Positions 1 to 64,000 of a DNA stretch of 64,000 nt are shown in pieces. Source of the stretch: Iphione sp. A-MEVVRFRX5 (lineage: Eukaryota). Positions within the stretch are counted from its first letter, which is position 1, and the number at the start of each line of letters is the position of its first letter. The notes beneath the pieces are model-generated. The model saw only the letters and a list, made by a program, of their open reading frames with translations. It made no database searches and was not told the origin of the DNA. Made by a program: the position numbers and the translations under genes. The stretch covers positions 59,210,001 through 59,274,000 of the forward strand of contig OZ320316.1 of assembly GCA_976226885.1 (NCBI GenBank), written 5' to 3'.

Positions 1-638
1 ACTTTTCCTCTATAAACCTAAAACAGAATACACTTGAAGTGTTTTTAAGTGCATTGCTCTCTCATGAAAGACCTGTTTGGAAGCAAAACGAATTGTCCAT
101 GGGGCAATTTCTCCAATATTACGGTATTTTTTCTGGACTATATGTATACGTGTATGCATGTCAACCAAACACGTTTATCTGTAAGACTTGACTTAAAATT
201 GGGAAATGAGGCCACCTGGCCAATTTCTTTGCCTCTGTCAAAGAATTCATTAAGCACACAGAAGATTACAAAAGTAAATGCGTATATCCATATGAAGCTA
301 TTAACTGAATAAACACAAATTGGAACAGAGACACTCACTTTCCGTATGGATCCACAGTGCTCACTACAAGGAGGTTCTGGAAAATGTTGAATAACGAACA
401 TTAACGAAATAATCTTAGTACCGGAAATAATTCTGAAAACAGGAAAACGTTTCAAACGTAGCATTGACAGCTCACTCCCTCTTAGTATAATACAATAATT
501 CTTTGGATAAAATAACTTGTAGCCATCAATGCAAATAAAACAATACTTACAAATAACGTGATGAGATGCACTTCGACAACGCACATCGATTTCTATTATG
601 ACCAATATTTCGGTATCTTAAGTTATTAATTTACATAC

Positions 639-732
639 CTTTTCAATACCTCTCATGAACTTATCCGTCCTCTTGTAATGCTTCTGTGGATTTGTTATAA
701 GCTCACACAGTCGTTGGATAGTAAATGGTGCC
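639..732 (-). CDS. PPP4R2: PPP4R2 coding exon 4 ([31 protein letters not shown])
   Basis: catag| acceptor and |gtatgt donor; 94 nt; hallmark [10 protein letters not shown]...DKF.RG.EK. No further exon found in 1-638. Confidence 0.96.
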
Positions 733-2215
733 CTATGATCAGACAGAGATATGAATGTGTAAATAAATGTTATCAATTAGATCTTTGAAAAGGACCGTTT
801 TGATAAACCCTTGCTACTAAAGAGTACACTACACTACGGGGTAATGCCATCTGCCCTCCCTTTTGATGGCCTACTTTTTACCGTATGTGCACCAAATGGC
901 TATGTCGCACAATATGCTACTACGTGTATCTTCTACCTTCACTTTCGCCTTCTGTCTCAATATTCAATATTGATCATTTTAAGAAGAACAAAAGGGTACC
1001 AGGTGATCCCACAGAAAATAGAAACTCCAGTCCTTAAGTACGTGTAAGTTTTAACCCGTTATTTGGTTTAACGATATTAAACTTGAATGATATTCAATAC
1101 AACGCATATAACACACCGACCCTACGAAAAATTAATGGATGAAACCTACGTCTGTTTACCTAACTATAGTGGTCATTACTCTGCAATACATTGTGTACAG
1201 TTAGCCCTCGCTCACCAATCTTCTATAGACATTCTACATATCCAAATAGGTTGACATGAAAGAAACGGGTTTCATATTGAAGATATCACCCATACTGAAC
1301 CTGAGCAAATACAGTGTGTGTGAATGTGTGTGTGGTGTCTTTCGCTCTTCACAAATACCTTGCACCTTGTTTTGGGGTGGTTGAGTGGACCTGTTTAAGT
1401 CTTTCAGGTTTACAATCGTCGTTTCTGCATGACTGAGCACCACGACTGCTACTAGTTTTAAATTTGTACGATGTGTTTGGTCATTCAGAATACCAATAAA
1501 GGTATGACAGTAATAAGTAAGTACCCGTTTTCCAAGACAATATATTGCAAAGAATACTTTTAATTAAGATGAGCAACTTCAGCATTTGCACTGGTTGTTA
1601 TCAGTGGAAGGAGGTTCTACTAGGTTGAACACAAGGAACGCATCTGTTATACCGAAGGGATACTCCTACTCATCTTTGAAAAAGTAGGGCCACTTATGGC
1701 ATACACTTCCAATGATAATCCTTTCCCATAAACAAAATAAGTATCAATAAACATCTTTTTTACTACCATATCCAAATATGTCAATAAATAAAAATACCGT
1801 GCATTGATAAAACCACACAACCACCAGAAGAGCATTTACATAGGTAGTTTAAATATAGTGTGTTCTTTGAACGGAATTTCCTCTCAAACAGCTTTCCCCA
1901 TCATCAGAACTAGTGTACAACTTGGAGCTGTAATGTGGAAGTCTGCGCCCCACCCCCACCAGCCATGTGCGTCCTGATCAAATTAAAAAATATTCATTAT
2001 CTTCAGACTAAGACTAAATGGTAGGCGACCGCGGTGACTAACAGACAGTGTAGATACCTTTCTGCAGGATGCATTTTAAATACCACTTTACTTGCTTGTT
2101 GTTGTCTATCTACATGAAAATATGTCACATTCACAATTTTCACACTGAAACTGCTATTCCCTTCATTGAGAAATGGAAAATTATATAGGTAGACAGTATG
2201 TCACTTAATGCTCAC

Positions 2216-2386
2216 CCATTAAATTCATTTATGCTCATCAGTAGCCGCTGGCGCATTTCATCAAATTTAACATTTTCAACATTTGGACATGTTGGTAGGT
2301 CATCAGTTGGCACTTTCTCAAAAAATTCTTTCATGGCCAAATCCAATTTGTGAATAAAAAGTGGTCGGAGCTTTGGCCATGCAAAC
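2216..2386 (-). CDS. PPP4R2: PPP4R2 coding exon 3 (FAWPKLRPLF...NVENVKFDEMRQRLLMSINEFNG)
   Basis: ttttcag| acceptor and |gtgag donor; 171 nt; phases match both neighbours; PNVE..FDEM..R....F.G motif. Confidence 0.94.
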
Positions 2387-2989
2387 CTGAAAAGAAAAAA
2401 AGATAGATAAAATGAACTTGGAAACTTCTTCTTGGAAGCATCTTAAAATCCAACGAAACAGACAAACAATAAGAAGAGTGTTCTTTTGAATATTTAAAGT
2501 ACGCTGTATGGAAAAAAGACAATCTGATGAAATATTATATTTCATATAAGGCATCTTGTTGTATAGACAACCGTTTTACACAGCATAATACATAATAATC
2601 ATAATACATCTATACATACATAAAAAGGACACGAAAGTTCATGTGGTATCAAAGATCGTACGGAACATATCTTGCCATATTTCAGCACCAATACTGGCCC
2701 AAGTCATTTCGTAACCTAACCATACTGAATTCTACAATATCGCTCCCGCCCTGTTGAATTAGTAACAAGGAAAACTCCTACACTGAAACTAATTTTACAA
2801 AATGCTTTGAGACAAATCTAGAGGACTGTTTAATGCAAATCTGTTGGAAACTGATGCAGTCAAATTAAGGTTATTCGGCTTGAATCGGTTGTTCTAACAC
2901 TCACGTCATGATGCTGCCTATAGAGCGTAGAGGACTAACGTAGGGTGTTAGTCTCAAGGCTTAACACCAGGCAGTGTTTTTGTATTTAT

Positions 2990-4900
2990 AAAGATGTACA
3001 TTTTACTTCCAAAGGATACATAACTTTATAGTGATAATTATTCTCGTTGTCAGAACAGGACCCTATGGACCAAAACGAAAAAAGATCAACTAGTCCCATG
3101 ACTCTATACAGTAGGTTAGTTTTACTGTTAATTTTTCTCATTATATGCTTATAGAAAGTTGTTAACTTCATTTGTGAGTCCAATCATATGCCAAGATACT
3201 TGTAACCATTAGCTTCTTTTAGGGTGACATTGTTCATCTGCAATGGTAATTGGCCCATCTGGGATGTAGAGATATACACTACAGTTTGAGTTTTCTTAAC
3301 ATTTACCTGTATACTATTGCACTTGTACCACCTGCTTACTACATCCAGCTCTGCTTGTAATTTTGCCTTTAAGTTTCCTATGTTACTATCTGCCATGTAC
3401 AGTACCATATCGTCAGCGTACATAAGTATTTGTGACTCTCTACAGCACTGGGGTAAATCGTTAATAAAGATGGCAAATAGTAGGGGGCCTAGGGTTGATC
3501 CTTGTGGCACCCCACATACAATTTCCCTTTCCATTGAAAAAAAACCATTTAAATTTAACTATTTCTTTCCGGCCACTAAGGTAGTTTTTGAACCATCCTA
3601 ACTCCAAATTCATCCCCAATTTTGACAGATTATGCAGAATAATTTTATGGTTAACCAAGTCAAAAGCTTTTTTACAGTCTATATATACACAGTCTATATA
3701 TACACATTAAATTTTCATTTTCCAGATATGCCATCACTCGTTTAAATACAGCTTGTTCAAGTAGTTTTGCAAATACTGATAATATGCTTATTGGCCTGTA
3801 ATTATTTACACTACTCTTCTCCCCTCCCTTATATATAGGTGTTATTGTTGCCATTTTCCATTCTGCAGGAATTGAGTAGATATGTTACTTCTGTTACCAA
3901 CTCAAAACATAATTTATCTTTGTGTTTATGTTGCATCAATTCTGTGCAGTCTGGTTCCCCCAATTCACGTATTATTTTTGGGCCAACATTTATGAAAAAA
4001 TCATTTATATAATTTGCTGTCTTCACATCATCCATATAAAGACCATCTTCATCTTTGAGCCGTATTGTATGACCAATCTCGCTGCCTACCAGGTTTCTTT
4101 TAACCTCTCTCCAAAAACTCCTGGGATCCTTATGATTATACATCATTTTTGTTATATAGGCCATTTTCTTACTCCTAACCATAATCCAGAATTTATTTGC
4201 ATATCGCTTTGCAGCATTCATATCCTCAATGCTTTTTGTTGTATGTGCTAATGAATATAGACGATTTCGCTCTTTTACCGCCTCTTTGCAGTCATGGTCA
4301 AACCATTGGTGTCCTAGTCTAATTTTTTTCCTAATTTCTTATACGGATATAATCTGTTAACTATCCACTCTACAGAGCATTAAAAGAAACTCCATTTACG
4401 TTCAATATCACCTGTGTCATCATATAGATTATACCAATCAATACACATCAGTGCTTCTTGTAACTTCTTTTTAGAGTAATTTCTAATAAATCTTGCTTGT
4501 GGTAAAAAACTAATTCCCATTGTTCTAACTTCAGTCACAATAGTTACATTAACAGCATAATGATCACTAAATGTTGTTTTAAGTATCCCTGTAGCCACCA
4601 GTTCTGGATGAGATGTTACAACTAAGTCAATAGTGCTTGAGGTGGTTAGCGTTTGTCTTGTAGGGCACTTTACAATCTGCACCAGTCCATATCTTCCCAA
4701 AAATAAATCAAATTCACTCAATTGATGGGCACTCTGCTTCTGTACGTTAATATTAAAATCACCCATCATAACTAGAATACTATTCTTTGACTTGGTTTGC
4801 ATCACCTGATCGAGTAGCTCTAGGAAGATTTTTACACTTACAACAGGTGGTCGGTACAATCCAATTAGGTATAGAGTAACATTATCTTGCAATGTTATTT
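2990..4900 (-). mobile_element. Degenerate CR1-group LINE ORF2 (APE endonuclease + RT) in PPP4R2 intron 2
   Basis: Fragments YRPP, MGDFN, TIDL, SDH (endonuclease); PIYKGG..NYRPISIL, GVPQGSTLGPLLF, YADD, YKYLG (RT); several frameshifts and an internal deletion. Confidence 0.9.
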
Positions 4901-7766
4901 TTAATCCTAAAAGGTCAATGTCACTATGAGCATCAGAGATATATTGTTAACCTATTTCCTCTAGTAACAAATTTTCCCTATGGTAGACCAGTACGCCCCC
5001 CTTTTACTCCTAACAAGCTTCTTCGTCTATCAAGTCTAGATATATTGTATCCACGAATAGTGAGCAAGAAGTTTGCAGTGTGTTTAGCACACAATGGCTG
5101 AAGCGCAGATATCAGAACATACGAACTACTCGAGAATCTCATAAAGAGAATCAAGCTGCTAGAAGAAGGAAGCAGCAAGAAACCAAAGAAGAAAATAGAG
5201 AAGATGACAACAATAGTCACGAGAAGCAAGAAAAAGAAGCAAGACAAGGTAGAGGAGCTGGAAACTGACGGGAAAGAGACGGAGAATGAAGAACAAGACA
5301 ACGAGGACATGCTCACACCAGAACAGCTGAAGGAAGCCTCAGCAACAAACATACAAGAACTCCTCTCAGCAATTTATCCAGACATTGTACCTGCCACAGG
5401 TAAGCAAACAAAAAATCCCAAATCTCCAGCAATGTACGTTCACTTACCAAAGGGCGAGAAGTCTGAATTAGGGAAGCTAACGTTGCATGAATATGTTGCT
5501 GGCACTGTTTCAATGTGTTTGGATAAATCAATCCCTAAAAAGACCCGCACAGACTCCTTCCACACTTGAAACAGGTGACAGAAGAGACGGCAGCGCTTGA
5601 ATGGACCCCCTATGTCTCAGTGGGTGTCAGAACTTTAGGACATTAACACAGGGCAGATAAGTTGGAAGGACGTTCAAAAAATCAATTAAATGAAGAGTAA
5701 AGCAGTGAATGCCATCATATTAGAGAAAAGGAAGAGCGAAGAGCCTGACAAGCAAATTATAGCAGTCTGCATATCATGGCAGACAGGCAAATGCAAAGGC
5801 TGACCACAAACATGAATCAGTCAAACTAATCCATGCATGTTCTTTTTGTCACTGCTTTTATAATAAATCTTTGGAGCACAAGGCAGAACAGTGCAGGCAC
5901 AAGAGGCGCATCAGACGGTTGGACGCCTAAGGCGATTCAAAAAACTACAGGGACAGTCGGAAGACAGGCCGACCAATGAACAACGATGAACCCCCAACCG
6001 TCAAAAACAACAACACACCCAGACAACCGTTACCCACCAGACAACACAAGGAAGGGAGCAGTCAACACTACTAGACGGCCAAACAGACACCGAGATGACT
6101 GTTAGGCATGTGGTGACCAAAGGGAGCAAAACAACCACTGTGTCGTCAATGCTACCAGACGACCCACCCACCCAGACGACCCAGTGCGACAATGACCGAA
6201 AACATGAGGACACAGCTGAGTACTGCACAGAGCTGCTGTACAATGAAGTATGTCACACCGATATAAAGCCAGTCTCAAATATAGCACTTATCCACAGCAG
6301 GGTTACCTCATGGCCAAAATTGTTAAGTACAAATCCACAGCACTTGGTAAAAATATGATTGTGTCGAGGTCAGGATTGCCTAACCACATGGAGTGTAAAA
6401 TACCACTGGTCTCAAATCTAAACGTTCAAAAATGGTATGAAGTAATCGAAGATAGGGCATACATAGATGAAATACTCAGACAAGGCATCATGTATGGTTT
6501 TCAGTTAGGCTACTCCGCTACCGAGGTACCAAATATCAGAGTCCCGCACTATCAATCCGCCAGGTTCAGAAGTTTGTCGGATCCATAAACTTTATAGCAA
6601 GATGTTGTACGCCTGCAAGGCTGTTCGTCTGTGAATTACTGTATGAATACAGAATGGCAACAAGAGGACTGTTAGGGTAACGGGAAGGGTGAAAGATGAC
6701 ATGCAATGGTTTATACCGATGTACACTGGTATTTCATTGTTTGCAGACCAAAAGATCACGGATACAATAAAGGTTGATGCCTGTATTGAGGGCATAGGAG
6801 CCTACTGTGCTGAGGCCTTCTATGCGATGAAAAATATGTATGACCAAAACATGTCAATTTCGAAGCTAGAAGCAGTGGACTTAGCCATAGCAGTTGCAAT
6901 GTTCGGTGCTAGGTAGTTTAAAGGGTGCACAGTGGAAATATGCTCCGATAACATGGCAACAGTGTGGGCAATGTCATCACATCGACCCAGAGACCCTGAA
7001 ATGGCCTCTGCGGTCAGGTTTGTATGGAAAGTAGCAATGGAGTTTAATATGTACCTAAAGTCCACTCACATCTCAGGCAAAGAACTAATCATAACTGATG
7101 CATTATCAAGGCTGTACACTTCTAAGAAGCACTTTGTAATAGTAAACAATTTCCTAAAGCTTAGAAAGAACCTCAAGAAGCTGTTTCCATCGAAAGCATT
7201 ATTCTCAGATGTTCTCAATGCTTAATGTCTACCCACAGATAAACGCCTGAAGGACCTTGCAAGGAGGGCCGCACACAGGCAGAAAGAGGATGTCACCCAG
7301 GAGACACAAAAGAGACAAATTTCAAACATTTTGACATTCCTGGCATTCTATCACTACTATAACATAGAAGTGTACAATAGAACCCCAGATATTTTGGTGT
7401 ATCTAGAATATCTAGTTTATCAGAACTTGTCTCCAAATGTTATTGCACAACACTTGTCCAGTATAATGTAAGCCTTGAGGAGGCTAGGTTGCGCCCCAGA
7501 GGTGTCATTAAGGCTATACACAAAACCACAGAGCATATTGTTGACAGGAAACTTCCAGTATCGATAGAGCATATGGAAAGAACAGTGGTTCATCTCTCTC
7601 AGATGGGTAAATTAGGATTAGTATCAAAGCAGTATTTTCTTTCTTATTCTTTTCACTATTAAGGCAATCTAATGTAGCACCTAAAAGAGTAGATGCATTC
7701 GACCCATCAAAGCAAATATTATGGCAGGACATAGAAATTCTTCCAGATTCTATTAAGGTACTAGTT

Positions 7767-8424
7767 ACACTACTCTTATAAAACGGCTGCCGGAAGTAGG
7801 CTCCATGGATTAGAGTCACTGCGCATGCCTAAAATTAAGCCAGCCAATCACAGAGCTGCTTACAATACTGGTTTGGTTGGAGTTCCCCAGTGATGACGTC
7901 TTGATGAGAAAACCCTAAGATCGGGTTTCAGGCAGCTTGGAGGGAGGGTAGTGGTGGTGACGGCAGCGGCCAGGGCACACTCACACACACAGGCCTGTAG
8001 CCAAGGGGGTATCGGAGGTTTCGTCCAATACCCCCCGTGGACATTAATGCCTATAGATCTTCATTGAGATGACAAAAAATGAGTTCCACCCCTGCTGTAT
8101 TGGGGGTATCGTCCGATACCCCCCATAAAACGTCCNNNNNNNNNNNNNNNNNNNNNNNNNNNNNNNNNNNNNNNNNNNNNNNNNNNNNNNNNNNNNNNNN
8201 NNNNNNNNNNNNNNNNNNNNNNNNNNNNNNNNNNNNNNNNNNNNNNNNNNNNNNNNNNNNNNNNNNNNNNNNNNNNNNNNNNNNNNNNNNNNNNNNNNNA
8301 CCCTGGCGAGAGGGGATGAGTGCAAGTGCACTTCGGTACACTGCACACGCTGCTACCGTAACGAGAGAGAGAGAGTGTGTGTGTGTGCGTGCATGCTCCA
8401 GTGCAAGCGCCGAAGGCGCTTGTT
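7767..8424. mobile_element. Insertion (contains an assembly gap) that splits the YR ORF; ends in a hairpin, possibly Helentron/HINE-like
   Basis: Joining 7766 to 8425 restores GTA CTA GTT AAA TTG TCA AAA ACA = VLVKLSKT. Right end has hairpin CAAGCGCC-GAA-GGCGCTTG (8404-8422) then TT; (CA)n/(GA)n(GT)n tracts inside. Confidence 0.55.
7990..8135. mobile_element. MITE, CAGGCC(T/C)GTAGCCA family, left part (runs into gap)
   Basis: Terminus CAGGCCTGTAGCCAAGGGGGTATCG shared with copies at 29704 and 54749. Confidence 0.75.
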
Positions 8425-8879
8425 AAATTGTCAAAAACAATCAAAAAGAACAGCTCTGGACATATACACATCCCCAAAACAGGCACACCAGCCTGTCCGC
8501 ATGAGGCCCTTACTACCATGCGCAGACTCACACCACGGTTCGCCGAGTATCAGTCGTTATTCACAGATCCATGTACAATGCTCCCATTAACAACACAACA
8601 GATGAGTGATGTACTGGCACTGGTGAATAAACAGTTCGGATTAGACTCAAAGAAGTATTCCTTACACAGTTTTAGACAGGGGGGGGAGGGGGGCTGTGGC
8701 CCTTCAAAGAACAGGTGCCACACTGCAGCAGACAATGGCGCAAGGGACGTGGGTCACACAGTGCTTGTATACACAAAAAGAGAGGAGGATTCATTACAGA
8801 CAGCCAAGATCCTTTGGAAGGCTGCCCAGTCATCAACTGCCTAAAAGAAATGGGCTTAGCACATATAAATCTCTGTTTA

Positions 8880-9240
8880 GGCAAAAAAAAAAAAAATCGG
8901 TGTGTTTCTGGTAACCCAGCCCTTCCTAGTAAAACCTCACCCTACCTTAAAAACTTTGGGCCCCAAAGAGTATTTAAGGCTGAATTTCCTTAGATATGTG
9001 TTTTCATGACACATGTTTTTTGGGTAAATTCAGTAGAAAAACAACAAAATCCATGGAAATTCATAAAAAAAAATTTAAAACTCATACAGACTGTTCAAAA
9101 TTCTTAATATTGTCTTTATTATTGAGAACCAGAGGAAGAAACTGGGAAAAAAATTAAAAAAAAAGGATACCCCCTCCCTACTTAAGTTTTTGGCTTGTTG
9201 TAAGCAGAAACACACCTATTTTTTTTTTTGGGGGGGGGCC
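8880..9240. mobile_element. MITE with GGC...GCC termini and TTA TSD (PIF/Harbinger- or Zator-like)
   Basis: TTA at 8877-8879 and 9241-9243; TIR GGC-A-tract-..GTGTGTTTCTG; same family as 53742-54080. Confidence 0.8.
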
Positions 9241-9967
9241 TTAAAGTTTATCAACAGATGCATATTCTGATGTACATATACTATGTCTTGAAATGATCGA
9301 AAGAGTTGATGTAATAAACCTCTTTGAATGCCAGGAGAAGTCTCGAGTTGTACGTGATATTTCTTTTTATGAGGGCGAAACGTCTTGAGGGTGAACTGGT
9401 TTGAGGGCGAATTGGCGAGGATGGAACGGTTTGAGGGCGTAACGTCGGTATACGTGGCTACTGAACCAATGAGGACTTGTTTTGGCTAGTTTCTAGTATA
9501 GCGGGCCCCATTTGTCTCTGTTCATATAAGGGTTGGTAAGTATATGGTCAAAATTGCATTCATTGATTGAACAAAAGTAGGGTGTGTGTGTGGGGGGGGG
9601 GGGGTCTCCTCCCACTATAAAATTTCTTTAATGTAGGGGGATGTGGGGGGTTTCCCCCACTCTAAGTGGCCGGGGTCCGCTATACTAGAAGTGACCAATT
9701 AAGTTTTAGACTTATTACACTGCTAAGTCTTACTGAACGACCCATCCGTCCTCTCAATCAACTGTTCGGAAGACTGACAACTGCGACTTGTGGAGGCCAG
9801 CGGCAAGCGACCTTGACCTTGCCATGTATAAACAATAAGAGGGACAAACGGGATTCCTTAAATCTTCCTCGTACCTTTACATATAGTAACTCACATTAAC
9901 TGGAAAGATCCTCTGTCAACTATCAATAGTTCAAGACATCCATAATAGCTGTCTGTAACACACTTAC

Positions 9968-10049
9968 AACGTTTCCCCTGTAGCTGCGATTCTGTTGAGG
10001 TAGCGCTCCAACAACGGCGGTAGCTTGTCCACATTCTTGTGATTGAATT
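9968..10049 (-). CDS. PPP4R2: PPP4R2 coding exon 2 (EFNHKNVDKLPPLLERYLNRIAATGETL)
   Basis: ctgcag| acceptor and |gtaagt donor; 82 nt; peptide matches the PPP4R2 N-terminus (vertebrate ...FLCHVAKTGETM as recalled). Confidence 0.93.
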
Positions 10050-10133
10050 CTGCAGAAGAAAAATAATTACATCTTATTTTCACTGTTTTTCACTATATCT
10101 ATAAAATGTTATTGAATTAAGACATATAATTAC

Positions 10134-10170
10134 CATCTAGAGCCTCCAGGATATCTTCTTTACTGTCCAT
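10134..10170 (-). CDS. PPP4R2: Protein phosphatase 4 regulatory subunit 2, coding exon 1 (MDSKEDILEALD-G|)
   Basis: ATG at 10170 (ggaaaATGG), 37 nt, phase-1 donor GTAATT; joins exon 2 in frame (G+AA = Glu). Confidence 0.9.
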
Positions 10171-10199
10171 TTTCCTCCCGTAATTCCTAAACACTCTTA

Positions 10200-10480
10200 C
10201 GGCAAACCTAAAGATGGCGGATAGACATTTGCGTCATGGAATGCTCAACTGCTGGAAATTCGAGGGGTGGCAGTTATCCAAACATTTTTCCTGAGAATCC
10301 ATCTGTATTAGGTTGAACATACATATATTATAAAGCAAGCGTTTAAGTATAAGCAATACTGCGGCTACCTAACTGGGACATTTCTTGTCAATTAGTGATA
10401 CAAATATGGCAATTTTATATCCTTCCCTCCCCATTTAAAAGATCCATGGAACACCCCTCTCGTGACATCTCGCGAGATGT
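10200..10480 (-). promoter_or_regulatory. Probable PPP4R2 housekeeping promoter region
   Basis: YY1-type AAGATGGCGG at 10211-10220 (CCGCCATCTT on the gene strand), about 40 nt above the ATG; TCTCGCGAGA (BANP/ZBTB33-type) at 10468-10477 inside a 16-bp perfect palindrome ACATCTCGCGAGATGT. Confidence 0.55.
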
Positions 10481-10587
10481 TCGCGTGTTTACCAGTGATC
10501 CCGGTCGGGGGGCCTCCAAGCGCATTGGTGGGCAACGATTAGAAATAGTCTCAGCTGACTTCACTCTGTCTGTGTCTGTCACTGTGT

Positions 10588-10717
10588 CAGGGCTGGGCAA
10601 CTTGTCGCATTTCGCAAAAAGCACGCGACATAGGCATTGAAAAATACGACAACTTTTCTTCTGTTACCACTGATTTAGTGCAGAATTTTGTGGGTTTTTT
10701 TTTGCGACACAGATATT
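10588..10717. mobile_element. MITE, CAGGGCTGGGCA family, partial (runs into gap)
   Basis: Reverse-complement match to the right half of the complete copy at 60166-60329. Confidence 0.75.
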
Positions 10718-10944
10718 NNNNNNNNNNNNNNNNNNNNNNNNNNNNNNNNNNNNNNNNNNNNNNNNNNNNNNNNNNNNNNNNNNNNNNNNNNNNNNNNNNN
10801 NNNNNNNNNNNNNNNNNNNNNNNNNNNNNNNNNNNNNNNNNNNNNNNNNNNNNNNNNNNNNNNNNNNNNNNNNNNNNNNNNNNNNNNNNNNNNNNNTACA
10901 TTGTAGAAGGGTGGCCTTAGGCCCTCTATATTTAGTTCGAAAAA

Positions 10945-11082
10945 GTGTCCTTAAGCCCCCTGTCTTTCAGATGAGTGCCCTTAAACCCCCTATCTCTGAG
11001 ATGTGTGTCCTTAGGCCCCCTATTTTTTAAATGGGTGTCCCTAGGTCCCCAATCTTTGAGATGGATGTCCTTAGGCCCCCTG
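10945..11082. repeat. 30-bp minisatellite, about 4.5 copies (GTGTCCTTAGGCCCCCTAT..TTGAGATG)
   Basis: Units start at 10945, 10975, 11005, 11035 and 11065. Confidence 0.85.
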
Positions 11083-11339
11083 ATGTGTGTAGGTGTATGT
11101 GTCTATGGATGTGTGTGTAATTGTATGTAGCATGTTGTATGCAATTGTTATCTTTTAAAAGTCAGCGTTTTCTTTAAAAAAGGGTGTGTTTTTAGTCACT
11201 CAAAATCAGTGTTTTCATGAAAAAAGGACCCTTTTTTCAGTTAAAAGTCAGTGAAAAGGGGGTAGTTTTGATGCTGTAGAATGAGCGCTAAAGTCCCCTT
11301 TTCAGGGTATGAGAGAACAGTTACATATAAGGTCTCCCC

Positions 11340-11452
11340 CTTTAAGTATGGTTGTGAGCGCATGGTCGCCTCACCATCGCCCCAGGTCGAGGCCGCAGGC
11401 CGAGATCGAGGGCGATGGTGAGGCGACCATGGGCAAGCAACCATACTTAAAG
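11340..11452. repeat. Fold-back palindrome / TTAA-flanked mini-element
   Basis: Arms 11340-11354/11438-11452 (15 bp) and 11361-11382/11410-11431 (22 bp) are perfect inverted repeats; core GGCC-GCA-GGCC; TTAA at 11342-11345 and 11447-11450. Confidence 0.8.
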
Positions 11453-13649
11453 TGTGTTCTGGCATGGCTTGGAATCATGAATCAGTAATGAATTAATATT
11501 AACACACCTTTAATTGTCTTTTGAAGCCATTTTAATGAATACTTCATACTGGGCATCATCCTCTCCCAAACAGGAAGTAAACAAACCTCCCTGCAATCTG
11601 ATTGGATGACAAAGGTCACATGATTAACATGGCGCTTTATTTACAAAATGTGAGTGTAATGTCGTTATCCGGTTCCTCCCACCTCATGAATATTAAGTAG
11701 GGAGCAATCCCAGAACTCCATCCAATATGGCTACCACCAACATGTAGTAATAAACATCACCTCTTTGTAACTAAGTTCTCAAGTGATCATTTCATACACA
11801 CACACACAACGAAGACAAGTGTGTACATGTGAAGTTGGGTAAAGATTCAACCTGTCACAGTAATAAACCCTGACCTGAGGTAAGGAAAACTTTGATATTA
11901 TTCCTGTTTAACCTGTGTGCTGTCTAAGAGAAGAAGATTCAGCCAGGTCAGTGATTTTAATTCTCTGTGCAAAGAAGAACTGTATCTGACATTTTATTTT
12001 GATTGAAGTATTGAAAATAAAACTGTCAAGATGAATCCCCAGGTAAATCTTCCAAACTACCCTGAATTCATTGTCACTGATGACCCTGAAATATCTCTGA
12101 AGTGGGAAGAATAGCTGGAAGGATTTGAAGCCATGCTTGCAGCCATGAGAGTGACAGAAGAAAAGGACAAGAGGAACATGATTATGCACTATATAGGGCC
12201 AGCAGCAAGAAAAGTGATCAAGAGGCTGGAGAACACAGGTGGTGAAGCAGAATATGTAGCCTTAAGAAATGCCCTGAATGGTCATTTTAAGCCAAAACTC
12301 AACAGAGTTTACTTGATGAATATGCTCGATCAAGTGCAACAACAGACAGGAGAGTCGATTGACAACTTTCTTGTGCGAGTAAAGGAAAAAGTTGCTGTCA
12401 TTGAGATTGACAAGTTGTCAAAAGAAGAAATCATTGACCTAATAACCTTCTCCCAGATGGTCAACAACTGTGTGAGTAAACATGTGAAAAAGAAGGCGAT
12501 CCGTGATGGTTTGAACTTAAATGATTTTATGCAGACCGCACGTGCAGCAGAGCGAACGGAATTCCAGATGAAGGACTTGGAAGCAGAGTCCACAACAAAT
12601 TCGACTTCCAGTTCAGCCAATGCCGTCACCGATGACAGGATCAGAGGTAGAAAAGCGCATCGTGGCAGATCACGGGGACGATCGCAGAGTCGAGGCCGCT
12701 CCAAGTCACAACACCACAGGAAGGACAAGAAGTGTTTCCGATGTGGAGGATCTTTCCCACATGAAGGTGACTGTCCAGCGAAGACTCAAACCTGTCGGAA
12801 ATGTCAGAGAGTTGGACATTATGAGAAGATGTGTCGCACGAAGACGTCAAAGAAGGGAAGTGTCAACCAAGTCTACAATGACAAATATGTCATGGTGCCC
12901 GCTGTTTCCATTGCATCCGTAGCGAGGCAGAATAAGAAAACAAAGACAGTGACACTACTGATGCATGACGAAGAAGTAGCACTACTGCTGGACACAGGAG
13001 CAGAAATTAACATTATTGGAGAGGAAACATTCCGCACCCTGAAGAACAGACGAAAGGACCTGAAGAGGCCAGACAAGAAATACTGTGGCTACGGACCAGA
13101 AGGTGAGCGAGTCGAGCTGCCTATTCTCGGGTACTTCAGTGAAGTAGTGAAAGCTCCACAAACAATGAAGATGACTCGTGCCGAGATCTATGTTCTAAAA
13201 GTTAAGGTGATGAATTTGCTAAGCTGCAAGACTGCAGAGAAGCTGGGACTAGTGTCATTTGCACACATCTATGAAGTCGGTGCCAACAACGTAGACCAGG
13301 TCGTGGAGGAATATGCGGACAGATTTGAAGGAATCGGGAAGATGAAAGAAGTCCAGTTACATCTAAGCATCAACAAAGAAGTGAAGCCGATAGCTCAGAA
13401 GGCAAGACGAGTACCATTCCATCTGAGAGAGAACGTTGAACAGGAGCTGGAACGTCTGAAAGAGATGGACATCATTGAAGATGCTAAAGGATCAACACCG
13501 TGGATCAGTCCAGTGGTGATCGTACATAAGCCAAATGGCCAGAAGAGGATCTGTCTTGATAGCAGGGCTATCAACACTGCGATCGAGAGGGAGAGACATC
13601 CAATCAGCACACTTGAAGAGCTGATCGTTACGAAAACGACGGGTTTGTT

Positions 13650-13965
13650 GCGCTACCACTTTAGGAATCAAATGTTCCAAAGCTCCTACTGACAGCAGGT
13701 ACATGGACCTCCCTTGAATTTTGAACAGGCATTTCCATTGGCTGTGGGGAGAGTCTGTGCCTTCCCATGATGGCTTGTGGCATGGAATTCTGTGATATTA
13801 ATATGATTGGGTTGCACTGTAAGTGTTTTGTCAGTGTTTTCACTGTGATACAGTTGCACTAAGTGAAAAATAACGATTAGATAAGTTTTTGATGAGTGAG
13901 GTTGAGGTCTCACTATGTAGAATATCACAGAACAGTGGTTTCGACTTTAATGTCTCCTCAGGCGC
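13650..13965 (-). ncRNA. Type I hammerhead ribozyme with a 273-nt insertion in loop III
   Basis: GCGC-CUGAGGA-GAC(AUUAAA)GUC-GAAA-CCACU (13965-13934) and AGUGG-U-A|GCGC (13660-13650): full core, stems I, II and III, GUA cleavage triplet. Confidence 0.75.
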
Positions 13966-14268
13966 TAGATTTCAATTCATTGTCACTCTCAGTGTTTACA
14001 GGTGGTAATATGAATATATAATAGCATTTTATCCGCTTGTTTAAGTGATCCGCTGTCAATATATTTCGCTTCTGCTGATGCCCATGTGGCCAGATTGCTC
14101 ACACCAAATCTAGGAGTTGAATTGGCAATATGGGTTCAGTGGAGTGTGGTAGGACCTAGTGCAGACTATTGAGGCTTCGTGCTACACAGACCATGTGGCG
14201 TGTTGAGATATATCAACAAAGCAATGGACACTCAATAGGTAACGACATGTGATTGTTGATAGCCACGG

Positions 14269-17124
14269 CTAGTCCAAAAGATTCAGGCCACTAGGAAAAA
14301 CCATTTTCAGTCGGTGTATCCAGCGGCGCTCCCTGGTTTCTCGGGCAGTTTTGTATTCCCGAGTTGCCGGATATTTGAGGAATTCCAGCACACTAATTTT
14401 TACGTCCTTCCAGCCCATGGTTGGGTGGGTTGTGGTTTGACTGAAGTGCCTTGCCACTGTTGTGTCCACATTTCTCTTGATGTCGGACTTATGATTCGCA
14501 AATCGCTCGGCAACCGTATTCTGAGTCTGGCCTACATATTGTATGCCGCAACTTTTGCATGTGATCAGATATATCAGATTGTTGCTTTGACAGTTTATAT
14601 TCTGATAGGTTATTATCGTGTCCCCCGTTGATCTAATGTTTGTATTACCAGTGCGGTCCAAGGCGGGACAAATTCTGCAACCTAAGGGATTTTTGCACTT
14701 GTGTCTGTTGATGGTTAATGATGTGATACTTCTGGGCCTATTGTACATCAGTGTATCTAGTGCATTGTCTGGTTTCTTGGGTATGTGTGGTAGTTTTGCA
14801 CGTACAAGATAGTCGGACAAGTTCTTGTTGCGACGTTTTCCGAATATGATTGTACTGTCTTGTAGATGGCGGGTAACTTTCGATTTACCCAAAGTGTCCC
14901 AATGTTTTTGTGTCAGTTCCCTGACTGGAGGGTTGGTAGGGTTGTGGGTGGTGATGTAGTAGAACTTATTCTTTGAGGTGGCAGTATTATTGATACGTTT
15001 TTCTTTCTGGGGTTTGAGGAGATCATCCCTATTTATGTTTGCAACTCGTGATAGGGACGTTAGAATTTCTTTGTCAGGATAACCCCGTCTTATCAAATGA
15101 CCACTCATTTTGATTGTGTTGAGGAGGAATTCCTCTGTGGTGGAGCATATTCTTCGTATTCGTAGGAATTGTGAATATGGGATCGAGTTTAGGCAGCTTT
15201 TTGGATGGCATGAGCTGTACATCAAGTAGTTGTGTGAGTCTGTAGGTTTGGAGTATATAGTGGTCTGTAAAGAACCACAGTTGTCTAGTATCACCTTGGT
15301 GTCTAAGAAGCTTATTTCTTTCGCTGAGTACTCTAGAGTGAATTTGATTGTAGAGTGGACAGAGTTCAAGTGCTGGACAAAGTTTCTAAGGTCAGCCTCT
15401 GAATGTGTCCAGATCATAAAGATGTCGTCAATGTACCTTTTCCACACAAGAGGTTGGAGTGGATAAGTATATACAAATTGTTCTTCAAAATGGCCCATAA
15501 AAAGGTTAGCGTATGATGGAGCCAGTTTCGTGCCCATAGCAGTGCCACCAACTTGTAAGTAGTGTTTGTCGTTAAATGTAAAGTTATTGCAAGTGAGGAC
15601 TAAGTGTAATAGTGTTAATACACTTGTGATAGTCGGATTCAAGTCTGTATTTCTGTGTTTCAATAACATATGTTTTGTGGCTGCGATGCCTTCAGTATTC
15701 CGAATGTTTGTATAAAGGCTGGTCACATCTAGAGTTGCTAGGTAGGCGCCTGGAGGGGCTGCAGAGATGTCTCTCAATATGCACAAGAAATCACTAGTGT
15801 CTTGTACATATGATGGTAGAAGCGGAACTAGGGGATTAATAGTGGTGTCTACTAGTTGGGAGATCTCAGTGGGGCAGTTGTTCGCCGAGACAATCGGTCT
15901 CCCTGGGGGTGGTATTTTACCCTTATGAATTTTTGGTAAAAGATAGAAGTTTGGTGTGCGGTCGTTGCAAGTTGTGAGATATCGTCCGACCTTCTCGCTC
16001 AATTCTTTGTTGTGGACCATATCTTTTACTGTATTGTTGACCACTTTGATATGTTTAGACGTTAAGTCGGAATTAGTTTCTCGATAGAATTTCGGATCAT
16101 TGAGTTGTCTTAGTCCTTCTTTTATATAGTCTTCTCTATTTAGGATAACTGTGGCTCGGCCTTTGTCGGCTTTCTTGATTACAATGCTTTTATTCTGAGA
16201 TAAAGAGCGGATAGCCTTGAACTCAGTTTCTGACAGATTCTTTTTTCTGGGGGGCCTGATGGGGTATTGTTCCAGATCTGATCTGATTTTGAAAAAGGTG
16301 TGCTCAAGTAAGGGCGGTCCCACAGGGTTCCAGTCACTTTTGAGTTTCAGTTTTGGGTTATCGAAAGGTTTAAAATTAGTAGGACTCGAAGTGTCGAGTG
16401 GTCTATTGTCATTGACATGGCAGCCTTCTTTATGGAAAAATATCGACCTTCTTACCGACGTGTGGAAGTGATCTAGGTCCTCTGAGAGTTCATCTAGATC
16501 AGGTCTGCCAGGAGTCGGGACATAATTTAGACCTTTGGAAAGCAAACTGAGTTCAGCACTATCAAGCCTATAATCGGACAAATTTACAACACTGGTTTTG
16601 TTCAACAGGTCTATATTATTATCATTGTTAACATTCAAACAAAACAGGGTTTCAAACATGGCAATATAGGATTCAATATCCAAATCTGGCCAGTACGAAC
16701 AACAATGTGTCAGGTCAGTGTCATATGAAAAATCTTTTTGGTCAGTGTTCTGGCCTTGGCATGTGCTAGAAGAGAAGTTCTTAGTGATCACAGTCTTAAC
16801 TATTTTGTCAACATCAAATAGAGTGGTGATGTCTTTGTCAGATACGTCAGAGCTGAAATTAGAATGAGAGCATAGAACATTAACAGGGCAGTTACCAGAA
16901 TAGTCATTGGCCCACGAAGCTACTTCTTTGCGGATGAGCCCAGGATTTGGCCCATCATCCGTTTGAGTTCCTCGAATTCCCTCACGGTTGCCTGAGTGCG
17001 TCTGCGTGAGTTCCGCTGTCCCTCGCGTGGGGGTCTGCCCGCGTCGTCTTGTCGCCTGCGCTTGGACGATTTCCGATCGCAATGGGTGTTGTCCCTGGAG
17101 CGGGACCTGGACCTGGGGCGACGA
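14269..17124 (-). CDS. PLE RT + Cys-rich linker + GIY-YIG endonuclease (open frame; first in-frame ATG 16659)
   Basis: VVNLS..LSKGLNYVPTP, KADKG, LDVTSLYTNI, GTAMG..APSYANLFM, RYIDD; linker CKNPLGCRIC; LIYLITCKSCGIQYVGQT; no internal stop. Confidence 0.93.
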   Translation of the reverse strand, partial: SSPQVQVPLQGQHPLRSEIVQAQATRRRGQTPTRGTAELTQTHSGNREGIRGTQTDDGPNPGLIRKEVASWANDYSGNCPVNVLCSHSNFSSDVSDKDITTLFDVDKIVKTVITKNFSSSTCQGQNTDQKDFSYDTDLTHCCSYWPDLDIESYIAMFETLFCLNVNNDNNIDLLNKTSVVNLSDYRLDSAELSLLSKGLNYVPTPGRPDLDELSEDLDHFHTSVRRSIFFHKEGCHVNDNRPLDTSSPTNFKPFDNPKLKLKSDWNPVGPPLLEHTFFKIRSDLEQYPIRPPRKKNLSETEFKAIRSLSQNKSIVIKKADKGRATVILNREDYIKEGLRQLNDPKFYRETNSDLTSKHIKVVNNTVKDMVHNKELSEKVGRYLTTCNDRTPNFYLLPKIHKGKIPPPGRPIVSANNCPTEISQLVDTTINPLVPLLPSYVQDTSDFLCILRDISAAPPGAYLATLDVTSLYTNIRNTEGIAATKHMLLKHRNTDLNPTITSVLTLLHLVLTCNNFTFNDKHYLQVGGTAMGTKLAPSYANLFMGHFEEQFVYTYPLQPLVWKRYIDDIFMIWTHSEADLRNFVQHLNSVHSTIKFTLEYSAKEISFLDTKVILDNCGSLQTTIYSKPTDSHNYLMYSSCHPKSCLNSIPYSQFLRIRRICSTTEEFLLNTIKMSGHLIRRGYPDKEILTSLSRVANINRDDLLKPQKEKRINNTATSKNKFYYITTHNPTNPPVRELTQKHWDTLGKSKVTRHLQDSTIIFGKRRNKNLSDYLVRAKLPHIPKKPDNALDTLMYNRPRSITSLTINRHKCKNPLGCRICPALDRTGNTNIRSTGDTIITYQNINCQSNNLIYLITCKSCGIQYVGQTQNTVAERFANHKSDIKRNVDTTVARHFSQTTTHPTMGWKDVKISVLEFLKYPATREYKTARETRERRWIHRLKMVFPSGLNLLD

Positions 17125-20100
17125 GCGAATCATAAGTCCGACATCAAGAGAAATGTGGACACAACAGTGGCAAGGCACTTCAGTCAAACCACAACCCACC
17201 CAACCATGGGCTGGAAGGACGTAAAAATTAGTGTGCTGGAATTCCTCAAATATCCGGCAACTCGGGAATACAAAACTGCCCGAGAAACCAGGGAGCGCCA
17301 CTGGATACACCGATTGAAAACGGTTTTTCCTAGTGGCCTGAATCTTTTGGACTAGCCGTGGCTATCAACAATCACATATGTCGTTACCTATGAAGAGCTG
17401 ATCGTTGAGATGAATGGAGCTCAGATTTTCTCCAAAATAGATCTCAACAAGGGTTACCATCAACTAGAGCTGGCAGAAGAGAGTCGCTACATCACCACGT
17501 TTGCAACGCATCAAGGACTCTACCGTTACAAACGACTGTGTTTCGGTATCAACTCTGCAGCCGAGATCTTCCAGAAAGCAGTCTCAGACATGTTACAAGG
17601 AATCAGTGGAGTGAAGAACGTGTCAGATGACATCATCATATATTCGAAGACACTGGAAGAACATCAGAAGACAGTCAAGGCGGTCCTGCAGCGCATGAGA
17701 GAAAACAACGTGACTGCTAACAAGGACAAATGCGAATTCTGCAAAGATGAAATTCAGTTTTTCGGACATGTTTTCTCCAAAGATGGTATCTCTCCAAGCG
17801 AAGATAAGATTTCTGCAGTGACCAGTCCAAGCCCTCCTCAGAATGCAGAAGAAGTCCGAAGTCTCCTCGGGATGGCACAGTATGTTGCAAGATTCATCCC
17901 AAATTACAGCATAACAGTTGCACCATTGAGACTCCTCACTCGAAAAGATGAGCCATGGAGATGGGGACAGGAGGAGATGAAAGCGTTTGAAGCACTGAAG
18001 GACAGCATGACAAATTGGAAGATGATCAGATATTTTGACATCAAACTTAAGACAGAACTAATCGTGGATGCTAGCCCATTTGGATTGGGAGCAATTTTGA
18101 CTCAGAAGACAGCAGATGATGAGAGTCGAGTGATCGAGTATGCAAGTCGAGCATTGACAGACACAGAGTCAAGGTACAGCCAAACAGAAAGAGAAGCACT
18201 TGGGATAGTGTGGGGCTGCGAACACTTCAATCACTACCTCCTAGGGGCAGACTTAAAGGTGATCACGGATCACAAGCCCTTGGAAGGCATCATGAATAAG
18301 CCGATGTCGAAGCCAACAGCCAGGCTTCAGAGACTGTGTCTACGCCTACAGCCGTACAAGTTGACAGTTGTCTATCAACCCGGAAAGTCAAACCCTGCTG
18401 ACTACCTGTCCAGACACCCGAAGAAGGATGATGAAGCATGTGATCCATCATGGCTGGACCTGCAAACAGAACAAGTCAGCATACATGCAGTACAATATTA
18501 TAGCATGCATGGAAGACACAGTATCTCCAGAGAAGAACTCGAGAAAGAGACAGCCAAAGATGAAGTCCTGCAGCGAGTTATGCAATGTATCGCATCACAA
18601 AGATGGCATGAGTTGGATGTGACTTATCAGCCATACAGGAGGCTGAAAGAAGAAATGTCGGTATGTGATGGCTTGATATTGAAAGGGGACAGAGTCGTTC
18701 TACCAAAGAGCCTGCAACAGAGAGCAGTTGACGTCGCCCACTCAAGTCATCAAGGCATAGTGAAGACCAAGTCGTTGCTGCGTGAAACTGTCTGGTTCCC
18801 AGGAATAGACAAGCTGGTAGAAACCACAGTAGCCAACTGTCTCCCATGCCAGTCGGCAACTCTGAAGGTTGAGAGAGAACCGCTGCATGCCACAGAATTA
18901 CCGAAGAATCCGTGGACAGAAGTTTCTGTTGACTTCTGTGGACCTTTCAAGAGTGGAGAGTATCTGCTAGTAGTCATCGATGACTTACAGTCGCTTCCCT
19001 GAAGTGGAAATTGTGACCTTGACGTCAGCAACAGCAGTCATTCCAAGGCTTGACGCAATATTTGCCCGTCAAGGAATACCACTGACTGTCAAGTCTGACA
19101 ATGGACCGCCCTTCAACGGTGAAGACTTTGCAATGTGGGCCAGGTATGTGGGCTTCACTCACAGAAAAATCACACCCTTATGGCCACAGGCTAATGGAGA
19201 GGCGGAACGATTTACGAGGATGCTGGGAAAGGCAATACATGCCGCAATGATTGACAAAGGAAGCTGGAAGCAAGAGCTCTACACCTTCCTCCGGCACTAC
19301 AGAGCTACTCCACACAGCACGACAGGCATGTCTCCATCTGAAATGCTAAATGGAAGAAAGCTGAGAACAGAAGTGCCCATGAAGACGACAAAGAAGCAAG
19401 TCAGATTTCAAGACCAGGTGGAACTGGCAAGAAGGAAGGATGAGAGACTGAAGGGGCACATGAAGGAGCTCGCCGACAAGCGTCATCAGGCAAAAGAAAA
19501 TAACCTGGAAGTCAGAGACCGAGTTCTCGTGAGACAGCCAAGAGTGGACAAGCTGTCAACACCGTACAAGCCTGCACCATATGAGGTCATCAAGAAGAAT
19601 GGCAGCTTGATCACAGCAAGACAAGGTGATCATGTCATAACAAGAAATTCATCCTACATGAAGAGGATTGACAGACAGTGTGGTGACATGGGACCCACTG
19701 ATTCAGAGCTGGAAGCGCTCTTAGACGATCTGTCACCCTGCGATCAGAGCGAGACTAACACTGGCACTGATGTAACTGATGTGCCTACACAACATGCATC
19801 AAATTCACCCAAGCCGAGTGATGTCAGTTCCTGACGAGTGTCAGCAAGGACTAGGAGAACACCTAGTCACTTGAAAGACTTTATTGTATGGAAGTGAGTG
19901 CTGAGGACTCACTATGGGAGTGAAGTGCTAGTAACTGTTCTTCCCCAGATTAAATTCGAATATTGAAAAGTAAAGCTTGTTTATAAGCTAGAGTCACCAA
20001 AGAGACACTATGAACACATCTATTCATGAACATTCATTTAAAAGAGACTATCTTAAGCAAATGGTTTAAGAGCTTAAAGATATAGTTTGTTTCAAAAGAA

Positions 20101-20635
20101 GGGAGAGATGTAATGTCGTTATCCGGTTCCTCCCACCTCATGAATATTAAGTAGGGAGCAATCCCAGAACTCCATCCAATATGGCTACCACCAACATGTA
20201 GTAATAAACATCACCTCTTTGTAACTAAGTTCTCAAGTGATCATTTCATACACACACACACAACATAACAGTGAGTATATCAGCAGCACCATTCTGAAGA
20301 TTTAAGGTAATTTAAGAGAAAATATCACTTATAACATATGTAAAAATGTTTTTCATAGGTCATTTACTTAGTTTTGATGTATAGGCTACCCCATTTCTTC
20401 CATACTTCACTGTTTAAATGCTGAGTCGACCTGAGATCCACCATTTTGTTTAACCTTACTTCGAATTATTGACAATGAAGATGACAGCCAATATAAATCA
20501 GTATTACATATTAACCAATATTATTTCTTGTAATAAATTCTAACCATGTTTAGGTTGCATCAGACCAAAACATGCCTTTGGTAATACTAAAAGATAGGAC
20601 GATCATAGCCAGCCATGTTAGAACAATATACATAA

Positions 20636-23600
20636 TGTGGCGTGTCTACGGGGTGCAGTTGTGGAGTGTGTGGGAGTATGAGTGTGTGAGTGTGTCAGAC
20701 ATACTGGGGAAACTGTGTGGATAACAGTGTGCATGAATGTTCCATAGAGTTATTATATAAGGGGTGTGCTGGAGACAGGGGTTGCTCAGTTGCCTAGGAT
20801 ATTTCTTGGAATAAACACCTGTTGAAACTGGATATTGTGTGATGAGTCTTCATAGTGGGCATATGCTTAACATTGCTGGCAGTGGTGGGATTAGTGGGGT
20901 AGTGAGGAGTACAAAAGGCCCCCAAGGAGGGAAGACCAGTGGTCGCCAAGAGCAGAAGAGGAGTGTGGCCGCTATGGCAGATGCAAAGCTTGGAAGTGCA
21001 GGGAGTGGAGAAGAACCACACTGACCCTCTGTGGGAACCGGGGTAGCTCTGCACACCCCTACCACATGGCACAGCAGTGCATCTCAGCAGTGGCCTGAGG
21101 AGGGCCCTGAGGTGCCGTACCACTGCACAGGCCCTGTGGCAGAACAGAGGGCAAGGTGTCCTGGCATGATCACGGTACCTTGGAATGACATGGAGGACAC
21201 AGATTCTGATTCAGCAGAGGAAGAGGAAGCAACCAGGAGTGAAGAGGAGCCAGTGGCAGAACCCCAACGGGATGTTACAGTAACTGAGCCAGCACTCCTC
21301 CAAGGCCTGGCCCAAGCCATTATGCCAGGAGTATGAGAGGCAACTAAACAGAGAGGAGTGAAGTAATGTGCAGCAGAGCCTGAGTTGTATGATGACACGA
21401 CCCTGCTCATGGCTACATACATTTCAAGTGGGCATCGATGGCCAATACATGGGATGAGCATCAAAAAGTATTACAGATGAGAATCCACTTTCGTAAATCA
21501 GTGCTGGCAATCCTAAGCACGGTCACTGGGGGAGAAGATGATCCCCAAGCCTACTCTGAGTTAATCCAGCTGTTGAAGAGAAGATTCATACCTAAGAATC
21601 AAGCCGGGCTGTTCGAACAGCAACTGAAAAGTAAAAGGCAGGCAAAGGACGAGAACCTCAACCACTGGCAGAGGAAATCAAACGCCTGGTGCGCCAAGCC
21701 TATCCTGAGGTAGAAGGGTTGTGGCTGGACTGGATGTGTCAAGAATATTTTACGGGGGCCTTATGGGACAAACCTGTACCAAAACAGGTCACACTTTCCA
21801 AGACCTTCACATTCCATGGGGCCCTGTCCCAGGTCCTACTCATGGACTTGTATTACAGGTCGGAGAGGGGCACATCATGCTCAAGCTGCAACCCAGGAAG
21901 AGGCCTTAGAAGATCTGGTTGCAGCCACCAGTACCAGTCGAGAACCAGATCCTGCACCCTGGGAGAGGATAGAGATGTTGCAGTAGCTTCTAGCACCCAA
22001 GACCAAGGACAAGGAACCTAAGAAGAGCCGGCCTAAGAGTAAGAAGGGGAGGTGCCACTTCTACAATTAGGTGGAACATTTCAAGAGGGAGTGTGACAAA
22101 TTCAAAGCCTACCAGGCAGAAAATGCTAACCGACTCACCCCAAAGAAGTAGAGCGGGTGAAGAAGCACTCTGAGGGGGAGTGGCCAGAACATCTAGCAGC
22201 CCTTCATGTCACCAAAGTACCTAGCCACCAACTCCAGGCAGCGCAGAGCCAAGCGATAAAAGGCTGGATTCTTGCAGGTCATATACAGGGCATGGTGATG
22301 CAGTGGCTTATCAATACAGGTGCATCTGTGACCATCCTCTTATCTCAGGTCTTCCAGAAGCTTTCAGGGGTGGATTTATAACCCATTGGAGGGTGCATAC
22401 TCTGTACTGATGGCAAACCTTTGAAGGTACTGGGACAGGTCTACATCCATATATGGTTTGGCTCTGACTGACTACCCATATGGGCATGAGTCAGAGACAT
22501 TGATGCAGACGGATTACTCAGGCTCAATACCCCTCAGTGCTTGGGACGCTATGGTGCATATTGGCACAGGCCTGGTGGAGGAATCCTTGATGGTTTGCAC
22601 AGCAGGACATGTGACTTTTTTTTTTTTTTTTTTTTATTTCTTTATTTCACCTGATAGTTTTATACAAAATGATGTACGTTTTTCCAGGTTGGTTTCATAG
22701 TCGAAGTTGCTTCAGCGGCAGGGTGCTTGATGGTTATTTACATTGCATTAAGTGGCTTTACAGAACCCTTATAGTTACATTGAGATATGATGATTACAAA
22801 ACCAAGTTCGGTCGTATATTGTCATTAGTACGTCTATGTGGCTGTGGTAGCTTGATTGGGTGATCTCTGGCATATAATAGCTCAGGGTTTGTCAGACATT
22901 CGCCCAGACTCCCCTTTCTTAGTTTGATGGTTTAGTTGTATATGGCCTATGTCAGACATTAGCCCTGACAGGATTGCCATTAGTGCCCAGAGAACCACTG
23001 TATATTGCTAACCTTTCAATGCATAATGACATTCACGTGTTAGACCAGGTAGTTTCAAGGTAATTCAGTAGTGGCTATTACAATGTCGTAATCGTTCCAT
23101 ATTTGTGATCTGATGTCTTTAGTCTTCAGCCGAATGATAGGCGGGACTACACTCGGTATGCAGTCAGATTATTCCTTAACCCTTTGCTGAACTTTAAATA
23201 AGACATGGACTGTCCCGGGCAGGTGCCGGCAGGCCCTAGCTGTCAACATCATAGGGCACACTGGAAATGAAGTATTGATCAAACTAGAAGTACAACTTGA
23301 AACCAGATCAGAACTACAGGGTGTACCAACCCTGGTGCAACCCGGGAAGCAGAGTAGTAAAGTTCTAATGTGGAATTCAGGTGACTAGCCACTCAGAGTG
23401 TATGCAGGGACCCAGGTGGGTAACGCACACACAGTGGGGGAGTGTACCAAGGAAGAGCCTGACTGCTTGTGGCAGCAAGAGGCATGGCTGGGGGAAGAGC
23501 ATGATGAGGCCATCTGAGGTATGATGGCCACTCTGCCCACTGGATTTGATGACACCAACTGGGAGCTGGTATGACAACTTTTAGAGGAGTTCTGTGATGC

Positions 23601-26600
23601 CATCCAAACCCCCTCCAGTCATCCAGGTCAGACAGAGCTGACCACCCACCAGATAGACACTAAGGGATGTGCACCGATACGGCAATGTGTGTGTCACCTT
23701 CCTCGAGATGTCCAACCAGTGGTCCAGCAGGAGATTCAGAAGATGTTGGAATGAGGCATCTTAGAACCCTCCTTGAGCCCCTGGGCCTCTCCAGTTGTGT
23801 TGGTGTGGAAAAAGGATGGAAGGGTACGTTTCTGTGTTGAATCAATGTACTAAGAAGGATGTGTATCCCCTTCCGCACATTGATGACCCTCTTAATGCGC
23901 TCCACGGAATGAAGCTGTTCTCCACTCTGGAACTGGCCAGCAGTTACGGGCAAGTGGAAGTCCTCCACGATGACTGAGAAAAAACAGCTGTACATAAGTA
24001 CATCTGAAGGACTCTTTCAATTTTGTGTGATGCCATTTGGCTTGTGTAAAGCACCATCCATGTTTTAAAGATTAATGGAAGCTATCCTGCAGGAAGTCCT
24101 TGCAGATAAGTGTCTTTTCTCCTTGGATGATGTGATCATCCTAGGGAAGTCCATACCAGATGCCTGTGCTAACCTGGCATTGGTGCTCCAATGACTACGT
24201 GACACTGGCCTCAAAATGAAGCCCTCTAAATGTCCATTGTGCCAAGAGACAGTGGAATACTTGGGGCATGTAGTCTCTGCCACCGGCATAGCTCCGGACC
24301 CCGGAAACATTCAAGTGATAAGGAAGTGGCCAAGCCCAGGGTGTGAGACTGAAGTGAGGAGCTTTGTGGGCTTCACATCCTACTACAGAAGTTTCATGAG
24401 AGGGTTTGCCGACATCACCTCCCCACTGGTGACATTGACTGAGAAGGGAGCAGAATTGATCTGGACCCAGGAATGTGATCAGATGTTCAAGGAGTTGAAG
24501 AACAAGTGAACAACAGCCCTGGTATTGGCCTTCCCAGGGGACAAGGGGGACTGTATCTAGACACAGATGCCTCTCTGGTAGGGGTGGGCGTGGTGTAGAG
24601 CCAGGAGCAAGGTCAGCAAGAAAGAGTGATTACCTATGCAAGTCATAGGCTATCTAAGGCAGAACGTAACTATTGTGTAACACAAAGGGAGCTCCTGGGT
24701 GTAGTTTGGGGACTCCACCAATTCAGGCACTACTTGGGAACCCAGGAAGGCATCATCTGGACAGATCACAACTAAATGAAGTGGCTGTTCCAATTGAAAG
24801 AGCCCGAGGGCCAACTCGCCAGATGGTTGGAAGAAATCTTCTGCTATAACTTAAAAATTGTCCACAGACCAGGGAGGATTTATGGCAATGTCAACACTCT
24901 GTCTCAGGTGGAGTGTCAGCAATGCTACTGGGCAGAGCCAGCCGGAGAGGATTTTGACCAAGCCTGTTGGGTAGAGCTACCCAGTGCGGAGGCCCAATGG
25001 GGTGTAGAGGCAGCCCTGAAAAAAGAGAATGTGCCTTCCCAGCTGGTCTCGTGGATAAAAGGGGACTGCAGAGGAATGTCACCAGAGCCAACCAAGGGAC
25101 ATATATGGGAGGAATGAAAACTGCTATCAGAGATAAGCAGGCTGGAGCTGGACCACAGGAAGCTCATCCCTTGTGGGAGTTGGAGGACAGTCAACAGCTG
25201 AGGCAGTGCTATATACCTGCAAGTCTACATAGGCAAGTATGGCAGTGGGTGCATGCCAGTCCCATAGAGGGTCATCTGGGCACTGAGAAGACACTGGGTG
25301 CCTTGGGACTCTGGTACTTCTGGCCAGGCTAGCGACAAGATATCACCTGCTGGGGACAGGGATGTAGAGAGTGTCAGCAGAGGAAGCCATCAGGATCAAG
25401 TTGTTGTTCTCCTTTACACCCCTTGCCGCAGATGGAAAGAGGAAATCAGTATGCACTAGTGGTAATGGACCATTTTACCAAAATAATGGGCCCAAGACTT
25501 CCCTCTATGAGAATTCAGTGCAGTGGCCACAGCAGAGATCTTGGTCGCAGAAGTGATTTGCCTGCCCAGGTCCCCTCGAGTGTTGCATTCAGATCAGGGC
25601 CAAAATTTTGAGAGCAGAGTGGTGGCTAAGGTCTTGAAGGTGCTAGGAACCAAGAAGACTCACACCACCCTGTACCACCCCCAAGCTGAAGGGGTAGTCA
25701 AAAGATATGAACAGAACACTGCTGTCTATGCTATCTATGACCAGTGAGAAGGCACAGGAAGAGTGGGACTTCCAATTGCCATTTGTAATGGCCGCTTACT
25801 GGGCTATGCCCCATACCAGTACAGGATTTACACCCAATTGGCTAATGACACAGAGGGAGACCTGGTTGCCGCTTGAGGTCATGTATGGGGGTCCAAGACC
25901 TGTAAAGCAGGATCTCACTGACTATGCACAAGACCTGCAAGACGGGGCACATATGGCATATTGGGAAGTGGCAGCCCAGCTGAAGAAAGTCGTCCACCAC
26001 CAGAGTGATTGGTACAACAACAAGGTCCGAACACAGCAGCTGAAGGAAGGACAGTGGATCTGGCTCTTTCAGCAAATAAAACTGGCAGGGAAATCACACA
26101 AGCTTGGGTGCTTGTGGACAGGGCCATGGAAAGTAGAAAAGTGCCTCACCATAGTAGTATTCCATATTAGGAAGGGGCGAAGAGTGAAGATTGTCCATGG
26201 GGATTTGCTCAAAGTGGCTCATGGAGTTGCCAAAGAGGAGGAGGAAGACCAAGCAAGAGTTATGCAGACAAATCAGAACAGCAGCAGGGAGAACCGAGTC
26301 CTGAGCTTGCAGGCACGCAGGTCAGTGCACCATACTGAGGTGGCAGGGAAGAATGGGAGCAGGTCCGGTCGTGACTGTGGAGGAAGCTGGATCAAGAGTG
26401 TGTGCAGAATTACAGCAGAGAAGGATGGACCGTGTAGACCAGAGTGCACAGTGAATCGGACCACAAGAGAATGCAGGGGTCTGGCATTGCAGAGAAGTTG
26501 CTCATGACAATGCTGCGACTGAGAGGATTGCCAAGGTACCAAATAGCATTTGGGGTGCCCTCTGTGGAGAACTACTGCATACATCGAAACTCAGATGCAC

Positions 26601-26772
26601 AGACATGAAGGGATAACCAATCTGCTCTTTCTGTGTATTCCCACATTGCAGGATGGAGGAGGCCAAGAAGCAACAGAACTATTGTCAAGGACTCATTCCT
26701 GGAATTCAAGAGCACTTTTTGAGATACCCCCACATTGCCATCAATGTGGAAATCCATGCAGGAATCTCATTA
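20636..26772 (+). mobile_element. Heavily degenerate Gypsy element with 5' LTR, no 3' LTR (element C)
   Basis: LTR 20636-20872 (TG..CA, TATAA, AATAAA); PBS TGCTGGCAGTGGTGGGAT (tRNA-Leu type, 2 mismatches); remnants of gag, protease (WLINTGAS), RT (KDVYPLPHIDD), RNase H and integrase (YHPQAEG, GPWKV). Confidence 0.88.
22616..23201 (-). mobile_element. 586-bp polyadenylated non-coding retroposed insert (5'-truncated LINE 3' UTR or mRNA retrocopy)
   Basis: T20 at 22616-22635 with AATAAA just upstream on the minus strand; imperfect TSD GACATG(T)GAC at 22606-22615 and 23202-23210; interrupts Gypsy pol. Confidence 0.8.
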
Positions 26773-26996
26773 CAGGGGGGGTCAGGGGGTACCCAATAAT
26801 GCATCACCAAGAATTCAGATGGTCTGTAACGTTTAAAGAAATGGCAAATAACGCTTCACATGGAATTAATTCTTTGATAGCGCTTCACCAGGATATATGC
26901 CTTGTAATGCTTCACATGGATCTAGAAGGGTAAATAACGTTTCGTGCGGAATTAAAATCATCAATAACGCTTCACCAAAATAGTTGACCACCCCTG
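26773..26996. mobile_element. hAT-type MITE with internal TAACGCTTCAC repeats
   Basis: TIR CAGGGG(G/T)GGTCA; 8-bp TSD TCTCATT(A/C) with 7/8 match; repeated motif at roughly 30-bp spacing. Confidence 0.8.
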
Positions 26997-27499
26997 TCTC
27001 ATTCTGGCAGGAATCTGCAATATTATCAAGAAGGAGAGGTTCAGTGTAGGCACAAAAGGTACATTTACATTGACTTAATGGATGATGACCTCAGCACTCT
27101 AGTAAACAGGATGATGAAAACCTACAATAGGGCAAATGCACATGGGTAGAAAAGGTAATAAGGTAATACATGGACCTGATAATGTCTGAAGACAGTGAGG
27201 AAAGAGAATAAAATACAAGTAGTATGCGTTGTATTGTAAACACATACCTAGGAGGTATAGGTGCTGAAAGTTAAAAAAAAACTTTTAAAAGTTTATAAGA
27301 AAGAAACGCTAACGACAGGAGCAAACCAATACTAACCACTATATCATGCCATTCTGAAAACAGAGGGTAGCACATTGAAAACAATGAGTATACCCTCATG
27401 GGCAATTTTGCCCAACCATTACATCATTATTCATTATAAACACGTGTAGCGTACCTGTAATGAGTTGCACATATTTGGATGAGATGGTTAGCCACCAGA

Positions 27500-30260
27500 G
27501 TAAGAAAGCTGAAACCATTGACAGATGGTAGACAGGAATATAACAATTAGTCATCTCGATAGATAGTCTTTTGAAGAAGGTAACAATGTTCAAGCAAATT
27601 ATGACAAAGGAAATAGCAATACACTTATTTATTGAAACCTGGTTGAATCCTGCTGTACTAGACCAAGCAGTGGCTTGGGAGGGGTATTCTATATACAGGC
27701 AAGATAGGAAGGGTGACAAAAGGGGTGGGGGTGGGGGGAAATTGGCATACGTGAGGAAACATTATACTGTAAACGTCCTCAATCAGATTAATGAAGTTGA
27801 CATGGAGTGTTTAGTCTTACAAATATGTATGTCAAAATCACGATCATTATATGTAATAATTATGTGCATATAGACCGCCACAAGGGAACGTGGATAATGC
27901 GTTGAATCACCTTGGACACGGCCTAAACATAGTAAACAACCATGATGATGTTTTTGTAAATGGTGATCTAAATATCAATATGAAACTTCCTGGTCAATCA
28001 AGAAAACAATTGGAGTTAGCCCTATCATACGGACTGGTGAATAAAATACGAGAGGACACTTTCTTCTGCAGTACAGCTACAAGTTCCATCGATGTGTGAT
28101 CTCTTTGGAATAAAAGGAAGAGTAAGATGTGAGACAAAAAGATGTAAGCAGGAAGTAATTGTATAGAGAGATACACGAAGATACACAGACATGGGTTATA
28201 GGGTTGCTATATTGAACAAGGATTGAAATTTGTTTGTTAACAGTACTGAAATCGAAATAAAATGTCCACTTTGGGAGGAAAATATTACTAAGTCACTGAA
28301 CAAATTGGCACCGTTTAAGAAGAAATTCAAAAAGGGGAGAAAGGTAAGCTGGGCAATGAATCCTAGAATTCAGGTCGCAAAGAAGGGAAAAAGTTATGCA
28401 CTTAGAAATTATCTTTCAGATAAAAGTTTACTCGATTGTGAGAATATAAAAGAAAAAGGGAAATAAAACAGTTATGAGAGGAGATACAGATAGCAGAGCA
28501 TAACTATCATCAGCAAATATTCGAAAGGAACAAACACAACCCAAAGGGCTTCTGAGGAGCGGTAGATGGTGTGATCCACTACAAAACTGACAGAGAAGGG
28601 GAAATCAAGTAAAAGCAAAATGGCCAGATGGTAGCTAAACAGGAGGTAGGAGACATTATAAAAACATTTTTTACTGGTGTGGGGGAACATATTGGGGAGA
28701 CAAATAGGAATAAAGGAAAAGAATGAAAGTATATGGGAATATGGGGATATACCATGGAATATAAATGTTACTCTGCAAGAGGTAGATAAGGCAATAAACA
28801 AGATCAATGTTAATAAAGCATCAGGGATGGATGGGGTGAATGATAAATACACGAAGGAAGGTATGCGGCATAGTATAACGTACCTGGTAGAACTGTTTCA
28901 GGATATAGTAAGGAGGAGAGTAATATCATTGAGGTGGAAAAGGGGATGCGTGACACCGTTGTGGAAGGGAGGGGATTGATACGATGTATCGTGTATAGAC
29001 CAGTTAGTGTAATCTCTAAAGGGGGTAAAATAATAGAGAGGATATTCTATGACAAAATAATAAGCAGATTGCAGGAAGGAGATATTATAGATGATAGTCA
29101 ATTTGGCTTTCGGGCGGGAAGATCCACTGATGATGTGGTGTGCAAGGTGGTTAGAGAAATGACAGAAGGGTTAAATGAAGGGGAAAAGGTGATATTGGTA
29201 TATCTTGATTTCGCAAAGGCATTTGATTCTATTGATCATGGGATATTATTGATTAAAAAATTGGGGACCTTTGCGGAGAAGACATAGCGGGTTTGATAGA
29301 AGAATATTTAGGAGGGAGGAAGCAATATGTTTGGGTAGATGGGCATATTTCAAATGATAGGGGAATAACGTGCGGTGTCCCACAAGGACGTCTTTTGGGC
29401 CTGTTATTGTTCAATACTTACATAAATGATTTAGTAAAGGTGGAATGGGAAAGGAAGATTATGCTATACACAGACCACACAGCCATTATATGTAATGGGA
29501 AAACTTGGGATGAGGTATTTGGTAAAGCCCAAAAAGACTTGAACAACATTTCCAGGTGGTGCGTAGAAAATAGAATGCTGCTAAATGCAAGAAAGACAAA
29601 TACATGTTGTACAACCAAAGGAGCAAAACAAAGGGAAAGGACTAAGGCGGATTATTTCTAGGTGGGCAAGAATTGGAAAGAAGTGGCTTTTACAGTTATT
29701 TAGCAGGCCCGTAGCCAGGAATTTTTGTTTGGTATCTGAAATTGGAGAAGTGGGACATATTTCCTCACATTTCCTCACCTCTTCTGAGCATTTTTCTTCT
29801 CTGGGCGGGCCTTCTAGGCTTTGTGGGTTATATTTTTCCACATTTCCTCACCTTTCCTCGCTTCTTATGAGGCATTTGTTTCTCTGTTTGGACCTCCTGG
29901 TCTTTGTGGGGGTATCGGCCGATACCCCCGATACCCCCTTGGCTATGGGCCTGGGTAGGTGTCTGGGTGGAACTCTGAGCCTTTGTGGATGGGTATCGGA
30001 CGATACCCCCTTGGCTACGGGCCTGTTTAGGGATTAGGCTGGATGAATATATGACATTTAAGATACATTTGGCATATTTAATGAGGTGCATCAGCTACAA
30101 GGAATACATGCTAAGACGAATTAGGAGGTTTATATCATGCAATGTGGAAATCAATATAGTAAGGACTCTTATCTTTCAGCATCTCAATTTTTTCATTTTT
30201 CATCTTTCACTGAGATTAATCAAAGATCAAGTAAATGATATAAAGAAAACTTATATGATA
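27500..30260 (+). mobile_element. Degenerate CR1-group LINE ORF2
   Basis: ETWL, YRQDR..RGGG, YRPP, GDLNIN; QFGFRAGRST, YLDFAKAFD, GVPQG, YLG|IRLD split by the MITE at 29704. Boundaries approximate. Confidence 0.88.
29704..30025. mobile_element. MITE CAGGCCCGTAGCCA...TGGCTACGGGCCTG with 5-bp TSD TTTAG
   Basis: TTTAG at 29699-29703 and 30026-30030; removing the element plus one TSD restores TAT TTA GGG ATT AGG (YLGIR). Confidence 0.88.
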
Positions 30261-30554
30261 TAATGTTAAAATTGGTTAATCAAGTCATACATATCACCAT
30301 ACTATTTGTAACGAATGTATATAATGTAAATATGTTGTAAGGAAATTACATGTATTGGCAGGTATTGTTGAAGGTAATATATGTGGAAAGAATCGATTGA
30401 GACAGCGGTACTCAGACCTGATTGCCCAGTTAGATCAATGGATCTACAAAACAGGCAAAATTGCAGTCAGAATTCAATAAAAAAAAAATTAAAAGACACC
30501 TCATTCAGCGAGGCCCTTTCTGCAGCTCAGGGCAAAGAGTTGCCCCCCCCCAAA

Positions 30555-33500
30555 AAAAAAAAAGGTGCACCAGTTGGAGGCCAGCATGACAACTAAGGCT
30601 ATGCCTCCAGCCCCAGCCCCAGCCCCAGCCGCCAAGATGGTTGCCTCTGTGGAAAGGCTTGAGCTGCTGCTGCTGGCAGACAATATGGGAAAACCCAGAG
30701 GGAGTGCTTCAATTGTGGAGATCTGGGCACTTCAAGCAGGAGTGTTCCAAGCTGCCTTTAGAGGCAACTCCAGGAAATGGGGAGAGGAGAGGAGGATGTG
30801 TCAGTGGACCATTTGCAGAAGACCGGTTGGCTGAACATCTGAGGATGCTGCACGTCACGAAGGAAGAAAGGAAGGTGATGGCCTGGGGCAGATGCAGAAA
30901 GTGCAGGACCACATTGATGTGTAAGGGCATGGGCTGATCTGCCAGAGGGTGCAAAGAGTGCCACCAGCGAAGAGGGCAGCCATACAGTAGAAAGTGGAGA
31001 GGATAATGATGCAAAGAGTACTGGAGCCCTATACCAGTCCCTGGGCCTCCGCAATGGTGATGGTATGGAAGATGGACCAGAGTTGGCAGTTTTGCATATA
31101 CTACTGAGCCCCTAACCAAGCACGCTTCCCTGCTTCCCAAGATTGACATGCTGGAAGGGGCCCAGTATTTCTCAGCATTGGACCTAACAAGCGGGTAGTG
31201 GCGAGTGGCCATGCATCCTAATGACAAGGAGACCATGACCATGACCATGTGTGCACCCATGGAGGGTTGTACTAATTCACCATGATGCCGTTTGGGCTCT
31301 GCAATGTCCCATTGACTTTCAAACAACTGATGGAGGCCATGCTGCGGGGCTTGATTGGTACCAATTGCCTGGTATATCATGGGCAGATGGTAGAGGAGAT
31401 GGTGGAGTAGCTTCGGGAGGTATTCTGCTAGCTTCATCAATCGGGACCCAAGATCAAGCTGTCCAGATGCTGGAGTGGCATACTTAGGGCACCTGGTATC
31501 ACCTTGTCCTGACCATCATGGAGTGACCAGCAGCACATTGTTTTACTGAACTGTGGAGCTTTATCAGGTTGTCCTCCTACCATTGGGGTTTCATGCAAGG
31601 CTTCACTCCGGTAGCTGCACCCCTACATGCCCTGTTAGATAAAGGCTTAAGTTTCATGTTGACCAAGGACTGCAGGCTGTATTTGACACACTGAAGCAAT
31701 GACTAAGTATGGCCTCAGTGTTGGTGTACCCCAAGGTGGCAGGCCTCCTCACCCTGCACATAGACGCATCAGTGATGGGGGTGGGAGTGGTATTGACTCC
31801 GGAGCAAGAACAGAAACAGGTGCTGGCCTACACCAGCCATAGTCTTGCTCACCCTGAATGGAAATACTGGGTTACTCTGATGGTTAAGTAACTTCAGGGA
31901 ACCAGGGGGCCAGTTAGCCCATTGGCTAGAGGAGGTTCCCTGCTATCACATGGAGGTGCTGGGGAAGAAACCTGGGAACGCTGGTGGACTGTCCAGAAAG
32001 AAGTGCCCCAAGTGCAGCAGGGACCCAGAGAAGGACAGAGATGCATTTGGTCAGGTGGCCACCACGAGAGTGGTGTTCCTGTCGTGAGGGAAGCTGAAGA
32101 GGGTGCAAAAGGCAGACCCCTTGTCCAGAGAGCTCATCTAATACCTTGAAAGTGACGGAAATCTCCCAAGTTGTCAGCCAAAGACAACTGGTTGACACGG
32201 AGACTGAAGAGAGAGTGGAGGTGGTTATGCCTGGTGGAAGGGCTCCTGTGTTGTCAGTGGGAACAGGAATATGGAGTGTTCAGGAAACAGACCCATTTGC
32301 CAGAGTCAGGAAGTTGACAGATCTGGGAGGAGACACATGCTGGGTTCCTTGGGGGCCACCTGGGACTAAAGAATACTGGAGGGGCCATTCAGCTCAAGTT
32401 CTTTTGGTCTGGCATGAGCTGCGACATCATCACGTGGAACCAAGTGTGCTTCCCCTGTCAGCAGAAGCAGGATCCTGGCTGCAGGCATCAGGCTCCACCC
32501 AGTGCCAGGTAGCTGTGAGACCATGGGAGGTCATTGCAGTGGACATTTGTGAACCATTTCCAACTGCTGTGTGCATGAACATCCGGAGGTAGTTTGCCGC
32601 TTCAGTCTCCAGAGTCTTCTGCTTCGGACCCCCACACAAGCACTGCACTCCAACTAAGGCAAGAACTTTGAGGTATCTGTATTCCGAGAGCTACTACAGT
32701 TGTTAGGCATCCAGAAGACCCAGACCAGCCCATACTATCCACAGAGCGATGGGGTAGTTGAGCAATTCAATCGCACACTGACTGGCATGCTGGCCAAGAT
32801 CATTAAAGAGGATCAGAGTGGCTGGAATGAACAGCTTCCCTAAGTGTACCTGAGAATAGTTGAGTCACATGCTGCCATATAATGTCAACTGTACAAGCTT
32901 GTGGAGAGGTGCAAGGACTGGTACGATCAGAAGGTATGGATACAGGAGTACATGAAGGGGCATCAAGTATGGTTGTTCCTTTTGGTAAAGAAGAAAGGTG
33001 CTCACCAAAGCTGCAATGCTGCTGGCAGGGACCTCCAATGGAATCGGGCAGGCCTGGGTAGAGCCTACCAGAGCCAACAGACTTTGTCTGAATCCGGACG
33101 GAACATGAACAGGGTGGAGCTAATGGCACGAGGAAGGCACACCTGATCAAGCCCCCTTTGGACAGAGGAAAAGCATGTTTCCTCCTGTCCCTCATAGACC
33201 TGGAGTGACAGGACACAGAGGGTCATGCCACCACATTCAGCTGGATTGGTTCAGACTGGCAAGGCAGTAAGCAGCTTGACTTGGTGCAGCAACTCACTGA
33301 AGGGGTCTGGGGTCGGTCTGTCCCCCACGAGAACAGGATACAAGCACAAGGCCTGTCACAGTCAAGACCCTTGCAAGATACATTAAAACAGTGGAGAGGG
33401 GTCCAGCAGAGGTTGGAAGGACAGCACATTAAGAAGGAAGTCAGGTGTATGACGAGGGGGCTGCTGCAGAGAACAGCTCAGAAGAGGGCCTCACCACAAC

Positions 33501-36313
33501 TGCAACTGATGGTGCCTGATCAGATGCTGAAGGCTATGCCAGGGCAGAACCACCAGATGGAGCTCAGGGGCTCCATCCATATGCCAGGCAGAGGCTTTAC
33601 CAAACTCTGCCTGCCGAGGACAAATCAGAACCCTGTATTCATAAACCAACCAATGGCTGGGGCCAGGCCGTGTGCTATTTAAACTGTCTGAAGTGGAGCT
33701 CACCAAACTCAGTTTTCACCAGCTAATGGAGTGCACCATGTTAATTCCTCTTTGAGAGACCGAATGGAGTTGCAATGGAGCCTGGGCAGAACTTGACTGA
33801 GCACCAAGTTAGGTAGATAGAGCAGAGCCACCACCCAGCCCACAGAGAACTCTACACAGCCCAGAACTCAGAAGATCCAGCCCCACCATGCAAGACATGG
33901 GCTACAACTGCCAATGCTGTGGTTATGTGATGGACAAGCGGTCAGACATCGTGAGGCACCAGAACTGCCACCGCAAGGAAGGGTTTGCCCAGTGCTTCAT
34001 CATCCCTCACTCTGGTGGAGCGTCTTTTAGATGGCGGGATGATTTCCACTATCATTTGGAGAGATACCACAAGGCTGCACAACTGCACCTCTTCTCCCTG
34101 GAACAAGATGCCACGCTGGTGTTCCTGGACTACAAGTCTTGGGAGGAGGGGCCTGTGCCAGCCATATGTGTAAAAAAGAAGGATATGAGAAGCTGAAGGT
34201 GTTGGCCACCATCTGAGGGGAGCCTGCTCCATCCCGCCCCTGCTTTCCACTAGTCCCTCCTGTGGGAGCCAGTGCCACTACCCCTGATAATAGGAGTGAA
34301 GACAGTGAGGACAAGGAGGATGGAAGCAGCATCCCACCAGAGGAGAGCCTGGGCCCTCGGCTCCAGCCCAGCAAAGGACAGCCAAGCCTCATCGACATCA
34401 AAAGGGACACCAGCCTCTCCCCAGCTGGATGGGACATCCCCTTGTTGGGGATGGACACCTCACCCATTCTCCAGGACTCCAGGACGCAGCTCAGGTCAGC
34501 GAGGCCCACTCCTCAGCGAGAGCTTCAACATCCAAGTCTACTCCCAGGGTAGGATGGACCTGCCCACGGCAAGTGGGACTGGCACCAGGACAGCCTGCCC
34601 CCCAACTGCCCCCACTTGGTTCGGCCTCCTTACCTGGAGCTGCCAGGATCTGGCTGAAGAAGAGGGCAAGGGGAAAACAGACTCAGGACCCCAGCCCATT
34701 TGAGTGGATCAGATACCACCACGTCCAAACCAGGGGTGGGATCTGCACCCCTGTCACAAGAAGGCTTATCGGCAAATGGTGTCCCCCATTACCTCGGTGG
34801 GGTCCCCAGCCAAAAAGACAACATCGGTGGCCACAATGTCACCCCTTGCCTGGGCCAAGGTCACCTCGGGATTTGGGCCCCGGTCCATCCTCGCCACCTC
34901 AGAAGCACCAAGCTGGGAGGCCCAACTTATCAATGAGCACCTGGGCAAGGGGTGGTAGGACATGGAGGCAGAGGAACAGCAGGAGGCTCCAGTGAAGAGG
35001 AGGAGGGTGTCTGTGACCAGGGTCAGGAAAGCCCCCCTAGCTGACTACCTCCAGAGCCAAGGAAACACTACTATTGGCTATGAAAAATATTTGGTGCTTG
35101 AGCACCATTCTGGTGCTCAAAACGTTTAGTGGAAGGAGCCTTCTTCCAGTGCCGTTGCTACTCTGGTGGTCCAACTGATCTAAGCAGTGGACTCGAGCCA
35201 AGTCTTCAGCTCCAGCTTTAACAGAGCAGCCAAGGGCAAAGACAAATCTATCTGCTTTGCCCAGGTCAACCACACCACCAACAGAACTGCCACCCAAGCT
35301 GCTACCCACACTACCAACTGAGCTGATGCTAGAGCCACTGACTCAGCTGCCAAGAGAGCTGGGGAACATGTTAATGGAGAGTGAGCCGTTGGTCCCACCT
35401 GCAGAGGCACTGGTCAAGGGAGGAGAAATGACAGGGGGACCCTTAGCTCTAGGGGTGCCCCCAAAAGCTGACCCCCAGATGACCCCAGGATGACTCAATG
35501 AGACAGGGCCAGCCAGTGGGGCCTTGAGCTCAACCGCTGGGCAGCAGGAGGCTGTCCCCTCTGGCTTCCCGGGGATGATGACAGGGCTCCCCCCGAGTTG
35601 TGGGATGAGCCTTCACAGGATTGTCCCCTGGCTGAGCCAGGACATCAAGCTGAGACCACAGACCATGATGAAGGATCCTACTCCGAGCAGCTGTTGGGGA
35701 GGGCGGAGGTCCATACCGGGCCTCCCCTGATGACATCAACACTGGCCCTGCTCGAATTGGTGGGAACAGACATTATTGAGATACTAGCCTGAAAGACACT
35801 TGTGAGGAATGACCAGACTGGGTCCTCCAGGGAACGTTTACCAACTATGGCCCCTGTAAGGCAGCAGCTGGCCATAAGTAGAGCCATGATGGCACCGGCT
35901 GTCTAGTGGTGGGCCAGTACCTGACTTATTACATCACTCACCACATCTCCAATCGGTTGGAGGATCATTTCTGCCTCTGGACATATCCGTATGAGGCCCA
36001 AGCGTCACTTTACAACAGTGACAGTCACACAGATGATCAGGCTCAGCTTCCGAACTGATGTGGTGCATGATGTTCAATTGTTGGAGAAATGGCTCTGTCA
36101 GGGAACTGGGTGGAGCCTGTACTGGTTCCAACCTGAGCTCAGGTGAGCTACCCAGCTTTGGGCTAGGGGGTAAAGACAGGTATAAAGCCAACGCGATGGA
36201 GTTGATTGTCATTGTTACTTTTATTATTCAGCAATAAACATCTCAAACTAACTTAGAGCTTGGCTCTTTGATCGAAGCATACAATATGAATATGCTTTGA
36301 CCCTATCCTGACC
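30555..36313 (+). mobile_element. Degenerate Gypsy element (element B): gag tail, pol remnants, extra zinc-finger ORF, probable 3' LTR
   Basis: GHFKQEC knuckle; RT, RNase H and integrase remnants at ~30950-33150; LTR-like 36096-36313 (TGTCAGG...CCTGAC, TATAAA 36181, AATAAA 36233). Confidence 0.78.
33888..36058 (+). pseudogene. Accessory ORF of element B: two C2H2-like fingers, low-complexity linker, C-terminal domain
   Basis: CACC-ATG at 33888; CQCCG...DIVRHQNCH and QC...FRWRDDFHYHLERYH; P/S/E-rich fragments; WVLQGTFT...AGH...YLTYYITHH...FCLWTYPY ending at TGA 36058. Confidence 0.62.
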
Positions 36314-36556
36314 GCCAGTGTTAAATCGATCACCAGTGATAGATCTTTTAAAGGACTTATACCATTTATTAATATTTCTGTTCAATTTTATGTTTTTGAT
36401 CTAATAAAAGGAATATATAGTCTGCTAACCAGATCTAACTTAAATTCTGGAATATCCATATGGTTACCATGAAAAAGCTGTCGTGTGACCTGTAAGAAAC
36501 TCAAAAGTTAGCATGTTTGCTTATATTTATAGTGTAATAAATGTATTGTGTAATAT

Positions 36557-36896
36557 TGTGATATCTCAGACATGCGTAAAAGGCGGGCCTAGGGCCCAGC
36601 GTAAATACAGAGTTATTTTGGGGATGGTGTTGCCTTGGTATGTTACAGTATTATTGTATTGCCACTGTATTGTTATATTGGCATGGTATTGTAACATTGT
36701 GGGGGGAGCATTCCTCTGGTATTGCCACATTATTGGCCCAGAACAAAATGGGGGCCAAGGAGTATAAATACAGCTGAGTTGTTGCATGAGTTGTCAGTTG
36801 CTTGTTAACCTTCATGGAATAAACATCCATCCTTAGGTTATCATTCCCAACCATTTTATCTAATGGGAAGATTGCTGCATGCCAACTAAGATATCA
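36557..36896 (+). repeat. LTR-like sequence (possible solo LTR)
   Basis: TGTGATATCT...AGATATCA ends; TATAAATA, CAGTTGC and AATAAAC in the same order as LTR 20636-20872; no clean TSD. Confidence 0.45.
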
Positions 36897-37584
36897 AATT
36901 AAGTATCAAAACGTTGGAGATCACTGCCTGAACACTTTTTTAATGGAACATTTTCTTCTAGGAGCACTAGTTTTTAATGGCTAACTTCCAGTTATGTAAA
37001 TAAAGAAAAATTAAATGTAAATTTTCTACCTTATATCTCACTTTCAATCATGTCTTGTTGCCATGACAACCAATTAATGAAGTAAAAATATTTTCAAAAT
37101 AACATGCAATTCAATAGCTTACTTTTGATATCCAACATTACAGAATATCTCGAGTATTAAACCGAACACCTTAAGATGATGTATGAAACAACAATTACCA
37201 ATGCCCACAACTTCAATTTTCCTGATCACGCATAACATAAAAAAAACATTAAATTTTATACAACATAGCAGTTTGGTTAGGTTGGAAAAAACCATCATAT
37301 AAAATTGTATATACATTAACTAATAATGTTCCAGTTATGTTAAAATTAAACATTTATAGAACATTGTACTTTGGTTAGGTTAGGAAAACCTTCACACAAC
37401 GTTGTATAAAATGTTTTATAATAACATAGATAATGTTAGAATCAAACATTCCTAGAACAGTGTGACTTGGTTAGGTAAAAAAATTGACAAAATTCAAACA
37501 AATTAAATTGTAACATTCAGGTCATATCCATACGGCATGTTCTTGAAAGGTAGTTTGGTTAGTAATGTGTCTAGAATATCATAG

Positions 37585-37961
37585 TGTGGCGGATGCACAT
37601 TGTTGGATCCATGATATCCAACACCATGGTCCAACCAGATGATCTAATGATTGCTTATGCAACAAATGTGTATCTGATATCATATGTCAGATTCTGGAGG
37701 TATTGTAAAATAGCTGTGTATTGCATAATGACTGTCTGATGTGACATCTAAGTATTCTGAAATCATGGTATTGTGCGAGCCACTAGGGCTCTGTATGTAT
37801 ATAAAGGGCAAAACTTTCTGTATAAACAGACATTCTCTCTTTGCGCCTTGAGAAGTCCTGCAGTGGAGTGAACCAGATTTCGTTGTGTTGGAGTTACTCT
37901 GTCCTTGATCTCTGCCCTTTTGGCCTGTTGGCTAGAGCTCACTGAACACTCACAGATTACA
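37585..37961 (+). mobile_element. Solo LTR (377 bp) with 4-bp TSD ATAG
   Basis: TGTGG...TTACA; ATAG at 37581-37584 and 37962-37965; TATATAAA inside. Confidence 0.72.
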
Positions 37962-38732
37962 ATAGTTTAGTTCTATTAGACAATATATACGGATCCTTTA
38001 ACATGATGTAATAAGAAGTCAAAAAAGTACAGTGGGTTATATGTTGGACTTTGAATTAGAAAAAGTGGGTGCAAAGGTAGAACTTTTCCAAAAACATTTT
38101 GTGTAGGGTTCAGGAAGGGTTTCCTTATGTTTCACAGCAAGGTTCTATAAAGTTTAAAAGAGGTTCACCTTATAACATTTTATCAACGCTATTTCACAAT
38201 GTTCACCAAACCAAATGTAGTGTCGGCCACTCCGTAAATAAGACATGACCAGGAAGTACAAACCAAGGATCTTTATTACTGAGACAATTGAAGACAGAAG
38301 TTCACAGTATGGCTCCCTGCCCTGAACTGAACTGAGAGGGCTCCAGCTCCTGCTTTTATAGGCTGGAGCCCCCAGCGGTGCATTGTGCAACATTGCACGA
38401 TGCGTCCAACGCAGGTGCACGAAGCACAAGGCACAAAGCACGAGGCGACACTGCAACACTGCACTCTGCGCTGAAAGCATCAATGCACAGTGCACAGTGC
38501 CACCTCGCACAATGCAACCTTGCACCGTGCAACGTTGCCACATAACACCGCTACACTGCTCCCTCCCAAGAATCAACTTTGTCCCCAAAGTTCAAACACT
38601 GCAACACAGTCCAACACGTAACGCGCAACGAAAAAGTCCAGGCACGCCAGGGTCGTCAGCTATCTCCGCGCACCCAAGTCCAAAGCAATTCCATCGCGTT
38701 CCAGTCCGGTCCGGTCTGCATCCCACCATTCC

Positions 38733-41321
38733 TTATCGTAGCCGCACCACGAATGTTTCCTTCATCTCGGCCACTACCTCCTCCCCTTCCTGGCAGTCAG
38801 CCCAGGAGGTAAACCGGCGGAACGCCCACCCTCGGGTCAGGTTCCCGGGCCGGCGGGCGTGCCAGCTCATCAGGTCACACGGGGGAGCCTCCCCTGATGG
38901 CCAGAAGCGGATGGACTGCACCAGGTGTACCTTAACCTCATGGTGGCCGGCCAGCTGTACTTCTGCAGTGCTGGAGGTGCCCACAATGTGCCACCCCACT
39001 GGCGGGGCGGACTGTCGGGACACGTGCAGAGTGGTCACCCAATGATACACGGCGTCAGGTATTCCCTCGTCCTCGGAGGCGGGGGGGGAGACATCTTCAT
39101 AGGTCCACCGGTAGGCGTAACGTGGCCCACCGGGGCGTCGTGGAGGGGTGCCTCGGGGGCTGCCCGTCGCGGCCAAGCCTCTACCTCAGGGCGCCGCGGG
39201 GTTAACTCGGGCCACTGGGGAGAGCGCGCCCTGCTCCTGTCGACGGCCCAGTGGCTGAGGGGGACGGCCCGCTAGGCCAGCCCCGCCGGGTGCTGGTACT
39301 GGTCGTTCGGGCTCCGGGGGCACCGGTAGGGGCCCCACAGCGTCCGGCTGGTCCTCTGGTGGCGGTGGTGGTGGTGGTGGTGGTGGGGACACCCGGGCCC
39401 CATCTGTTGGGGGGGTCACTCCCACGAGGCTGAGAGTGGCGACTCCCGAGACCGTCGGTTCACCGCGGCCCTCTTCCGAAGAGTCTGTCGCCTCCCCCGG
39501 CCCGCGGGGGGCCCCCTCCTGTGGGCGGTCGTGCGGTGGGTCATCTGGCCGCTCCTCTGGCTCACGACCGGCGTGGGTGGTCTGAGCGCCCCCGGCTTCG
39601 TCAGTCGGCCCTGCTGGAGGCCGATGTGGGCCGAGGTCCTCGTCTGTTGGCGGCGGTCGGGGCCCCGTGTCCTCCTCCTCGCCCAGCGGGGCGGGTGCCG
39701 CCCCTGACCCTGAGGACTCACCCAGTCCTCCTGCTTCGTCCTCGGGCGGCCCTTCTGACCACTCCTCGGTGTTCTCCTGAGTGGAGATGTCCTCCAGCGG
39801 GGGAACATCCGAGCCCCGACGCGCCACCGTAGAATCGGCGGTCAGGGCCGCCAACTCCTCCTCCTCCACTGTGGCGGTACGTGCCGCCACCCCGGGCCTT
39901 GCTCCGGTGTCGGAGAGCCCTGAGCTCTCCTCCTCTAACCACACCACCTCCCCTAGGGTGGCGGCCATGGCCCGCTGCAGAGTGTCGGGTTCTCCAGCCT
40001 GGGGCGTAGGGTGAGCCTTCTTCTGCCCCAGCGGGGGGGAGGCCCCCGGCGAGTCCTCAAGGACCACCACAGGCCCACTTTCCGTCGCCCTCTCCCAGCC
40101 AGGGCCCAGCCTGCGATCCAGCTGCGTCTCCTCCTCCTCCGCCGTCCGGCTCACCTTCGCCGGGGTATGGCTGCGCCCCGCGGGCCCTCGGCGACCGGGT
40201 GTCCGGGCGCGGGCGGGGCTGGTCCACCAGCCCTTCCTCTGAGGAGGAAGTCGGCATCCGGCCCAACCCCCGGCGCCGTGGGTGGCGGAAGGATGCGCGC
40301 CCTCGCAGGGACACGCCTCCGGGCACAAGGGGTGACGACTCAGCGGCGTCCTCTTAGTCTGACCAGGCCGGCCGCTCTGGTGATGGTTCCCGTGGAGCTG
40401 GCGGCGGCGCTGGGGGTGTTCCGGCCCGCCCCCCCTGGAAAAGCTGCCGGCGGTGGGGCTCCGCCGGGGTTCCCTCCAGGTTGATGCCAGCAGGGGTGGG
40501 CACCAACGGCGCGGTGCGGGCACACGAGGAGCTCGGGGTGCCCTGGGGCTTGGCCCTTTCGTAGGTCCGGGCAGGCGCTCCCCAATGAGGGGGAGAAGAC
40601 GAGGAGCTTCCCGATGGCATGCCGGTGTGAGAAGGGGCTGACGTTCCCGACCCAGGTGTCTCCGACGGGGTGTGGGGGCCCCACCCGAGCGGTGCCTCGT
40701 CCAACAGGGGGGTGCCCGGGTCCTGTGGTGGATTGGCCTCCCGTGGCGTGGGGGGGGGGTCTCCGGGTCCGCAGAGTCTCCTCTCGGGGGAGGGGGCGAA
40801 TCTGCCCGGTCGGCGGGGCCCGCGGGTGCAGGCTCCACGGGGCCAGGGCCCGGGGGCACGGCCACAGGCAGGCCCGCAGGTGGGAGGTCATCCCCCGAGT
40901 CCTGTTCCGTTTCCCCTCGCTCCTGTCTCTGAGCAATCCAGTTCAGTAAGGTCCCGCCGCCGCGTCCTCTCGTCCTGCCGCTTCCGGCGGTCGTACTCTG
41001 CCTGCCGCTCCGGCGGGCAGGGCAGCACCACCCCAAATGTCGGGTTATAACCCGAGAATCGGAGCAGCTCCACGCCTGTGGAGTGTGCCACCCGCTCGGA
41101 GCCATGCACCTTCACCGCGTGCCGCTTCCAATCGGCCCTACGCTTGAAGGCGGTCATCTGGGGAACGGACACAGCCAGCCAAAACCGACGACTTGGTGGG
41201 TGGCTGCGATGTGCTCGTACATTCCCTCCAGCTCGGTGAATTCCTTCCCGCACACCTGGCAGGGGAAGGGGGGGCCGTCGGGGGCGTCCGAGGTGCTAGG
41301 AGTCGGGTCACGTTCAGCCAT
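38733..41321 (-). pseudogene. Element A accessory ORF (~860 codons): two C2H2 fingers, P/E/S-rich linker, C-terminal globular domain
   Basis: GGT-ATG-G at 41321; FPCQVCGKEFTELEGMYEHIAATH; WLCPFP[frameshift]MTAFKRRADWKRHAVKVH; further frameshifts; in-frame TGA 39188-39186; final 147-aa domain ends about 165 nt before the PPT. Confidence 0.78.
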
Positions 41322-41547
41322 ACCGCTCTCGGGGTGCGGGACGGTCCGGTGGCGTTGGTAGCAGGTGGGGACGAGGTTGCGCAGAATGTCCTGGCACTGT
41401 TCGCTAGTGCGTCGATCGCAGGTGCGTCGACCGTGGCTGCGGCGACTGTCAGTGCGGCCAACGTCGAGGCCCCGATGCACGTAGTGTTCACCGTACGTGC
41501 GCCAAACGTTATTGGCGCGTCGAGTGCCTGTGGAAACAAGGCAGACA

Positions 41548-41810
41548 TCAGCACAAGGTGTTTCTGCTACAGCGCGAATGTGGCTCAACCTCTCTACCGG
41601 CGAGCAAACGACTCCCTTACAATTGCCGCCCACGCATTCAACTCCCAGTATTTCGCCGCCAGGACAGGCCGCAGGGTCAGCGCAGAGTGTTCCTGCTACC
41701 GCGCAAAGGTGGCTCGGCCTTTTTACTGGCGAGCAGACAGCTTCCTCACAACGGTTGCTCACACGCTCAACCCTCGGTATTTCGCCGCCAGTACAGGCCG
41801 CGCAGCTGCC
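41548..41810. repeat. 129-bp tandem duplication (two diverged copies)
   Basis: Units start at 41548 and 41677. Confidence 0.8.
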
Positions 41811-42199
41811 ATAGTGGTCCGGCACCCTTATTCTCGTACGATCAACGCAGCTACTTTCCTGGCTGCAGCTTACATTGTACTCTCGACTATCGCGCACCCA
41901 AGTCTCGCGGCTACAAAGCTGGCTTCTGCTAACCTTGCGGCCCCTATTATCGCTCGTAGCTGGTACAAGTGTTGCACATGATAAGATGCCTACCTGGCTT
42001 CGTACCGTCCGAGCGGGATAGTCCATGACGCCCTGGCGTTCAGTGCAGCAGCGTGCCTTGCGCTGAGACATTGCACCCTTGGTCGTCGTGCGATGCTTTT
42101 GTCTCCGTCGGTCGCTCTGACTGCAATGGCACGAGGTCTGCATGTGAGAGACGCGGTCGCGGGTGGTGCTGCCTCATTTCCAGTGGCTTAGATCAGCGA

Positions 42200-42475
42200 G
42201 GTTACGCTGGGCGGCGCCACGTGCTGGCGAAGAGTGCGCCTACAGTGCTTGCCTCGACGCATCGGCGGAATTACGCTGGGTGGCGCCACGGGCTGGTAGA
42301 AGGTGTGCTCGCGCTGCTCGCATCGACGCAGCTTCGTTTCCCGGCCCGTGGTGAGGTGAAGAGCGTGCCTGCAGTGCTCGCCTCGACGCATCGGCGGAGT
42401 TACGCCGGGTGGCGCCACGGGCTGGTAGAGAGCGCACTTGCGCTGCTTGCATTGACGCAGCTTCGTTCCCAGCCA
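42200..42475. repeat. 129-bp tandem repeat at the integrase C-terminus (43-aa repeat NEAASM...)
   Basis: CCTCGACGCATCGGCGGA at 42252 and 42381. Confidence 0.85.
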
Positions 42476-45400
42476 TGACGTTCAGCGCAGTCGCCATCCC
42501 CGCACCCGCGAGGGTGGTCCGGCAGACCTGGCTGGCGCAAGTCACCTGGGGATCCTCTTTGGCTGGCTTGAGTCGGTCCGCATGGACGACCCTCCTCTTG
42601 GGTCCCTTGCCGATTCGATAGGTGACTGCTGAAAGCTTCTCCTCTACTTGCCAGGGCCCTTCCCACCAGTCCTGGAACTTGTGAGGGACTCCCCGGCGGC
42701 GGAGTGGTGAAAACAACCAGACCCTTTGTCCGACCGCATACTCCTGTGGCCTGACTTTCTGGTTGTACCAGTCGCGTCTGTGTTCAGTCACCCGGTTTAA
42801 GTGCTGCGCTACCCTCTGATGAGCCTGCTGGACCTCGTCCTCCACCTGGCTAGCGTACTGGTTCCGCTGCACCACGCTGGGCTCAGGGTATCCGTACCGG
42901 AGTTCCACCGGCAAGTTGACCTCCCGATGGAACATGAGCCGATTGGGCGACATATTGGTCGACCCTTGCGGCGTAGCCCGGTATGCGGCCATCACATAGG
43001 GGAGGGCCAAATCCCAGTCAGCTCTCCGTTCTTCTCCCAGGGTACCCAGCATATTAGCCAGCGTCCGGTTGAAGCGCTCGACCACGCCGTCGCTTTGGGG
43101 GTGATATGGTGTAGTTCGAGATTTTTCTATTCCCAGGATGTGGAGCACCTCTGTGAACAGGTCGGAGTGGAACACTCGGGGGGGGCCAAACCAACATATG
43201 ACCTCTCGCACTATGACTTCAGCGGATGCTTTGGCGGTCGCTTCTGCCAGAGGAAACGCCTCCGTCCACTTGGAGAAGTGGTCCGCCACCACCAGAACGT
43301 ACCGATTTCCCCGCGGGGTCTCCGGCAGAGGCCCCAGTATGTCGGCAGCCACTAACTCCCAAGGCTCGCTCACCGGCCGGGACTGCAGCGGTGCTCGCCG
43401 GGAGCGGGGCGGCGCCTTACGCCGCTGGCACACCTGACATGCGGCCGTCCAGCGCCCCACATCGCGGCGCATCCCTGGCCAGAACCACTTCTGCCGCAAT
43501 AATCCGAGGGTTTTCTCGGCGCCCAGGTGGCCTCCCAGTGTGCCTGCGTGTACATCCTGCCACAGGTCAGCTCGCAGTACGCGGGGGACGTAGGCCTGGT
43601 ACACCGCCTGCCCGCCGTCTGCTTCCCAGCGCCGCATCAGCACCCCGCCCCTCAAGGACAACCAGCCGACTTCCGCCTGCAGCTGGCGCTCCTCCCATGG
43701 CAGCCCAACCTCCAGTCCCGGGGGGTCGTCTCCCGCCGCCAAGGCTTGCCGGATCGCCTCCGTGCCTTCCTCTGCCGCCTGCACCTTACTTAGCTGCTCG
43801 GAGCTTGCCGGCGGGGTCGCCGCCACCGCGGCTACTTCCGCGACTTCGGGGGCCATCTCCCTGGTGCACTGCTTACACTGCTGCCGCAACAGGCCATCCG
43901 CGTTCCCGTGCTTCCGCCCCGGCCGGTGGATGATCTCCAAATCATGGCAGAAGATTTCCTCCAGCAAGCGGGCCAGTTGTCCCTGTGGCTCACGGAAACT
44001 GCAAAGCCACCGCAGCGAGTCGTGGTCGGTCCGGATCTCGACGCTCCGCCCCCCACGTAGCAGCGGAATTTACGCAGGGCGAACACTACGGCCAGCAGTT
44101 CTCGCCATGTCACTCAGTAGTTCCGCTCTGGCTTGGTGAGGGTCCGGCTCGCATAAGCCAAGACCCTCTCTTGCCCGTCCTGGATCTGGGACAGCACTGC
44201 CCCGATGCCGGTGTCGGAGGCGTCTGTGTCCAGCAACAGCCTTCCTTGCGGGCAGGGGTAGCCCAGGATCGGTGCTGAACACAGCTGCTGCTTCAGGTGG
44301 TCGAAGGCCTGCTGGCACTCCCCCGTCCAGGCGAACTCCGCCAGCCGATCTGCCATGGCATGGAGGGGGGCCGCGATCCGGGCGAAGCCCTCCACGAAGC
44401 TCCGGTAATATGAGCATAGGCCGAGGAACCCACGTAACTCCTCCCCACAGCGCGGTGGAGGCCAGGCGGCCACGGCGGCGATCTTCTCTGGGTCCACCCC
44501 GACGCCGCGGGCCGACACCAGATGACCCAGGTACGCCACCTCCTCCTGAAACAGCTGACACTTCGAGGCCTTCACTCGCAGCCCGGCCTGCTGCAGACGG
44601 TCGAAGACTCGCCCCAGGCGGTCGCACATCTCCTCCACTGTGCGGCCTAGCACAATGATATCATCCAGGTACACGAGACAGTCCGTGCCCACCATGCCCC
44701 GCAGCACGGACTCCATGAGGCGCTCGAAGGTCGACGGCGCATTGCACAACCCGAAGGGCATCACCCGGAACTGGTATAGCCCTCCAGGAGTGCACACGGC
44801 CGTCTTCTCCGCATCAGCAGGGTCCATTCTGACCTGCCAGTAGCCACTGGCCAAGTCAATGGCAGAAAAATAGCGGTTCCCCTGCAACGCATCCAGGGTG
44901 TCGTCGATGTGAGGCAGGGGATATGCGTCCTTCTTTGTTACCGCATTCAATCGCCGATAGTCGATACAGAAACGGGTGCTCCCGTCCTTCTTTTTGACCA
45001 GAACCAGGGGAGAAGCCCACGGGCTGGTGGAGTGTTCCAGTACTCCCTTCTCCAACATCGCCTCCACCTCTCGCTCCACCTCCGCTTTTCGGTGGGGAGG
45101 TAGGCGCCGCGCCCTCTGGCGGATGGGGGCGTGCCCTTGCGTATCGATTCGATGCTGGACCACGGGGGTGCACCCCAGGGGGCCGCTCGGGGTCTGGAAG
45201 ACGTCGTAGTGTGCCCCCAGCATCGCCCGGATTTTGGCTCGGTCATCGTGCGACAGTCCTTCTGGTAGTTGGTCCAGCAGCTGTCTTACTGCCTCCCATT
45301 GCTCAGCCTCTACAGTCCCAGCCGGCGCTGCGTAGGCGGTCACCACGTCGCTCACCACATGGCCGGTTCCGAACTGCGTACCGCGGAAGACGCAAGCCGC

Positions 45401-46106
45401 GACCGGCCCCGGGTTCCACAGAGGTATCCACAGTCGGCCCTCTTGTGGACGCACCACGGCCCTGGCCACCCGCAAGCCCGACCTCTCCTCGAACCGGCCG
45501 CTGGCCTCCGCCATGATGTTCTCGCCCGGAAGTCCTTCCCCCTGCCACTCGACTTGCAACCAACCGACCTGCCCTGCTGGGACCGTGGCGTCGGCCACCA
45601 CCGCCAAGGGTGCCGCTGTCTCCCCCGGTATCCGGCCCAGCGCCACCTGCGCCCTCCGGGAGTCCACCACTGCTTCCCAGCGGTCTAACCAGTCAAGTCC
45701 CAATATGGCAGGCACTTCCATATCTACCACTCGGGCCTGCATAGGGACTGCGGCCTCCTGGAAATACACCACCCCGGCCACGGACCCCCGCACCGCGAGT
45801 GGGGCACCATCCACACCGTACACGCGGGCGTCCACTGGTCCCAGGGGTACTCCATGCAGGGACTCGAATACCTTGGCGGAGAGGAGCGACGCCGAAGCGC
45901 CGGTGTCGATCAGCCAGTCTATCACTCGGCCCCCAAACTCCCCCGACAGGAGCAGTCCATTGAATTCGCGCCTTCGGTGGCCCTGCAGGGTGACCGCGGG
46001 CTCTCCCTGGACCACCCAGAGCCTGCAGATGCTCCGGCAGTCCCAGGGAAACGTCGGGTGCGGCCGCCCGCCCTACTGGGCCGGGGCGGGCGGCTGGCTG
46101 TTTGCC
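42240..46106 (-). pseudogene. Element A pol (protease, RT, RNase H, integrase; disrupted)
   Basis: LIDTGAS, PWASPLVLVKKKDG, YLDD, DASDTG; HHCC + DDE integrase, GPW; TGA at 44116-44114; frameshifts near 46015 and 44050. Confidence 0.92.
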
Positions 46107-47805
46107 GTTTCGCTGGATGGCGCCATTGAGGGGGCCACCGCCCCCTCCCCTTCGGCCACCTTACGCGCCGGGCAGTCCTGTTTGAAGTGGCCCTTCTCAT
46201 GACAGTAGAAGCACCCGCCTTCCGCGTTTCCTCCGCGGCGACCTCGTCGAGCGGGCGCGCCGGTCGGTGCTTCCAGCAGGCGGACCAGCAGCTGCTCTAT
46301 CCGGTCACAAGCCTGCGGGGGGGCGGTGGGGGTGGTGCGGGCTGCCGCGGCCATTGCTTCATCTTCCTCTGTGCGCGCTGCGCGTACCCGCGACTGCGTG
46401 GCGGGGGGTTGCGCTCCTTCTCCGCCCGATGAAACGACTCCGCCAGGAGGGCCTCCGAGACCGCCGCCTGGAATGTCTTGGCCTTGGCCTGCACCACCCA
46501 GCGGCGACTTCGCTCGTCCCGCAGGGCGCTGACGAAGGAGTCTTTGCACATGCGGTCAAGCCAGACCCCCTCGGCTTCCGGGTAGGCTTGCCGGGCCAAG
46601 CGCTCGATCTCCTCCCCCAGCTTCTGGGCATCCTCCTCCTTGCCCTGGTGCCGCTGCTTGAGCTCCTGCTCAAAGAAGGTGACGCGGTCCTCCGACTGGA
46701 ACCTCTGTTTTAGCACCTCCTCGATCCGTGCATACGCCCCGGGTGCCGTCACGTCCACATCGGCCGACCTGAGGGCCGACTGGGCTGATTTCCGCAAACA
46801 GACACTGAGTTGGAGAGCCTTCTCAGCGTCATCCCAGCGGTTGGTTTTTGCGACGAGCCCGAAGTGATGTAGGGGCCCTGACCCGTCGAAGGACTCGGGT
46901 TTCACATGGCGCCACCTGGGGCTGCATTGCTGCCTGCAACCCGGACACCAGCCCTCGCACCAAGGTGGCGGCCTCATCTGCCGGGGACCTGCCGGCGGCC
47001 AATCCCGGCGCTCGCGGGGCACACCCAGGGTCCACGTGGGCCAGCTTCCGGGCATCAGCCCGACCTCGGCCAGGGTCGCGGTGGGGGGACCTTGCGGTTC
47101 ACCCTTAGGGCGGGCCGCCCCAGGCCAGACAGCGCGGCCACCTCCCTTGCTCCTCGGGACCGCAAGCGGAGGGCCGGGCGCGGGCGGCGGGCCGCCGATC
47201 CGCCCGAGGGCGTCTGTCCCTGTATCCACTCCTCGGCCATCGGTTGTCTTGGGGGGAGGGGCGCCCGCGCACACAGCAATTGCGTCCGCGCCAGTAGCAT
47301 CTGCGCCGGTAGCATCTGCGCCGGTAGCATCTGTGTCAGTGGCATCTGTGTCAGTAGCATCTGCGTCAGTAGCATCTGCGTCAGTAGCATCTGCGTCAGT
47401 AGCATCTGCGTCAGTAGCATCTGCATCGATAGCATCTGAATCGATAGCATCTGCGTTGATAGCATCTGCGTCGATAGTGACTGCGTCGAACGCTGCGGCA
47501 CCGAGCGTCGTGGCACCCCGCGCTCGTGCGCCCTTTGTTGTTGCAGTGCCCGCGCCAGGGAGCCCGCTTCCTCGCCGAGACGCGCCGGGCCGCATCTGCG
47601 AGGCGCCTGCCGGCACCCTACGTCGCGACGGTCGGGGCGCGGCTGGCGGCGAACGGCAGTCCATCATCAATTCGATCTCACTGTCGGAACTCAGAGCGCC
47701 TTCGGTACCCCAGGACTCTGAGTCGCTATCCCTTCCTGGTGCGGGCGGTGACTGCACTCGTCGACGCCCCCTTCCTGCGGGGGGCCGGCCAGCGGGGGAA
47801 GGCAT
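46073..47805 (-). pseudogene. Element A gag (ATG 47805; frameshift in C-run near 46405)
   Basis: PESFDG..NRW..KALQLSVCLR capsid-like region; CFYCHEKGHFKQDC knuckle; N-terminal (DATDA)n repeat. Confidence 0.88.
47282..47480 (-). repeat. 15-bp coding minisatellite, 12 units (DA[T/I][D/G][A/T])
   Basis: AGCATCTG at exact 15-bp spacing from 47296 to 47461. Confidence 0.92.
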
Positions 47806-48496
47806 CCCACTGCTGCCACCAATGTAGCGTCGGCCACTCCGTAAATAAGACATGACCAGGAAGTACAAACCAAGGATCTTTATTACTGAGACAATTGAAG
47901 ACAGAAGTTCACAGTATGGCTCCCTGCCCTGAACTGAACTGAGAGGGCTCCAGCTCCTGCTTTTATAGGCTGGAGCCCCCAGCGGTGCATGGTGCAACGT
48001 TGCACGATGCGTCCAACGCAGGTGCACGAAGCACAAGGCACAAAGCACGAGGCGACACTGCAACACTGCACTCCACGCTGAAAGCATCAATGCACAGTGC
48101 ACAGTGCCACCTCGCACAATGCAACCTTGCACCATGCAACGTTGCCACATAACACCGCTACACAAACTGCAATGTTTATAAAACATTTATAAAACATAAA
48201 TTGTTACCTGGGAAATATCGTCAGTTGATTTAGAACCCCACCATCTTAAAACAGATAATGGAGCACCATTGAGCATTCATGAGTTTAAAATGAATGGATT
48301 TAAATATCACCACATAAAGCCCTCGTGATTGAAAGTGAACAGGAAAGTAGAAAAATTCCTAACACCTGCCTTCTATGTAACACTGAGGGAGACTCTGATA
48401 AACTAGATTATGATGAACTCACACTAAGTATGACAGCCTCTCCCTAAGCACAATCCATGGGCAGTGCAGGTCAATCTCAGCAGCTGATCCTCATGA

Positions 48497-48723
48497 CAGG
48501 GGGGGGCACGGCATCTTCAATAACGCTTCACCAAGAATTCATAGTGACCATAACGTTTAAAAAAGCAGCAGATAACGCTTCACCAGCATTTAAATTATTG
48601 GTAGCGTGTCACCAGAAATAAGTCAGTAACGTTTAGCGTTGAATTCCAGAGGCAAATAGCGTTTCGCAGGGAATTAAATTACCCAGTAACGCTTCACCAA
48701 AATAGTTGACACCCCATCTCCTG
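48497..48723. mobile_element. Second copy of the TAACGCTTCAC-repeat MITE
   Basis: Colinear with 26773-26996 (shared TAACGCTTCACCAAAATAGTTGAC end); no clean TSD. Confidence 0.7.
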
Positions 48724-50241
48724 TACTCATACCACAAAATGCTCCAGGTTCAGCCCTCAAAAGGCTGGTCTGGAATGTAAATATCCCCCCCGACATTTGA
48801 CACACTGCATCATAAATACTGAAAAACACTGAATGCCTAAAATATTGGTTAACTGAAAAGTATAACCGAAAGTATATTTTACAGACCTATAAAGGTAGAA
48901 ATTATATTATATTTCAAGGTTTTAAAAAAATATGCATTGTGGTATATCTCATAAGAAAAGTACAAGGTAATTTTTCATTCCATGCCATGGTTCTGAGGAG
49001 AGTCAGCCTCTCTGGTCTCTGACATTGGACTCGTGGCACCACAGACTAATGCCACCAAACCTCTCTAGAATCAGACCCCCAAATACTGGAAGGTGTCCTA
49101 GTATACTCACTGTCCACAGGGGCCTTTGGAGTTTCTGTAATATACATATCTATATTGGGTGGACATGCTACTCCTTCAGTGCCTGATGAGACCATTATAG
49201 TCAAAACAGTGCTCACCTATTATTCAATCGTCATATTCAATCATGCTCAATTCAATGCTCACCTATCATTCAATCATCATATTCAATTGGCAGCACCCTA
49301 GTAGCTGGAAAGATGGTGCTATTAAAACTATCTACAAATCAGGAGACCCGACCCTTCCAGAAAACTACAGAAGCATCACCATCTGTAGCAATCTTGCTAA
49401 GGTTATGAGCTCAGTCCTAAATGAGAGGCTGAAAAAGTTTATTGAGGACAACAACATTAGAGCACATGAACAGATTGGCTTTAAGAGAGCAGCCTGTACA
49501 GCTGACCACATATTTGTACTAAAAATGATTATTGACTCATACACCAGGGGCATGACCAAGAATCTGTATGCCTGCTTTGTTGACTTTAGTAAGGCCTTTG
49601 ACAGAGTCTGGTGGCAAGGCCTATTCTACAAACTACTTAAGAATGGCATTTCAGGCCTTTTCTACAACTTTATCAAAAGTATGTACCAGGGCTTACAAAG
49701 TCAAGTCCACACAAACAAAGGAATAACCCCCCCCCCCCTTTCAAAATTTATCAAGGGGTTAGGCAAGGCAAAGCCCTAAGTCTCCTCTTGTTGACAGTGT
49801 ACATTAACGATCTATCCTTCTCTCTATCTCATGGGGAAGGCCACCCGGTTCAGCTGGGCGCATCAAACATCCAGTGCCTAATGTATGCCAACGACATAGT
49901 AATCCTGTCGGAAACAAAGGAGGGGTTGCAATCATGCCTAAACAACCTCAGCTCCTATTGTAAAGAATGGAGGCATAGAGGTGAACTTGGCCAAAACTAA
50001 AGTCATGGTCTTCAACAAGTCTGGACACCTCCCCAGCACTGTCATGGCTTATGGGATAGGTACTTAGAGGTAGTCCGAACATATAAATATCTTGGGGTAG
50101 ACATATCCAATACTGGCTGCTTTAGCGAAGCCCAAGTCAACCTGAAAATAAGGCCATGAAAGCCTGCTTTAAGCTAAAGGCATCATTGGGAACCTACAAC
50201 TACCCACCCCGAATCGGTCTGGCCTTATTCAACTCCCTCAT

Positions 50242-53200
50242 ATATTACTCATAAATTACGATTAACAAACAAATCAAATAGTAGACAAGATATTCTTGGC
50301 ACAAATTTTAATAACAAAGTGACATAAATAAACCTCTTGAGGTAGAATAGGAGTGAAACAAGGATGCCTCTTGAGGCGGACTAACATACAAATAAACCGA
50401 GTACAATTTAGATCACCTCTAGAGACGTGTGGGTCGACATGAGGATAAATGGCGTTTAACAAAGATAAGTACATCGAGATGAGGCGAGATGCCATAATAA
50501 CCGTAATCATCCAGGGTGGGGGGGACATGGTAAATGAATCAGCGAATGTGCTGCACGACTGCTACTGTCTATAAATAACCCCAGCATATGGCAATGGCCT
50601 GTAGAGGGGGACACTAATTAATTTGTAATACCTTGCGATTCCTCTAGAGGGAACTAGCTTACATATTACTCATAAATTACGATTAACAAACAAATCAAAT
50701 AGTAGACAAGATATTCTTGGCGCAAATTTTAATAACAAAGTGACATAAATAAACCTCTTGAGGTAGAATAGGAGTGAAACAAGGATGCCTCTTGAGGTGG
50801 ACTAACATACAAATAAACTGAGTACAATTAAGATCATCTCTAGAGACGGGTGGGTCGACATGAGGATAAATGGCCATAGCCAAGGGCATGTTACGCCGAG
50901 GCTACGAGGGATTTAAGCTTGTTGGCGGCTTTCTGGCTTGAGATGTCCATGCTAGTATATAGAAGGGAAGAGGGGAGGGCCTTCCAAGTACCTTGTGACA
51001 TTATCTGAGTATGGGATGCGTCGGCCAACTGCAGGGCCTGGGCGCCCCCCCTCCTGAAACTATGAAGAGTATACCACTGAGGGATATAGCCTGTGTGGGA
51101 TAATATAGAGCGCAATACCTTGGTCAAAGTGGTAGAGGGTAACGGAGCCTTATGCACTGAGTCTGTGAAGAGGGGCTGGTGAGGGTTGATAGAAGGGATG
51201 ATTTCGTACATATTGCGAAGGAGATTGACTGGACAAATGTCATTATTCAGGCAAGGAATAGCGAGAGTCCTGTGATTAGAATCTCTGATGGTTTTGGACC
51301 ATTTTAAGGTAACATTGAGACCGTTGTCGGTGAATGTGATGTCGCCCCTGGTGAGCTGTCTAAACGGATCAAACGCGGATGAGGACTTAGAACATATATT
51401 GCTTTGACGAACTAATGAGAAGAATAAAAAGGAGAACAAAGCCTTAAGACATACTCCCAACGTGCCTAAGGAGGAAGAGTATTCAATGATAGTTGTCAAC
51501 ATTTGGATAGTGATAGGGGACTTCTGGGATACCTTATGTGATGAGGTCATTCTCACTGCCTTAAGCGCAGTGGCCACTTTGGGTGAACTGAAAGCTGCAT
51601 CATGGTAATCACACTGCATGACTACGAATCTAAGAGATGAGACATACTGGGAAATGACATTGGGTGAGTAAGCTAGCTGAACCAGATACTCGATATATAT
51701 TAGGATGTCTAGGACCCTCAATGAAGTGATGTCAAGGTTGTAATGATGAAAGAAGGCAATGCCCAAGGCTGCCTGTGCTTGTCTCCTCTTATTAGTCCTG
51801 GGTGTGACGGCTTGGAACTGTCTTTAATAGGCCGTACGATGCCATGACTTGAGTAGTGGATCTGAAAATGATCAGAATGAAGAAATATGGGAAACTAGAG
51901 ATGGTGGCATGTACACACGCTCGAGATGGGGGTTCTGTACTAGAAAACGTTTAACTATTGCTCTATATTTGGGGACAGATGGTAGATGAGAGAGGGCATC
52001 TGCGACAATCATTGTGTCTCCTGGTGAGTGTGAAAATACCATGGAGACGTTGAACCTAGCTGCTCTATACCAGACAGCTCTGAGTATCTGAGAGAGGAAG
52101 ACGTCCCTCGTTCTGCCTGTGGTGAGGACTGATATGGTGGCGCTGTTGTCGCATATGAGCTCAATGCGAGTATTGGCATTGTGTGGACCTAAGAAAAGAT
52201 GGACGGAAACTGCTGAGTTAAATGCCTCTAACTGGGAAATTGGTAGGTGGGATAGGCTGGGTGGGATCGAGTGGGTACAATAGTATGTAGAGCTATAGGC
52301 CCCCATACCTATGAAGGAAGCATCGCAGTGGATAGTCTCACTGATTTGAGGGGGGGAATTAATCGAACCCCATTGAAATAAGGCAGATAAACTTGAAACC
52401 ATCTAAGGTCTTTCTTGACTTCGGAGGTGAGGAGAACTGATTTAATATCCTGTCTGACAGCGTATCTGACTTCGTTTAAAAGTGAATTTATGAAAAATCT
52501 GGCAGGAGGGGAGCATTTTACAATGTGATTAATTGTCCCTATAAGTGTTTGGGACTGCCTCAGAGTAATGGAATGAAGGGGGATGAGCTCAGATATGAGA
52601 TTGAGGAGGGCGGTAATTTTCTCTTTCGGAATAGACATGGACCGATGGATAGTATCAAACGTGACCCCTTACCATGTAAGACAATGGGTTGGGGCTACAA
52701 TTTAACATGAGCGAGCTGCAGCCCAAGGTTGGAGATGAGTATCTTGAAGGCCTGATTTAATTCCGGGAGGGATGGTGGTGAGGACATAGTCGTCTAGATT
52801 TGCATAAGAAGTGACCTGTTGGAACTGTTCTGAAATGTGATGAACGATGATTTGTGAAAGCTCCTGTAAGAGCAAAGAGGAAAATCTTGTACCGAAAGGA
52901 AGTGATAGATCAAGAAAATAATCATTGTGGAAGACAAACAGCAGTAAGGGCCAGTCGAGGGGGTCGACTGGAAAATATCTATATGCGCGCTTGAGATCCA
53001 GGGAGGCTAAATACATGGGAGACTCAGAGGCGGAAATATCAGTGGCAACATAAAGTGGTGATGGGAGGTGAACCCTGAGTGGAACGGTATAATAATCGTT
53101 ACGAGGAATACTGGAATTCACCCCTGAATGTGAAAGATCAAAGATGACCCTTCTATCAGTGGATCCTTTCTTTGATCTTGTCATAATCGGATTGAGGGTG

Positions 53201-53640
53201 TGAGAGGGGGTAAAGGGGTGGGATGCCAAGGGGCCAGTGATGGCGCCGCAGGCCAATTCGGTACATATATATTTACTGATGTGAGGGTCATCTGAATGAT
53301 GGATAGGATACAATGGTGGTGAAATCGGTGGTTCACTAGCAACAAAACCTAAGGGGAAACCGTATAGTAAAAAATCCATCAAAATGATACCCTTATGTCC
53401 TATCGGGGATAGGAGGTGATACCAGTTAGGGATATTGAGCTGAGTGGGAAGAGGGAGCCTGGCTTCCATGAAGTTGGGCAACCCGGTGGAAGGGCTGGGC
53501 CAATTGAAAACATGATATGCGATCATTCCGTAATGCGACCTGGAAGGTGAATGTGAGAAATTAATATTGTCAAAATGTTCGTTGGTAATTACAATGTCGT
53601 GCAGAACATCATCTTCTTGTGATGTAGGGGGTGGCGGTAG
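50242..53640 (-). mobile_element. Ngaro-type YR retrotransposon, 5'-deleted (RT, RNase H, YR, split direct repeats)
   Basis: RT (DLSHSGVN, LDLKRAYR, LPFG, LDD); RNase H (DAS, LEA, CDN, DALS; stop 51872); YR 51861-50891; 212-bp direct repeats at 50663-50874 and 50242-50453. Confidence 0.9.
50891..51861 (-). CDS. Tyrosine recombinase of the Ngaro element (no own ATG; one TAA near its 5' end)
   Basis: FFSLVRQSN, LKWSKT, CPV, YTLHSFRRGGA, QGTW catalytic motifs; open from ~51820 to 50891. Confidence 0.88.
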
Positions 53641-53741
53641 ATCTACCAGTCCTACTGCAAGACCCCCAAAACCCCCAGAGGATAGGCTCTGTTCTATTTG
53701 CAACAACGGTAGTGTGGAAAATGAAGTCCATTTCCTAATAA

Positions 53742-54080
53742 GGCCTAAAAAAAAAAGTTCTGTGTTTCCGGTAACAAGCTAAAAAAAAATATAGGGTCAG
53801 TCGGTAGGTCACATTTTTTTAATTTTTCTTTTTTTTCAATGATAAAAGCTCCTGAAAACAACAGATGTGTACTGCAATAGCACTTATAATCGTTAGATTT
53901 GAATGAAACCTATGTTAAATGAAAAATGGAACCTAAGGAACAATTTGATGTATGGAACATGTCTCTACCATGATTCATTCTGAAGTTATTCCAAAAACAA
54001 GAAAAAAATTAAAAATTAAAAATAACTCTAATCTAGGGTGGGTCGGGTTACTGGAAACACAGAACTTTTTTTTCTAGGCC
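53742..54080. mobile_element. MITE with GGCC termini and TAA TSD
   Basis: TAA at 53739-53741 and 54081-54083; ~33-bp TIR; excision restores HFLIICPAY in the LINE zinc finger. Confidence 0.9.
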
Positions 54081-54748
54081 TAATCTGCCCTGCCTATCAA
54101 AATGACCGGGCCACTCTCTATGCCGCAGCCTGTGATAGTTGCCCAAATTTCACCAACCTTCCAAACAATGCGAAATTCTCATTCCTCATGACAACTGAAG
54201 GTCACCTCTGCAGAGATGTAGCAGCTTTTTGTCACCGCGCAGGCCAAATAAGATCTGATATAATAAATGCCATCCTCCTGTAGTACACTATATGGCCTAA
54301 GAGTAGCATCTTAGTTTAGTTCTCAGTGTCTTTTTCTTTTCATGTTCGTTTACATGTTTGGTTTTGCTTTATTTTTGAGTGTCATTGCCACCTAATGGCC
54401 CTTCTCACTGTATTGCTTGTTTTCGTCCTGGCCTCCAGATGACCCTCATTTTATTGTATATGCCTTTGTATCTGCTATAACCCCTGGTGGGGACTTCAAG
54501 CAATAAAGTTTTACTACTTCAATCAATGTCATGATATCCACTTTCAACCAATGTTCCAGCCATGTCTACCTATCCACCTCAATGTTATCACAGTATTAAA
54601 AAAATGCTTTCCCAGAAAACCCTCACTGGATCACATCAATATTTCTGCTCTCCTTCCCTAGCCTGCAGCATCATGAAAACCCCACTCCATTTCCCTGGGA
54701 AAAGTTTTTCCAATTTTTTTTTCTCCCTCTCCCTCCCCTACCTGTAGC

Positions 54749-54992
54749 CAGACCTGTAGCCAAGGGGGTATCGGGTGTATCATCTGATACCCCCCCCCCC
54801 CACAAAAGCCAGAAGTTCCACCCCTCTAGGCCTATATCCAAGAGTGTCTTATGAGAAAGAGGGAGACTGGAGACAGAGAGGGCAGAGAGAGAGACAGACA
54901 GACAGAGACAGAGAGAGGAAGGAAGACCTGTCTAACCAAGAGTTTCACCTCTCTAGGCCTATAGCCAAGGGTGTATCATAAGAAAGAGGGAG

Positions 54993-55071
<79 letters not shown>

Positions 55072-55197
55072 GACCTCTCTAACTAGGAGTTCCACCTCTC
55101 TAACCAGGAGTTCCACGTCTCCAGCTAAGAGTTCCACGTCTCTAATTTCAGATACCGGTAGGCCTACCTCCCACAATACCTCCTGGCTACGGGCCTG
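54749..55197. mobile_element. CAGGCC-family MITE carrying a (GA)n microsatellite
   Basis: CAGACCTGTAGCCAAGGGGGTATCG...CCTGGCTACGGGCCTG; internal duplication; (GA)n at ~54995-55068; no TSD. Confidence 0.75.
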
Positions 55198-56976
55198 GGC
55201 ACCCATTCCGCATGGGTCGAGAGGTTTGCATTACATTTCTTAGGAGGGTGTACTGGCACTCTTGGCCTTTTGCATAGTGGCATCCGTGACAACTCCTGTT
55301 CCCTGGCCTGTACCACAGTATGTACGGTACTGTACAATCTTTTACTACCCTGTGAGGAGGAATATAGGCCTACAGCAGCGCCAGAAAAAAAACCCTAGTG
55401 AATGAAATACGAACTAAGGCATTAAATATGGTAAGCCTCCATAATCCGCCGTCGTCCATACATTTCAAAGATGTTAAAGAAATGAAACGCCTTAACGCTA
55501 TAGGAACGTTAGAACAAGGTTTTCTTTCCCTGGTAAAGCCCAGAGGCAACACTGGCACCCCCTCCTCCAGTGACAAACAACGAGGAAGGTAGCGCATACA
55601 TAAAGCAATAGATGGCGCTACGAAAAGAGAGGTTACACTATTTCGGCAAATGTCGGCATGGCGGACGTGCTTGCCTGAATGGTAGAGTACACGCACTCGA
55701 GTAGACCTTCCTGAATTGGATAAACTACATGACATTCTTTTCGTACCATCGTATCTTTTTGACGACTGTTCTTTACAAACGTTGCCAAGGTAGTTATGAA
55801 AAATTATAATTACATGTTCAGAACTGTGCAAGACTGCTAGCTCCGATATAGTACCTTATCGTTATAATAAAGGGCAGTTCTGCATGGATGAACTGCTTTT
55901 ATATACACCTTGCTTACACCAAATGTGATACCATTGTGTATCAGTGAAAACCTGTTACCTTATTTGGCTCAAAAAATTATCACTACTTAAGTACACACCA
56001 CAGAGTAGAGTCTTCATAGTTCCCACATAATGCGTACATTCAAACAAGGTCACATCAATATGATGCTAGCGCTGTTGTAGCAGAATACCCATGTATACTG
56101 TCGCAGCATTGTTATGATGTTCTTACGCGAGGAGGCGATCGGTCTGAAAAGTGCAGAGATATATGGACTAGGCAATATAAGGACATGAAGTATAAGGGAC
56201 ACAGAAACCGGTATGAATTCAGGTGTCAAAAGACACGAGCATTTGCAGTGGCTAGGGGTCTCGTAGGTTATTTTCTGCTTGCTACCTCAAGGATGCATTG
56301 ATACCATATGTAAATTCACTGTTTCCCGACTGCTACTACTGCTATAATGTATGACAGGTAGATACCTACAAATAAATGTATTGCCGATCATATGTAACGT
56401 TCGTAAAATCTTGTTTCAGTCATAATTTCATACCAGTACCCCAGCACATCATATAATTTGTTAGTCCCATTTCACTTCTCCGTTTAGTGGCATCAGAATG
56501 CATGCAGTGCTTGCCAAAATATTCAAAATTTACACTTAAATATATGTTTCAATAGCAGATTTTAATATTCCAAATTGTCATGAACACTTCCAGATGGTAA
56601 CCTGGTCAGACATGTTTCCTCGTATGCCGTAAGTATGGTGTGAACTGTTAAGCTAAAAGAGAATCCTACGTTTTAACTACTTGTATGTTCTTCATGCATA
56701 GAAACAAAATAAGTGTGACTGGTTATGTTTAAATACGCTATACAAAATAACAGTAAGCATATGTCAAATTTGCACGGCTAATAAATTCAGAAGGCTGGAA
56801 GGGGGACAGAAAGAATGAAAACGGACACCCAGTATAATTTACATTCTGTAGACACAGGACATTTGCATTTTGTTATAAAGCAGTGTTCATAAGAAAACTT
56901 AGGCTGATTGTTGCTCGGCAAGCTGCTAGCCACTTCGGAGACAGTTTAACTAATGCCTTTTACCTTCCCTTTCAGG

Positions 56977-57543
56977 ATGTGGACAGAAGGCAATGAAGTT
57001 TGGGTGGCTGCTGGTCTTTGTGGCTCACTCGTCGTAGCTATTGCTGTAGCTCGTCTTTTGCGTGGTAGCGGCAAGCAGTACCCACCAGGTCCTCCTGGTG
57101 CATTCCTCATTGGGAATGTTTCACAGATTGACCCTGGTGCCCCCTTCAAAAGCCTGACAAATTGGGTGGCAGAATATGGCGATGTTTACACTATCCGCCT
57201 TTTCGGCAAGCCTCATGTAGTTGTCAGTGGCTATGACCAGATTCATGAAGCCTTGGTCACCCGCACAGATGACTTTGCTGGACGGCCGAATGTCTTTAGG
57301 GCTCGTTACTTTACCAATTTCTATGGCGGCCTTGTTTTTGGGAAAGCTGACCAAAAATGGCTTCGCTTAAAGAAACTGGTATCTGGTGCCATGAAACAGT
57401 ATGGAGATGGCAAGGGCAAACTAGAGGACATAACATTGGAGATTGTTGATGACCTGCTGACTGATCTGGCTGGTAAAGCTGACAAGCCACATAACTTGGC
57501 TGTACCAATTCGCTCAGCAATGGCAAACATCATATCATCTATT
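56977..57543 (+). CDS. Cytochrome P450 (clan 2, CYP1/2/17-like), first coding exon
   Basis: Acceptor tttcag|G-ATG; membrane anchor, PPGP hinge, YGDVYTIRLFG, FAGRP, W..LKK; donor |gtaagt, phase 0. Confidence 0.93.
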
Positions 57544-57739
57544 GTAAGTAATATCTGTTGATGTAATCCATATGTTATCCGTAGCCTCGTATATGATAAC
57601 TGACTAAAATGCACTTTTTGTGAGCAGTAGTGAGGCATTTGTTTTTAACTACATTATAAATTGTCCGCCCAAGGTGCGTCTGGAAATTTCAATCATGTTG
57701 ACTTTGTTGTGATGTCTTTTTAATTTTCCTTTGGAGTAG

Positions 57740-57949
57740 ATCTACGCTAAAAAGCTTGACTCAGACAGACTAGACAAACTGATGGAAGTGGAGATGCCCT
57801 CTGCCGAAATGCTGACACCCTCAGGTCCAGGCTCAGAGTTAGACATAATGCCATGGTTACGTTACCTGCCTTTGCCGTTCTACCGCAAAATGGCTGATAT
57901 ACAACGGAAAATATGGCAGTGGTTTGAACAGGAACGAGTAGAACGACAG
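57740..57949 (+). CDS. Cytochrome P450 second coding exon (…ELDIMPWLRYLP…)
   Basis: gtag| acceptor and |gtatag donor; 210 nt, phase 0/0; F-G region motif. Confidence 0.88.
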
Positions 57950-59181
57950 GTATAGTGGAACTCTTTACCCACAGCTTTTTCTTCATAACAAAACTATTAA
58001 CAACGTTTTTCAGTAAACACTCTGATTCTGCAATGTAACTTGTGTTCCACATTGACTCATATGTTTGATGTCTTTGCGTTGTACTGTGAATGTGTGCTTG
58101 TATTAAGCATACTACAATTTATAGTGCTAATGCACGCCATATTTGTCAGTGTGATAAAATATATTCTAAGTATACCCCAACAGGCAGGTATTCACAAAAA
58201 AGGCCGTATCTTTATTATTCTTTGAGATATGTATCCTCACACATGCTCCCAGAATTAGTCTCAAGAAACTATATTTTCAGTCATCAGACCAACTTATATC
58301 AGAAGGTCTTACTTCTACTGTAGGCACCGACCAGTCAGTGGGTTTTGGAGGATGGTATCTTGTGATGTTAGAGCTGGCAAATTCTGGGCCATTTTGGCAT
58401 GAGATGGCCTGTGATAAGTCTTGGGCAGGCAAGCTGATAAGGTGGCCAGAGCGAGGAGAGAGTCTAGGCCAACAAGCTGCCAGTACACTTGTGTTCATTT
58501 GATAAGGTGCTCTACAATCTTGATTGCTGATTGACACTGGGTGGCGGGCAGGAGGGGGTGTGTGAGGAGAGCATGTTGAGCTAGCTCACCACCACCTGAT
58601 GGATGCCGGGTAGCTGGGTAGGAGGGGCATTACAAGGCAAGTCGGGTCAGCCCATTTTCAACCACTGTGATGGGCACAGGGTCGCTAGGCAGGCAGGGGC
58701 GCTCAAGGAGTGCACAGTCAGCCCATCCACAACCACCCTGATGGACGCCGAGTGTCTGGATGGAAGGTGCTTTGCAAGGCAAGCACAGTCAGCTTGTTCA
58801 TGAACACCCTCAGATTTTTCATAATGAATAAGGAATAGTTTGAGTTTATTCGTACCTCTTTGTGCATAAAATAGTTGATAGTTGATAGGTGTAAAAAGGA
58901 AATCTGACATGAAAAGTGTGTTGGACCACCTTAATATCCACGTATTTAATGCTACAGTATATGTTACGTAACTAAAAAGAATTTAACAAAATAAAATCTC
59001 TCTCGAGGACATTAATATGTAAAATTGCAAAGGAGGAGATATTGTAAAAGTCACCATTTTGATATTTTTCTCCTTCCTGACTGTTACTGTGTCTAGTTCT
59101 GTTGGCATGTTGCCTGAAGAGAATTACTATTAAACAGCTGTAGCATGCGGTTAATACAAAACCGTGCTGTCTTTACACCAG

Positions 59182-59320
59182 GAGGTTCGCAATTCTGCTG
59201 AGGTTGAATGTGTCATGGACATGTTATTAGATGCCCAGGAGAAGGACAGGCAGGAAAACTCACCCATTGCTCTTCTTGATGGAGATATCAGCGCTGCATG
59301 CATAGATCTCATATTTGCAG
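59182..59320 (+). CDS. Cytochrome P450 third coding exon (…CVMDMLL…CIDLIFA-G|)
   Basis: accag| acceptor and |gtatgt donor; 139 nt; I-helix DLIFAG. No later exon found in the window. Confidence 0.88.
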
Positions 59321-59749
59321 GTATGTGTCAATGACCTTAACAACCGTTTAGATGTCACAGTGAAACTATTATAAGTTTCTTTAATAATAAAGTGTAATGT
59401 ACAGGAACGTTATATTGAACTTGTGTCCATTCAAGATTTCAGAGGAGAAGTCTTATAATCTGCACGGACCTCACATACTCAACACAGCTGTTGATGTTTA
59501 CAAATATATTCATTAATAATGCAAAAATTGAGGCTATCCAAGACAAGGCACACCCCTACATTGAGGACTCTGTTGTAAATTTATCTTAGTTTGTAAATTA
59601 TGGTAAAAAAACATTAATAAGGCAATAGATGGTGCTCTACCAGATCAGTATTAAGATTCATTGCAAATATTTTGCATTTATTACTAAATATTACATATCT
59701 ACATACTAAATACTGTACACTTTTAAATGCCTCCAGTATGATGAAAGAC

Positions 59750-59994
59750 TGTAACGGCCGCTTCTCAATAAAGACATACTAACAACTGGTTTAACAGGAG
59801 GTTTATTCCTAAGAACAATCAACAATGAAGGCAATGCACAGAATGACAGTGAACCCCTACACATTCCCCCTTATACAGTCTGATAAGGTCCAGTCCAGCC
59901 TTGCTGCTGCTCTGTAGCGACAACCGTGCGCCGCAGCAGTGCGCCGTGCGCCGCAGTAGCCCACCACCACCCCAGCCGTGTGGCTGCTACTACA
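59750..59994 (-). mobile_element. Solo LTR (245 bp) with 4-bp TSD AGAC in a CYP intron
   Basis: TGTAAC...CTACA; AGAC at 59746-59749 and 59995-59998; TATAAG and AATAAA on the minus strand. Confidence 0.75.
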
Positions 59995-60165
59995 AGACAT
60001 ATTTTCATTGGTGATGCTCGCTGAATAATTCCTTCAATCATTGTGATTACTACATATGTTCTGGTAATTTTTCATAATGCATCACATTTGCATCAGTAAT
60101 TCTGACAAAAATATAAACATACAGATCAAAATAGAGTAGTATTCTAAGATTTTAAAACAATGTGT

Positions 60166-60329
60166 CAGAGCTGGGCACCCAAGAAAAAGTTGTCGCAACT
60201 ATGTCGCATTTCTTAACGTCTCCGTCGCAAATTCAGCACTAAACCAGTGAGGAGAAAAAGAAAGTTATTGCATTTTTTAATACCTGTGTTGCACATTTTT
60301 TGCGAAATGTGACAGGTTGCCCAGCCCTG
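60166..60329. mobile_element. 164-bp MITE CAG(A/G)GCTGGGCA with 5-bp TSD TGTGT
   Basis: 12-bp TIR (11/12); TGTGT at 60161-60165 and 60330-60334. Confidence 0.8.
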
Positions 60330-61436
60330 TGTGTTAAATTGCATATGTTCAAGTCGAAAGAAAGACTATTCTTTTCATCCTTCTAAGGCCCCTAAATTTG
60401 TCTTGCCCTTAAATTGTTGACTTGCTCTTTATGATGGTGTGCAGTTGTTTTAAAGCAGATACATTGTGTGTTTTTTTATCTTTGTTACAAAGAGATTTAT
60501 TGCAGTGTATAAGAGTTTTGTACAAGTGTCCAATTAATCCTTTAAGTGAATGATGACTTGATATATATTCACAAAATCAGGGCAAGTAGTGTCATAAGGC
60601 ATTATGTCATAGTAGCCTGAATTTAAAGGAAATCGAGTGCAAAAGTGTCTGACTGAAAGAACTGAATGGTCTGCATGAAAAGACATCACTGATCATTGGT
60701 CATAATTCAGGGTTCATACTTGAATGTTGATCCTCCATGTTAGGTGCCTCAGAAGAAGGAGTCCATCTTTTTGGGCGAGGACTATAAATAAACAGTAGAA
60801 GGATAGTGGTAGTTGTGGAGGAGGCAATGGTGATGGTGGAGGTGGTAGTAGGATAGTGGTGGTGGTAGTTTTGGATATTGTGGTAGTATGGGTGGTCATT
60901 CTGAATTGACAACCCACTACACCACTAACTGTACCTTCTGGGTGGCGACCTGGGACTAGACACACCCCACTCGTCTGTGTGGGGAAGTCCTGTGGGTAGA
61001 CATGCCGTACTGTGCTTTGAGCTGCACTCTTCCAGCAGGGATAGTGAACAAACATGTCCCACTGGACTCCTGATTACACCGTTTTTGGTGGGGACAGTGA
61101 AAAGCCATCTATGTTTACCACTTTGACCTTGTGCTGCATATACAACGGTACATATTCCTCTTGGTTTGACTCAGATATATTTGTTAAATCTCAGAGAGAT
61201 CAGAGAATGAGTGCTAAGACATGGGATGAGCTGTCTGTCCAGTGTACAGAACCACACTGAGCATGATGTCATGCTCACAGTTCCATGTCATGATCCCTTG
61301 GCAACATAGTAACATAATGGCTACTTTGTTACCAACAATTTGATTTATTGCAAGGGGGTGCTCATTAAAGATGGGAGGGGCTTATTCTTTGAATTCTGAG
61401 CCAGCTTGTTGCTTGTTACACAACCTTGGGCAAGTT

Positions 61437-64000
61437 TTCAAGATTCAAGATTCAAGAGCTTTTATTATCCAAATCTCCGGTTTTACGTGGAGCTCTCCTT
61501 GGGTAATACAATCAGAGTGCGTAATTAACAAATAGGAAAATAGAAGGATATAGTGCTGTTGTTACAATAAATGATGTATAAGAGCAGTATGTTTGAGCAT
61601 ACATCAATCTGCATTCTATGTACAACAAGAATGAACACGCGATCTGAAGCATGGATTCGTAATCTATTAAGCGCGCAAAATATCACAGACAATATTCAAT
61701 TCTCACACTGTGGTACATGTTAGCGAATCAACATATTGGGGGCAAATCCCGACTGGAGAAAGTGACGTTAACTACGGAAGATCGTGAGCTACAAATTATG
61801 AGCCATAATGGGGTATTTACAGGTTACTGAATCAATTTTACCAGGTAAATCTGCTTTATCTATTAAAAGGCTAATTGTAAATTATCTAAAATGGCTTTAT
61901 CTATATGAGCGGTTTACGAGGGAGTCACAGCGTGTGTACTTACAGTTCTAAGCATTCATTAGGATGCTCCCCCTTTGACATATATTGCCGATAGAGTCGT
62001 CGCAAGGTTTACATAGTGGTAGCAATACGATAACGGTAGCAAGTATGAATTCAGCTATAAGAGATAAGTTACAAGCATTGTTCTTCCTTAAAAATTTAAC
62101 CCCGGATGATAAGATTATAACACAGTAGAAAGAATGTTATATGGCAAGGAGTCAGTTATCACAGATTCAAGTGATCTAGGGGCACTAATTGTCCCCATCT
62201 CACTATAGGTTCATGAAGAGTCACAGCACATAAAGGGATATGTTACCTGTTGGTAGGCTCACATAGATAGTTACATGTTGGCACATTTGTGAACAATTAA
62301 TTGTACCGTGTCCATGTCAACATAAGCTGGTTATTCCCATCTGATCCACAACTCACAGTGATAGCATCAATGGTTACACAGTACCCGCTGTCGTTTTGGC
62401 AGATTTTGCAGCATTTTATGCTGAAGTGGTAAGGAATTCCACTGCCGGACACCTTTGTACCTTAGCGATTGTGCAAACTTGGCAGATCGCGGTTTGTCAG
62501 TGGCCCCTAACAGTGTACAACCTTGCCTTGTTTTTGTTTTCCGGCGAGATGGGATTAGACCGAGTTTCATCTGACGATGTATTGCCATTAATCCCCTCTC
62601 CCACACAATATCCTTGACTCGCGGGATACCAAGCCTGGATGCAATTGTACGTCCGGACAAGTAGCAGCCCCTTTGTACGGCCACTCTAATACACCTATTT
62701 AGGTGAGTTTGTAACCGGACGATATTAGATTCGGACTGGCCAAAGAGGGTCACCACATGGTAGTGTATCTGCGATACCAGCAGTGATCTGACCAGCATAC
62801 ACCTTACATCCATTGGCAGGTAGGCCTTAATTCGGCCCAGCTTGAGGGCTGACGACCATAGTGCCTTCTTCAGGTTTTTCACACTGTCACTGAAATTAAA
62901 CTTCGTATCAAGTCGATAACCCAGGAGCTTTAGTGTGGTAACCATACTCATTTCACCACCATCCAAATGGAGGTCCAAATTCTGGCCAGCAGCTTTACCA
63001 ACGGGCATATAAGCACATTTGTCTTTGCTTAGGATAAAGTTCTCATTGCGACACCATGTTTGCACTGCATTTATTGCAGTCTGGCAGCCGTTCCTCAGTC
63101 GTAGTAGGTCGTTAGCCTGGACAAATACAGTCAAGTCGTCTGCATAGGCCACCGGGTGGCAACCAACCGGCAGCTGCTTTAGAAGGTCATTAATGACGAT
63201 GTTAAAGGCCAACGGTCCAAAGACCGACCCCTGAGGGACTCCCCGGACTAACGCCCGTGTGACCGAGTCCTGCCCATAACATCTGACAAATTGGCTTCTG
63301 TCTTTAAAGTACCCCGCCACCATTCTACGTGTACGGTGTCCAAAACCGAACTGCTTCATCCTCAACAGGACCTTGTCGTGTGCGACTAGGTCGAAGGCCT
63401 TGCGCAAGTCGAAAGCGACCAGGCAGTTGTATCGCCCCCTGTTGATAGATTCCTGTACCCTGCAGATGACGTCGGTGATGGCAGTCTCCGTGCTCCTGGA
63501 TGGTCGGAAGCCGTGCTGCATGTCACTCAGAAGGCCCTGATTCTCTAAGTGTTTTGACATTTGTGGTACAAACCATCGTTCACAGAGTTTTTCCGGCAAG
63601 GGTAGTATGGACACGGGCCGATAATTTTGGAGCAGGTTATGGTCCCCCTTTTTATGGACAGGCGTGATTCTGGCTACCTTCCAACTGTCCGGATACTCAC
63701 CAGTGTCAAGAATTTCCCCAAACACCCATGCTAGGTAGTCCGGTATGCGGTATAGTAGTGGCTTAAGTATTACTGTTGGCAACAAGTCCACCCCTGATGA
63801 TTTATTTGTTTTTACCCCTTGCACCAGCTTGATGACATCCAAAGGGGACGGAGGTGTAACCTCCATTACCTTAGTAGGCGATGGAACTACAAGGTTTACA
63901 GCACCATCAGATTTTTGAGCTAACCTCTCAACCTCATTTATGAAGTGAAAGTTGAAGCTATCTGCTAGTGCCATATTTGTCCCCCCTTCAATCACAGTAG
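61437..64000 (-). mobile_element. Young CR1-group (L2/Crack/Daphne-like) LINE, antisense in a CYP intron; runs off the window
   Basis: Open RT ORF to the stop at 62367; ~910-bp 3' UTR; AATAAA plus (TCTTGAA)3 tail at 61457-61437. Confidence 0.9.
62367..64000 (-). CDS. LINE ORF2, RT and C-terminal part (uninterrupted)
   Basis: PVHKKG..NYRPVSIL, QHGFRP, FDLRKAFD, GVPQGSVFGP, YADD, KLLG, WNSLP. Confidence 0.92.
   Translation of the reverse strand, partial: TVIEGGTNMALADSFNFHFINEVERLAQKSDGAVNLVVPSPTKVMEVTPPSPLDVIKLVQGVKTNKSSGVDLLPTVILKPLLYRIPDYLAWVFGEILDTGEYPDSWKVARITPVHKKGDHNLLQNYRPVSILPLPEKLCERWFVPQMSKHLENQGLLSDMQHGFRPSRSTETAITDVICRVQESINRGRYNCLVAFDLRKAFDLVAHDKVLLRMKQFGFGHRTRRMVAGYFKDRSQFVRCYGQDSVTRALVRGVPQGSVFGPLAFNIVINDLLKQLPVGCHPVAYADDLTVFVQANDLLRLRNGCQTAINAVQTWCRNENFILSKDKCAYMPVGKAAGQNLDLHLDGGEMSMVTTLKLLGYRLDTKFNFSDSVKNLKKALWSSALKLGRIKAYLPMDVRCMLVRSLLVSQIHYHVVTLFGQSESNIVRLQTHLNRCIRVAVQRGCYLSGRTIASRLGIPRVKDIVWERGLMAIHRQMKLGLIPSRRKTKTRQGCTLLGATDKPRSAKFAQSLRYKGVRQWNSLPLQHKMLQNLPKRQRVLCNH

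Follow-up and report, generated by a model that had tools for sequence, protein, structure and literature searches.

A decayed copy of an Ngaro-type retrotransposon lies at positions 5094 to 9359 on the forward strand of the window, by which we mean the whole 64,000-nucleotide stretch of Iphione sp. DNA that was analyzed, and remnants of gag, RT/RNase H (pol) and a tyrosine recombinase gene (YR) can be recognized within it. The copy carries stops and frameshifts, part of RT is missing, and there are insertions within and 3′ of YR. Its nearest sister, the best DNA match in the genome, is only 70% identical in nucleotides. A Pfam search of the fragments of this copy gave no match.

The gag start codon of the family (M-A-E, with M1 and A2 invariant in 29 intact Gag proteins) is found at 5094 to 5096, where in this copy it is out of frame with downstream gag. 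The segment from there to 5399 is the coding part of the predicted exon 1 and encodes an N-terminal Gag leader with a predicted helix, a basic stretch, an acidic tract and helices ending in a YP motif. The exon ends at a consensus donor in phase 1, CAG/GTAAGC (5397 to 5405, exon end 5399), as the initial annotation had proposed, and the GTAAG at 5399/5400 is the only one between 5094 and 7225. That annotation started gag at the ATG at 5204 to 5206, which placed the donor in codon 66 behind a 65-residue leader. This is not the family start, as the leaders of 57 intact families begin 100 to 113 codons before the donor; with the start at 5094, the donor falls at about codon 103 to 105 and the leader is about 105 residues long.

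The predicted intron (5400 to 7238) holds the remainder of gag and RT/RNase H, and its exact loss was seen in relatives. It is 1,839 nt long here, compared with a median of 2,437 nt at 142 loci. Within it are the decayed 3′ part of gag (5400 to 5985), with stops and frameshifts, and a decayed pol (5990 to 7225) that has no methyltransferase, lacks about 750 nt near 6536 to 6564 and ends in TAA (7223 to 7225). A slippery heptamer, A AAA AAC, lies in the gag frame at 5939 to 5945 and is a likely site of −1 frameshifting into pol. The pol stop is followed by a pyrimidine-rich spacer and the acceptor CAG/AT (7226 to 7240), and the reported layout was recovered exactly: the spacer is 13 nt long and ends in CAG at 7238, and exon 2 starts at 7239 in phase 1.

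The 5′ part of YR (7239 to 7766), covering the core-binding domain and the beginning of the catalytic domain, is broken by a stop at 7469 to 7471 and by frameshifts. An unrelated repeat of family D12 is inserted behind it (7767 to 8412, including masked N at 8137 to 8299), and the 3′ part of YR with the H-x-x-R motif region follows at 8413 to 8844, ending in a stop at 8842 to 8844. A repeat survey of the window identified a short element with terminal inverted repeats, I7, 3′ of YR at 8886 to 9229. The copy ends in a B repeat remnant (9254 to 9359, end GTGATA) that is 75 to 78% identical to the B repeats of two relatives, L021 and L095; A1, A2 and a second B repeat were not seen at this copy. 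LINE fragments encoding endonuclease and RT (3184 to 4946, reverse strand) adjoin the 5′ end of the element, where A1 is absent.

YR had been described as lacking an ATG, and indeed no in-frame ATG precedes codon 81, just ahead of the premature stop. The claim that splicing would give an open fusion of Gag and YR held at the junction, where the fused frame is open, but in the window copy the frame continues only to the stop at 7469 to 7471. Because the window copy is decayed, the fusion could not be made from it, and the question was therefore put to its relatives. The mechanism considered below is read from those relatives, and the window copy itself is a fossil.

Related elements and their splice signals

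The window and 200 stretches around YR or junction matches, all from one genome, gave 201 loci in 152 families (defined at 80% nucleotide identity). The stretches were taken as 20, then 120 from a listing of 150 matches and 60 chosen from further searches, and since only the best-scoring candidates were included they are a sample of the copies in the genome. Sixty short loci from DNA searches were excluded from the counts, and some of them were used in parent checks. Related families are 35 to 65% identical to one another in amino acids. The genome holds very many low-copy Ngaro families, as the 152 families in 201 loci indicate, and many copies are intact with repeats 98 to 100% identical; gag, pol and YR are all open in 37 of the first 140 loci. 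We conclude that Ngaro diversity is high in this genome and that activity has been recent.

The elements fit Ngaro, an assignment made by repeats, ORF order and absence of a methyltransferase. Ngaro elements, as defined in the available sections of PMC9210276, PMC8547959 and PMC4157794 (which describe Goodwin and Poulter 2004), have the structure A1-[gag, RT/RH, YR]-B1A2B2, no methyltransferase, and the domains PF00078 and PF00589. Here, 100 of 140 full-type loci have both pairs of split repeats, and 97 have them in the order A1-B1-A2-B2; gag, RT/RH and YR follow one another on one strand; both Pfam domains are present; pol ends 41 to 42 residues past the D-x-LSR RNase H motif at 112 of 118 loci; and no methyltransferase Pfam match after RNase H was found in the elements. 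The absent methyltransferase domain speaks against a PAT-like assignment, although derivatives of PAT that lack the methyltransferase are described in the part of PMC4157794 available. The elements are not DIRS1-like, as their ends are direct split repeats rather than inverted repeats with an internal complementary region and there is no methyltransferase, nor are they VIPER-like, as YR lies 3′ of RT/RH rather than in the order gag, YR, RT/RH given in the accessible portion of PMC6681497. An ORF for an SGNH hydrolase was not seen in the elements. Outside this genome, pol queries matched at 29 to 39% identity with no named reference among the matches, the fusion query matched YR domains only (about 25 to 36% identity, with the best stretches ending short of the leader), and a Gag alignment gave no match; none of the fusion, pol and Gag queries found a close relative of the elements in other genomes.

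The donor is conserved across these families. The G/GT is kept at 141 of 143 loci with a mappable donor region (among 183 loci not classed as joined, with a spacing one codon shorter allowed), and the two misses are one deletion copy and one mutated copy. With one locus counted per family, the donor is present in 109 of 111, with A at −2 in 106 and A/A/G at +3/+4/+5 in 107, 106 and 109. As the donor site encodes Gly-Lys, synonymous controls matter. The Gly codon is GGT in 109/109 families, compared with a background of 24% elsewhere in gag, and the Lys codon is AAG in 103/103 (background 62%). Moreover, A is the third base of the fourfold-degenerate codon before the donor in 86 of 90 cases (background 33%), although ten different amino acids occur at this residue. 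At conserved Gly and Lys residues 15 to 25 codons further downstream, all synonymous codons occur with roughly equal frequency, which indicates that synonymous sites are otherwise saturated. We conclude that the homologous donor sites are near-invariant across families, as the initial annotation had asked to be checked, and that this is far beyond chance, with the caution that families share ancestry and binomial P values overstate their independence.

The acceptor is conserved as well. An AG is found at the first YR codon at 172 of 176 pol-bearing loci and in 129 of 133 families, with C at −3 in 124, and a pyrimidine tract lies 5′ of it. A branch-like YTRAY occurs 8 to 35 nt upstream of the acceptor in 66 of 123 families, compared with 23, 4 and 3 in control windows. 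The elements thus carry the signals of a U2 spliceosomal intron, namely a GT donor consensus, a YAG acceptor, a pyrimidine tract and a branch site that is enriched though not universal. The reading phase (phase 1 to phase 1) is kept throughout, and the proposed acceptor and phase both held up when followed across families.

Expression of pol appears to follow another route. In 49 of 50 intact families pol lies in the −1 frame overlapping gag. Of 74 families that have the homologous motif, 73 retain A AAA AAC, which is found 13 to 14 codons before the gag stop. The heptamer is absent from the 12 intact families of a divergent clade (L201 to L240). There, pol is still in the −1 frame, gag mostly ends in TGG-stop, and the distance from the pol stop to the acceptor is often only 6 nt; inspection by eye established no second acceptor for Pol in that clade.

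Intron-less copies and the Gag leader

Twenty genomic copies join the 5′ part of Gag directly to YR. Eighteen were classed by rule and belong to 18 different families, and two were classed by eye. One of the copies, L032, was found unprompted and has a single 453-codon frame of the Gag 5′ part and YR between complete repeats. The main cautions are nucleotides shared by donor and acceptor and the enrichment by targeted searches: 17 of the 20 came from junction-spanning protein queries, which enrich for such joins. The YR-based survey of 140 loci, which was unbiased in this respect, contained 3 exact joins, compared with 7 other deletions of at least 150 nt, all at different places. In 18 of 20 copies, 7 codons separate the join from the Pro of the YP motif upstream of it; the distance is 6 codons in one copy, and the motif is mutated in the remaining one. 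AG precedes the join in 18, two copies being without it. The whole fused frame is open (430 to 460 codons) in 10 copies.

Six intron-less copies were compared with parents at 75 to 98% identity (14 of the 20 were outside this comparison), and all six lack exactly GT...AG. The pairs are L073 with L111 (98%), L171 with L201 (98%), L032 with L041 and L042 (88 to 90%), L164 (80 to 86%), L043 with L176 (78%) and L168 (75 to 77%). In four of the six, the child carries the donor-side base, so that the overlap is only AG. In a tree of 139 YR proteins with at least 200 open codons, the distribution of the 12 joined tips requires 10 label changes. Moreover, 8 of the 20 copies keep both repeat pairs (96 to 100% identical) and end in the element's own repeats. 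Processed pseudogenes made by a LINE were rejected on this last ground and because no A-run of 10 or more was present in 13 of 13 copies inspected. The simplest reading of these sequences is that spliced RNA has probably been retrotransposed repeatedly by the element's own machinery.

Some fused copies have long branches, and domestication was considered for these; it was rejected for L164 and L168 in view of their ordinary parents. L174 (G000:C22:7541000-7546500) is intron-less, has an open frame of 436 codons and sits on a very long branch, and the sample contains no relative; it is either an unsampled family or an older retained gene. Several elements (L162, L164, L170, L173, L174, L222 and the window copy at 9254 to 9359) apparently stop after one B repeat, perhaps as a result of recombination between B1 and B2.

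In the 57 intact families, the leader is 100 to 113 residues long. It opens with a predicted helix, continues through a basic stretch and then an acidic tract, and has two predicted helices adjoining YR. The basic Gag leader of the initial annotation is therefore correct as to the basic stretch, a putative NLS, but the leader is longer and also includes helices and an acidic tract. AlphaFold modeled the natural fused ORF of L032 with a pLDDT of 87; helices 2-26 and 90-108 were of high confidence (pLDDT above 90 for 90-108) and the middle was disordered. The predicted fold resembles that of Cre and related tyrosine recombinases (PDB 1ma7, 5u91), and unlike in Cre, the N terminus of YR here would come from a separate exon that is common to Gag. 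In predicted models, YR folds well without the leader and matches Cre as well or better alone (Z 22.9, rmsd 3.3, 286 aligned) than as the fusion (Z 20.9, rmsd 3.1, 276 aligned). The structural match starts at Cre residues 20 to 24 with the leader and at 28 to 32 without it, and across Cre, lambda Int, Tn1549 Int, XerH, XerA and IntI the leader moves the start of the alignment 8 to 15 residues earlier. These starts give a hint, to be taken only as a lead, that the last Gag helix may fill the first-helix position of the core-binding domain; the hint comes from where aligned ranges end in predicted models. Against it, in a sequence profile the first helix of the YR exon itself aligns with the first helix of Cre, at the start of the folded region.

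Probable spliced expression of YR and rival explanations

Conserved splice signals and 20 copies that lack exactly the intron lead us to conclude that this Ngaro-type family very probably makes YR from a spliced RNA, in which the first ~105 Gag codons would be joined in frame to an ATG-less YR exon. The Gag-leader::YR splice first proposed from the window alone is thereby supported for the family by donor, acceptor and phase conservation together with the intron-less copies. Unspliced RNA would give Gag and, in the main clade, Gag-Pol through −1 frameshifting at A AAA AAC, and would also serve as template, while spliced RNA would give Gag-leader::YR. Because the spliced RNA would keep the A and B repeats, it could occasionally be reverse transcribed in trans and integrated as a non-autonomous copy of about 2 kb. 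The leader is predicted to provide YR with its start codon and a patch of basic residues. The first leader helix may link YR to Gag particles, and the last may take the position of the first core-binding-domain helix.

Two other explanations concern how YR is translated. YR could be made as a Pol-YR fusion by −1 frameshifting or stop readthrough at the pol/YR border, with the splice-like motifs incidental. Poulter and Butler (2015) put forward a frameshift for Ngaro, as quoted in section 17 of PMC13003380, part of which was available. In the window copy, pol and YR share a frame with a single TAA between them, and 35 of 123 families have a −1 pol/YR overlap of at least 7 nt. However, the spacer from the pol stop to the acceptor varies from 6 to 40 nt, so that YR floats in all three frames relative to pol (0/+1/−1 in 33/37/53 of 123 families), and only 1 of the 35 overlaps has a slippery heptamer, compared with the 73 of 74 at gag-pol. 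Another 35 of the 123 families have no usable overlap, and readthrough was rejected as stop contexts are heterogeneous where YR is in frame. Such a fusion would also leave the frozen donor codons and the intron-less copies unexplained, and we consider it very improbable. Splicing could instead be real but regulatory, reducing full-length RNA or bringing YR nearer the cap, with reinitiation or leaky scanning starting YR at an AUG of its own and the leader having no function on the enzyme. Consistent with this, YR folds without the leader, some Met is present in the short open stretch upstream of YR in 21 of 133 families, and ATGA occurs at the pol stop in 33 of 123. Stop-start reinitiation was rejected, however, as that ATGA shares the YR frame in just 9 of the 33 families, a number below expectation, and among 83 intact YRs the position of the first Met varies between codons 4 and 219. 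The maintained phase and the 10 open fused frames also argue against an own AUG, which we regard as improbable, if slightly less so than the Pol-YR fusion. Among relatives, then, no conserved Met, ATG or slippery frameshift into YR was found of the kind that would have provided an alternative to splicing.

The intron-less copies might instead have arisen by DNA-level deletion or RT template switching at a short shared AG or CAG. The exon end at the donor and the acceptor do have 2 to 3 nt in common in 86 of 104 families, and the 7 other deletions in the 140-locus survey indicate that internal loss occurs. But those deletions scatter, whereas the joins of 18 families all fall at one homologous codon, and an overlap of 2 nt is available hundreds of times in 2.4 kb. 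Moreover, bases on the intron side (+1 to +5 and the pyrimidine tract) are also conserved, and these have no bearing on microhomology. Of the explanations weighed here, this one seems to us the most remote. A splice that joins the Gag leader to YR remains the preferred reading.

Splicing for a 3′ gene has precedents. Retroviruses use unspliced RNA for Gag and Gag-Pol and for packaging, and make spliced RNAs for 3′ genes, such as the subgenomic env mRNA and the spliced pol mRNA of foamy viruses; in some, a donor inside gag adds Gag codons. The division proposed here is alike, and differs from the retroviral one in that the spliced product would be the integrating enzyme with about a third of Gag, and in that there are no LTRs and no env. 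In Ty1 and Copia, splicing yields Gag, whereas the splice here would remove RT/RH and yield the recombinase. The spliced subgenomic gag RNAs of Ty1 and Copia, as treated in the available parts of PMC5580714 and PMC3735527, are likewise a case of a retrotransposon balancing its proteins by splicing. L1 SpIREs, in the available part of PMC5860796, are also spliced element RNAs that were retrotransposed and left DNA evidence of splicing; unlike SpIREs, the splice here appears to be strongly selected for across families, and the resulting fusion is open and looks functional.

In the literature covered, which lay outside the 2004 paper by Goodwin and Poulter, the one from 2015 by Poulter and Butler, Repbase notes and supplements, we found no description of a spliced YR in Ngaro or DIRS elements. 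None is mentioned in the sections available of PMC7192593, PMC9341512, PMC6681497, PMC9940879, PMC3950715, PMC4157794, PMC3537659, PMC12477816, PMC13465315, PMC12440569 and PMC13003380, and no word beginning with "splic" occurs in PMC9210276, PMC3783388, PMC3266345 and PMC8547959. The conserved GT-AG intron over the 3′ half of gag and pol, the Gag-leader::YR and the intron-less copies are thus additions to the accounts of Ngaro, as far as the portions available extend. PMC13003380, in the section available, quotes Poulter and Butler (2015) for translation of YR probably by frameshift, and a −1 YR/pol overlap, which is a proposed expression route and not a classifying feature, is not general here (35/123). 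In fungal Ngaro elements of all groups, according to the available part of PMC3783388, the YR ORF can be in frame or frameshifted, which a splice would explain.

For expression of the third ORF of YR retrotransposons, where the review position is a probable frameshift, a splice would be a different answer. It predicts a junction for more than 100 families and would define the real N terminus of the recombinase, which is needed in biochemistry or engineering of eukaryotic YRs. It would also represent a retrovirus-like RNA economy, with a frameshift for Pol and a splice for the 3′ gene, in a group not bounded by LTRs, and would identify the ~2-kb gag::YR copies, which would otherwise be wrongly annotated as deletion debris or as genes of the host. 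More speculatively, and with the balance of our judgment somewhat against it, splicing from a Gag exon could be the general and ancient Ngaro route to YR, the Gag exon completing the DNA-binding domain and coupling the recombinase to the particle, and the spliced retrocopies could be a distinct class of RT-less YR donors. If so, every annotated Ngaro YR ORF would be an incomplete second exon.

Other elements are present in the window. A second, distantly related Ngaro element on the reverse strand (50231 to 53780) has pol and an open YR (51861 to 50891), B repeats at 50231 to 50453 and 50652 to 50874 (96% identical), and a gag end replaced by an inverted-repeat element (53738 to 54084). Its acceptor layout is the same, with TGA, 10 nt and CAG/AT at 51862/51861. 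A Penelope-like element (14247 to 17377, reverse strand) with an RT and GIY-YIG ORF of 1,030 residues between 260-nt inverted repeats is inserted in a Gypsy-type element (12115 to 19834). A GC-rich (60 to 73%) LTR retrotransposon occupies 38214 to 48186 on the reverse strand, with 300-nt direct repeats at 98% identity, protease/RT/RH/integrase and two further ORFs at 39186 to 42173. Finally, a long near-perfect hairpin with 55-nt arms and a 3-nt loop is found at 11340 to 11452.

Follow-up and report, generated by a model that had tools for sequence, protein, structure and literature searches.

A probable type I hammerhead ribozyme with helix III closed across a folded domain of about 270 nt in the 3′ UTR of a Penelope-like element of Iphione sp.

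Introduction

Hammerhead ribozymes of animal Penelope-like elements (PLEs) are described as minimal: helix III is absent or limited to 1-2 bp of palindromic sequence, helix II is long and action is dimeric (PMC4209133, PMC7229834). The initial annotation of the locus analysed here took PLE hammerheads to be established and typically minimal and dimeric. It placed at the 3′ end of a PLE a complete hammerhead core whose partner strand lies 273 nt downstream. The question raised by this locus is whether two halves so far apart form a single ribozyme closed in cis, and what the sequence held between them is. The window is the whole stretch of Iphione DNA that was analysed, 64,000 nt in length; all coordinates refer to it.

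Results

Sequence, coordinates and class of the motif

The motif is read on the minus strand. The coordinates, the spacing of 273 nt and the cut site (13654|13653) initially assigned to it are all exact. It is composed of the following segments.

13965-13962, minus strand: helix I 5′ strand GCGC; pairs with 13650-13653.
13961-13955, minus strand: catalytic core C3 to A9, CUGAGGA; from the sequence read.
13954-13943, minus strand: helix II hairpin GAC-AUUAAA-GUC (loop AUUAAA, 13951-13946); G10.1-C11.1 is the closing pair.
13942-13939, minus strand: core G12 A13 A14 A15.1 (GAAA); invariant in alignment A2.
13938-13934, minus strand: helix III 5′ strand CCACU; pairs with 13656-13660.
13933-13661, minus strand: structured insert in helix III, 273 nt; from folds and hairpin recurrence.
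13664-13678, minus strand: terminal hairpin; adjoins the helix III 3′ strand.
13660-13656, minus strand: helix III 3′ strand AGUGG; from sequence, pattern count and family scan.
13655 and 13654, minus strand: U16.1 and A17; predicted cleavage between 13654 and 13653.
13653-13650, minus strand: helix I 3′ strand GCGC; G-U wobbles in other copies.
13649-13630, minus strand: 3′ tail past helix I, reaching the element 3′ end; from the last block of alignment A2 and the Gypsy junction.

The core positions of a hammerhead are all canonical: C3 U4 G5 A6 N7 G8 A9, G10.1-C11.1, G12 A13 A14, A15.1-U16.1 (A13939 paired with U13655) and H17=A (A13654). Three helices surround the core: helix I, 4 bp; helix II, 3 bp (G-C first); helix III, 5 bp plus the A-U pair. 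The segments follow the order I(5′)-core-II-GAAA-III(5′)...III(3′)-UH-I(3′), in which helix I is open and helices II and III are closed (type I). The predicted 3′ cleavage fragment, 24 nt long, comprises 13650-13653 and the tail 13630-13649. No loop-loop tertiary contact between helices I and II is evident, and the motif has no loop 1. Bases around helix I are conserved (A.A at position I.5 in 27/37 copies, UA 5′ of GCGC), and a U of loop II is near-invariant.

No complement is found near the core. The sole partner is 273 nt away and makes a 6-bp helix III, so that the motif lies outside the definition of the minimal hammerheads. The initial reading, a core devoid of a local partner with the distal AGUGG-U-A-GCGC supplying stems III and I, is thus borne out. 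The Rfam hammerhead models give no match at the gathering score in the whole window and none up to E=10 in 11000-22000. These models cannot span a 273-nt insert; their silence marks a limit of detection and does not count against the defining chemistry, as foreseen in the suggestion that a large helix III closure escapes standard searches.

Odds of a chance match

The core pattern matches once in the window, versus 0.00 expected from 100 shuffles. The pattern AGTGGTHGCGC matches once on both strands of the 64 kb, versus 0.03 expected. On the right strand and within 330 nt, about 8e-5 distal matches are expected, a value close to the ~2e-4 estimated initially. When the nine stem bases were shuffled, an equally good partner was found within 900 nt in 0/2000 controls.

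Host element and insertion site

The motif belongs to an insertion nested in another retroelement.

13630-17390, minus strand: PLE, whole insertion; Gypsy homology breaks at 13629/13630 and 17390/17391, with a 16-bp target-site duplication.
14269-17310, minus strand: PLE ORF, uninterrupted, 1013 codons; the true start is probably further downstream.
13614-13629: target-site duplication, 3′ copy, AACGATCAGCTCTTCA as read on the minus strand.
17391-17406: target-site duplication, 5′ copy, 16 bp, AACGATCAGCTCTTCA.
17344-17390, minus strand: inverted fragment, ~47 nt, of the element's own ORF end (14235-14280), at the insertion 5′ end.
12133-13692 and 17410-19834, plus strand: Ty3/Gypsy host, gag-protease and RT-RNase H-integrase respectively; the PLE is nested between protease and RT.

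The duplication was found by alignment with two uninterrupted Gypsy copies, and about 40 other Gypsy copies regain homology exactly at window position 13629. The 16-bp duplication and the Gypsy junction fix the element end at 13630; both ribozyme halves therefore lie inside the PLE, and the cut is indeed 24 nt from the element end, as had been proposed. The ORF protein carries Pfam RVT_1 (residues 513-655) and GIY-YIG (residues 911-999), which confirms the PLE context of a motif first described as being at a PLE 3′ end. It also carries a DKG motif and, ahead of the endonuclease, a CX5CX2C linker; these two features are named for the Neptune/Nematis clades (PMC8557442). Judged by these protein features, the element is a PLE with a C-terminal endonuclease of Neptune/Nematis style.

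Neither flanking direct repeats (pLTRs) nor a partial tandem were found for the copy 13630-17390, the upstream repeat being absent; this copy thus has a single ribozyme. Solitary or 5′-truncated copies are common among PLEs (PMC4209133). [quoted passage not shown] A singleton with an intact 1013-codon frame and a perfect duplication suggests a very low-copy or recently arrived lineage.

Several other features of the insertion and its surroundings were recorded. In a DNA search, the plus strand of 17344-17391 matches positions 1-46 of the 3′ UTR query at 96%; the inverted fragment 17344-17390 resembles a miniature of the inverted 5′-truncated copies described for PLEs. The Gypsy gag-protease frame runs 63 nt into the PLE and then meets a stop. 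The Gypsy flanks are 99-100% identical to about 40 other copies, and the Gypsy family is therefore young. Upstream of the Gypsy gag frame, 11350-11447 is a GC-rich near-perfect hairpin of ~98 nt; its matches to Rfam microRNA precursors are weak and sub-threshold (32.6 bits versus a gathering score of 500). A CGUCGU-like motif is found at 13636-13641, 13-18 nt past the predicted cut. It is conserved in alignment A2 just before the copies end, and may be where reverse transcription starts or what the endonuclease recognises.

Copies within the Iphione genome

A DNA search with the 3′ UTR and a core pattern search (106 genome matches versus 0 for the reversed control) gave 35 distinct copies. For each of them, the 1200 nt downstream of the core were scanned for a strand complementary to the copy's own helices III and I, with U and H between them. 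A partner (at least 8/9 pairs plus U and H) lies 262-310 nt downstream of GAAA in 33/35 copies; stray matches elsewhere, in ~1200 nt per locus, number only 5. The two copies that fail the scan have visibly decayed versions of the partner at the same place. An upstream partner, as in a type II or type III layout, was also sought over the whole loci and none was found.

The 33 sequences of alignment A2 have a mean column identity of 47%, and both halves of the ribozyme stand out as invariant islands. The core CUGANGA + GAA is the same in all of them. RNAalifold was run on these sequences (~390 columns) with no constraint; the consensus holds helices I, II and III only. Stem cells are paired at 97.9%, whereas a shift of the 3′ partner by 1-3 columns lowers this to 14-47%. 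The percentage paired is inflated: some of the copies were picked with a pattern in which the proximal half is fixed, and every copy had to pass the filter of at least 8/9 pairs. Two-sided changes number 8 cells versus 2.1 in shuffles, a count reached by 0/500 shuffles.

The limits of the helices are sharp. Helix I is exactly 4 bp: its four positions are paired in 35-37 of the 37 copies, two of the pairs vary (by G-U wobbles only) and the fifth position is A.A in 27/37. The three pairs of helix II are kept in 37/37 copies and its loop varies. Helix III is the A-U pair plus 5 bp; its outermost pair covaries (U-A 20, C-G 6, A-U 2, U-G 2). N7 is G, U or C. The pair A15.1-U16.1 is kept in 37/37 copies; H17 is A in 22, C in 14, U in 1 and G in 0. 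Most stem positions never vary within this genome. Neither the fixed distance nor the conservation of the distal strand nor the covariation of the outermost helix III pair was imposed by the choice of copies. Independent evidence thus comes from the constant position, from that outermost pair and from the loci found in other assemblies.

Related elements of the Iphione genome have 50-72% protein identity in the endonuclease region and 66-68% DNA identity in the RT. Elements at this RT identity keep identical ribozyme halves, which are thus better conserved than the RT gene. The PLE endonuclease region has at least 4671 first-look candidates in the genome. Several related families are arranged head-to-tail with a spacing of 5.4-5.7 kb (for example three units on contig C4 near 10.71 Mb).

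Relatives in other assemblies and metagenomes

A search of public assemblies and metagenomes with the PLE protein gave 869 homologues at E<=1e-20. The flanking DNA was examined around eight of them. In four independent loci, with 44-47% protein identity, the ORF is followed on its own strand by a core 290-700 nt further on, and the partner lies far downstream. They are listed with the number of shuffled-stem controls that reach the score of the locus.

L096: helix I GUGU/ACAC; helix III CCGUG/CACGG; insert 247 nt; controls 41/2000.
L097: helix I GCAA/UUGC; helix III CCGAG/CUCGG; insert 203 nt; controls 13/2000.
L091: helix I (U)CCU/AGG; helix III CCGCU/AGCGG; insert 189 nt; controls 90/2000.
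L092 (L093 identical): helix I CGGC/GCCG; helix III CCGUG/CACGG; insert 558 nt; controls 3/2000.

In these four loci, helices I and III show the compensatory changes of which the Iphione genome itself has few. Conservation and covariation of the distal strand AGUGGUAGCGC in other copies had been named at the outset as a check on the motif. Run here, this check was favourable: the strand is at 262-310 nt in 33/35 copies, the outermost pair is U-A, C-G or A-U, and stems elsewhere are complementary.

The contig of L090 ends before a partner could appear. No standard core was found at three fetched homologue loci (L089, L094, L095). At L089, a core with a 1-nt insertion is followed ~220 nt on by the distal strand GUGGUAGCGC; this locus looks like a decayed copy.

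The same core pattern was used to scan metagenomes. Among the 68 loci obtained, the partner, when found, is 2-12 nt downstream or 24-30 nt upstream. The partner finder thus recovers the compact partners of ordinary hammerheads, which serves as a control on the method; the scan of metagenomes gave such ordinary compact hammerheads and no further relatives of the split form. An identical core, CUGAGGA GAC...GUC GAAA CCUGCGGA, is carried by seven long contigs (L099, L101, L126, L127, L141, L142, L148). No partner was found for it within 900 nt on either side at the threshold used. The metagenomic PLE RTs P0011, P0020, P0026, P0045 and P0063 are named 'peptide-methionine (R)-S-oxide reductase' by JGI; this label is either a propagated misannotation or the sign of a fused domain.

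The helix III insert

When 13975 to 13630 is folded by MFE with no constraint, helices I, II and III all form. In this fold, helix III runs on into a 13-bp helix (13921-13933/13787-13799) and then into several hairpins. The MFE z-score of this RNA is only -1.1. The RNAalifold fold of the subfamily retains both the 13-bp extension and the hairpins, and some of the pairs are changed on both sides. Nearly all copies, as well as the loci of other assemblies, have a hairpin lying 0-3 nt ahead of the distal strand. Its stem differs between them: GGAA/UUCC, UGGGA/UCCCA, CAGAC/GUCUG, GAGCG/CGCUC and others. In the MFE folds of 37 sequences, helix III is kept in 21 and the whole junction in 6.

According to these predicted folds, the 273-nt insert is no loose loop: it is a conserved domain of several hairpins that stacks on helix III. 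The initial term 'loop III' is therefore kept only in part: a 273-nt insertion in helix III is indeed present, and MFE, RNAalifold and hairpin recurrence replace the loop by a conserved domain with several hairpins.

Two other identities of the insert were considered and rejected. In this copy the insert has GU...AG at its borders, as an intron would, but other subfamilies do not keep them (e.g. CCACC-AGGAAC). A coding insert is rejected because the 80-codon frame at 13686-13928 matches no Pfam entry and indels interrupt it in relatives.

Discussion

Comparison with known hammerheads

Four groups of hammerheads or hammerhead-like motifs resemble the Iphione motif in some respects and differ from it in others.

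The minimal hammerheads of animal PLEs (Cervera and de la Pena 2014, PMC4209133) share with it the type I order, a host PLE with RT and GIY-YIG, a short helix I (4-5 bp) with no clear loop 1 and a terminal non-coding site. They are contiguous over ~40-50 nt and their helix II has 6-8 bp, whereas that of the Iphione motif has 3 bp (PMC4209133). Their helix III is missing or has 1-2 bp with a palindromic loop; in Iphione it has 6 bp (A-U + 5) and is closed in cis over a domain of ~270 nt. Minimal hammerheads of animal Penelope-like elements are also said to be the subject of Lunse et al. 2017.

A discontinuous (split) hammerhead is found in the 3′ UTRs of rodent Clec2 lectin genes (Martick et al. 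2008, as summarised in PMC2920678). As in the Iphione motif, enzyme and substrate are on one transcript, hundreds of nt apart, in a 3′ UTR (PMC2920678). The halves are separated by 273 nt in the Iphione PLE and by 189-558 nt in its relatives, which is the two-halves layout of the Clec2 type. This likeness is one of layout only: there is no homology and a different helix is interrupted. In the Clec2 ribozyme of Martick et al. 2008, the substrate strand reportedly comes first and the long spacer closes helix I; the Iphione motif has the enzyme half ahead of the substrate strand and the spacer in helix III. Clec2 ribozymes are in a host mRNA and keep loop-loop tertiary contacts, whereas the Iphione motif is in a retroelement.

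The 'large helix III' hammerheads of fungal and protist PLEs (PMC4209133) are also monomer-competent type I forms with a stable helix III and no recognisable contacts between helices I and II. Their helices are compact hairpins and their hosts are telomeric elements that lack the endonuclease (PMC4209133). The inserts of Iphione and its relatives have multiple hairpins over 190-560 nt and are carried by animal-type elements with an endonuclease.

'HHR_core' and 'HHR_half_core' matches have been described in PLEs devoid of canonical hammerheads (Craig et al. 2021, PMC8557442). Like the Iphione motif, the HHR_core entries have a CUGANGA...GAAA core in the 3′ region of a PLE, outside the standard descriptors of stems and loops. 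They differ from it in that they belong to elements with an N-terminal endonuclease (Naiad/Chlamys) and in that their partner strand was not identified (PMC8557442).

The accessible literature was searched, and no comparable insertion in helix III is described there. The split helix III layout is a new structural variant of the known association between PLEs and hammerheads.

Limits on activity and alternative readings

The reading retained here is that a type I hammerhead fold is under selection in the PLE 3′ UTR, with helix III closed across a folded domain of ~270 nt; comparative sequence evidence makes it probable. It is drawn from the sequence, its conservation, the covariation of helices I and III in the Iphione genome and in other assemblies, thermodynamic compatibility and the place of the motif in the element. 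Three other readings were weighed.

In the first, the conserved junction is mainly a non-cleaving clamp that closes the 3′ UTR for recognition by the RT and endonuclease, in vivo cleavage being negligible. The DNA copy runs 24 nt past the cut site, and the insertion template was thus uncut. Helix I (4 bp) and helix II (3 bp) are both minimal. At physiological Mg2+, such minimal hammerheads cleave slowly. Those of PLEs have low in vitro activity (PMC4209133). For an Anolis PLE, ribozyme mutants had no effect on insertion in vitro, for which the ribozyme is thus dispensable, and no reads ended at the cut site (PMC11167929). The catalytic positions, however, are all invariant, including those that pairing does not need (CUGA-GA, GAA); H17 is never G in 37 copies, and the 11 unpaired bases of the core would be superfluous in a mere clamp. 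Moreover, related PLE hammerheads cleave in vitro (PMC4209133, PMC11167929). A clamp that leaves the RNA intact is, on balance, unlikely.

In the second, the halves assemble in trans or between tandem units, as do dimeric minimal hammerheads, and the spacing of 273 nt is incidental. Dimeric action has been proposed for animal PLE hammerheads (PMC4209133), and related Iphione families do form tandem arrays (spacing of 5.4-5.7 kb). An incidental spacing would not be held at 262-310 nt in 33/35 copies despite 47% identity between the halves. The insert has a fold of its own, in which one helix stacks on helix III and a hairpin adjoins the distal strand, and the cis junction is present in MFE folds. 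Helix III is neither palindromic nor missing, which makes a dimer unnecessary, and the copy 13630-17390 is solitary. Assembly in trans is very improbable.

The third, a decayed minimal hammerhead core with an accidental complementary 11-mer downstream, would draw on the fact that any one copy involves only 9 stem pairs plus U and H, and is ruled out by the shuffle controls (~8e-5 expected in the window, 0/2000 shuffled-stem controls equal to the observed match) and the family comparison (same distance in 33/35 copies, compensatory stems in other assemblies), its probability being negligible.

Proposed mechanism

For the type I fold closed in cis, the following steps are proposed. Transcription yields the enzyme half first (helix I 5′ strand, CUGANGA, helix II, GAAA) and, ~280 nt later, the substrate half, made up of the 3′ strand of helix III, U-H and the 3′ strand of helix I. 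As the substrate strand is made last, the junction can form in cis only once the whole 3′ domain has been transcribed and folded. Helix III being stable and closed in cis, a dimer would not be needed. Standard hammerhead transesterification would then occur 3′ of A13654. It would leave a 2′,3′-cyclic phosphate on the body of the element RNA and free a 3′ fragment of 24 nt plus any read-through. Such self-cleavage would process the transcripts of the element, either read-through or tandem; in tandem or repeat-flanked copies, the upstream ribozyme would set the 5′ end.

The DNA copy reaches 24 nt past the cut site, so the templating RNA was uncut there when reverse transcription began. Cleavage and templating would thus be alternative fates of one RNA at the 3′ copy.

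The inserted domain may be a functional module of the 3′ UTR, possibly bound by the RT, whose folding would control the assembly of the ribozyme. A more specific proposal is that the helix III domain is an RT-bound 3′ UTR module and that its folding, or the bound protein, allosterically gates the choice between the cut and use as a TPRT template with a start 24 nt past the cut. This proposal is speculative and unlikely. If true, it would provide a natural hammerhead gated by a protein or by folding, and split hammerheads may then be present in Penelope clades to which no canonical one has been assigned.

Significance

Hammerheads are known in PLEs, and those of animals have been described as minimal motifs whose folding requires a second copy. 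Closure in cis by a stable helix III would in principle allow elements to cleave as monomers. Descriptor and covariance searches limited in loop length under-count hammerheads and may mis-score Penelope lineages as having no ribozyme or a core only. The ribozyme wraps the 3′ UTR and its predicted cut is 24 nt before the end of the DNA copy, which makes RNA processing versus RT start testable with one construct.

Follow-up and report, generated by a model that had tools for sequence, protein, structure and literature searches.

A young Gypsy retrotransposon of Iphione sp., here called E1, carries between pol and the 3' LTR a long sense ORF that begins with two C2H2 zinc fingers. The finger ORF is no one-off: it recurs as an accessory gene within a sub-lineage of Gypsy elements. 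We propose that its product is a putative element-encoded DNA-binding regulator of the element's own transcription, a reading to which we assign a probability of about one half. Features of E1 and of two older relatives in the 64-kb window (the whole stretch of DNA analysed) are listed in Table 1.

Results

E1 is a complete Gypsy element

E1 occupies positions 48162-38216 of the minus strand. Its LTRs, 340 bp each and bounded by TG...CA, differ at 6 positions (1.8%; 98.2% identity), and a 4-bp TSD, TTTG, is present on both sides. The primer-binding site (PBS), which we take to be of the tRNA-Leu type, is identical at 17 of 18 bases to that of L008, a relative described below; for comparison with the PBS, no tRNA gene is present in the window. 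The Pfam domain order in pol is PR-RT-RH-INT plus Integrase_p58_C. Gag was found by tblastn with the gag of the relatives L002 and L017 (E 1e-16 and 1e-12, respectively), and a Pfam scan of E1 gives no gag family. Pfam finds no chromodomain family in the E1 pieces spanning 44069-41157 (E 0.1), and Rfam gives no match in 30000-50000. By its pol order, LTRs, TSD, PBS, and gag capsid region and CCHC knuckle, E1 is a Ty3/Gypsy LTR retrotransposon, confirming the complete element of the original prediction, its polypurine tract (PPT) included. Pol carries a stop at 44116, a frame change near 44050, and an 8-residue in-frame gap near 43160.

Table 1 Features of E1, E2, and E3, in positions of the window.
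Feature	Position	Strand	Remarks
E1 5' LTR	47823..48162	-	TATAAAA and AATAAA within; TSD TTTG adjoining at 48163-48166
E1 primer-binding site	47804..47821	-	PBS-like 18-mer, one base past 5' LTR
E1 gag	46075..47805	-	disordered N-terminus; one frame change
E1 gag 15-bp repeat array	47288-47472	-	within disordered N-terminus
E1 gag capsid-like region	about 46905-46432	-	
E1 gag CCHC knuckle	about 46243-46145	-	frame differs from capsid-like region
E1 pol	42243..46072	-	PR-RT-RH-INT, GPW motif
E1 129-bp/69-bp repeats, pol end	42192..42470	-	
E1 spacer	41322..42173	-	integrase/finger frame without stops; codon scores negative
E1 103-bp segment	41412..41514	-	63% identical (E 5e-6) to 47543-47441 of 5' repeat region; two TCGACGCA at edge
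E1 accessory zinc-finger ORF	38733..41321	-	ATG 41321 to stop 38733, 863 codons; broken, sense, after pol
E1 C2H2 finger 1	41196..41261	-	helix -1,2,3,6 = E,E,G,E
E1 C2H2 finger 2	41104..41171	-	helix -1,2,3,6 = R,A,D,R
E1 low-complexity region	39126..40900	-	Pro/Gly/Ser-rich, then acidic; no Pfam match
E1 C-terminal domain	38736..39125	-	about 130 aa, Trp/Val-rich; beta-rich predicted at low confidence; homologous to E2 tail
E1 polypurine tract	38556..38567	-	purine run ahead of 3' LTR
E1 3' LTR	38216..38555	-	TSD TTTG at 38212-38215
E2 pol remnant	30883..32999	+	decayed RT-RH-INT; long segments about 31-42% identical to E1
E2 CCAAT and TATTTAAA	33650..33683	+	241 and 215 bp ahead of finger ATG; promoter-like
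E2 finger ORF	33888..36146	+	decayed, 753 codons; ATG 33888, finger 1 at 33909, finger 2 remnant, GC-rich middle
E2 tail	35898-36143	+	homologous to E1 tail
E3 gag-pol	21420..26219	+	decayed, E1 clade

The finger ORF has a coding signal and is now broken

The sense ORF of about 860 codons predicted after pol stands, with a coding signal above chance. Positions 39189-41111 are open in one frame (641 codons), and none of 1000 shuffles has any frame open over this length. Codon scores trained on pol become positive at the finger region and over 40200-38735. The copy of the ORF in E1 is now broken: the frame changes near 41160-41185, 40920, 40800-40750, and 40165, the middle two changes being uncertain, and internal stops lie at 40356 and 39188. 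The frame is uncertain over about 40900-40165, where sliding scores conflict with the Viterbi path, as they do at 39386-39121.

The lesion density was predicted to be similar to that of gag-pol, a similarity with limited support, which depends on the path taken through the ORF. The best-supported path has four frame changes and two stops per 2.6 kb, or 2.3 per kb, which is higher than the 0.5-0.7 per kb of gag-pol (in 5.6 kb, 3-4 lesions that break the frame; p 0.03-0.08). Only on the minimal path, with three lesions, is the density comparable to gag-pol (p 0.39-0.69), as predicted.

Two fingers precede a disordered middle and a family-specific tail

Finger 1 of E1 fits C-x2-C-x12-H-x4-H and matches Pfam zf-C2H2 weakly (E 0.007; 17.3 bits against a cut-off of 25.2). 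The fingers of the relatives are likewise weak against Pfam, and zinc fingers are the sole type of Pfam match in the E1 ORF pieces. Finger 2 of E1 is spread over two frames near 41160, with the His pair in the second frame; it is complete in the relatives L008, L011, and L012. In all four elements the finger 2 helix has Arg at -1 and +6 and either Asp, Gln, or Asn at +3, and in P0188, a protein of a sister family, it reads R,A,D,S. Such helix residues are the base-reading pattern according to the recognition rules of DNA-binding C2H2 fingers. In addition, a PDB search with a profile of these elements' fingers gives matches to DNA-binding fingers, CTCF and Zif268 among them. Because of its finger 2 helix, R..D..R, the E1-type accessory protein is probably DNA-binding. 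Finger 1 is acidic in both E1 and L008, and in E1 its helix does not look like that of a base-reading finger; the E2 finger 1 helix is Lys/Asp/Arg (K/D/R).

Host proteins with tandem C2H2 arrays have three or more fingers joined by the canonical linker. E1 and its relatives differ from them, having two fingers and non-canonical linkers of 5-8 residues.

The predicted 147-aa tail is present, with 150 codons from stop to stop, the initial ~20 of low complexity. Its description as globular draws on composition and on AlphaFold models of low confidence (pLDDT 37 and 45), which suggest a beta-rich tail. A fold search with the tail model returns generic beta-sandwiches (best Z 3.7) and is uninformative. 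Homologs of the tail are found in none of 160 candidates of a word-indexed search and none of 951 candidates of a two-sequence profile, and the tail has no match in Pfam, PHROGs, NCBIfam, or PDB sequences. In the ESM Atlas, matches to the tail are all under 0.9 and the ORF of L011 retrieves generic C2H2 clusters alone. These negatives are weak, because the E1 tail is below BLAST significance even against the E2 tail. We discarded the three phmmer matches to the tail among 1.84 billion representatives (E 2e-5 to 3e-4), all of which are repeat proteins, one being a fizzy-related isoform.

An older relative in the window shares the tail

Two older elements in the window, E2 and E3, belong to the same clade as E1 in the integrase tree (99/89 support). 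The finger ATG of E2 is about 0.8 kb past the integrase remnant. The E2 tail is the top non-self match to the E1 tail among 1704 six-frame windows, and its score of 62 is reached by none of 20000 local shuffles; when the three frames of 34200-36700 are all shuffled, 8 of 3000 reach it. Both tails have a common Trp pattern and end in F-x3-LR-stop. We dropped a match with score 65 between the Pro-rich middles of E1 and E2, since reversed controls reach 61; beyond the tail, their low-complexity matches do not exceed such controls. After E3 neither a finger nor a tail match was found, and other repeats begin within about 0.5 kb. Among the tails of E1/E2, P0188, L008, and L011, mutual likeness is undetectable, and a common origin beyond the fingers is apparent from the sequences of the E1-E2 pair only.

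The finger ORF recurs in relatives outside the window

An integrase scan of contigs from genomes labelled as prokaryotic yields 19 loci, which presumably are contamination from animal hosts. We examined 15 of them, leaving out two short fragments and two others. A two-finger ORF follows pol in three (L008, L011, and L012) and some other ORF in another three (L001, L005, and L006); six are complete without a post-pol ORF, and three end within 148 bp of pol. L008 has the whole layout of E1, with about 1006 codons and one frame change. In the phage collection the integrase has no match; in the plasmid collection one 5.3-kb record was found.

The P0061 family is sister to the E1 group (97/93 support). 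Its cluster contains P0188, an intact ORF of 950 aa with two C2H2-like fingers, a long disordered region, and a coiled-coil-like stretch, so that an intact copy, which the original prediction called for, exists in a sister family. The P0188 fingers are seen by motif scan and have longer loops (Pfam E 0.36). Another copy of the sister family has an 875-aa piece of the finger ORF, and P0191 is a single frame of 2636 aa that runs from protease through integrase and a linker into a P0188-type finger ORF. Among the members listed for 21 pol clusters, a finger part occurs in the P0061 cluster alone. This carries little weight, since an ORF separate from pol would be clustered elsewhere. Similarly, a scan of 305 proteins with the finger profile A3 is insensitive, because A3 missed P0188 and P0191.

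The integrase tree contains 39 rows, all of them relatives, without reference elements of named clades. The finger label needs two changes on this tree (3 of 500 shuffles are as low), and a single origin is not rejected (p-AU 0.098). The original prediction turned on whether other copies have the ORF. E2, L008, L011, L012, and the P0061/P0188/P0191 family do, but L016, a complete element that nests among the bearers, does not, indicating that the finger gene is dispensable in some families.

A separate protein is favoured over a continuation of Pol

The first CxxC is 8-25 residues past the start in all five DNA cases (E1, E2, L008, L011, and L012), which supports a separate finger protein. CCAAT and TATA are positioned 190-240 bp upstream of the finger ATG in E2 and L008, and in L011 and L012 a pyrimidine tract and CAG, a splice-acceptor signal, directly precede it. 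E1 has CCAAT about 197 bp ahead of the ATG, no TATA, and a weak acceptor context. The start placement, together with the promoter or splice-acceptor signals in relatives, favours a separate protein.

Alternatively, the finger region could be a C-terminal extension of Pol, made by fusion or read-through, that tethers integrase to a DNA motif or to chromatin in the manner of a chromodomain. We regard this as unlikely, although several observations point to it. P0191 is one frame, P0192 is open along the entire linker, and between the two the linker is as invariant as pol (0/483). In E1, integrase and the finger ATG have the same frame, with the ATG 448 codons past the GPW motif (519 in P0191), and no stop interrupts the 284 codons upstream of the ATG (0/3000 shuffles). 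Just two stops, 42242 and 42176, separate the E1 integrase from the finger ATG, both within or beside the 129-bp/69-bp repeats; for one of them, the matching codon in the twin of its repeat unit is a sense codon. The ORF is in the pol frame in four of five bearers (p 0.045), and in L011 pol's own stop is the sole separation. However, a fusion to Pol is impossible for L008 (7 stops, 687 bp) and for L012 (other frame, 9 stops). The E1 spacer, in which a second 129-bp repeat lies at 41548-41801, is negative on pol-trained codon usage and unlike the P0191 linker (528/2000 shuffles), and the E1 repeats have no third-position bias (11/8/10 and 2/8/6). Moreover, P0191 is the only one of 139 proteins with a GP motif that continues into fingers, and a Met is right before the fingers in every case. 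The open E1 spacer is partly unexplained, and some families may make both products. The ATG in the integrase frame, the open spacer, and the small number of intervening stops had been missed by the original prediction, which left aside that the ORF can be continuous with Pol, as it is in P0191.

Regulatory motifs, CpG content, and divergence

The 103-bp segment upstream of the E1 finger ATG, which resembles the 5' repeat region, is a candidate cis-element. The motif TCGACGCA occurs seven times in E1 and never in the other 54 kb, a difference that we discount because that DNA is CpG-depleted. In L008, three windows before the internal TATA are the top of 109 windows in 6/7-mers common with the LTR U3, and 0 and 2 of 300 shuffles reach the observed sharing of words between LTR and internal region. 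The corresponding k-mer sharing in E1 is reached by 96 and 176 of 300 shuffles and is gone under a dinucleotide control.

The CpG observed/expected ratio is 0.15-0.28 in the old elements and flanks, 0.73-1.13 in the internal regions of E1, and 0.64 in its LTR. Because CpG is eroded in the old elements and kept in the young E1, host methylation pressure on transposons is likely. In the P0191 family, 11 of 812 residues differ in the finger ORF and 1 of 1684 in pol and linker (p 3e-5), on the assumption that the three proteins stem from one copy. The difference fits a fast-evolving conflict gene; it could instead reflect relaxed constraint on disordered sequence.

Discussion

A putative regulator of the element's own transcription

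In the mechanism we propose, the accessory gene would be translated from its own ATG, on a message from an internal promoter in some families and on a spliced message in others. The two N-terminal fingers would read a short DNA motif, the long acidic and Pro-rich disordered region would serve as effector, and the family-specific C-terminal domain may bind partners or itself. By binding repeated motifs of its own element, in the LTR and the internal promoter, the protein would sustain transcription against host silencing. We infer that the gene is expressed, that its product binds DNA at such a target, and that the effect is positive, through either activation or anti-silencing. The original prediction of a TE-encoded DNA-binding regulator draws support from the recurrence of the ORF and from the finger 2 helix, whereas the acidic finger 1 speaks against it. 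So do the missing TATA and the weak acceptor of E1, the non-significant sharing between its LTR and internal region, and the reach of two fingers, which cover about 6 bp only.

The same acidic finger 1, in E1 and L008, would suit a protein of another kind, namely a decoy that sequesters host zinc-finger repressors or co-repressors, a self-limiting repressor, or an RNA-binding helper of export or packaging. The large disordered region, the coiled-coil-like stretch of P0188, and the fast divergence are in line with such roles, as is the repression of young LTR elements by host C2H2 proteins in zebrafish (PMC10547256). Nevertheless, the base-reading helix of finger 2 is kept across distant families, and motifs are common to both promoters of L008, for which positive self-regulation is simpler. 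We consider these roles improbable.

It is very unlikely that the ORFs are neutral passengers, whether captured fragments of host zinc-finger genes or frames that stay open by chance in DNA rich in GC. The tail without a database homolog, the excess of lesions over gag-pol in E1, and the E1-E2 matches outside the tail that equal reversed controls would be expected of passengers. However, in six element families the ORF has the same position and orientation and the same number of fingers, placed at the N-terminus, the label is clustered on the integrase tree, intact 950-aa copies exist, and the E1 and E2 tails are conserved.

[quoted passage not shown]

Comparison with known systems

Like ORF3 of the bdelloid Vesta and Juno elements, the finger ORF is a family-specific sense ORF that lies between pol and the 3' LTR, ORF3 being typically separate or spliced (PMC5408684). 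ORF3 products are GDSL esterases, DEDDy exonucleases, env, and coiled-coil or TM proteins, and the words 'zinc' and 'C2H2' are absent from that paper, unlike the C2H2 fingers here; Pfam finds neither a GDSL nor a DEDDy domain in the E1 ORF. The plant Retand/Tat elements likewise have a long region between pol and the 3' LTR, with tandem repeats and an extra ORF proposed to encode a DNA-binding regulator (PMC11963269). Their ORF is antisense, has a TRP28 domain, and is restricted to plants, whereas ours is sense, has C2H2 fingers, and is of animal origin. The Pol-fusion model, which would place a module that reads chromatin or DNA behind integrase, recalls the integrase chromodomain of chromoviruses (PMC2774666, PMC12440569), but here there is no chromodomain, and the module, about 900 aa long, possesses a Met of its own and in most bearers stands as a separate ORF.

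VANC of the VANDAL elements is TE-encoded and fast-evolving (PMC5735166), as the finger ORF is, and the binding of own repeated motifs is what we propose here. The VANDAL elements are DNA transposons, and VANC has DUF1985/DUF287 and demethylates in experiments (PMC5735166). VANC finds its target motifs in tandem repeats of non-coding regions; E1 has repeat arrays and the 103-bp segment, and words common to LTR and internal region reach significance in L008 but not in E1. The E1 ORF, known from its sequence, matches neither domain, and the link to VANC drawn in the original prediction reduces to an analogy in anti-silencing.

Tas of foamy viruses binds DNA at both promoters. It is a regulator encoded near the 3' LTR with an internal promoter (PMC7828637), and CCAAT and TATA are found in E2 and L008, though not in E1. 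Foamy viruses are Retroviridae with env (PMC7828637), the fingers here are C2H2, and no sequence link to Tas is positive. By analogy, the product of the finger ORF may resemble Tas or VANC in its working.

Our search of titles and the beginnings of abstracts in the open-access literature found no C2H2 accessory ORF in Gypsy elements, and it is quite possible that Repbase or Dfam already annotates this lineage.

Implications

In the papers compared here, animal LTR retrotransposons have extra genes for envelopes, enzymes, or membrane proteins. Plant DNA transposons and complex retroviruses have established genes of the sequence-specific anti-silencing or transactivator type. With more doubt than confidence, we extend our reading to a broad and old animal Gypsy lineage that would encode its own transcription factor, a counterpart of VANC and Tas. 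Such a factor would act on motifs in the LTR and the internal promoter, counteract methylation, and co-evolve with its target, and in some families fusion to Pol would couple DNA reading to integration. A C2H2 gene borne by an element reverses the usual picture, in which host zinc fingers repress transposons. It also offers a direct test of how retrotransposons remain active in methylating animal genomes, with a single protein, its predicted short target, and naturally intact copies in sister families. Two-finger proteins of this sort are common in bivalve gene sets. If our reading is true, some of the 'uncharacterised transcription factors' with two fingers that the gene sets of invertebrates contain would be transposon genes.

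Repeats and reading frames inside E1

In E1, the young complete Gypsy element with a zinc-finger ORF after pol, the N-terminus of gag carries a 15-bp repeat that is in frame and codes for an Asp/Ala/Thr pentapeptide. The segment before the finger ATG is similar to the upstream edge of this repeat. The spacer between integrase and the finger ORF is likewise open in an antisense frame (41148-41981, plus strand; 277 codons), which is in register with the sense frame.

Features in the window and in loci L001, L005 and L006
Feature	Position	Strand	Description
Penelope-type insert	14247-17377	-	1030-codon ORF, RT plus GIY-YIG
15-bp repeat	47288-47472	-	12 copies, E1 gag N-terminus
Direct repeat, 223 bp	copies at 50231 / 50652		within 50231-53778
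Cytochrome P450 N-terminal exon	56950-57561	+	about 200 codons
Post-pol ORF, other type than finger ORF	L001 5921-6775; L005 1164-1886; L006 6939-7610

Gypsy elements in prokaryotic records

Bacterial and archaeal genome records include contigs with intact-looking Gypsy elements (L001-L019); host DNA that contaminated these assemblies is the most probable source. The plasmid collection holds one 5.3-kb record with an integrase of the same kind. The post-pol ORFs of L001, L005 and L006 are of a different type, which falls in a separate branch of the integrase tree; none matches a Pfam or NCBIfam family above the cut-off. The L005 ORF contains a GDS-like motif and may thus encode an SGNH hydrolase.

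Neighboring features and element clustering

An unrelated Gypsy element occupies 11655-20264 (plus strand). Its LTRs are about 160 bp and 99% identical, and it is split by the Penelope-type insert, which is flanked by 260-bp inverted arms. The nearest PDB matches of the P450 exon are CYP2-family enzymes. Next to the 223-bp direct repeat, ORFs on the minus strand match RT weakly, and this region is probably another decayed retroelement.

A dispersed repeat is common to 26766-26998, directly after the integrase of E3, and 48490-48720, directly outside the 5' LTR of E1 (73-75% identity). Three elements of one Gypsy clade, E1 and the older, decayed E2 and E3, lie inside 27 kb (21420-48162), a clustering that may hint at an insertion preference.
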